64,000 nucleotides of DNA from Phallusia mammillata (Eukaryota). The stretch covers positions 9,796,001 to 9,860,000 of the forward strand of contig OZ281496.1 of assembly GCA_965637545.1 (NCBI GenBank). The letters run 5' to 3'. A model generated the notes under the pieces. It did no database searches. It saw only the letters and a program-made list of their open reading frames with translations, and was not told the origin of the DNA. The first letter of the stretch is position 1. Every line of letters begins with the position of its first letter. Made by a program: the position numbers and the translations under genes. This document shows positions 1 to 64,000 of the stretch, one piece after another.

Positions 1-1850
1 AACCATTTAATTTTACCTAAATCCGACCGTGTTTGAGAGGTAGTTAGTTATGCCACGAGCGAGTTTATCTTATTGCATGAGTGGTCTTGCCAAATGTGAC
101 CTACTTTTATTGCGAATTAACCATTGTGCCCATGAAAATAAGCATGACGTTCGTTTGTCATTTCCGTTTCGCTAAACTGAACAATCTGAGAGTTGTCGAG
201 CATATTCCCACTGCAATTCCAAGTTGACTCGTGAAAACTGTTTAATATGATCTCTGCTTGTTTGTTTTTTGGAGCTAACAAGGCATACCGAAAGCGAACT
301 ATTCCATCGCTTAAACGGCAATACCTACGGAAATAAGGATTATGTACGCTTATGCTTTATTCTCGCTACGCTTTATTCTATTGCTTTATCGGTCGTTGGT
401 ACGAAAATAGGAAAGATGTACGTTGTGATTCCAGTCTCGCTGACCTGAAAAATCTGAAACTTAGCGAGCATTTTCTAACTGCAACTTCAAGTTGACTTGA
501 AAAAAAAAACCTTTAATTTTCTTTCAATTCGTTCGTGTTTTGTAGTCAATAAGGTATGCATAAAGCGAACTATTCTATTGCTTTGAAGGCGATACCTATG
601 AAAATAAGAATAATGTACGCTTCTGGTTTCCGTCACGGTAATCTGAACATCAAGAAACTTCGCGAGCATATTTTCACTGCAATTCCAAGTTGGCTCGTGA
701 AAACCGTTTAAATTTATCTTTGTTCGTACGTGTTTTCGAACCAATAAGTTATGGTAAGAGCGAGGTGCTCTTGTGGCGTTAACAGTCGTGTTAGCAGAAA
801 TAAATATAGTGTTATTTCGGTTTTGCTAACCTGAACTATCTGAAACTTTTGAATATTTTCTCACTGCAATTTTCAGTTGGCTTGAAAAATCCGTTTAATT
901 TTATCTCAGTTGTTGTTGTTTTGTAGCCAATAATGTATACTAAATTCCAACTCATTTGTGTCGCATTAAGCATTGTGCCAATGAAAACAAGTATGACCTT
1001 CGCTTGTCATTTCCGTTTCGCTATCCTAAAAAAACTGAAACTTTGGGAGCAGTATCTGACTGCAAATCCAAGTTGACTCGTGAAAAATGTTGAATTTTAT
1101 CTCTGTTTGTTTGTATTTTAGAGCTAATAAGGTATACAGAAAGCAAACTATTCTATCGCCTTAACGCCAATACCTACGAAAATAAGAATGATGTACGCCT
1201 GTGCTTTCCGTCTCGCAAACCTAAACAATCTGAAACTTGGCAAACATTTTCTAACAGCAATTCCAAGTTGACTTGCAAAAACCGTTTAATTTTATCTCAA
1301 TTCGTTCGTGTTTTGTAGTCAATAAGATATGCAGAAAGCGAACTATTCTATTGCCTTATCGGTCGTTGGTACGAAAATAGGAAAGATGTACGTTGTGATT
1401 CCCGTCTCGCTGACCTGAAAAATCTGAAACTTTGCGAGCATTTTCTCTCTACAATTCCAAATTGGCTCGTGAAAACCGTTTAATTTTATCTTTGTTCGTT
1501 CGTGTTTTGGAACCAATGAGATATGGTAAGAGCGAGGTGTTTCTGTTGCGTCAACGGACGTCTTTGGAAAAATAAATATGATGTTATTTCGGTTTTGCTA
1601 ACCGCAACAAGGTGAAACTTTGCGAGCAGTATCTGACTGCAGTTTCAAGTTGGTTCGTGGAAACCGTTTAATTTTATTTTTGTTCGTTCGTGTTTTCGAA
1701 CCAATACGTTATGATAAAAGCGAAGTGCTCTTGTTGCGTTAACAGTCGTGTTAGCAGAATTAAATATAATGTTATTTCGGTTTTGCTAACCTGAACAATA
1801 TGAAACTTTTGAGCATTTTCTATTTTGGGTTGGCTTGTAAAATCTCTTTT
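1..1850. repeat. Degenerate ~190-bp tandem satellite (array 1, continues off the left edge)
   Basis: The motif ctgcaattccaagttggctcgtgaaaaccgtttaattttatct..gttcgtgtttt recurs near 211, 478, 678, 865, 1060, 1257, 1452 and 1638, mostly at ~186-197 bp spacing. The same family is at 36240-37745 and 59331-59700. Confidence 0.85.
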
Positions 1851-2805
1851 AATTTGGTAAAAAAACTTTTTAATAAAATCGATAATCAATGAAGGTACAA
1901 AAACCTCCTTTTTATTCTGCTTCCTTCGTTTTTTTTCGTTTTTTTCAACGAGATGTTTAGAAGATTTTTCTTAAAATAGTGTAGGATCATGTACTATAAT
2001 TTAACCATAAGTAGTGTGGTTTAGAACATTTATTCTTCTTTTTTTTCATTTATTATCCGATACAGATGTCCGCAAATTATAATTATATTTGAAAACTAGT
2101 TATACATAATGTGATATACGATTTTAAAATAATGCTATTCGATATATAGCAGAAATTATTTGTGAGGAACAAACACTTTGGACACGTTGATGAATCCAAG
2201 ATTGCAAGGACGGAACCTTAATTATCAATTAAAATATAGAAATTAGGTTACTTCTGAGTCATGGAAACTAAGCATAAGTTAAAGTGTAAAACAAATATTT
2301 GATCGAGCAACCATGCATTTGTGGTATTTCCAATACTTTATAAACAACGAAACACTTAAGGTTAATTTTTATGTTAACAAATTTAATCAACATGATTGTC
2401 CGTCATAGGTTTTTTCTATGTGATAAATCTCTTTGTGATGGTGAGGACATTTTCAATTTCGGTGCACAACCTGTGAGTGACGGAGATGTCCGAACTGACT
2501 GTATTGTGTTTTAACATGCACATACATTCAAATATACCAAGACAAGCCTAAATGACTTTAGGATTTTCCTGTTGTCACAATTTTGTAAATGCAACCATAC
2601 TGAGGGCTTTGTGTTTTTGCGTAACGGTCTAAAGCCTATATCTTTACGTCGAAATCAATGCTAAAAAGTCTAAATCCTGCGCAAGGTTTCTGTAAAGGTT
2701 TTTCAGGGCATTAATACAAATAACAAAAGCAAAAAAACACCCGACAGCCTGAAACCTGCAAACTGATCAACCTATTCCCACTTCAACTCAAAAACGTATT
2801 TACAC

Positions 2806-2811
2806 TTTATT
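2806..2811 (-). terminator. Candidate polyadenylation signal AATAAA of GPCR copy 1
   Basis: TTTATT on + about 220 bp past the stop codon. It is positionally conserved in copy 2 (38001-38006) and copy 3 (61754-61759). Confidence 0.6.
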
Positions 2812-3029
2812 AGGCCACGGTTAAAACAATTTACCACTGGTTGATTTTGCACAGGAATGCAATAGAACAATCAACGAGAAAAACGTGGAAAATCATTTAA
2901 AGAATTCAAACATTTTCCAGCAACTGAAACAGTAAAGACACGAAGATAAATATGTACATGGTTCACAAGATATTGTCAGTTCGGTATACAAGTCCAATTT
3001 GTCAATCCTATAACATGGTCATGTATCAT

Positions 3030-6000
3030 TTAAAGTGGGGTTTCGTCCACAACTATCACGTTCACTCGTCGGTCGGCTTCTGGCTGTTGACGTGGACGAA
3101 ACTCACGCAAGCGCTCACGAATATAATCATAGAGGATTTTCGGTGCGTTTGAGTAGATGAGAGGATTAAGGGAGCTGTTGATGGGAAGCAGGATTATTGC
3201 CGAAACTGCGTAGATCACTGGAGGTACAGTTGTTCCACCAAAGTTCAAGAAAGCCATGATCGAAATTGGAATCCAGCAGAAGAAATCGGTGAAGATCAGT
3301 CGGATGATTTTCTTTTGCATTTCTGGCAAACGCAAAATAGTTTTACTACTTTGCATTCATACACAAACACATCTCATTAGGTTTACCTTGGCTTTGTTTT
3401 TCTGCTCTTGGGTTTCTCACGCCCTCATTCACTTTCCTGCCACTGGATGTTGACTTTTTGTAAATCCAACTGTACGTCACTGCCACAAATAGAAAAGCCA
3501 AGAAGTTGAGTAAGATGATACCAAGTGAATATGCCCAAGCCTTATCGGTTGGCTTCACATAAAGTTTGCTGATGCAAACGCTGTTGGTGCTGTAGTATCT
3601 ACGAAACATATTGAGGGGGTAAAACGCTCAATACTTTACAACCCATCAGTTTTGCAACCACATACCCGAAATATCCTGCAATGTCAAACATTTCAGTGTA
3701 GTCATAATCTTTGAGAACATCCACAAAATCCGTCCAGGAATAAGCATTTTCTAGCTTCACAATTGCAGTTTCATACTGCTGGGAATCGTTAAGAGTGAAA
3801 TTGTGTTGAAAACCTACAAACTGCTCCATGAAATTCTCCATGCCTACACAAAATGTAACATTTTAATCTAAATCAATAAATAACTATGATTTGAATGGAT
3901 GTACAAAATCTTACTTGAATAGTCCACTGCAGCACTTTGGAAAAACGGGTTTTCCTTCATCCACGCTTTGGTTTCAAACAAATGTTGGAATTCAGATGTG
4001 AGAGGAATAAATGCCAGAGTGAATGAAATTGACCACGACAATAGAATGGTAAGGATGACAACTTTAAGCTTTGGGTGTAGAGATGCGTTGAAAGGCTGCA
4101 AAATATCTTTCATTGTTTGACAAAGCATGGATCTGCATATACAGAACTGAATTACTTACGTATTTTACAGCATAGAGTCGAAATGATGTCAGCAGAACCA
4201 TTGTAAATACTGAGGTTTCGCTGGAAAGCAAAACCAATATTCCCATTGTAGTGCAACTTCCACTTGACCTCCAAACAAGGTCATTGGCGCAGTATTTTCC
4301 AGAGTAGTTAACACCAGCTGCGCCCAGCATGATCAGATAAACTCCCATGAGCAGGTCAGAAACAGAAAGATTGAGGACAAGAAGATGGTTGGTGCGAAAT
4401 GCAGCTGTTTGTGATTCTGTTGTCATCAGGGTTTTTGCTTCCGTAACCATGACGACCTGTGATGTAATTGCAAAGCTCAAACGTGATACTTTATGTGTTA
4501 TTGTCATTTGCATTACATGCGGTATAAGTAAAACAAGTCTAAACATACCAAATTTCCAAAGATTGCAAGAAAGCCCATGATCCACACAACAGCTCGTAAA
4601 AATGGATTAGCGATCAGCTCGTATCGCGAGGAGAAAATGTTCTCATCTGTTCTTGTCGATTTTGATGGACATTCGTCACTCCAGTCAGAACAATCTCCAA
4701 ATCCGTTGAACTTCTGTTGGTTTGCAACACTATTATGATGAAAACTGAAATTACCCAGTAGTCATTGCATGTAGTAATACTTTTTCCTTTTTAACAAAGA
4801 GTGGTTGTTTGTTTTCGCAGTAGAACCTTCCGTCACTCGTGCAGTTTTTTTCGTCACTTTGATCATCGCAATTTATAGTGAAATCACAAATCTCTGCGTT
4901 GCTAATGGAAACCTGAAAACAAAGAGTTATGTTGCAATCAAAAATCATTAACTTGTAAAAATACCTACCTTAGCTCCATTTAACGCTGAGCAATAGAATC
5001 TATCCTGTTTTGTGCAATTTTTAGTTTGTTCGTCACTCTTGTCTTTGCAGTGGACAATGCCGTCACAAACTTTTGAAAGAAATTGATCTGGAATTTCGGA
5101 AGCAGTTTCGTCACTTCCGTCTTGACATTGCATGAAGCCATCGCAAACTTGAGATTGAGGGATGTTTGGAAGCCCATCAGTCGTGAGACAATGTTTGCGA
5201 TGTTTGCAAAGACGAGGATCCTCATCGTATTCAAACCATCGATCTTCGTAGCAAACACGAATTGGACAATCTATTTTCCCGTCGCACAACAGTTTGGTGT
5301 TTCGATATTGTTCCTTTCAACCGAATCATGCAAAACAATTTTGTCTCCAAAAAAAGCACAGACTTGTTACCTTACATATGTTGTGACAAACAAGCTGATA
5401 TAAACAGCTGCCCTCAATTTTACTTTAATTTACCCCACGCAATGTAAACATAAAAGACGTATTTTTCAAAAAATGTCGGTTCTTGATTGAGAAGAGTGTG
5501 GAGTCTCAAAACTGCAGCCCGAACAGGAAAATTCGTTGAAATTAAACTCAAAACATATCAAAAATTATAACAACGAAGGTAGAATTACTATAGTTATGTG
5601 GCCAATTGTGTGATGTTGTGTTTGAATTAAGTTGGAGAAATTACCCAGTTATCGGCACACCCGTTTCACTAAAATGGAAAAAGCTCGGCACGACTTACAA
5701 CTTTGTCGTGATCCGAAATTATATTGTTTTAAATGACCAATAATAAAATGTATATAAATATGGCATACTAAGTTAAATCGCAAATTATCATACTAAACCT
5801 TCGTCAGCAAAACGATTAATTAAAATATTAAAAAATCTATCTAATAAGTAAACAAAACGTTTAATGAAGTTTAGCAATACAGTGTATGGCAAGTATAAAC
5901 GGTGGTGCTTATCGAACAACATAAAGATAAAAACCAATCGCAAATCAACATTTAAGTGATAAGGAGATTTTCTTGTCGCGCTAGTTTCTTACCATCGTAA

Positions 6001-9000
6001 CAGTGTGGAATACAAAACCCTTGTCACCAGTGTAAAATCTAGTTTGCTTGGTTTAAATATTTAGTACGAAATCAGTGCGCCTCAGCAATTATTAAACCAT
6101 AAACAAAATTTTAAGATTGATCTTTATCAGATTGGGACAAATTAATCAATTTTTCATTTGCCAATTTTCTATCAGCATCGTGAATTTTATTATTTTGTAG
6201 CCATGATAACATTTGTTTACGGCGGGATTGAAACTCTAAAGCATAAACCGTGAAAATGTGTTATTTTTGTGCGATTATTTACATTGCGTGGCGAGTACCA
6301 ACTAACTTGTCTCACCACATTTATTCACTGTCGCATTAAAGCGGATAGATTCCAATCCACGGCCGAGAATAAGTTGAAATACGAAAAAAACTTTTTTTCT
6401 GCCGTTGTCAACTATTTTGTTCATATTACTGCTTTTTTACGTTTTTTTATTGCTAAACATTCAGTACCAGAATTATGTCCTCAAAAAGGCAGCAAAAATG
6501 TTTAGACAACTTTATTTCTTTTTGTAACTTACATCCAACCATGCTCCTATATAACTACTAATTCTAAAACAATTATGTACTGCATTCAAGTGGATAGATT
6601 AGCATCAAGATTCAGAGCATAAAACATATAACACAACTTAAATGCTTACCCCACGCCCGTACCAACAATACCAACTGCCTTTAAGAATGGTGTCGGTTGG
6701 GGTTGAGTTTGAGCAATCGGCCTCCACACTCTCATTACCACTAAACATATTCACATTATTTGCCACAAAACCACTTACTATGTCCACATATTAAACCAGT
6801 GGCTTTCAACCTTCAACCATGTCGCGACACATTTTAGCAACCAAATGTAACTTGTGACTCACTTTCAAAGGTTTTCATATTTATTTAATAATCACTAGAA
6901 CAAACTCTCACATTGTGCAAAAAGAATGGGTCTGATCAGCTTGCTGGTCCGTTCGGTTTAAAATATCTTGTTACAACACACTGACACACAACATCTACTA
7001 TAAGTGTTTTGGTGTTTTGACATTCGTTTGCCCACGAGGTGCTGTGGCATTTGCGTTGAATTATCTACTGTATAAAGATGCAAGTTGCGTAATAAAGGTA
7101 TTGCTTTGCATGGCGCGGTCATAATGGAAAAAAATGGGTTGAAATCAAGTGGTTTGACTGTTTTATTGCTTTTATATGTTTTCAACATGTTATTGCTGAT
7201 AAATATTTGATGTTAATCAAAAGGTCCCGCGACCCCCAGTAAAACGGCAAACGACGCCCACGGGATTCGCGGTCTGCGGGTTGAAACCACTGTATTAAAC
7301 AAACGTATTCAAAAAATGACCATTTGCGACCTTAAAAACTGTGTACACACGTACATTGAAAACTTTCCACAATTCTTAACTTCAGTCGTTTCGCAAAGAC
7401 ACTCATCGCTCTTATCCGGACAGTCGATGACGTCATCACACACACTTGACCTTGAAATAGTCGTGGGGTCGTTTATGCACTGGAAGCACAAACTGTGATT
7501 GAAGGTGACAGAAGGCAAACTGCGAATATCTCTGCAAAAGAAGAAAACAGTTGAAAATTCTGGTTGAATAGCTTAGTGTTACTATCATTTGAACTTACCT
7601 GGGATTTTCTGTTAGTTTTTCGTCAACCGATGAAAAGCAGAAATCAGCTGAATCGTCGCAATCCTGGATGGTATCATACAACAACTGCTGAGGCAACGTA
7701 CACGTTTTACCGTTTCTGACACACTTGAAGCCGTGTCCGTTTGCTCGGGGCAACGAAGGGCAGTTGTTACATGGATCGCCATCACACACTGATGAACGCT
7801 TCCAGCAAACCGATTCCGAACACCAAAAGTGGGAGGGGCAGAGATTCTCACAGGGGGAATTTCCATCACATGGTGCAAGTGCATCGCATACGTCACTTTT
7901 TGTCAAAGCACAGGAAGTGTTGGTTGGATCCAGTATATTGTGACAAACTCCATCAATGTCGAAACATTCACATCTAAACAAATCGTATCTTTCCTACAGG
8001 AGTTTTCTAACAACAAATAAACAAACCTACCTCTTATAGTTTGATAGAAGTTTGAGGTTTTTACACATTTCTGGAACTTTTTCATCACAACTACATTCAT
8101 CGCTCATATCAGGACAATCTTGGATGCCATTACACACACTTGATCTTGCAATGATCATTGAGTCATTTTCACATTGAAAGCACAATTGATTGTTGAATGT
8201 GCCCAACGAAGATTGCCGAAAGTCTCTACAAACGCAGTAATAGTTATACATTTTGACAAATGACCAATATATATTTGAGAGATGTTTGCTTATGAATTTG
8301 CTGTACTTGTGCAGATAAATGTGATGGGCAATTTGCTTCAAGAAATTTCAGCTTGAAAACCAATGAATCTGCGTCTGTATTTTATTGGTTTTACGAAAAC
8401 AAATGCATTTCGCTTTTAGAAGCAAAATCAGTGTCAATATAAAAACGGGATAACAGCAATAAATCAAGCAAAAACAATTCAAAAATGTACATACGCACAG
8501 GCCAACCGCAAGAAACGCACAAGTTAAGCATCCGGCACGATGACCGGTTGCCCCTTGTGAGTTGAGGGTAACAGCCAACGAAGTCAACAGATTTTAAGGC
8601 GGATCTAGTCCGGCTTTAGAAGTTTTGTCGGCTCCCCGGTATCAGAAGTTGGCTCTAGAACGAAAATCCACTCATCCTTCCTCTGTGCACACTTCCTTGC
8701 CTCCCTTTCCCTCCCGCCGCTGCCCGTTGGGCCCTTGTCAGTGCCACTAATGCTTGGAGATTTTTCGAGAATTGACTGCACCCCCCTTTTTACCCACCTT
8801 CCGCGCGTGCTTACACCACAAAGGGAAGTCATCTACCTTTCCCCAACCGGCAACCGCGCCCTAGTGGTAGATGGTCCGGTCCTCCTTCCTCCTATCTGTG
8901 CGTCCTTAAGACGTACGGAAACCCCTCCCCCCACAACCGTCCCTAGTTGGCTCAAACCTGGCCCTTTCAGGACCCCTGCCCGGTAGAACTAAACAGTCTG

Positions 9001-12000
9001 GACCCTACGCTCCTGGAGCATACATCTGCTGCATTTGTTTATTTACCGATAAAGGACAGTTTCTACGTGGTATATCACAAACTGAGATCCTTGCAAGCAC
9101 TGACTAATTTGCATAAATTGACGACAATGGTCAATTTCGACAACATACGTTATAGGTCGAGACCATTTCGACCATGACGTCAGCAAAAGGCTGAGTTCCC
9201 ACGGCGTGCAACAAAGTTGTCCACCAAGGTCTCCTGGGGGGTTCCTGCCTTCAGTAGGTAGACAGAGGTTTTGGCTAAGTTGTCAACCAAGAAATCGAGG
9301 CATTTTATTTATGAAATGCTTGGTGAAATCAATTTTCCTATCCGCAACTTGGAGGGAATTGTCGAACGACACGGGGGTCTAGCAGAGTTTACATGCAGAA
9401 CCCGCGAGAGCTTGCAGAGAAGCTGAAGAGGTCGATTTCGCCCGTTTGCACGATCTCAAAAGGACGGCAGTTTTGGTCACAGAAATACCGTTGTGTTTCT
9501 CCGTTGATGAGGATAGCGGGTACCTCGCCTCTAGACATGCCACTGTCAAAAAGGCAGAAACAGTAAAAACCGTTGCGGGACCAAGATGGAAAACGAGGTT
9601 TTGACCTCAAGACGGCCGAGTTGAGAGAAAACTCAATAGGCTCGAGAATACGAATCGAGGGATTCTCATTTTACGTGTGGTATGAAGGACAACCCCACTG
9701 TGTTTTGTATGCAGAAAATTCGGGCACATGCGGGACACTTGTGAAGTATTCTATAGCCGCGACGAAAATTTTCGACACTAGGAGACAATCGTGCACGGAG
9801 AGGCGGGCCTCAAATGAACTCCACTCCCATTCAGAATCCGAAGGATACGATTCCTCCTTCAAATGCCCCAGATGTTGCTGCGAGCAGTGCCCCTCTAGCT
9901 AATGTTGCCATAGAGGGTCCTGTCGCCCTCCAAGATGGCGACACAGACGCTGAAGAAAATAATGAGGGTGTTTTGGAGGCCGCCAACTTCGCCGAAGAGA
10001 ATCAGAATCTCGGGGCCGTGTCTCGGACGCCCCGTTGAAGATGACGGAAAGATGGAGACCTTCGCCCCCGCAGACCAACAACCGAATTGTGAAGGCCGCG
10101 TCTCTGACGCCTCCGCCAAAGACAACATGTATCCTGAAGGCCGCGTCTCGGGCGCCCCCGCTAAAGTCAACATGCATCCTGGAGGCAGCGTTTCGGACGC
10201 CCCCGCCAAAGACGGACTACCAAAAAGCAGCGGAATAGAAATGCCCAAGAAGAAGAACCCTTGGGACGGCCTACTATTGGGAGATCCTGCACTGATTCAC
10301 GAACTAAAATTACTGACTAATTCTACCCAAATAAGCACAAATAGCAAAGAGGAGGAAGAAGAAACGTTCATAAAACGCATGCACTCCTCCTCCGGCTCCT
10401 CAACATCGAGCGCGCACTCCAGCAAACAGCGATCCAATCAAATAGCGCTTGTTTTGTAATTGTTTACTTTTGTTTTCGTTATATATAGGCGCCTACGTCT
10501 GTTCTGTCTCGTATGCCTCTGAATGACCGATTTATCGACCAATCATACAGGACCTTTTATTTATTTTTGATTTGCACCATATGCGCTCTCCAACTTATAA
10601 GTTTATCCATATGCCATATCTCTGAATTGACGCTACGCGATCCAATCAAATAGGGCTTGTTTTGTAATTGTGTGCCTTTTGTTTTTGTTATATACGTACC
10701 TACGCGTGTTCTGCCTCGTATGCCTGTTAACATGTTGTATGTATTGCAATGTAGGCGCTATTCAGTGCGTTTTTTGGTCCGTATTGCGTGCTTTTTGTAT
10801 ATTTTTTCGAAGTATGCGCTCTTGTGCACGTTCTTTCTGGGAAGCCTCTGATTGGCCGTTTCGTGGACCAATCACACAGTGCTTCTCGTTTCTTCAGTGT
10901 TTACATCTTTAGCGCCCTTTCGTTTTTGTTTTCTGTGTTGGTTGGAAATGTTTTTGTTCGTTAACTTCTTATGTTTTGTTTGTTTACATCCGTATCAACC
11001 CTTTATAGTACTTGTTTTGTTTATATATTATGTATAGTGTGCGACATATGCGCGCCAATAAAAGATTTAGGCGCCCATCAAATTTAGCCATTTATTTTCA
11101 AAAAACATTCAACTATTCAGTGCGATGTTGCTCTATAAAACCACATTGTAACACTGTGAAATACCTAACTTTTTGCAAGTCGGAAATGATTACCGTGGTA
11201 ATGCTGATGAAGGACCCTACACTTATGTCAGACGTCCGCGAACAGCTCGATGTAGACTCCATCGGATTAAAAACTAATTTTTGTTTGACTGACTGACATA
11301 TTGTTTTTTCCAAACACGTGGCAACGTATATGCCGTAGATTCGACGTATATACTGTAGCTTCCTTTCGGAAGGAACGTTTTGCTCCCAAACTTCCAAAAG
11401 CAGACACCGGAACGAAAACGAATTGTTTGGGCTACTTCCTTCACCAACATTTTGCAACCAACTGACAGGGAAAGGCAATTGAAGTCATCGGCGTGTATTG
11501 CGTACAAGCGACCTTTCACTATCGGCGTGTGTACTGTACAAGCGACCTTTCACCATCGGCGCTGCCTTAATGCGATACCACAAATTAGCGCACGACACAG
11601 AAAATTGCGAAACAGGATCTTATATTGTGGCAACCACGCCAAAGCCAACCGAATGGTTTTTCCGGTGACTGACTTGCGATCGCAACCAAGATTTTTTCAC
11701 CTACGTCAGCGACTTACGTTTTGAAAATACCGCATACATTGTCACGTGTTTGGAATGTGAAGAGCAATATGTCAGTCAAACAAAAATTAGTTTTTAACCC
11801 GATGGACCTTACATCGAGCTGTTAGCGGACGTCTGACATAAGTGTAGGGGGCTTTCTTCAGCATTTGCGCAGTAAACATTTCCATTTTTTTCAAAAAGTT
11901 ACATATTCCACAGTGTTACAATCAGACTGGTTGGATGTTTGTGAAAATAAATGGCGTAATTTGATGGCGCCACAATCCATATTCAGGCGATGGTCCTTCC

Positions 12001-14380
12001 GGCAATTCCTTCCGCTTAGTTTTTCCTACCGCGTTTGCTTTTATCGTTTTCGTCCTTATGACCTTGAATTGCACAGTTGCTTCACGTCAAAGGAAATTTC
12101 ATTAAGGTGAAAAGAGTTACTGCACAATTTACTTGTTATAGGAAATATGCGCTTAAGTAATTGTGGCGTGTATAGGATTTACACCAAATTATAACAATGG
12201 TAAAACTCTGATTCGTATTTGTCTGTTCAAGCCAACCGTAAAATTTGCAATCAAACGATATAAGCATCTCGTATATATTTTTATCGAAATTTATGTGGTA
12301 AAAATGGTTAAACAAACATATTCCGTTTTTGACGCTTTATATTGTATTAATTCGCTCAGCTGTTGACTTAAGTATATATGGTTATCACTTTAACAAATCG
12401 AATCGCTTGACGCTTCCTCGTATAGACAGTATGTTATTCGAAAGCGATACTAAACAAAACAAAAATACAACACAATTGACCTTACCTGGCATCTCCATTT
12501 TCGGGAGTGAAACATAAATCAGAGCCATTGTCGCAATCTTTTACTCCGTCCCACAAGAACATTTGCGGGAGTGAGCACATTCGGTTGTTTTTGACACATT
12601 TGAAGCCGTATCCGTTATTCCAGTGTTGAAACGCAGGACAGTCATTGCAGGGATCGCCATCACACACAGTCGAACGCTTCCAACAAGTTGAATTCGGACA
12701 TCGGAAATGCGAGGGACATCCGCCGTCACAAAGTGTTTTATTCCGACATGGAATGTCACCCTTGCAATATTCTAGTCTTCGTAGTGCGCACACATCACTC
12801 TTACTGTTAAGCGTGTTGTCGCAACTGTAAAGAGAAATATTATGATTTAATGCAAGAAATATCCAACATTTCAATACGATGATTAACCAAGTCAGTTACA
12901 TTGATGTGTATGAATATGAACATTTCATACAAATATAATCCTCCTTGTTCACTTGAAATATAACTGTTGTGCAGGATTGGTGTTTCATGAGTTATCGCAG
13001 CTTTTTAGAGTAGTGATTTGAAACACATGGTGTGAAGATAATGATCCGATTAACAAACAAAGTTTAGTTTTCTAATGTCATTCAAAACTATCCTTGTTGG
13101 TTTACTTTCCATGTTATCGACGCGCTTGCAAATTTGTATTGAGTAAAACTCAAAGTTTATAGATAACAATAGATTTAAACATAATTGAAATTATAAATAT
13201 AAAATGAAGCTTTTGTTGTTATGTCACTCCTATTTTTAAAACAAAACAGGAAAATATAACGTCTACCTGATGTAGGTTGATGTTAAGTTTTCAGGGTAGG
13301 TTGAAAATGTGACTTGTTTCTCATCACTTCTGTCATAGCACTCAGGGTCGCTATCGCAAAACCACTGAGCATACATATTTCTCCGACCATCTTCACATTC
13401 GAAACCTGCAACAAACACAAAATTAGTTGCGGATTGTTGACGTTGTGTTACATCACAGTGATAATCAACGTACTTTGAACCAGTCACCAAATTTCTAGCA
13501 AAAAATGTGCAAATGTCGCCATTAAGTAAGCATTTGATTTACTAATTTCAAATTCCATGTTAACTGTTAAAACTGTTTTCATGTAAAATGTCAGCACGTT
13601 GAAAAGAAACAGTTATATTTGTTGTAAAGTAAATAAATCGTGTGCGTGTCAAGGAAAATACACTGACATCATACCCCACGAGTGTCGATAATTTGCTTAA
13701 CACTCTAGGTGGCACAAAGAGCACTTGCGTCTATTTAAAATATATTTCTTTAAAGATACTGAAGTTTAGGGCTGTTTGTTTTGTGATAGGGTTTTGTGCT
13801 AAAGAGTTAAAATCAAATGCAATTTCTTTTTTCATTTTTAACCTAAAACCTACTAAATTTGTATCTAACACTACCTGTTTTACAACTATTTTAATAATTC
13901 AGCTCTTTGCGCTACCTATCGGTATTTAGTAAAATTTCGGCTGATGTGAGTTCTGTTGTGGCGAAGCTGTTTGGCGGACTGTGGCAACTGTATAAACAAC
14001 ACTTATATAATAGCATCTACAATAGCATGAGCAATATACATAATGTTTTCCACGGTATTATATGAAGTATTACCACAATATTTACTTAGTATATGCGCAT
14101 TAATCCATACACAATGCAAGTTTTGAAATACGCAATTTGAGAGACTTACAAAAGCTGGACACTAGTGTCCAACAAAGCGTACACAATTTACTCGCAGCTA
14201 CACGATTCGTTTTGTTCACTTTATCATGATGTTGGGCAATTTTGTTACGAATGAAAATTGAATTAAACTGATTAATTAAAAGCCATTCTGCAGAACACGT
14301 TGATTTTATGTAAACTTACTCGGAAAGCAGCAAGTAGGTGGTGCAAAAAACAATATGAAGATTGCAACAACAAACATCAT
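3030..14380 (-). CDS. LDLa-repeat, LRR-less rhodopsin-class GPCR (RXFP/GRL101-related), copy 1; 15 coding exons, ~1059 aa
   Basis: Hand-spliced exons (GT-AG, all phases compatible): 14380-14320, 13405-13267, 12824-12486, 8225-8031, 7973-7599, 7531-7355, 6740-6650, 5313-4969, 4912-4781, 4713-4549, 4456-4160, 4095-3915, 3843-3666, 3598-3387, 3322-3030. Total 3180 nt = 1060 codons, no internal stop. It shows a signal-like MMFVVAIFILFFAPP, multiple CDG..DC.D.SDE LDLa motifs, hinge/TM1 SSRYELIANPFLRAVVWIMGFLAIFGNL, TM2 LNLSVSDLLMGVY, ECL2 YYSTNSVC, TM6 FTDFFCWIP and TM7 LLPINSSLNPLIY. The 7TM exons are secure. The first exon and the 6650-to-5313 join (weak acceptor) are less certain. Confidence 0.85.
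6797..7292. mobile_element. Non-autonomous hAT MITE (496 bp) in intron 6 of copy 1
   Basis: TIRs cagtggctttcaacc / gggttgaaaccactg, with a perfect 8-bp TSD tattaaac (6789-6796 and 7293-7300). The paralogous intron of copy 2 (~41780) has the single empty site. Confidence 0.9.
8340..9170 (-). mobile_element. Degenerate Tx1/L1-type LINE ORF1 (gag-like) relic
   Basis: The minus strand reads ..ETVLYR*INKCSRCMLQERRVQ.. (decayed V.Y.G..CX2CX4HX4C knuckle at ~9033-8992). A G/S/K-rich low-complexity tail and a T-rich 3' region follow. It is GC-richer than the host intron, and no ORF2 is seen. Confidence 0.45.
10091..10213 (+). repeat. 45-bp tandem repeat (~2.7 copies) inside the ORF1 relic
   Basis: g(a/g)aggc(c/a)gcgt starts at 10091, 10136 and 10181, encoding PEGRVS(D/G)A(S/P)AK(D/V)NM repeats. 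Confidence 0.85.
10429..10720. repeat. Direct duplication with 208-bp offset in the 3' region of the ORF1 relic
   Basis: gcgatccaatcaaatag(c/g)gcttgttttgtaattgt occurs at 10429 and 10637. Confidence 0.75.
11070..11971. mobile_element. Inverted pair of Penelope-like element 3' fragments (GIY-YIG endonuclease relics)
   Basis: Arms ~11070-11340 and ~11723-11971 are reverse complements. The right arm reads ENTAYIVTCLECEEQYVSQT (11723-11782) then TRWTLHRA after a frameshift. The left arm reads the same motifs on - (ESTAY..QYVSQ, IRWSLHRA, LHQHYHGNH). These match the PLE consensus VVY.I.C..C...YVGQT....R..EHR. Confidence 0.7.
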
Positions 14381-14514
14381 GAAGAGATTTCTAAACAAAT
14401 AAACAAGCATTACTCAACGTTGTGAACAATGTATCTGTTCACTAGTCACTCAAATCACAGATTTCCATAACATGACTTCATAATGCTGTTTAATGTTCAA
14501 TGTAGGTCACTTAC

Positions 14515-14585
14515 CTTTCTGTAGACAGTGATGTTATTTTTGTTGATGTTTCAGATATATTAATCAACACGCAATGTTACCTAAA
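14515..14585 (-). other. Candidate non-coding 5' UTR exon of copy 1
   Basis: Bounded by ttttgagcag| and AG|GTAAGT. Both splice sites are conserved in copy 2 (~44351-44419, GTGAGT), but the frames contain stops. It would splice to the acceptor at 14390 just ahead of the ATG. Confidence 0.35.
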
Positions 14586-16037
14586 CTGCTCAAAAGAACA
14601 CATAATTAAGTAAAACTCTGTTTGATGAAAGCAGTTAAAAAGTCAATTTATGTCTCGTTACGGATATTTTTAATGTATTTGACACTTCTGCAACTCAACA
14701 AGTGTGACATATGTTTACCGGTTGTTGTTGAAACAAACAATTGCAAAGTTCTGAATTTCTTTAAATTACGTATAAATGCTTCATTATCCTACAACCGGTG
14801 ATGTTCAAATTTTCGGTAATTTCACCTACATGTCAATTCGTACATCCTATACATAACCATTCACGTTCCTAAGCTTAGATTCGCGACTGCTTACGCTGAA
14901 TACATGCGACACTGTGGTTGTTGTAACGGTGATGCCATTGCAACAAGCATTGGGTGGTTTGGTTTTATTGCGAATGGGCGAGACATTTTTCAATTGGGCA
15001 AACACATGTGAAAAATTTCCTGTTAATGTGGATTATTTTTTGTCTGTTGGTGTTTCATCTGTTTCTTGAATTGGTAAACTATACCGGGTACTCGTTAAAA
15101 ATATAATTGGAATCATGTAACAGTCACGATAAATATACATTTTTTCTATTATTATAGATCTTCACACTTTTGGCATCAAGAAACCTTTATGGAAATCGAA
15201 TAACTCCTCAGGAACTGACACACAACGGCTTAAAACTGTATTTATTTTCAACCGGTGATGTTTAAATGTACGGAAATTTCGTCCACATATGAGTTTATCT
15301 GACCTGCACGCTTCCAAAGCGACATAAACATGCGTTTATGCTCGCTAGTTGAGTAAACAAGGTACAAACCATTAAACCGAATTTGTTAAAGCAATGCTGC
15401 TGCTGCAGAGCGATATACTGAAACGTGTATAACTGAGTTGAAGTTTTGGATAAGAAAAGTAAATTAACACAACTAAATAGCGCACATTTATCAAGACTTA
15501 TATTTCTTGCAATAAGTCATCCGCATCAAATACAATTTAGCCAAAATTGTATTTTTTTCGTCACACACTTCTCCGGTAGTAGATAATACGATTTCCGCGA
15601 TTATATGACTACCAAAATGTTTTCAAATTCTCAAATTTTCTTAAAAAAAGAAATTTGTTGCAACAACAAGTAAGTGTGCTTAGCTTACATTAAAATGGTA
15701 AAATATGCTCCACGTAACCTCTCGTTGATTACAGATCTATGTAAAAAGTTTAAAGTAGCCTATACAGTTGATTACAAGTTGTTTATAGACATTCACTCTT
15801 GCCACGGTTATCCTATTGAAGTCTGGTAAATTTTATGTGCAATCAAGCCACATATTACATAGGATTCCAATCACTTGTTTGGGAAGTCGTCCGGGTATTC
15901 GCATACTAATTTGAAATATTGGTTGTGTGATAAGCTTGTTTTTTGTGTGATTTTAACCAATCATTAGCCTGATCATTAACCTTGGTTTTTATTCTAAACT
16001 TGCACAAATTTTATGTAATTAACGTCCCGTACTATTT

Positions 16038-16122
16038 ACACACCAGTTCCGTTAAATGTTTACTTTCAACACACCAGTTCCGTTAAATGTTTACTATTAA
16101 CACACCATCTCCGATAAATGCA
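16038..16122. repeat. 31-bp minisatellite (~2.7 copies)
   Basis: acacaccagttccgttaaatgtttact is repeated in tandem. Confidence 0.85.
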
Positions 16123-17874
16123 TGCTAATGCTTGAAATATTGGTTATGCGATATACTTGGTTCGTCCGTGTATTCAACAGTAAGTTTTTTTTTCTATTGT
16201 TCTTTTGCATGTAAAGTGACAATCAATTTCATAAGCCCATATGAGCGTGGTTAAGGCCTTATCCTTCTCTGCTTGTTATCCTTTGTGATTCTGTAACTTA
16301 CAATGGATGATTTCCATTGCAACATTGAATTTTTTAACCAAATGTTTTCCGATATTTCAGATAAAATTCCGGATTTGTTTTGACTGTCTTTTGTTATTTT
16401 TCTTCAATATTGCACGTTTAATTTGTCCAGGTGGACGCAAAGTGCCATTTGATTTTCAAGCCTGCAAAGCGTTTGTTTTGCATTTTTGCATGATAAACAT
16501 TTGTCTGTTACAATTAAAGCTGTCAAAACTGCTCTCAAATGTGAAATCGCTTCTTATATTGACGTGGTTCCAAGACAAGTACCTATAACTGTTTGACCAG
16601 CACTATCTGCAGTGACACTACCTAAACAATGATTACAAAGTTAACTAAGAGTGACTCAAAATATTCGGACTAACGACTGCGGTTTATGTGCATATCGCCA
16701 TCGTTGCTCTATCTTATATCGCACAAAGTGATGCATTTTAAATCATACTTTCAAATCTCTTTAAGTATAAATTGAAATCCTATAAATTTACCACGATTGC
16801 TGGTGAGAAAAGTCGTTTGGAGATCGAATTATGAAACACCACAAGCATCCCAGAAGTTCAGCAATACTTCTGATTATAGAAATTAGGTATCATACTTAAT
16901 CAACTCATACCGAAAAGTTAACACACAAAAATATGCAAATTGACCATTGACCTACGATTTACCGCAAACTTATTTGCATATCTTTTCGGAGTAGCTCGAA
17001 AAAAAATTAAGAACCACTGTCACGTAGACAGAAGCGAAGGACAATTAAAGAGCATGTGAAGATAATCTCAATCACCGATGTTAACTGCTATCGTAAGCGT
17101 AGTAATAAAAAAAGCGTGTGATTTTATGAATCTACTGCGAGAGATTTTCAATTTTATGCGCGCAAGCCTTGTGACATTTCTGTAAAACAAATGCAATGTG
17201 TCGCTTCACATATTCGCAGCAAAATGACAAAAGTTTGTGACACGCTGCGAAATAATTTAGTTTTTTACAATATGCATCTTTCTATGAATTACCTTGTTGT
17301 TAGACTTTTAAATGAAACTATGTAAACGATTTGTGAACCAGCGCCATTAATGTGTTAATGTGTTATCTGTAAAAACATTTTTCATTTTTTTTTTCTCGCA
17401 AATGTGGAAGCGATTCAAAATTTTCTTGGGTTGGGTTCAGTATTATTATTTACAGCAATATATATTCCACTGGAAAAATCTTCTATTTTACATAAATGTC
17501 GCTTGGGCATAGGATAAAGGCGACCTCCGTTGTGGCCATGTGAAATATGTAGTATGTTTGTTGCAAATAAATAATCAATCTCAAACTAATTCAGACTTTG
17601 AACCATGTTTTTATGCAATGGTATTAACAACATTTAAGTTTCATGGGTTACTTATTTTTCAGAGATGTTATTTGATATTACGGATTTTCGATGGTCTGTC
17701 ATCCGCTATTTTGTCATGTGTGAGGTTGGCATGTGTGATTTAAGCACGGGGATTTCCGGCAATATATCTTTTGCGCTAAAATGTTTCCAACTTCCACATC
17801 ATCTAAGTGTGGAAAAGTGTGTGTATTGCAGGATCAGATGCACTCACTTGTTTTCGTAAGCATGACTAAAGTTT

Positions 17875-18065
17875 TGATCCTAAACATTACTGCCAATGTA
17901 CTGGTGTATATAGAATACATCGTTCAGACGTTTCCTTAGTGCTTTAAATACGGTGTTCTACAGCCCGATTGGCAACCTGCACTGACGATGACAACTGAGA
18001 TTGTCGAAACGTCTGAACGATGTATTATATATACACCAGTACTTTGGAAGTAATGTTTATGATCA
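17875..18065 (+). mobile_element. Small insertion with 60-bp inverted arms and a degenerate hammerhead-like motif (Penelope pLTR-like)
   Basis: 17875-17934 is the reverse complement of 18006-18065. CTGACGA-T-GACAA-ctgaga-TTGTC-GAAA-CGTC lies at 17982-18013. The flanking direct repeat aag(c/t)atgactaaagtt is at 17858 and 18098. Confidence 0.5.
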
Positions 18066-19042
18066 AATTACTTTTCAAGTCCGTGTTTAGTGTTTCTAAG
18101 TATGACTAAAGTTGTTATTGAAATAATCTTTTTACGCACCAGAAAGCAAACAAAGGCACCGGAAACAGAATTGAACAACAGTGAATTATATTTTGCATTA
18201 TGCTTTGTAATCAGTGATAAATCGGTTCAATCCGTTGATATTTTTTGAAGAATTGAAACAAATGGATTTGTGCGCCAATTTAGTTTCTTCTTTTCGCTTT
18301 TAAAACACTTTAAAATTATTTGAGAAGCTGAGAAAACTGTTTTCATTGGTAAAATCGTTTTTTATATTGACGTGGTTTTGATACAACTACCTAGAACTGT
18401 TTGACCAACATTGTCTGAAACGACACTGTCTAAGCACTTACAACAAAGTTAAATAAGAACGACATTTCCACACAAATGTTTCGAAATTACGACATTGCAC
18501 AATACAACAGCTTACATCGGACTAACTACTGCGGTTTCTGTACAAACTGTCTTTTCCGCTCTTTCTTATATCGCAAACGCTGAGGTATTTTAAAACATAT
18601 TTGCATATCTATTTAGCAAGGTTTTAATCGCCTAAACGAATCACGATTGCTGTTGCATTGACAGGAGAGGACAATTAAAGGACGAATGTATTCTATATAA
18701 ACCAGACGTGCTTGCGTTCCTTTCTTTTTTTTCCTTTGTTTATCGTGCACTGTACTAATCGCATTCAGAGTTATTTACCTTGATCCTGCGACCTGTATAG
18801 GACGTGGAAACGTCGGATTAAAATTACATTTGCCAGACGAGTTCTTTAAACTATGACTAAAGTTGTTATTGAACTAATCACTTTTTACGCACAAGGAAGC
18901 AAACAAAGGCGCCGGAAACGAAACTGAACGACATTCAACTTTATTGTGCATTATGCTTTGTAATCAGTAATAAATCGGTTCAATTCGTTGATATTATTTG
19001 AACAATTTAAACAAATGAATTTGTGCGCCAATTTAGTTCCTT

Positions 19043-20375
19043 GTTAGCCTGCTGTACCGAATTCGGCACATTCGTCCATTAAGACTAAACTAATGCAAAC
19101 ATTTCCGCGTATGTATTTCGTAGTTATTCGTACACTATTAGGTTTCAATGAAAAGTTTTGTGTTATTACGTAATTATATCGACAAAGACGGTATCGAAAT
19201 CGGTTTATGACGTCACATACTTCTATGACGTCATAAAAAATTCTAATGCCGTTGTTATTTGTCCATTTTGTTTCGTTTAAAACCACTTTGAGATTGCCTT
19301 GTCAATACTCGTAACCTACTTTTTGTGCGTCTCTATTGAAAGCGAAACGAAACGTCCCAGACGCCAGAAATTTTAATATTTTGGAATATGCAATTTTACG
19401 AAAAATGCAAAGTAAATACATTTGTTCTAGAACAGGTGTACTAAATGTAACAAGTTTTGATAGTCGAGACACACAACGCGTGGTGGTAAACCTTGTGTTG
19501 GAGACCTCTGTGTAATTGTTCGTGAAAACACAGTGATTAACACTCGGGTTTAGGACAAAGCACGATGGTTATGACGTTAAAGAGGTGATGTCAGCAAATA
19601 AAATTAAAAAAATAATTCATTCAACGGCCAAGTATTACGCAACCGGTTGCAAAAACGTGCACGTAAACAACGTAAGAATAAAACCACATCAACCGCTTGT
19701 GTTTGCCTAAATCTAATGTTTGCTTCAAAAATGTGTGTTTTTTCTCGGTAAACAACGTAAAAACTTGATTTTACGATGTTTTAGGGTTTTGGTAGTATGA
19801 CGTCATACAGGAGATTTTCCGTTATGACGTAATTGGTTGACACGAAACTGGCTGTCATTGCAATGACACTATTTATTATTGTGCAAAATGACAATATGTA
19901 GTTGATAAATGCTGGTATAGGACCAGGATATTGTGTTTATGTTTTAGCGATCACGTGACCATTTACGTGTACTTTCGTGACGCAAATGACGAATGGGACG
20001 AATTCGGTACACGACATTCACCCCCCATATTTTGTACACCTTTTGAAGTTTTTTGAAAAAAATTGCGCTGTAGAATAGGCATTCATTTTGTATGTACAGA
20101 CGATTATTTTCTTCTCATCTAACTGATAAAAATCAAAAAACTTTGACAGCGAGTTTCATGGAAAAAAAATTTCTGCTAATGTTGAAATACAAAATCCGGA
20201 AATACATCAAATTTTAGTTTTTCTGGCTAGGTGGTCAAATGTGATGTTTTATGAATAAGTTGGACGAGACGAATTCGAGACAACCGTTTTCCGCCCAAAA
20301 AACACCAAACGCACTGTAAAAATTGGTGTAAGGCACAGTGTGACGAATTCGTCACATACGGCGTTAAAGGGTTAA
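19043..20375. mobile_element. piggyBac-like non-autonomous element, left end eroded
   Basis: The right end ..gacgaattcgtcacatacggcgttaaaggg|TTAA (20371|20372-20375) is piggyBac-type. An internal inverted repeat gtaccgaattc..gtccatt (19053) pairs with aatgggacgaattcggtac (~19992). The element interrupts a family-I module. Confidence 0.55.
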
Positions 20376-23300
20376 GATTCTTTTACTTTTGCCAGAAGAG
20401 CTCTATAGACTTGATACTATGCCTGGCAGCAACAGCTTATTTAAGATTCTTTTGTTTGTCTTTTAAAGTTGTTAATTTTTTGAACATCATCATACAAACT
20501 GGTATTTACAGTTCGAGATTTGAAAGACTTTTATGGACGTCGTATCAACTCAAGTGAGAGCGTTAGACTTTTATTACAACATTAGAGCATTGCTTCAACA
20601 CTTAGCACAAAGCAATTTGAAAGCTTAGTGTCAATAAATATGCTAATGAACGAAATACCTCCGATTTACCGCATACTTATTTGCATATTCTTTTGGCGCA
20701 GCTTGGGACATAAATTAAGAACTACGAGCAAGCTACTCACGCATACAGGAAACACTTATTAACGTGGCTGAGAAGGTGACATTGGTCACTGATGTTTACT
20801 GCTGTAACATTACCCCAAATTGCAATAAATTCAATTTTTTTACCGTTCAAAATCCACTTGTTTCTGTTAAATTTGCCTTGTGAAGCGGAATGTCTTTTTG
20901 GCATTCTTGGTTAACTGTCGATTTCAATACAACTACCTAGAACATTATGTACAACATTATCTGCAATGACACTGCCTAAGTAATTAGCACAAAGTTAACT
21001 AAGAGCGACATTTTCCACAAATTTTACGAAACTACGACATTGCACAATACAACCGCTTACATCGGAATAATGGCAGACGCTTAAGGTCTTTTAAAATGTA
21101 TTTGCATACCTTTTTGAGTACAAATTGAAATCGCCAATATTTACCACGATTGCTGTCCACAAACAGGAGATGACAATTAAAGGGCGAGCGAAGGTGATTG
21201 TGGTTCAATTTTCTTTATAGTTGTCTTAATATTACAATTGGGAAAAATAAGTCAAGAATTTTGTGTGGTCAAAACTTTCCTTATAGATATAGCCTTAGGG
21301 GTTGTCGATATTTCGTCTGGGAATCTTTTATTTGTATTTACACCAACATTCATTTGAGAAAGACATCACATTACCCAAAGATTCAATTTTTTTGACAACC
21401 GGTTCCATCACAAAAGTCATATTTTTAGCCGATTTTGTTACAAAAATCCACTGACAGTAACTAGTAATGCTAACCGGCTGATCTAAATTTTATCCAGGAT
21501 TATTAGAATCATTTCTAATTGTTACAAGTTTTAGATGGGATAGAGATATGTTCGTATAATTTGTACTTTTGCCAAAATTTGCTTTTAAACATCATTTGTC
21601 ATTGTATGTTTTCTGTGTCGCACGTGAGGCTTATGCACAATTTGCTGCTTTATAGTTGTATTGGAAAACATTTATATACGAATGTACGTTCGAAGATCCG
21701 ACAAAGTGCATTGCACTTAGTGCAATAGTTAATCGCAGTGATATGTTAAAAACATATTTCCACATATATTTTGCTCATTTTTGTTTGCCCCAAACGAACC
21801 ACGATTGCTGTCGCATAGAAGGAAAGGATAATTAAAAAAACATGTTTATTGCTATCGTAAAAGTACAATCGAGAAAAATAAGCAAAGTTTCTTTTGTGGT
21901 CAAAAAAGTCGTCCTCATTTTGGACTGTGCGTCACAAGCAAAGCCGATTTTATAAAAAATCGTCTGAGAAATATATTTTTGCATGACCAGTAACATTCAA
22001 ACATTTAGATAAGAAAGACACAACAGTACTCAATTTAAACACTTTCAACTTCTGCATAAATTATCAAGGTATGTTAGAAGTTTTCGTTTACAGTGTCGTT
22101 TTTGGTTGTGTGCAAATGTTTGTAGATATCCATGGCAAATTTAGGATTTGCTATAAATATCATTTGCAATTGTGTATTCTCATTGTGGTATGTGTGGTTT
22201 GTGCACACTTCGCTGCTTAATAATTGATTTAAGAAACATTTAAAGTTGTGTACGTTTATTGCTTTAAGCTTCTTTCGTTTATTCCTATAGGTTGTTAATA
22301 TAACGAACATCATCATACAAGTCGGTCAATATAGTTCAGTATATAAAAGTTACTTTTGTAATATCCACTCTTTTATTACAACACGATACGTCAAGTTCGC
22401 TGCAACCAACAGCATAAAGCAATTGAATAACTACCTTTCAATAAATATGCTAATGAACCAAAGACTCGGATATACCGCATACTTATTTGCATATTCTTTT
22501 GGCGCAACTTGAGAAAACTTGAGAAAAGAAATTGGGAACTATGATTGCTCTCACGCAGACTGGAAACGACAATTAAAGATAGAAAAGGTAGCATTGGTTA
22601 TCGATGTTAATTGTAACTTTAGAAATAAGTGCAAATCAGAAAAGTGAATGTTTTGACATCAAAATTGTTTGGGCATTGACCACTTCTCGTAACAAGAAGT
22701 ATGGTTTAAGATATTTTGTAACGTTATTGTACGAAATACACAACGGAACTTATTCAAACATTCACACATACTTTGTTATTTTCCATGCATGTGTTGTAGA
22801 CTTTTGGCAACCGTGGTATTCTTAAATGAAAAGATTTGAACGTTTTAAACCACATTATGCCATGTTTGCTTCAACTCTTAGCACAAAGCAACTGAATAGC
22901 TGCATGTCAATAAATATGCTAATGAACGAAAGACCTCCGATTTACCGCATACGTATTTGCATATTCTTTCGGCGCAGCTTGGGAAATAATTATGGAGTAC
23001 GATTGCTCTCACGCAGACAGGAATCATTTATTAACGAGGCTGAAAAAGTGGCAATGGTCACTGTTGTTTACTGCTGTAACATTACTTCAAGTTACAATAA
23101 ATTAAATCTTGTATCTTTCAACATTCCTTTGTCCTTGTTCCGAAGCGGAATGTTATTTTGACATTCTTGTTTAACTGTTAAGATAACAATTCCTGCATTT
23201 GTAACATGCATGGCTTTACCCTGCATCACTTAAAATTACCGAAGTTGACTTAAACTGTAACACAGGTCAACAAAAAAATATTTTTTTACAGGTGCCAGTA

Positions 23301-23516
23301 ATATTTTAACTGATTTTGACTAATTCGAGTGCTCTGATTTCAAAAATGCAATCGGTTTATCTCTGTCACGTCTACTTTTTCTCTGGTACATCCACCTTTG
23401 AAAAACAATCCATATGTAGTGAGACTGGGTTTAAGTGTTTTTTTTTTGGAAGTAATCTTATTGCAGGAACAAAATTTCCAATTTTATTTTAAATGTAACA
23501 GGTGGACACTTCTAAC

Positions 23517-24035
23517 CAGGGAGTCGAACCGCTTGTCATATGGGTTCAGGTTTGGTTCGGGTTCACTTGGTTTTTGTTTTTAAGGGTTCGGGTTCGGTTC
23601 AGGTTTTTAAAAATGTATATTTTCGGGTTCGGGTTTTGTTCCTGTTTGGGCAAATTATCCGGTCCGAACCGGTTTGCCGTTTTTAAACCGGTTCAAATTT
23701 TTATTCGTTTTAATTTAATTCTACCCATCATCTACCCGGCCTTATCAAACTCCAAAAGAATTATGCCCGTGCACTGTTATTTTTGACACGCCCTATAAGT
23801 GTTATATAGTATATTAATCAGTGCGCTGTTTTGAAAAAAAAATCACAAAATACAAAACAGACTGCATTTTTTACTGGTTCGGTTCCGGTTCGGGTCCAAC
23901 GCCAAACAAAATGTGGGGTTCAGCTCCGGTTTGGGTTTTTAGAAAATCGTAATTTGCGGTTCGGGTTCGGTTTTCATGAAATTACCCGCTGAAACCGGTT
24001 TGCGGGTTCGGGTTCAGTTCCGGTTCGACTCCCTG
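23517..24035. mobile_element. hAT MITE (519 bp) with GGTTCG subterminal repeats
   Basis: TIR cagggagtcgaacc / ggttcgactccctg, with TSD cttctaac / cttctaat (7/8). Confidence 0.85.
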
Positions 24036-25539
24036 CTTCTAATAAACAAAATTCAACACACACAAAAAATGGTTTCAAATTTTTAAGTTGTCAGGTATAT
24101 TGGGCCTACACATGTACTTCTGAAACTTCACGAAAATTGTTGTGATTTATAGGGTAATTTCCGTTAAACATTGAGATTTGCAGCCAAAATGTTTTCATTC
24201 AAAATTCCGTAATTGTTTTGACTGAATATGTTATTTTTCTTCAATGTCGCACATTTAATTTAAGCAGGAGGACGCAAAGTGCCATACGATTTTCAAGCCT
24301 GCAAAAATGTGAATCAATTCAAACCATCTTCTGCAGAAATTGTCGAGGATTATTAGTACCATTTCTAAAATTTACAAGTGTTAGATGGGATTGAAATATG
24401 TTGGTCTAGCTGCTCCATTTTTAATGTATTTTTGGGATTTGTTTGTAAATATTTTTGTAGATATTCATCACAATTTCAGAATTTGCTAAAAATATCTTTG
24501 CTTTAAACATTTGTCATTATGTATACTTAGTGTGGCATGTGTTGTTAATGAACACTTCGTTGCTTACTATTTGATTTAAGAAACATTTAAAAACTATATA
24601 CGTTAAATGATTCAGGCTTTTTACTTTATTTTTTAAGTTTTTTTTGAAGATTTTTTAAGGCTTGTTTATTTTTTAAAATTATTGAACATCATCATACAAG
24701 TTGTTCAATGCACAGTTCGAGATTTAAACGACTTTTGTACACGTGGTATCAACTCAAGTAAAAGAGGACTTTTATTACAACGTTTTATAGCATTGCTTCA
24801 ACACTTACTTAGCACAAAGCAATTTAAAAGCTTCATGCCAATAAATATGCTAATGAATCAAAGGCCTTCTATTTACCTCATGCTTATTTGCATATTCTTG
24901 TTAGCGCAGCTTGGGAAATAAATTAGGGACTACGATTGCTCTCACGCAGACAGGAAACGATTATTAAAGACGGTGAAAAGGTGACATTGGTCACTGCTGT
25001 TTACTGCGGTAACATTACTTCAAATTGCAATAAATTTAATTTTTTTACGGTTCAAAATTCACTTGTCTTTGTTAAATTGCCTGGTGAAGCGAAATGTCTG
25101 TTTGGCATTCTTGGTTAACTGTCGATTAACTAAGAGCGACAATTTCCACAAATTTTACGAAACTACGACATTGCACAATACAACAGCTTACATCGGAATA
25201 ACGACTGCGGTGTTTATGTAAAATGTCTCTTCTGTTCTTTCTCATGTCGCAAACGCTAAGGTATTTTAAAATATATGTGCATACCTTTTTGAGTACAAAT
25301 TGAAATCGCCAATAATAACCACGATAATTGCTGTTCACAAACAGGAGATGACAATTAAAGGGCGAGCGAAGGTGATTGTGATCAATGTTCTTACATGTGT
25401 CTTAATATTACAATTGGGAAAAATAAGTCAAGAATTTTGTGTGGTCAAAACTTTCCACCTCGTTATAGATATAGCCTTAGGACTTTTATTTGTATTTATA
25501 GCAACATTCATTTAAGAAACACATAACATTACCCAAAGC

Positions 25540-25717
25540 CAATGGTGGGATTCAAATTTTTGTCAGCCGGTTCTATCACAAAAAGCAATTTTTTTGCTGG
25601 TTCTGTTACAAAAAGTCCATTGACATTAACTAGTAATGCTAACCGGTTCGCTGATCTGATTAAAATACGTGAGACGGTTCTGTAGAACCGGTGCGAACCG
25701 ACTGAATCCCACCACTG
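25540..25717. mobile_element. hAT MITE (178 bp)
   Basis: TIR caatggtgggattca / tgaatcccaccactg, with a perfect 8-bp TSD cccaaagc. An end-deleted copy sits at the paralogous site ~21380-21490. Confidence 0.9.
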
Positions 25718-28700
25718 CCCAAAGCCAAACAATTTCATCTTCTAAATATTATCAAGGATTATTAGAATTACTTCTAAATGTTACAAGTATTAGATGGGAT
25801 AGAGATATGTTCCTATAGTTTGTATATTTGCCAACATTTGCTTTTAATCATCATTTGTCATTGTATATCCTCAGTGTCGCACGTGACGTTTGTGCACAAT
25901 TCGTTGCTTCATAGTTGTATTGGAAAACATTTATATACGAATGTACGTTGGATGCTCCTACAAAGTGCAATAGTTTAATTGTTTGAGCCATGATGATTAA
26001 TGCTTATTTGCATATTCTTTTGGCTCAGCTTGAAAAAGAAATTGGGAACTATGATTGCTCTCGCAGATAGGAAACAACAATTAAAGATCGATAGAAGGTA
26101 GCATTGGTAACCCTTGTTTACTTCAACTTTTTAAATAAGTACAAGTCAGAAAAACGAATGTTCGTTTGGTCATTGGTCACTTCTCGTAACCAGAAGTTTA
26201 GTTTTCAATATTAAGTAACATTATTATATAAAATACACAACAGAACACAAATCAGACATTCTCAAATGCTTTTATTATTTTTCATTGATACATTATAACA
26301 AATTCTCTTCAGTAACAAATATAAGATAAAATAGAAAATTACTCTTGTGAAGTTACATTAGGTGATTTCCATCAAAGCATTGAAAAGTTTGATTGAGATA
26401 AAGTCAAATTTAATGTGTGACAAAATAGACCCTTCTCGTTTCGAAGACATTCCATGACGAATTCAGAACTTGCTTTCAAATATTTTATAATTGTATAATC
26501 TCAGTGTCGCATTTTTGGTTTATGAACGTTGCTCAATGATTAAATTAATTTTTTTTTAAATAAGTTTATACGTTCAATGCTTCGACAAAGTGAAATATTT
26601 TGCTTTAAAAAAACAACATCAAGGCATTTTTGAAGATCAAATCGTTCTGTGCACCGGGTATAAAACAACACAAACCTACCCGAATTTCAGCAATTCTGAT
26701 CATTGAAGAGTACATTTAATTATAGTTAACTCATTAGGAAAATTATTACAAAAAGAGTTATTATTATAAGCTATTTTCTTTTCTTCATCTTGGTTGTTAC
26801 ATTTCAGACATCATCATGGAAGCCGTTCAGCATAGTTTAAGATTGAACTATGCAAAAATGGGTTAAAATTAAATGCAAGTTTTAGAACTCTTTATACAAC
26901 ATACTTCGCCATGTTTTGTTAAACATTCGACACAAAGCAGTTTTACCACTCCTTGTTAATAAATACACTAATACACCTTTGACCTCGATTCACCCCGTAC
27001 TTATTTGCATATATTTTTGGTACAGCTAGAAAAGGAAATAAGAACCGTGATTGCTGTCTCGTAACAGAAGCGAATAACAATTAAAGAGGATGAGAAAGTA
27101 ATCGTAATAACCGATGTTAACTTCTGTCGTAAGCGTCGAAACTAGAAAATGGCCGATGATATTTTAAATCGACTGAAAAGAAATTTTCAATTTTATGTGT
27201 GCCTATCTCTAATCTCGTGTAGCAAACACAATGTGCCGTTTCACAAATTCGCAGCTACTATCTTTAGGGCGTAAAGATAACCTCGTTGTGGCCATGTAAA
27301 TTATACATTATATTTGTTTCAAATAAAATAACGAAACTCAAACTAATTCAGATTTTGTACAAAGTTTTTCTGCAATGGGATTAAAACATATGTGTGTGAC
27401 AATGTGTTTTTTCACAACAACATTTAAGTTTCGTATGTAGAAGTTTTTCAAGATTTTATTTATTATTACGGATTTCTATCGACTGTCATCAGCTATTTTG
27501 TCATTTAAGCCAAGTGGACGAAAGTTGCATAAGATTTTCAAGCCTGTACTTCCGGCAATAGATGTTTTGCGCTAAGAGGTTTCAAAATTCCACATAATTT
27601 ATCTGTGGAAAATTGTGTGTATTGCATATTTTGCATGCAAATATTTTTGTGTTTATCATTTTTGGGTAGTAAATCTTTAATGTATTTGTAAAACATTTTT
27701 TTATCACAATATTATACACCAAGCTTGCTGCAACCAACAGCATCAAGCAATTGAATCTCTTTCTTTTAATAAATATGCTAATGAACCGAAACAATGTATC
27801 ACTTATTTGCATATTCGTTTGGCGCAGTTAATTGTACAGTTAGAAATAAATCGTGAACTATGATTGCACTCAAGCGGATAGGATACGACAATTAAAGATA
27901 GAAAAGGTAGCATTGGTTATCGATGATAATTGCAACTTTACAAATCAGTGCAAATCAGAAAAGAGAATGTTCGTTTGGTCATTGGCCACGTCCCGTAACA
28001 AAAACTATACTTGAATATTTAGAAACGTTATTATATGAAATGCACAACAGAACACAATTCGTACATTCACAAATGTTTATTGTTTTCCACGCATATATTA
28101 TCATAATTCTCTCCGGCAACAAATATAAGTTTTTGTTAAAAAATGTAGTAGTCATTCTGTAAGTTGCATTGGGGGATTTTCATCAAAACGTTTCAGTTTT
28201 ATAGCCAAATGTTTTCGACGATTTCATTCAAAATTACGGATTAGCTTTTGACTGTCTGTTGTTTTGTCTTGTCGCAAATGTGATTTACGCAAATAGGCGC
28301 AAAGCGCCATCGGATTTTTAAGCCCGAATTTTCGACAATGTACGATTTGCGCGCAAAAAATCAAATTAGCATGCACCGGAGGAAAAATGTGTTCTTTGCA
28401 TTTTTTTGCATGACAAATATTTGTGCCTAACACCCCAGTGTTGCTAAATCTTTTAATATAAGTTATTTGTAATTTGTGTTGGGACCATTTGCACTTCCTT
28501 AGTTTTGAAAGCAAAGTTGTTACTGCAGTGATCAGCTTTTACGCACCAGAAAACAAACAAAGGCACCTGAAACAGTTTTAAAACTGAACAACTTTCAATA
28601 ATATTGTGCTTTATGCTTGTGATAAATCGGTTCAATTTAAATCGATCTCTGTTTGTATTTATGAAAAATTCTAACAAATGGATTTGCTTTCCAAACTAGT

Positions 28701-31485
28701 TCTCTTTTCACTTTTGAAATATTTGAAACATCATCTGACAATGTATTAAAACTGTTCTCAATTGCAAAATCGCTTTTGAAATTTAGAAAAGTGTTTTCAA
28801 TATAAGTACCTAGAACTGTTTGACCAACACTATCTGCAGTGACACTGCCTAAACAATTATCACAAAGTAAACTAATGGCGACATTTTCACACAAATGTTA
28901 CGAAACTGCGACATTGCACAATACAACAGCTTACATCTGACAAACGACTGCGGTTTCTGTGCAAATTGTCTTCTCCGCTCTTTCTTATATCGCAAACGCT
29001 GAGGTATTTTGAAATCGTATTTGCACAATTATTTAGCAATGTTTTTTATCGCCTAAAGTTTAAACCCTAAACGAACCACGATTGCTGCTGCATAGCATAG
29101 ACAGGAAAGGACAATCAAAGGGCGAACGAAGGTGATCGTGATCAACGTTGTTTATTTCTGTCGTAAAAGTACAATTAAGAAAATAACTCAAGTTTCTTTT
29201 GTGGTCAAATATAGCCGTCCTGGCTTTGTAACTTGCGTTCCAAGCGTTGTCGATACAACAAGAATCTTCTAAGAATTATATTATTCTGTGTTCAGTAAAA
29301 TTCACATAAGAACGCCACAAGTACTCACTTCAAACACTTCCATCTTCTGCAGAAATTTTCAAGGATTATTAGAATCATTTCTACAAGTTACGATTGTTAG
29401 ATGGGATTAAAATATGTTGGTATAGCTTCTCCATTTTTAATGTAATTTCGGGATTTGTTTGTAAATATTTTTATAAATTTTCATGAAAATTTCAGAATTT
29501 GCTATAAATATCTTTGCTTTAGGCATTTGTCATTGTGTATACTTAGTGTGACATGTGTTGTTAAGGACGCTTCGTTGCTTAATATTTGATTTAAGCAACA
29601 TTTACCAACTTATATACGTTTGATACTTTAAGATTCTTTTGTTTGTTTTTTGAAGTTGTTAATTTTTTGAACATCATCATACAAACTGGTCATTACACTT
29701 CGAGATTTGAAAGACTTTTATGTACGTCGTATCAACTCAAGTGAGAGAGTTAGACTTTTATTACAGCATTATATGGCATTGCTTCAACACCTAGCACAAA
29801 GCAATTTAATAGCTTCCTTTCAATAAATATGCTAATGGCAAAAAGACCTCCGGTTTACCGCATGCTTATTTGCATACTTATTTTGGCGCAGCTTACGAAA
29901 TAAATTAGGAACTACGATTGCTCTCACGTAGACAGGAAACAATTATTAATGAGGGTGAGAAGGTGACATTTGTAACTGTTGTTTATTGCTGTAACATTAC
30001 TTCCAATTACAATCAATTTATTTTTTTACCGTTCAAAATTCCCTTGCCTTTGTTCAATTTTCGTTCCGAAGCAGAATGTCCTGTTGCATTCTTGTTTAAC
30101 TGTTTAGATAACAATCCTTGCATTTGTAACATAAATGGCTGTGCCTTGCATCACTTATTTGGAGAAAAAAACTATTGTTGTTGTTCTGAACTGTAATCAT
30201 TCATCAATTCCCTAATCGGGATGTGCCGAAGGTTTCAATCTCATCGAAAATAAATAACCATAACTGGAACTCAATTGCTCACTATAATCATTCTGGAAAT
30301 TCTTTGTTTTGCCGTATTATAGATTGTCGAATGTTCATCTTGAATATTTCGGTGTAGTGGAAACATTTGTTCGGTTTGAAATTTTGATGTGGAACGTTCC
30401 GCAATACGATGGGGAAAGATGACCGATGTCAAGCCTCGCGTAATAGACAAGTAATGTGGAATCGGTATTGGATAAAATCATGACTGTGCGTGCTGTCAGC
30501 CCACGTAATGACTGTACTACGTTTTATCACAACATCACCCATTCCGAGTACTGAATAACTTTAAACATCTGTTCATAATTAATTGCTTACGTGTCTACAT
30601 AACCAACATATAGATGCATACTTACTTGGGAGTGTTTTTGTCTAGCTATGTCATTTTAAATTGGTTTGAAATTTTTAACAGTGCACTACCATTCGTGTAA
30701 GGTTGCGTGGTGTGATGTGATGCGTTAAATCTGTTTTGCCAAACGATGGGTGCAAGACGATCGATTTCGGACTTCGCGTATAAGACGAATAATGTAGAAT
30801 AGGGATTGGATAAAGCTTAGCAAAACCACACTATGACATTTATTACCAATTGCTAAATATCGATGCAACCCAATTTAATTATGTTAAATTTGACGTGTTT
30901 TAGGATTTTAATTACGTAATGTTTATAAAATACGAAAACATGAACGCATAAATTATGCTACAAACTACCTGGAAATTGCATTTGCATTCGAATATTTAAC
31001 CATCATACCCAAGTTTCATAAACTGTTATATTAACTATAATGAGCCTATTGACGGACGATATTCAATATCTGGAGTGACAACCAGGCCCCACGAGAGGTG
31101 GGTGCAGCCGGTGCGCCGCACCGGGGCCCATGAGAGTCTAGGGGGCCCATTATTATTAAGTTTTTAAAATTGCTTTAAAACGAAAAAATGTTGCTGATTG
31201 TCGAATGTGGAGTTTGATTTGTTTGTAGTGCAACTCTATGCAACAAGTTTTATGATTGTTATACGTTGGTGCATGCGCGAATTGTAGCGAGATCTCTTTT
31301 TGATGTTTCTACGTTTTTGTGCCACAGTTGTGTCCGTTGTGTGGTAAGAATGCTGCACATTTGCGCTGACTACATAGTGCTGGTGAGTTTTATGGACGTT
31401 ATAATAGCATTTGTTGTTTCGTTATACATTTATAGCACGTATTTGATTTGGTTACAGCTTTGGTAGTAAGCGAGGTACTTTATTG

Positions 31486-31951
31486 CAGTGCTCTTCAACC
31501 AGTGTGCACGGTGCACCCTAGGGTGCACCAAAATATGCACGGGGTGCACCAGTACAAAAAGGTATACAAGTGAGCATCACAAACTTTTAATGGTCCATTA
31601 TTATTTGTTTTTTCCGGATATTAAAAAAATATAGGTTTCAACTAATGTATAAATGAACCTCTGTATTTTTTTAAATGTTGATGTCTAACACTTTCAGTGC
31701 GGTTGACGTATATCTACGTCAAAAGACGTTTTGTGTAGAGTGCGGATTGACGTTAATTTGCGTCAAAAGTCTCACGGGCACGACAGTGTGTAATACTTCG
31801 GCAGTTCCGCTCGGTTTAATTGACATAATGATATGATAATAATTTTTCATGTCACTTTTTACCTCAGTTTACCTTTTGGGTAAACAGGGTGCATGAGTTC
31901 GTCACAACAACTTTAAGGGTTCACCAAGCCAAAAAAGGTTGAAGAGCACTG
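31486..31951. mobile_element. Nested hAT (Charlie-like) MITE (466 bp)
   Basis: Perfect 15-bp TIR cagtgctcttcaacc / ggttgaagagcactg, with a perfect TSD ctttattg. Confidence 0.92.
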
Positions 31952-32002
31952 CTTTATTGGACCATATTTGTTAATTGTACATAAGCGATAAAGCGACAGT
32001 TA

Positions 32003-32026
32003 TGTGTGTGTGTGTGTGTGTGTGTG
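32003..32026. repeat. (TG)12 microsatellite
   Basis: Read directly from the sequence. Confidence 0.95.
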
Positions 32027-32652
32027 AAGACGTTTACTTTGCTTTACTTTGCTGTCCTTCGTATTAACATTTTTAATTGGTCTGTACGTATGTGAAAATT
32101 ACCGTCAAAGCAGTTATTATTTTAAACAAATTAGCAGTAATGGGGTCTCATGTCCGACTTAAGTCACATTTTTTGAAAACTTGACTTGACGTGAGCTTCT
32201 CAGCTGTTATAGATTTGGCTTGACTCGGTATATCAACAAAAACAGGAAATATTTTACCAGATAACCTGTTCAGTTGGCTTTAACTAAACAATAGCAGAAC
32301 TTTACTGTGCGATTTGTAGGTATTTTTGTTGGTATACCGAGTATATATATTTTATATTTTTGAGGTCATTTCATCCGGCCCTCGACCATATTTTTTTGGT
32401 TTGCGAAATTGTATTGATAACTTTGTAACATTCAAAAATTAAAACTACTTCCTACGAAAGTTTTCCTGTCGCGATATGTGGAATTGATATTGCCTATAGT
32501 TTCATAGGATTACAATGCCTATGATTGATTCAAAGCTAGTTTGTTACGTCACATACAAGACTGCAAGTGTTAATTGTACACAAACAATTGCCTTCCTATG
32601 TTACTTGTGACGTAATATACAAGCATTGTTCGTCAGATGAGACTAACTATAC

Positions 32653-32845
32653 CAGGGGTCGGCAACCCCTGGCACGCGTGCCAAGGTTGGCACGCTAGGT
32701 GTTTTTTTATGGCACGCCAACCGATTTGTGTGTTTATATTGAAGTAACAATTTAACCTGTTACATTGCTTGTTTATAGTTTTTATCATGCCCTGGTCTTA
32801 AAATTCAGCCTTTGGCACGCCTCGCCTAAAAGGTTACGACCCCTG
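32653..32845. mobile_element. Nested hAT MITE (193 bp)
   Basis: TIR caggggtcggcaacc / ggttacgacccctg, with TSD aactatac / aactacac. An empty homologous site is at ~47383 (ctaactatgcagtttaacagtcgc). Confidence 0.85.
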
Positions 32846-35617
32846 AACTACACAGTTTAACAGTCGCATTACCAGATTTTGGGATTTTAGAAATACCATG
32901 TCTTGGCGCTGAAAAAAGTTTGTGGTGACCCCTGGTTTAAGCAAACACAGTACATGTCAAGACCAATCTTTGCTTTTGAGCGTTTACTTTGCTGTACGAA
33001 CGCTATAGTGCATGCAGTAAAAATATAGGAATTTTAGGTTTCTAAAACTCTGAAGGTTTGACGTTATTGTCCAAGCTGTTAATGAGTGAGGCTAGCTTGC
33101 TTTAGTTTGTTCTTTTGGCGAATAAACGTATTAAACGCTTGATCATCAGCACATAAATAGTGTTCAAAGGGGGGCCCAGAAATTGACTTGCACCAACATA
33201 TTTTTTTCTCTCCAGGGCCCTGGTGACAACTGCAATATAACTTACACAATATAGTTATGACATCTCATTTTGTAAGAAACGATCAGGTATAATGCATGGC
33301 AATGTCTCTTTAAAAGCAGTATAATCTTGGTCTATGCTTTTCTACTTGGTGTCTAAACAGAAATACGAAAATCAAATTTTAAATAGAAATTTCTGCTTTG
33401 ATTCCGTGTGCATACTATTTGACGCCGAATTTAACACAAGGAGCATAGAATTTACCATAGCACTTTTGCATGCGAAAATTTGGAGGCGTGTTTTCCAAGC
33501 GAGCATCGCATAAATGTACATGGTTAGAGCGGGTTTCCCTAAGAGTTTCGTGCAATCAACCACAGTGCCTAATTGTTTTGTCAATAGTTGAGCTTGTTAC
33601 ATGCACGACTATGCACGTACAAAGCCTTTTTTTAAAAAATGTAGTCAGTATTAACATTTTTTCTTAACTTTACAAAATGACAATAGGATGTTCTTATGCC
33701 AGATGAGGATAATCAGATAAAATAAATTTTAACCGAAAAAGATGTTACAGCTTTGGACAACAATATTATACTCTACAAAATAATTTATTTCTGTCATAAC
33801 GGGAATAATAAAAGTCAGTGTATCTTCACCTGAAACAACATACATGACTATTAAAAGGGTTACTTTTGTTCTTGTTTTTTGAAAAAATATTATTCTACAA
33901 AAGAATACTTATTTATGAGGAAAACATCTATCGTGACATGAATTGAGATTTTGCTCCAAAAATAAAATCTGAGCCGTTAGGATTAAATTTGTGATGCGGA
34001 ACAACAGACAGGCATTAAATCAATCATGTATTTCTAACTAAAAATTCTGGGAATTTCAAAACTTGCTTAAAAAATTCAAATCAAGCGCACTTTAACTGCA
34101 TTCAACAATTTCTATTCGGTCACACACTGTTTATGCCGGCGTCCCACGTAAATGACAGTAACATCAATTTTTTTCGAGTATTGGATAACTTTAAACTTTA
34201 AACTTTAAAGTACCTAGTTTATTTTTCTACATAACCAACAAGATATATATATATATATACGTGGAAGCGTTTCTTGTCAAACGTTTTGGTACCGCATTGC
34301 GCGCAAAATATTCTTGTAAGGCTGCGTGGCGTGATGTGATGCGTTAAAATTGTTTCGTAAAACTATGGACGCAAGACGACCGATTTCAGGCATGGGGTAT
34401 TAGACAAGTAATGTGGAATCGAGATTGGATATAGCTTGACAAAACAAAACTATGACAATTATTACAAGTCGCTAAAAATTGTGGTGACCTAGTTTGATTA
34501 AGTTATATTTCTGTGAATTTAGGATTTTAATAATGTAAAGTTTATAAAATACCAACACATAAATGTATTAATTTCGCAACACACTACCCGGGAATTGCAT
34601 TCGCATTCGAATATTTAACCATCATACGCAGAATTTATGAACTGTTATTTTAACCATGATGAGCCCATTAAAGGACGAAATTAAATATCCTGGGTCGCTG
34701 TTCTTGAGTGAAAACAGTAGTATCTCGTACTTACGCAACACAGTTACCAGATCACCTTTTGTAAGCAACGATCATATGTAATGCATGGCAATGTCGTTTC
34801 AAAAGTAATATGGTTGTGCTCGAAGCTTTTCCACTAGGTGTCTAAACAGAGCTACTCAAATCAATATTTGAATAGAAATTGTGTATTGATTCCGTTTTTA
34901 TTCTATGACGCCCAAGTTAACACAAGGGTGATATAGTTTACCATAGAAAATTTATATGCACAAATTTGGACGTTTGTTTTCCAAGCGATGTTTGTGCATT
35001 CAGCCATATCCCTATATTGCGTTGTTTGCTTATATACGTAAGCGTTTCGACCGATGGTCATATGGAAAACGAGTTTCGTGTAGTCTGCGAAAGTGCCAAT
35101 TTATTGCATGGATATAATCGCTGAGTCAATAGTTGTACTTGCTACATGCACGACTATGCACGTACAAAGCCTTATTGCTTATTTAAAAAAAATGTTGACG
35201 GTTTTAACATTGTTAAGTTTTAACAAGTTTTTTTTTTGTAACAAAATGTTATTTTGGTGTTGCAATCTCATAAACATATCTTTAGACATTAAAAATTAAA
35301 TTAATTTCACCAGTTGTGGTGCTATTTATTGCTTTCGTGCCTTAAAAAGTGAGTAGCTTCAACAACAACTGCTCACTGCATGCACCAACTTAAACGTGTT
35401 ACCAGGTGGGATCAAAGTAAAACACACAAATCATAGCTGAAAGAGATAAAAGCGTCCACGTAAAACCGCATACATTGTCACACAGTATATTTCTTTGAAG
35501 AAGCGAATAAATCAAACCAGCAAACTCTCAACATACGCAAAATTGCATATTTGGAGGTTTGGGGGTGGTTTGTCTTATTTTAAGGAAACTCTCTTTTTAT
35601 ACTAAACAATATGTTTT

Positions 35618-35667
35618 CTGCAGATAGTGCACACTGTTTCGACCTATAAGGTCTCATCAGTGCAGCT
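35618..35667 (-). ncRNA. Type I hammerhead ribozyme motif
   Basis: The minus strand reads (AG)CUGCA-CUGAUGA-GACC uuaua GGUC-GAAA-CAGUG ug CACUA-UC^UGCAG. The full catalytic core and helices I and II are intact. Helix III has one C15.2:A16.2 mismatch. Confidence 0.75.
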
Positions 35668-35866
35668 GGTGACGAGAGATCGGCCGCATTGGCTAGTGTA
35701 GCCATCAAACGGCACTCCAGTTTGTGGTGAGCAACAGGGTACAACCCCATACATCACCCAGTCTGTGCGATGCCACAACTGGGCATACAGCACAAATGAA
35801 ACTGGCTCACAGTGGCCAAGCAACTGCTTGGGAACCACAGTGAAGTCGGCTCAGTGTCACAGTATC

Positions 35867-35958
35867 AATGTAAAAGCATATGAGCCAATAAATGATAAGC
35901 TGCAGACAGTGTGCACTGTCTGCAGCTTATCATTTATTGGCTCATATGCTTTTACATT
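35867..35958. repeat. Perfect 45-bp inverted repeat with 2-nt spacer
   Basis: 35867-35911 is the exact reverse complement of 35914-35958. It is centred on a second copy of the hammerhead helix III/cleavage sequence cagtgtgcactgtc^tgcagc. Confidence 0.95.
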
Positions 35959-36239
35959 AATATGTTTTCTTTTGTGGAAAATTAACATCTTGCTTTACTT
36001 GGTGTGAGACCCTGTGCTATAATTAGACACTGAAACGTCAGGTTGGCAAAATTTGATGCAGATCAACGTTTAGAAAGCGTCAATCAAAAATTTAATCGGA
36101 ATCGTGGAAAATTTTGTAGTTCTTGTGCCTAATAATAGTTCGGCGAAATTTTTATTATTCGTCTTTGTAAATAAATTCGTTATTAAACAAAACCAAAATC
36201 AGTTAGACTTGGAATCACAAGGAAATGTCAATTATATTT

Positions 36240-37745
36240 TACTTTTGATGCAATTCCAACTTAGCTCGTGAAAACAGTTTAATTACATCTCAGTTCGTTC
36301 GTGTTTTAGAGCTTATTAGGTATATTTAGAGCGACCTGCTTCAATCGCGTTAATTGTTGTGTCCTTGAAAATAAGTATGACGTTAGTTCTGTTTTGCTGT
36401 TTTGTTTTGCTTTTTCTGACCAAACACAAACTTGCGAACTGTCTCTGACTACAATTCCAAATTGACTAGTAAAAATCTTATTTTTTCTCAGTTCATTACT
36501 GATTTTTAGGCAATGAGGTATACTCAGTACGAACTACCTCTGTCGTGTTAAGGGTCATGCCCGCGAAAATAAGTATGATGTTCGCTAGTCTATTCGGTTT
36601 TGCTAACCTAAACAATCTGAAAGTTAGCAAGCTGTATTTAACTACAATTCCAAGTTGGCTCGTTGAATTTTATCTCAGTTCCTTCGTCTTTTGGAGCCAA
36701 TTAAGTATGCTGACAGCGGCGTCCTTCTATCGCGTTAACAGTCAGGCCTGCAAAAATAAATATTATCTTATTTCTAAAACTTTGCAAGCTTTTTGCGACT
36801 GCAATTTCACGTTGGTTTGTAAAAACCGTTTAGTTTCATCTCAGTTCGTTCGTGTCTTAAAACAAATAAGATTATCTGAAATCGACCTGCTTTTGTATAG
36901 CGTTAACGGTCAAGTCCACTAAAATAGTATGATTTGTGCTTTTCATTTCTATTTTGAAAACCTGTTGACACAGAAACTTTACGAGCTGTATGTGACTGTA
37001 TTTCAAGTAGGCTCGTGAAGACCTTTTAATTTAATCTTAATTCGCTCGTGTTATAGAGCCAATAAGGTACGGTAACAGCAATGTGCTTCTATCGCGTCAA
37101 CGGTCGTGCCCACAAAAATAAGTACAATGTTTGCTCGACCCTTGTGGCAGCAACTCCATGTTGGCTTTAATGGTCGTGTCCACGAAAATAAGTTTGCTGC
37201 TCGTTGTCATTTCGGATTCGTCATCGCTAACTGTTTCTTGTTACAATTCTAAGCTGGTTTAATTTTTATTTCAAAACGGTTTAATTTTTATTTCGTTTGT
37301 TCGTTATCGGAGCTAATAAGGTATAATGAAATGCCTATTTGCGTGTCAACGCTTGTGTCCACTAAAATAAGTATGATGTTCAGTTTTACTAACTTGAACC
37401 AATGGGAACCCAGCAGGGAAACCCTTTACTTTTATCAAAGTTAGTTCGTGTTTTGGACTCAATAAGGTATGGTGACATCGACGTGCTTCTATCGCGTTAA
37501 CAGTCGGGTCCGTAAAAATAAGTATGATAGTCGCAAATGAAACTTTTTTAACTGTTTGTGAATGCAATTCCAAGTTGGTCATGAAAAAAGTTTAATTTTA
37601 TCTCAGTTTGCATGTGTTTAATTACCAATAAGGTGTACTGGAAGTGAAAAACTTCCATGGCGTAAAGGTAATGTCCATGAAAATACGTGTTGTGTGCGCT
37701 TGTCATTTCCGTTTCGCTAACCAGAACAAACTTAAACTTTGCAAG
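36240..37745. repeat. ~190-bp satellite, array 2 (3' of copy 2)
   Basis: Same gcaattccaagtt(g/a)gctcgtgaaaa..gtttaatttt(a)tctcagttcgttcgtgtttt motif as in 1-1850, about 8 degenerate units. Confidence 0.85.
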
Positions 37746-38285
37746 CGGGTGTTTGAAGCATGTTTAAGTGACACGACGTGAGTAATGTTTACTAAACATA
37801 GCACGTCAGGCCGATCCTAAGCACAAAGATGGCGGTCGTGTTTCACTGCGCTATGCTGCACATGTATCTTGACACTGAAAGATGCTGTGAACCCCAGTTT
37901 GATTCCATATAATGATTCGCTTGACAAATCCAACAGCCTGAACACGAAACCTGCAAACTGACAAACCTATTCACACTTTAACTCAAAAACGTATTTTCAC
38001 TTTATTAAAGGCCACGGTTCAAATAATTTATCACAGGTTCATTTTGCACAAAAATGCAAGAGAACAAAGAACAAGAAAAACGTGGAAAATCATCTTAAAA
38101 ATCGAATTAAAACATTTTCCAGGAAGTGAAACAGTAAACACATGAAGATAAATATGTACATTGCTCACAAGATATTGTCAGTTCGGTATACAAGTCCGAT
38201 TTGTCATTCCTACCACATGGTCATGTATCATTTAAAGTGGGATTTCGTCCACTACTATCACGTTCTCTCGACTGTCGGCTTCTGG

Positions 38286-41200
38286 CTATTGACATGGACG
38301 AAACTCACGCAAACGGTCCCGAATATGATCATACAGCATTTTCGGTGCGTTAGAGTAGATGAGAGGATTAAGGGAGCTGTTGATGGGAAGCAGGATTATT
38401 GCCGAAACTGCGTAGATCACTGGAGGAACAGTTGTTCCACCGAAGTTCAAGAAAGCCATAATCGAAATTGGAATCCAGCAGAAGAAATCAGTGAAGATCA
38501 GTCGTATGATTTTCTTTTGCATTTCTGTAAAATACAAAACAATTTTACTGTGTTGCTTTTATACACAAACACATCTTATTGCGTTCACCTTGGTTTTGTT
38601 TTTCCGGTATTGGGTTTCTCACCCTCTCATTCACTTTCCCGCCAATGGACGTTGACTTTTTGTAAATCCAAATGTACGTCACTGCCACAAATAAAAAAGC
38701 CAAGAAGTTGAATATGATGATACCAAGTGAATATGCCCAAGCCTTGTCTGTTGGTTTCACGTAAAGTTTGCTGATGCAAACGCTGTTGGTACTGTAGTAT
38801 CTAGGAAACATATTAAGGTATTAAAACACTCAATATTTTATAACCATTACTACTTGCAGCAACATACCCGAAATATCCTGCAATGTCAAACATTTCAGTG
38901 TAGTTATAATCTTTGAGAACATCCTCAAAATCCGTCCAGGAATAAGCATTTTCTAGTTTTGCAAGTGCAGTTTCATACTGCTGGGAATCGTTGAGAGTAA
39001 AATTGTGTTGAAAATCTACAAACTGCGCAATGAAATTCTCCATGCCTGCACAAAATAAAACATTTTCAATCGAACCAATCAATAACTATGATTTGAATAA
39101 ATGTACAAAATCTTACTTGAAAAGTCCACTGCAGCACTTTGGAAAAACGGGTTTTCCTTCATCCACGCTTTGGTTTCAAACAAATGTTGGAATTGGGATG
39201 TGAGAGGAATAAATGCCAGAGTGAATGAAATTGACCACGACAATAGAATGGCAAGGATGACAACTTTAAGCTTCGGGTCTAGAGATGCGTTGAAAGGCTA
39301 AAAAAAATGTTTATTGTTTGACAAAGCAAGGATCTGCATGTACACCACTAAAGTACTCACGTATTTTACAGCATAGAGTCGAAATGATGTCAATAGAACC
39401 ATTGTAAATACTGATGTTTCGCTGGAAAGCAAAACCAATATTCCCATTGCAGTGCAACTTCCACTTGACCTCCAAACAAGATCATTGGCGCAGTATTTTC
39501 CAGAGTAGTGAACACCAGCTGCGCCCAGCATGAACAGATAAACTCCCATGAGCAAGTCAGAAAAAGAAAGATTGAGGACAAGAAGATGGTTGGTGCGAAA
39601 TACTACTCTTTGTGATTCTGTTGTCATCAAAGTTTTTGCTTCCGTAACCATGACGACCTGTGATATAATTGCAAATTTAAACGTAATACTTCTTGTGTTA
39701 TTATTATTTTTCATTCAATGGGGTATAAGTAGAACAAGTCTAAACATACCAAATTTCCATAAATTGCAAGAAAGCCCATGATCCACACAACAGCTCGTAA
39801 CAGTGGATTAGCGATCAGCTCGTAACGCGAGGAGAAAATGTTCTCATCTGTTCTAGTCGACTTTGATGGACATTCGTCGCTCCAGTCAGAACAATCTCCA
39901 AATCCATTGAATTTCTGTTGGTTTGCAACATTTTTTAAGTTTGAAACTCGTATGACCCAGTAGTCATTAAATGTAGTAATACTTTTTCCTTTTTGACAAA
40001 AAGTGGCTGTTTGCTTTCGCAATAGAACCTTCCGTCATTCGTACAGTTTTTTTCGTCACTTCCATCATCGCAGTTTATAGTGAAATCACAAACCTCTGCG
40101 TTGCTAATGGAAACCTGAAAAAAAAAATTATGTTGCAACAAAAATCATAACCTTGTAAAACAGCATACCCTAGCTCCATTTAACGCTGAGCAATAGAATC
40201 TGTCCTGCTTTGTACAATTTCTGGGTTGTTCGTCACTCTTGTCTTTGCAGTGGACAAAACCGTCGCAAACTTTTGAAAGATAATTTTTTGGAATATCGGA
40301 TACAGTTTCGTCACTTCCATCTTGACAGTGGATGACGCCATCGCAAACTTGAGCTTGAAGGATGTGAAAAAGTCCATTAGGTGTTGGGCAATACTTAAAA
40401 CCTTTGCAAAGACGGGGATCCTCATCGTGATTGAAGTCTCGACCACCGTAGTTAACACCAGATGAACAATCTCTTTTCCCGTCGCACAACAGTTCGGTGT
40501 TTGGATACCATCCCTTCCGATCAAAACATGCAAAACAATTTGGTCAATGAAATCAGCACAGACTTGTTTTCTTACTTATGTTGTGACAAACAAGCTTGTA
40601 CAAACAGTGACTATGAGTTTTACTATGATTTGACGCGAACAATGGAAGCATAAAAGATATATTTATTATAAAATGTCGGTTCTTCATCGAGAGGAGTACG
40701 TAGTTAAAATGCGGTAAATTCGTTAAAACAAAACACGAATGAGTATTAAAAATTATAACAACAAAGGTAAAGTTACTACAGCCATGTGGCCTAGTGTGAT
40801 GTCGTGGTCGAATTAAGTTGGGGAAGACACCCAGTTGTCGGCACACCCGTTTCAATAAAATGAAAAAAGCTCGGCTCGACTTTATTATGAAACTAAAACT
40901 TCATCAAAAGCAACGAAACGAAAAATTAAAACTTTTAAAACTCAGTCTAATAAGTAAACAAAATGTTTAATAAAGTTGTAGCAATTTAAGTGTGAGATTT
41001 AAAACCCTAGTCACCAGTGTAAAATCTAGATTGCTTGTTTAAATATTTGGTACGAAATCAGTGCGTATTAGTAATTTTTAAACCATGAACAACATTTTTT
41101 GAGATTAATCTTTATCAGATTGGGACAAATTAATCAATTTTACATTTGCAAATTTTCTACCAGCATCGTAAATTTTATTATCTTGTAGCAATGTCAACAT

Positions 41201-44200
41201 TTGTTTGTGGCGAGATTGAAACTCTGAAGCATCAACCGTGACAGTTATGTATTGTTTAGTGCGATTATTTACATTGCGTGGCGAGTACCAACTAAATTGT
41301 CCCACTCATTATGTTTGTCTGTCGCAATAAAGCAGATAGATTTGAATCCACGGCCCAGAATAAGTTTAAAAACGAAAACAATACTTTTTCTTCGGTCGTT
41401 AACTATTTTGTTTATGTTACTGTTTTTTTCGTTTTTCATTGCTAAATATCCAATACCAGGATTATGTCTACAAAAAAGGGAGAAAACTGTTTAGACCACT
41501 TTATTTCGTTTTATAACATCCACGCATGCTTCTACATAACCACTGATTCTACTACATAACCACTGATTCATCATGTACTGCATTCAAGTGGATAGATTAG
41601 CATCTACAATCAGAGCATAAAACAATGTAACACAACTTATATACATACGGTTCCAAAACAAGTCCATCTGCCTTTAAGAATGGTGTCGGTTGTTGTTGAG
41701 TTTGAGCAATCGGCCTCCACACTCTCATTACCACTAAACATATTCACATTATTTACCAAAACAATCTACTTTGTTCACGTATTAAACAAAGGTATTCAAA
41801 GAAAGTTCATGATTTGCGACTTAAAAAAACTGTGTTCACACGTACATTGACAACTTTCCACAATTCTTCACTTGGGTCGTTTCACAAAGACACTCATCAC
41901 TCTTATCAGGACAATCAATGACGTCATCACACACACTTGACCTTGAAATTATCATGTGGTCGTTTATGCACTGGAAGCACAAACTGTGATTAAAGGTGAC
42001 AGACGGGAAACCGCGAATATCTCTGCAAAAGAAAGGAAACAGTTAAAAATCCTGTTTGAATCACTTGGTTTTGCTATTATTTAAAGATACCTGGAATCTT
42101 CATTTAGTTTCTCATCAACCGATGTAAAGCAGAAATCAGCTGAATCGTCGCAATCCTGGATTGTATCAAACAACAACTGCTGAGGTAACGTACACGTTTT
42201 GCCGTTTCGGACACACTTGAAGCCGTGTCCGTTTGCTCGGTGCAGCGAAGGGCAGTTGTTACATGGATCGCCATCACACACAGTCGAACGCTTCCAACAA
42301 ATTGAATTCGGACATGGGAAGAGGGAGGGACATATGCCGTCACAAAGAGTTTTATTCCGACATGGAATGTCACCCTTGCAGTATTCTAGTCTTCGTAGTG
42401 CGCACACTTTACTCACACTGTTAAGCGTGTTGTCGCAGCTGTAAATATTAAATATTATGAATTTGATGTGACAAATGTCCAATTATTGAATATGATTACT
42501 AACAAAATCCTTAACATTAATAAAAAATATTTTTTAACATTGAATACAAATATAATCCTTTTTATTCACTTCAAACATAACTATTGTGCAGGACTGGTGT
42601 TCAAGGAATCAAAGAGGCTTTTTAGAGTAGTGGTTTGAAACATATGATGTGAAGATAATGAACAGATTGGGTTATAATTAACACACGAAGTTTAGTTTTC
42701 TAATATCATTCAAAACTGTCCTTGTTGGTATACTTTCCATGTTATCGACTCACTTGTAAATTGTATTGAGCAAAAACTCAAAATTTGAAGACAATCAATA
42801 GATTTCAAAATGATTGACATTATAAATATGAAACAAAACTTTTGTTGTTTCGTCACTTAAATTTTTTTAATGCAAAACAAAAAAATGTAATGTATACCTG
42901 ATGTAGGTTGATGTTAAGTTTTCAGGGTAGGTGGAAAATTTGACTTCTTTCTCATCACTTCCGTCATGGCAGTCCTGATTTCCATTACAAAAACCCCAGG
43001 AACTTAAAGTTTGTTGACCATCTTCGCATTTGAACCCTGTAACAAACGCAAACATGATCATGAATTGTTGACGTTGTATTACAAACTACCATCACAGTGA
43101 CAACCAGTTTTCTTATTTTTTGTAAAAAGATAAAAGAAATGTGCAAATGTTGTTAGTAAGTAAGCATTTGATTGACTAGTTTAAAATTCTATGTAAACTG
43201 GTAAAAATGTTTTCATATAAAATGTCAGCACGTTGCGAAGAAACAGCTATGTTGTTGTAAAGTAAATAAATCGAGTGCGTGACAAGACGTCATACCACAC
43301 GAGAGCAGATAGTTTGCTTAACACTATAGGTGGCACAAAGAGCACTTGAGTCTATTTAATAATATATTTCTGTTAAAATACTGAAGGTTAGGTCTATTTG
43401 GTTTAAGATAGGGTTTTGTTTCAAACAATTGTAAGAACTTGTAAAAAACAATTGAATTTTTTTATCTTAAAACCTACTAAATTAGTTTCTAACACTAAAC
43501 CTGTTTTTTTCTTTTTTCTGAATGGTCTCGCGCGCCTGACCCACATACAGTCATAAAAAACCTTGATCGGGATTCGTCCCCGGGAGCGTCCTGATTTTTA
43601 CAGAAACCAGAAACCTGTTTTTTTTTTCACGGGGTTCAAACCCAGGACACTCCCGGGGACGAATCCCGATGAAGGTTTTTTATGAATGTAGATGTGGCAG
43701 GCGCGCTAGACCATTCGGTCAATTTGACATCTGTTTTTATACTTCAGCTCTTTGCACTACCTATCGGTATTAGGCAAATTTTCGACTGACGTGAATTCTG
43801 GTGGCAAAGGTGTTTGGCCGACTGCGGTAACTGTATAAACAACACTTATATAGGATATAGCATCTATATAGCATAAAGAATACAATAACATAATATTTTC
43901 CATGGTGTTATAAAAAACATTATCACCATAATTACTTAGTATATGCACATTGATCCATACACAAGTCAATTTTTAAAATACGGATTTTGAGAGACTTGCA
44001 AATGGCTGGACACTAAGGGCAAACAAAGCAATTAAACACACGTGGCCAAAGAAAACGATACGATACGTTTTGTTTTACTTTATCATTTTGAAAAATTGAT
44101 TAAACTGATCAATTAAAAGTTATTGTCCAAAATATGTTGATTTTATGCAAACTTACTCTGAGAGTATGTAGGTGGTGCAAAAAACAATATGAAGATTGCA

Positions 44201-44214
44201 ACAACAAACATCAT
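38286..44214 (-). CDS. LDLa-repeat GPCR, copy 2; 13 coding exons, ~851 aa, C-terminally shortened
   Basis: Exons: 44214-44157, 43036-42898, 42438-42091, 42022-41846, 41733-41649, 40513-40169, 40114-39983, 39914-39750, 39657-39361, 39297-39117, 39045-38868, 38800-38589, 38524-38286. Total 2556 nt = 852 codons. Most exon lengths are identical to copy 1. A TAG at 38286-38288 precedes the ancestral TAA at 38232-38234. Confidence 0.83.
43520..43716. mobile_element. Foldback MITE with ~70-bp terminal inverted repeats in intron 1 of copy 2
   Basis: gaatggtctcgcgcgcctg..atcgggattcgtcccgggag pairs with ctcccggggacgaatcccgat..caggcgcgctagaccattc. It is absent from the paralogous intron of copy 1 (~13880). 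A possible ctgttttt duplication lies at 43501 and 43731. Confidence 0.8.
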
Positions 44215-46874
44215 GAAGAGATTTCTAAACAAATAAACAAACATTAGCCCACGTTGTGAACAATGTATCTGTTCACTAGTCACTTATATCACAGATTTAC
44301 AGGAATAACATGACTACATCATGCTGTCATCATGTTCAATAAGTCACTCACCTTCCTGTTGGCAGTGCTGTTATTCTTGTTGATGTTTCAGTTACAAATC
44401 ACCACACAATGTTTCCTAAACTGCTCAAAATAACAGATTATTAATTAATTAATTTAAACACAGTTTGTTGAAAATAGTTAAATTGTCAATTTATGTCGAG
44501 TTACGGATATTTTTAGTGTACTATTTGTCATTTCTAATCAGTTCGTTAGTGCTATAAACAAATCAGTTCGTTAGTGGGCTTTTCCAACTTTGTGGATTGA
44601 CTTATATTAGTTTAATTGTTTCGAAAACCGTTTACATTCCTAAGATTATTTTTGCGACTGCTTTTGCAGAATGTGTGTGACACTGTGGTTGTTGCAGCGG
44701 AGAGATCATTGCAACAAGTTTGGGTGGTTCGGTTGTTTAGGAATAACCAAGACATTTTTCAATGTGACAAAGCCATATGCGAGGCTTAGGTTCGTAGGTC
44801 AGTTTTTTGGAATCTTCACAAGATGCCAATACGCAGTGGATAATTTGTTTTGAAGTTGGCATAAATTGCTAGTTGAGTTAACGGGAAACAAACCAGAAAA
44901 TTGAATCTGTAAAAGCAATATTACTACAGCAACAGAACGACATACACCTGAGTTTTTTTTAAAACTGGGTTAAAGTTTAGGATCAGATAGTAGCAAAGAG
45001 CAGTGCCGGATTGAAGGTCTGCTGGCCTGTAGGCACATTTTATAAGTGGCCCGAAAATCATGGTTGCCAACAAAACAATTAGAATTATCAGTGTTGCCAA
45101 ACCATTTTTTTCCTCACACAAGTATTATACAAGAAGACCTCGGCGATGATATTACATCAAGGTCTTTTCAAATTCTTAAATATTCCCTATGATTGGAGCA
45201 AAATGATTTTTTTAATAACAAAAAGTGGGTTAGCTCACATGAAAATGTTATATACATACTACACATTATTGAGGACAGTAAGTCATATAACCTTGGCAAA
45301 CTCTCCATCAACACTCGTCAATTGCAGACAATGTCTTTAAGTTTACAGTAACGCAAATATTTACTACACGTTATTATTGAACATTTAATATGAAACTTTT
45401 GTGTGCAATCAACATCCCTCAAAATTACTATTAAAATACCAAGCGTTAATTGGATGACTCGGGTAATTGCAAAGCAGTTATCAACCGTGAATCGTCAAAA
45501 ATCGCAGGGAGGAAAATCACTTAGATACTTAACTACACTAGGTTCGTGAACGCGTAGTCTATAACTTGTTGGGAAAGTCGTCAGATTATTTGCAAAATCG
45601 AGTTAATCGCATAGTTATGTTTAAATATGGGTTGTGCGATAAACTGGATTCGTCTGTGTTTTTGTACTGTCAGCTTTTTATTTTCGATTGCGCCGTGACA
45701 TGTTTACTGATAACCAATTGTAAACTGCAAGCCCTGTGGACGTCGTCATAGCCTTATTTTCGCCTTTTCTGCTTGTTCTAATTACTTTCCATAAACCTAA
45801 TGTCATTTACTATGAATAGATTTGATTTTTACATTTCGACAAGACAACACAAAAATACAGCTAGTCTTAAGGGCGTTTAAAAAAATTCTTACAGACATTT
45901 TTGAAACAAACAAACACATAAATATCGACATTTGTAATCAGTTTAAATAAGATTTTTAAATAGCTGACAAATCGTCGAAAAACTGCACTTTCATATTTCA
46001 CTACGCTATCGATCCTAATTCTTTCATCAAAAACGAACAATGATTGACGTCAAATGACTCATATAGCCAGGATGCAAATCCTAAAAGCCAATCGAAGTTA
46101 GCTATAGGACAGCATGTGATACTGCAGCCCAAAAACGGCAGTGAAAAGCAGAACAAACTTTTTTATATTGCAGCAAACGGCTACTCAATTTATCGAATAA
46201 TCTGTGTGGCTTATTACCATATTTTGAGTTCCTATGAACTAGTTTTAATTTATGTGCTACATAAAATACATAAAACATATGTATAAAAAAAAAATATAAG
46301 TTATCTATGTCGCCGAAATTGTTTGTTGTCCTTAAAAATATTTAACTTAAAGTGTCTAGAGAGAGAAAACATACTAATACAAAAATCAAAACATCACGTT
46401 CATTAGGTATAGTTTAGCTTTGAAATAAGTTTAAAAACGTACGTTTTTAATAATAGCGACTTCGCCACTAATGCAACATCTGTGGTCAAGTTGCTTCTCT
46501 TCAAAATACGTTCGTATGCACGAAAATTTTGGTTGAGGCGATCCGTAAGCAGTTGGGCAAAAATCGTTTTCAAGTTAGCTTAATTCGACTGTTAGTTTTT
46601 AGATTTTATAGAGTAATGAATTTGTGTTCGTCTCATAATGGAGATTTTGATGTATTGTTTGCAGCTGAAAGGGCTCCTGGCGCACTAGACACAGTAGAAT
46701 GAAAACCTAATTTATGCAAGTAGCAGCGGTTCAAATACTTTCTGTTTCTACTCCAAATCTTCATTATATATGACATTACCTCGTCATGTTTACGCTAGAG
46801 GCTTTTACAGTATAATGTTTTGAGCAATTTACCGAAGTTAGTCAATTGAAAACAAAAATCACGGTTGTATAAAA

Positions 46875-47027
46875 CAGGGGTCGGCATCCTGTTTTGCACC
46901 GCGGACCGTTTTTGAAACTGGAATTTTATCGCGGACCGGCCTTTGAAAAAATACAAATATTCTGCAATAAAAACGACTAAATTAGTTTATCATTCCGGGA
47001 TACATGGGCCGCGGTTGCCCACCACTG
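46875..47027. mobile_element. hAT MITE (153 bp)
   Basis: Ends caggggtcggca / ttgcccaccactg, with an imperfect TSD gtataaaa / gtccaaaa. Confidence 0.6.
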
Positions 47028-47132
47028 GTCCAAAAGACATCCGCTATTTCGTACAACAAAACTGTTTCGCGGGCCATCCGTTCTATCACGCTGAGTTAAC
47101 AGAATTTACATTTGAACTCGTATCCCCTATGA

Positions 47133-47410
47133 CAGGTGCCACCAAACTATGGCCCGCGACCACATTTTTTGGTTTGCCGAAACGTATTGATAACCTTGTA
47201 ACATTCAAAACTTAATCTACTCCTTGCGAAAGTGCTATGTAGAATTGATATTACGTAGTTTCATAGGATTACAACGATCCAAAGCCAGCTTGTTGCGTCA
47301 CAAACAAGACTACAAGTGTTAACAATTGCCTTCTTTGATTGCTTGTGACATAATATACAAGTATTGTTGGTAAGATTAGCCTAACTATGCAGTTTAACAG
47401 TCGCATCACC
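47133..47410. mobile_element. hAT (Charlie-like) element remnant
   Basis: The left end caggtgccaccaaactatggcccgcg is Charlie-like. The body is homologous to 32370-32640 and 55178-55400. Confidence 0.55.
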
Positions 47411-49369
47411 AGATCAAAATGCTGACAAATCGTCGACCAACTGCAGTTTTATATTGCCCTATGCTTTTGATCCTAACTCTTTCATGAACAACGAATAATG
47501 ATTAACGTCAAATGACTCAACAAATCCAGGAAGCAACCCCTGAAAGACAATCGAAGTTAACTATAGGATGCTATGTGTCATATCAGCCATAAATGGGCTT
47601 ATTGGATAGCAGGACAGAATATTTTAATATTGCAGCGAATCGCAACTCCATTATATGAAAAGTCTCACAATTTGTGTTACCATAAGCAATTAATATGCTA
47701 CATAAAGTAATAAGTTATACCTGTTCGGCGAAATTTTTGTTGCGGGTGCCAAAAAGGTTTAACCTATTTCGCGGCCGTTGTCTAATGAATACTGATTCTA
47801 GGCAGTAGAGAAAAAAAACGGACTAATACAAAATTCATTATTAGGTATTGTTTAGCTTGGAACATAGGCTTAGAAAAGTTTTTTTTTTGATAATAAGGAC
47901 TTCGCCAATAAAGCAACATTTATGGCCAAGGTGCTTCTTTTCTTAATGAGTTCGTATAACCGTAAATGTTGGTTGTTGTGTAAGCATTGTTTTCAAGTTG
48001 GCTTTGACTTTTAGTTTTTAGATCAATCATAGGAAATAATTAAATTCACGATGCGTCTCATAATGGCGATTTTGTTGTATTCTTTTGTAGCTGGAACGGA
48101 TTCTGGCCCACTAGACACAGTAGCTTGAACAACAAATAGATGCAAGTAGCAGCCGTTCCCGATCATTCTGTTTCTACGCCATTGCGCAAAAATGACCGAC
48201 TTGTTTGTTGGCGCAAAAACACACTAGATAAATCAAATAAACTCACCCACTAAACTTTACAGTATTTTGTGTTGTCTGACTTTCCTATTTGTATTAATTG
48301 AAAAAGTAATTCCGGTTGTCTACAAAACGTCCGTTTTTCGCTGTGAAAAAAGCTGTTTCGCGGGCCATCTGTTGGACCACGTTAAGTATGTGACATATTT
48401 TTGTCTACATGTGAATTCGTATAACCTATACGCTCTAAAAAATCTAAATCGACATAGACAAAAGTTCTGTTAAGGAACAACAAATCAAAAAAATTTAACC
48501 GATTCCCTGATACTTTGAGCTCATAAAGATACAGGAATATGGAAGAAAGATGGATGATGCATGGCTCTAAAAGAGGAAGTGACATCCATAAAGCCAATAT
48601 GGAACCTTATTAATTACCGAAACTACTAGAATGGACGCATACAAAACGGTGAAAAAATTGCTTTAATTATCAAAAAAACGTACAACAATAATGTGTGGTA
48701 GAAAATTGCGCTCCACTTTGAATAAAGAAACAAACGTGATGTTCAAACTCAACTGTATTTTGTAATAGCAGTTTGTTTGCACCTATACATTACTTTTGAA
48801 TGTAACCGAGCAAATCTGTGCTGTCATTTGCAATTAAAAGACAATATAATGGCGCTGCAATTATAAAAAATACATCGTACTTCAGTTAATGAAAACATAA
48901 AACCGAAAAATATCATTTGTTTTATTCAAAACTAAAATAAAACTTCGGTTAAAATACGATATTTTTTGAGACACACAGTGAATGCAAGACCTTAATTTTC
49001 GAATATGGCAATTCAATTACAATTATACTCACTTCTGTTCTATAAATTTCTCAGTCAACATGCTGTAACTGGATTTTACGTCAGTTTCTGCTTGAATATA
49101 CGCAGCAATATTTAACAATTGTATAAGACTAATGAACTTTTGAACACAGGAAATTGCTCAAGAAGGCATGCGAAGGCGAGTATGGAACCTAATTGTTCAC
49201 TATTGCCTCAAGCCAATATAGAACTTTAGTCATTACCGATAGTACTACAATAAACGTTAGTATCAAGTGAAAAACAATTTTAATGTCAGTGAATCGTAAA
49301 AATAATATACGGTTAATTGCGCTCATTTTGATTTTCTCAATCTTTCATTTTCTTAAACTTTTCATTTTC

Positions 49370-61975: not shown

Positions 61976-64000
61976 TTAAAGTGGGGTTTCGTCCACAACT
62001 ATCACGTTCACTCGTCGGTCGGCTTCAGGCTGTTGACGTGGACGAAACTCACGCAAACGCTCACGAATATAATCATAGAGCATTTTTGGTGCGTTGGAGT
62101 AGATGAGAGGATTGAGGGAGCTGTTGACGGGAAGCAGGATTATTGCCGAAACTGCGTAGATCACTGCAGGTACAGTTGTTCCACCGAAGTTCAAGAAAGC
62201 CATTATCGAAATTGGAATCCAGCAGAAGAAATCAGTGAAGATCAGTCGGATGATTTTCTTCTGCATTTCTGTGAAAAACAAAACAGTTTTACTGTTTTTC
62301 TTACACAAACATATCTCATTAGGTTTACCTTGGTTTTGTTTTTCCGCTCTTGGGTTTCTCGCCCTCTCGTTTACTTTCCTGCCACGGGCCGTTGACTTTT
62401 TGTAAATCCAAATGTACGTCACTGCCACAAATAGAAAAGCCAAAAAGTTGAGTATGATGATACCAAGTGAATATGCCCAAGCCTTGTCTGTTGGTTTTAC
62501 GTAAAGTTTGCTGATGCAAACGCTGTTGGTGCTGTAATATCTATGAGTAATATATAAAGGTATTAAAATACTCAATACTTTGTAACCCATCAGTATTGCA
62601 ACCACATACCCGAAATATCCTGCAATGTCAAACATTTCAGTGTAGTTATAGTCTTTGAGAACATCCACAAAATCCGTCCAGGAATAAGCATTTTCTAGCT
62701 TCACAATTGCAGTTTCATACTGCTGGGAACCGTTGAGAGTGAAATTATGTTGAAAATCTACAAACTGCTCCATGAAATTCTCCATGCCTTCACAAAATAC
62801 ACCATTTTAAACCGAATCAATAACTAACTATGATTTGAATGGAAGTACAAAATCTTACTTGAAAAGTCCACTGCAGCACTTTGAAAAAATGGGTTTTTCT
62901 TTATCCAAGCTTTGGTTTCGAACAAATGTTGGAATTGGGATGTGAGAGGAATAAATGCTAGAGTGAATGAAATTGACCACGACAATAGAATGGTAAGGAT
63001 GACAACTTTAAGCTTCGGGTGTAGAGATGCGTTGAAAGGCTGCAAAAATAGTTTCAATGAACCATGGATGTACATGAATACAACTGAATTACTCACGTAT
63101 TTTACAGCATAGAGTCGAAATGATGTCAGCAAAACCATTGTAAATACTGATGTTTCGCTGGAAAGCAAAACCAATATTCCCATTGTAGTGCAACTTCCAC
63201 TTGACCTCCAAACAAGGTCATTGGCGCAGTAATTTCCAGAGTAGTGAACACCAGCTGCACCCAGCATGAGCAGATAAACTCCCATGAGCAGGTCAGAAAC
63301 AGAAAGATTGAGGACAAGAAGATGGTTGGTGCGAAATGCAGCCGTTTGTGATTCTGTTGTCATCAGAGTTTTTGCTTCCGTAACCATGACGACCTGTGAT
63401 GTAAATGCAACATTCAACTGTAATTCTTCATGTGTTGTTTTTATTTTGCATTTCATGCGGTATAAGTAAATCAAGTCTAAACATACCAAATTTCCAAAGA
63501 TTGCAAGAAAGCCCATGATCCACACAACAGCTCGTAAAAATGGATTAGCGATCAGCTCGTATCGCGAGGAGAAAATGTTCTCATCTGTTCTTGTCGATTT
63601 TGATGGACATTCGTCACTCCAGTCAGAACAATCTCCAAATCCGTTGAACTTCTGTTGGTTTGCAACACTATTATGATGAAAACTGGAATTACCCAGTTGT
63701 CATTTCATGTAGTAATACCTTTTCCTTTTTAACAAAGAGTGGTTGTTTGTTTTCGCAATAGAACCTTCCGTCACTCGTGCAGTTTTTTTCATCACTTCCA
63801 TCATCGCAGTTCATAGTGAAATCACAAACCTCTGCGTTGCTAATGGAAACCTGAAAACAAAGAATTATGTTGCAATCAAAAATCATTACCTTCTGAAACA
63901 GCATACCTTAACTCCATTTAACGCTGAGCAATAGAATCTATCTTGCTTTGTACACTTTTCAGGTTGTTCGTCACTCTTGTCTTTGCAGTGAACAATACCG
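61976..64000 (-). CDS. LDLa-repeat GPCR, copy 3 (5' part outside the window)
   Basis: Exons: >64000-63907, 63850-63719, 63651-63487, 63393-63097, 63039-62859, 62787-62610, 62540-62329, 62268-61976. All are GT-AG with the same lengths as copy 1, no stops, ending ..VDETPL*. The 3' flank 60675-61900 matches 1845-2950 of copy 1. Confidence 0.9.

What the first reader, a model, noticed from the sequence alone, without database searches (positions are those of the whole stretch)
42091..42438. Chimeric exon: in-frame loss of a whole cassette through a 17-bp identity
Exon 3 of copy 2 begins like copy 1 exon 3 (CDNTLNS..CALRRLEYCKGDIPCRNKTLCDG) and ends like copy 1 exon 5 (CNNCPSL.RANGHGFKCVRNGKTCTLPQQLL). 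The switch lies in GGATCGCCATCACACAC, identical at 12651-12667, 7773-7789 and 42265-42281. This corresponds to a 4878-bp deletion removing one exon, two half-exons and the TE-filled 4.26-kb intron while keeping the frame. It is direct evidence that ectodomain length and composition are rewritten by recombination between paralogous exons, creating a new hybrid module.
Basis: seen in the sequence. Interest (0 to 1): 0.72.

Follow-up and report, generated by a model that had tools for sequence, protein, structure and literature searches.

The report
Hybrid receptor exon from in-frame deletion
One of three neighbouring sea-squirt-type receptor genes has lost about 190 codons of its outer domain because two related exons recombined at a short shared stretch, leaving one intact hybrid exon; this is a clean example of a well-known way in which modular genes change.

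Summary
The exon at 42091-42438 (minus strand, 348 nt) is a true hybrid. Its first 155 nt are of the family's "E3" type and its last 171 nt are of the "E5" type. The switch lies within 22 bp (42262-42283), which contains the 17-mer found exactly three times in the window.

At 88 family-wide diagnostic sites the pattern is 39/41 E3-type, then 44/47 E5-type (Fisher p = 7e-21). Trees of the two halves place them in opposite clades, each with 100/100 support. The introns on both sides are collinear with the intron before E3 and the intron after E5.

All 16 other paralogues I fetched keep E3-E4-E5-E6. In a genome-wide census only copy 2 has the two halves abutting. The short form is therefore derived: a homology-guided, in-register deletion that is in frame because all these exons are multiples of three in length (phase 2-2).

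The 4878-bp size and the repeat-filled intron describe copy 1, not the event itself, which removed somewhere between about 1.2 and 4.9 kb. The remaining recognised coding exons of copy 2 look intact.

The gene belongs to the LRR-less LDLa-repeat GPCR family described in Ciona in 2008. Other windows of this genome were noted before in this scan as holding this family. The mechanism is classical, so this is a new instance of a known kind. Read-level proof and expression remain untested.

The parts
42091..42438 (-). Hybrid exon of copy 2 (348 nt, 116 codons, phase 2-2). All 15 cysteines of the module are kept.
42284..42438 (-). E3-type half of the hybrid. It is 92% identical to the first half of copy 1 E3 and lies in the E3 clade with 100/100 support.
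42262..42283 (-). Breakpoint interval (22 bp) between the last E3-type and the first E5-type diagnostic site. It codes for part of the CDGD motif and contains the 17-mer at 42265-42281.
42091..42261 (-). E5-type half of the hybrid. It is 92% identical to the second half of copy 1 E5 and lies in the E5 clade with 100/100 support.
42439..43419 (-). Intron upstream of the hybrid exon, collinear with the E2-E3 intron of copy 1 (12825-13797) and of copy 3.
41776..42090 (-). Short (67 nt) intron plus the E6 LDLa exon downstream of the hybrid, collinear with copy 1 7288-7598. Splice signals are intact.
12486..12824 (-). Copy 1 exon E3 (339 nt), the intact counterpart of the 5' parent. The 17-mer lies at 12651-12667.
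8031..8225 (-). Copy 1 exon E4 (LDLa module, 195 nt; an alternative donor at 8066 would make it 159 nt). Copy 2 has no counterpart.
7599..7988 (-). Copy 1 exon E5 (390 nt), the intact counterpart of the 3' parent. The 17-mer lies at 7773-7789.
8226..12485 (-). Copy 1 E3-E4 intron (4.26 kb) carrying a repetitive element. The element is shared with copy 3 and two further local paralogues and has 40 or more other genomic matches.
37946..44763 (-). Copy 2 gene as a whole: signal-peptide exon, LDLa exons and 7TM exons. It is collinear with copy 1 (2751-14994) except for the missing segment.

Best explanation
Copy 2 of a tandemly duplicated LDLa-repeat, relaxin/LGR-like 7TM receptor gene once had the family's standard exon series E3-E4-E5. 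E3 and E5 are old internal duplicates of one cysteine-rich module of about 113 aa. They are about 49% identical in protein, have the same cysteine spacing and the same intron phase.

In the copy 2 lineage these two exons paired out of register within the same gene. Possible routes are intrachromatid or unequal sister-chromatid exchange, single-strand annealing or microhomology-mediated repair of a break in the intervening DNA, or replication template switching. The exchange resolved inside the best-matching block between them, the 17-22 bp that code for the CDGD motif.

Everything between was lost: the 3' part of E3, the E3-E4 intron, E4, the short E4-E5 intron and the 5' part of E5. That is about 190 codons. 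The junction is in homologous register and all the exons involved are multiples of 3 nt, so the product is one complete hybrid module in frame, spliced normally to E2 and E6.

Shown here: the hybrid structure, the breakpoint interval, the collinear flanks, and that the short form is derived and unique. Inferred: the molecular route, and that the shortened receptor is still in use.
For: The 17-mer occurs three times exactly. The three-way alignment switches parent at the 17-mer, including the intron flanks. The self-comparison gives collinear blocks 7288-7809/41776-42301 and 12587-13797/42204-43419. Of 88 diagnostic sites, 39/41 are E3-type and then 44/47 are E5-type, p = 6.8e-21. Maximum-likelihood trees of the halves put the hybrid inside the E3 clade and inside the E5 clade, each 100/100. 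All 16 other paralogues on four contigs have E3-E4-E5-E6. In the genome census only copy 2 matches over positions 1-348 or has the two halves 22 nt apart; in the 25 or so other E3/E5 pairs that could be matched from the lists the two exons lie at least 0.5 kb apart. The CDGD block is the longest exact identity between a gene's own E3 and E5 in 9 of 16 paralogues, at 13-18 nt. Copies 1 and 3 are closer to each other than to copy 2 on both sides of the junction, as expected for one lineage with an internal deletion. All 15 cysteines are kept. The other copy 2 exons have no stops or frameshifts and the splice sites are intact. dN/dS of the hybrid against its relatives is 0.35 and 0.16, typical of the family.
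Against: There is no read-level or second-assembly confirmation of the junction. No transcript evidence was found: the protein word search with the exon was blank, which says nothing about longer proteins. The shared identity is only 17-22 nt, short for classical homologous recombination, so the route (NAHR, SSA, MMEJ or template switching) cannot be told apart. Trees of the flanking introns are mosaic and poorly resolved because the family undergoes gene conversion, so an exchange between two different gene copies is not excluded. No reciprocal E5/E3 hybrid was found. The last exon of copy 2 has a stop 18 codons earlier than copy 1, so some decay cannot be ruled out.
Confidence: 0.75

Rival explanations
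1. A Lepore-type unequal crossover took place between two different neighbouring paralogues. E3 of an upstream gene paired with E5 of the next gene. The exchange deleted the 3' part of one gene, the spacer and the 5' part of the other, so copy 2 is a fusion of two genes rather than one gene with an internal deletion.
For: The genes lie in a same-strand tandem array. The family is clearly reticulate: copy 3 and L013 are virtually identical (branch lengths 0.001 and 0) over the first 155 nt of E3 plus 950 nt upstream, yet group differently downstream. Identity between copy 1 and copy 2 is 88% 3' of the junction and 80% 5' of it. In the downstream tree copy 2 groups with dispersed paralogues (98/99), while in the upstream tree it is unresolved.
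Against: The drop in identity towards the 5' end is general: copies 1 and 3 go from 90-96% to 84-86%. Copies 1 and 3 are each other's closest relatives, with copy 2 outside, on both sides of the junction. Paralogues 20-30 kb apart that share kilobases at 85-90% identity should pair in register (E3 with E3). An out-of-register join at a 17-22 nt block is more likely between exons 1-5 kb apart in one gene.
Confidence: 0.15
2. The junction is an assembly artefact: a collapse or misjoin. Copy 2 really has separate E3, E4 and E5 exons.
For: This is a repeat-rich tandem gene family. No reads were available to me, and the hybrid occurs only once in the genome.
Against: E3 and E5 are only about two-thirds identical at the DNA level and share at most 18 nt of exact identity, far too little for a collapse. 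Both halves of the hybrid differ by 8% or more from every other copy in the genome, so the hybrid is not a patchwork of other loci. No orphan contig carries a copy-2-like E3 3' half, E4 or E5 5' half. The join is exactly in register and in frame, with collinear introns on both sides. The contig is 32 Mb long.
Confidence: 0.04
3. The short form is ancestral. Copy 2 keeps an unduplicated module, and E3/E4/E5 arose later in the other copies.
For: None found.
Against: The E3/E5 split (about 49% protein identity) is far older than the radiation of the paralogues (85-92% DNA identity). The two halves of the hybrid nest inside opposite clades instead of sitting at their base. The long form occurs on at least eight contigs, including a second subfamily on C5.
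Confidence: 0.01
4. The deletion is real, but copy 2 is a decaying gene and the hybrid module has no function.
For: There is a stop 18 codons early in the C-terminal tail. No transcript evidence was obtained. Earlier notes of this scan report gene loss within such clusters (untested here).
Against: All recognised coding exons are open and their splice sites are intact. All 15 cysteines of the module are kept. dN/dS of 0.16-0.35 equals the family average rather than drifting towards 1.
Confidence: 0.2

Closest known systems
LDLRR-GPCR family of Ciona intestinalis (Kamesh, Aradhyam & Manoj 2008, PMC2396169)
   Same: Both have tandem LDL-receptor class A repeats placed directly on a 7TM core related to relaxin/INSL3 receptors, no leucine-rich repeats detected, a lineage-specific expansion, and a repeat number that varies between members (1-10 in Ciona).
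   Different: The paper reports the domain architectures but no event that changes them. Here one such change is caught at nucleotide resolution. The E3/E5 module is a degenerate cysteine-rich unit of about 113 aa that scores below Pfam's LDLa cut-off.
Lepore-type hybrid genes and hybrid exons made by unequal homologous recombination (haemoglobin Lepore, glycophorin A/B hybrids, red/green opsin hybrids); from my own knowledge
   Same: The junction is in register between two paralogous sequences, the frame is kept, each side is collinear with one parent, and the breakpoint lies in a shared identity tract.
   Different: Those events join two genes of 90% identity or more over long tracts. Here the partners are most likely two exons of one gene, about two-thirds identical, with only 17-22 nt of shared identity at the junction.
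Intragenic unequal crossover in repeat-module receptors (complement receptor CR1 long homologous repeats, apolipoprotein(a) kringle IV, haptoglobin Hp2) and exon deletions in the human LDL receptor gene; from my own knowledge
   Same: Whole modules are gained or lost in frame because the module exons have symmetric phase, and ectodomain length varies as a result.
   Different: Those breakpoints usually lie in introns or in Alu elements and leave the modules whole. Here the breakpoint lies inside the coding sequence and creates a new hybrid module.
Chimeric adhesion GPCR noted elsewhere in this genome by this scan (s1-408626; compared there with human EMR2)
   Same: It is a receptor ectodomain rebuilt by recombination within a tandem cluster of the same genome.
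   Different: It involves a different receptor class and a gene-scale chimera at a duplication junction. I did not test it.

Membership tests
LDLRR-GPCR (LRR-less LDLa-repeat GPCRs of ascidians) | One or more LDL-receptor class A repeats in the N-terminal ectodomain | tested here: met
   Pfam PF00057 scores above its cut-off in the exons at 4951-5289 (39.8 bits), 8030-8221 (27.1 bits) and 13266-13490 (28.0 bits). E6 and E3 give weaker hits.
LDLRR-GPCR (LRR-less LDLa-repeat GPCRs of ascidians) | Rhodopsin-type 7TM core closest to relaxin/INSL3 and glycoprotein-hormone receptors | tested here: met
   The exon carrying TM2-TM3 matches LHCGR, TSHR, RXFP1, FSHR and LGR4 chains (E 3e-9 to 3e-5). Single exons give weak 7tm_1 hits. 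An NPLIY motif lies in the last exon.
LDLRR-GPCR (LRR-less LDLa-repeat GPCRs of ascidians) | No leucine-rich repeats between the LDLa repeats and the 7TM core | tested here: inconclusive
   None of the 12 exon translations scanned hits an LRR family, and the last LDLa motif shares an open reading stretch with TM1. Not every exon was modelled.
Product of homology-guided unequal recombination (NAHR/SSA-type deletion) | Junction in homologous register between two paralogous segments, each side matching a different parent | tested here: met
Product of homology-guided unequal recombination (NAHR/SSA-type deletion) | Flanks collinear with the outer flanks of the two parents, and the intervening DNA absent | tested here: met
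Product of homology-guided unequal recombination (NAHR/SSA-type deletion) | Breakpoint inside a tract of shared identity | tested here: met
   The 22-bp interval contains the 17-mer, which is the longest exact E3/E5 identity in 9 of 16 paralogues.
Product of homology-guided unequal recombination (NAHR/SSA-type deletion) | Undeleted parental allele or reciprocal duplication product observed | tested here: not met
   No E5-first/E3-second hybrid exon appears among the scored genome hits. This is expected to be absent for SSA or intrachromatid events, and only one haploid assembly was available.
Product of homology-guided unequal recombination (NAHR/SSA-type deletion) | Junction confirmed by spanning reads | not testable with these tools
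   No reads are available.

The most novel reading that the evidence does not exclude
The hybrid exon may not be a one-off. Symmetric phase 2-2 module exons, conserved motif-coding blocks and frequent gene conversion could together make in-frame hybridisation and loss of modules a regular source of ectodomain diversity in this large orphan receptor family of 50 or more genes, comparable in spirit to the diversification of recognition receptors. Three observations point this way: a second, independent in-frame E3-E4 exon fusion in the paralogue on contig C1 (L015), the mosaic relationships among the copies, and the higher dN/dS of the first half of the module.
Probability: 0.2. Interest if true: 0.55.

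Novelty: new member of a known kind. Interest (0 to 1): 0.3.

Why it matters
Exon shuffling and unequal crossover are the textbook explanation for why modular receptors differ in repeat number. Cases where the breakpoint can be placed within about 20 bp inside a coding exon, with the ancestral state fixed by dozens of paralogues, are uncommon outside human disease genes. This one shows how an LDLa-repeat GPCR ectodomain can lose about 190 residues and gain a new hybrid module in one step without breaking the cysteine framework. It offers a natural construct for asking which modules of this orphan ascidian family matter for ligand binding. It does not reveal a new mechanism.

Tried and rejected
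1. Structure of the hybrid module. AlphaFold2 with the 34-row alignment of E3/E5 modules gave mean pLDDT 41.7. This is unusable, so no fold search was run.

2. Independent evidence for the junction or for expression. The word-based protein search with the exon translation found nothing. It covers only proteins of 63-201 aa, so the blank is uninformative.

3. Trees of 950 nt of flanking intron on each side, to separate an intragenic from an inter-paralogue exchange. They have long branches, indel-rich alignments and mosaic topologies, and are not decisive.

4. Reciprocal product. I searched the genome with the second half of E3 and the first half of E5 and paired the hits by hand. No E5/E3 hybrid was found. 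Only 40 of 53-57 candidates were scored.

5. Origin by reverse transcription of a cryptically spliced RNA. Read from the sequence, the GT and AG dinucleotides next to the motif in E3 and E5 would give a junction one base shorter or one base longer than observed. Rejected.

6. Ancestral short form. Rejected.

7. Pfam on the hybrid exon itself gave no family. The module is a degenerate LDLa-like unit.

Every search was exon by exon, by reference. The window is not human; it is an invertebrate chordate-type gene family.

Full report
**What is in the window**

The window is G000:C3:9796001-9860000 of a 240-Mb eukaryotic assembly. On the minus strand lie three tandem copies of one gene:
- copy 1, about 2700-15000;
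- copy 2, about 37900-44800;
- copy 3, which starts near 60700 and runs past the window end.

Each copy has a signal-peptide exon, a series of cysteine-rich LDLa-type exons and several 7TM exons. Pfam finds LDL-receptor class A repeats above threshold in three exons. The TM2-TM3 exon matches LHCGR, TSHR, RXFP1 and LGR4 chains. The last exon carries NPLIY. No LRR family was hit.

This is the architecture of the LDLRR-GPCR family described in Ciona intestinalis, whose members carry 1-10 LDL-A repeats (PMC2396169). Earlier notes of this scan name the genome as the ascidian Phallusia mammillata and had already filed other clusters of this family. I did not verify the species name. The sequence is not human.

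All protein searches were done exon by exon, by reference. I did not build or search a joined spliced protein.

**The observation**

The 17-mer is present exactly three times, against 0 expected. The copy 2 exon is 42438..42091, 348 nt, with an AG acceptor and a GT donor.

In copy 1 the counterparts are:

| Exon | Coordinates (minus strand) | Length |
|---|---|---|
| E3 | 12824..12486 | 339 nt |
| E4 | 8225..8031 | 195 nt |
| E5 | 7988..7599 | 390 nt |

- E4 may instead end at an alternative donor at 8066, which would make it 159 nt.
- With the 195-nt model the E4-E5 intron is only 42 nt.
- All these introns are phase 2, so all three exons are symmetric and multiples of three.

In the three-way alignment, copy 2 follows E3 and its upstream intron up to the 17-mer. 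It then follows E5 and its downstream intron.

**Statistical support from the family**

The genome holds a large family of such genes. With the hybrid exon as query, only the exon itself matches over positions 1-348. Every other hit covers either 1-229/235 (E3 type) or 107-348 (E5 type).

I fetched 16 further paralogues from contigs C1, C3, C7 and C8. All have E3, E4, E5 and E6 in that order.

Across 16 E3 and 17 E5 exons there are 88 positions where the two exon types differ consistently:
- copy 2 is E3-type at 39 of the first 41;
- copy 2 is E5-type at 44 of the last 47;
- the switch lies between exon positions 155 and 178, that is window 42283-42262;
- Fisher p = 6.8e-21.

The three odd sites are isolated. 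At least one of them, the His codon in CPSLHR, also occurs in another E5, so they look like ordinary substitutions.

Maximum-likelihood trees of each half separate E3 from E5 with 100/100 support. They place the first half of the hybrid inside the E3 clade and the second half inside the E5 clade.

**Polarity and uniqueness**

The long form is found in every other paralogue examined, including dispersed copies and a second subfamily on C5. The halves of the hybrid nest within the clades rather than at their base. The short form is therefore derived.

A census with each half separately gave 33 E3-first-half hits, all of them scored, and 40 E5-second-half hits. Only in copy 2 do the two lie 22 nt apart. 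In the 25 or so other pairs that could be matched from the lists they lie at least 0.5 kb apart. No reciprocal E5/E3 hybrid was seen among the scored hits.

**What was lost, and how much**

In coding terms the loss is 339 + 195 + 390 - 348 = 576 nt, or 192 codons. With the shorter E4 model it is 180 codons. The lost parts are the second half of E3, the LDLa exon E4 and the first half of E5.

It is not a measurement of the event. The E3-E4 intron is about 0.5 kb in dispersed paralogues, 1.4-1.9 kb in some local ones, and 3.2-4.3 kb in copies 1 and 3, L011 and L013. Those four long-intron copies share a repetitive element that has 40 or more other genomic matches. Whether the ancestor of copy 2 carried that element cannot be told. 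The deletion was therefore between about 1.2 and 4.9 kb.

**Mechanism**

The junction is exactly in homologous register. It falls in the block that is the longest exact identity between a gene's own E3 and E5 in 9 of 16 paralogues, at 13-18 nt. A random deletion would land in register about once in several hundred tries, so homology guided the join.

The tract is short and the exons are only about two-thirds identical. This fits single-strand annealing, microhomology-mediated repair or template switching as well as it fits classical unequal crossover. I cannot separate these routes.

I favour an intragenic event. The partners were 1-5 kb apart. Copies 1 and 3 are closer to each other than to copy 2 on both sides of the junction. 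The lower identity of 5' regions is general to all copy pairs.

A Lepore-type exchange between neighbouring genes remains possible, at about 15%. The family is reticulate: copy 3 and L013 are virtually identical (branch lengths 0.001 and 0) over the first 155 nt of E3 plus 950 nt upstream but not downstream, and the flank trees disagree with each other.

An assembly collapse is very unlikely. The two exons share at most 18 identical bases. The hybrid differs by 8% or more from every other copy. No orphan contig holds the missing parts. Only reads can close this point.

**Consequence for the protein**

E3 and E5 share one cysteine framework of 15 Cys with the same spacing, and the hybrid keeps all of them. 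The breakpoint lies in the CDGD motif of a degenerate LDLa-like sub-module.

Evidence that copy 2 is still in use:
- its other exons align to copy 1 without stops or frameshifts, and the E5-E6-type intron and the E6 splice sites are intact;
- dN/dS of the hybrid against its relatives is 0.35 for the first half and 0.16 for the second, like the family averages of 0.36 and 0.24.

The one blemish is a stop 18 codons earlier than in copy 1 in the cytoplasmic tail. Use of the hybrid module is thus plausible but not shown. The structure prediction failed (pLDDT 41.7), and no transcript-derived protein was found (an uninformative blank).

**Comparison and verdict**

The gene is a member of a known orphan family (PMC2396169). 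The event is a new instance of a known kind: an in-frame hybrid made by out-of-register, homology-guided recombination between repeated modules. From my own knowledge, comparable cases are Lepore-type hybrids, CR1 and apolipoprotein(a) repeat variation, and LDL receptor exon deletions.

Its merit is resolution and a firm polarity, not a new principle. A second independent in-frame exon fusion (E3 to E4) in the paralogue on contig C1 hints that such remodelling recurs in the family. That wider claim needs a full family annotation.

Noticed in passing
L015:1001-1470 (G000:C1:27457683-27458150, + strand): In this dispersed paralogue, E3 runs directly into E4 in one open frame (...FKCVKK-IGCPTFASFNNQLCFQC...). 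The last LDLa-like part of E3, the intron and the start of E4 are missing. This is a second, independent in-frame exon-fusing deletion, and it is not in homologous register.
   Followed up: partly
L001:7236-8341 versus L013:5033-6138 (G000:C3:9867236-9868341 versus C3:9693510-9694615): Copy 3 and a paralogue 170 kb away are virtually identical (branch lengths 0.001 and 0) over the first 155 nt of E3 plus about 950 nt of upstream intron, yet group with different copies downstream of E5. This suggests a very recent gene conversion or patchwork duplication.
   Followed up: partly
window 7989-8030 (minus strand): The best splice model gives an E4-E5 intron of only 42 nt, with two in-frame stops inside it. 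An alternative donor at 8066 would give 78 nt. Needs RNA evidence.
   Followed up: no
window 38235-38555 (minus strand): The last exon of copy 2 has a stop codon 18 codons upstream of the position of the copy 1 stop, which shortens the cytoplasmic tail.
   Followed up: no
window 8600-11100: The G+C-richer insert in the E3-E4 intron of copy 1 is a repeat. It is shared with the same intron of three other local paralogues at 86-93% identity. It also occurs in arrays at C3:10.98-11.30 Mb, C6:13.3-13.8 Mb (densest at 13.6-13.7 Mb) and on small contigs at about 78-80% identity.
   Followed up: partly
window 61319-61341 (+ strand): There is a 2-mismatch copy of the motif, coding STVCDGD on the opposite strand, in the spacer just 3' of copy 3. 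It is probably a relic fragment of a module exon.
   Followed up: no
G000:C3:16239494-16239835 (-) and G000:C3:11663725-11664058 / 11650685-11651055 (-): One E3 exon has no E5 in the expected orientation next to it; it faces a complete plus-strand paralogue. Another E3/E5 pair lies 13 kb apart. These are possible gene fragments or very large introns.
   Followed up: no
G000:C5:0.33-2.8 Mb: A second, denser subfamily of about 20 or more genes has the same E3...E5 arrangement and is about 83-88% identical to the C3 copies. The family has at least 50 members.
   Followed up: no
alignment A2 (E3 modules): Among paralogues the first half of E3 evolves much faster (dN/dS 0.36, dN 0.156) than its second half (dN/dS 0.08). 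The variable part is the one kept in the hybrid.
   Followed up: partly
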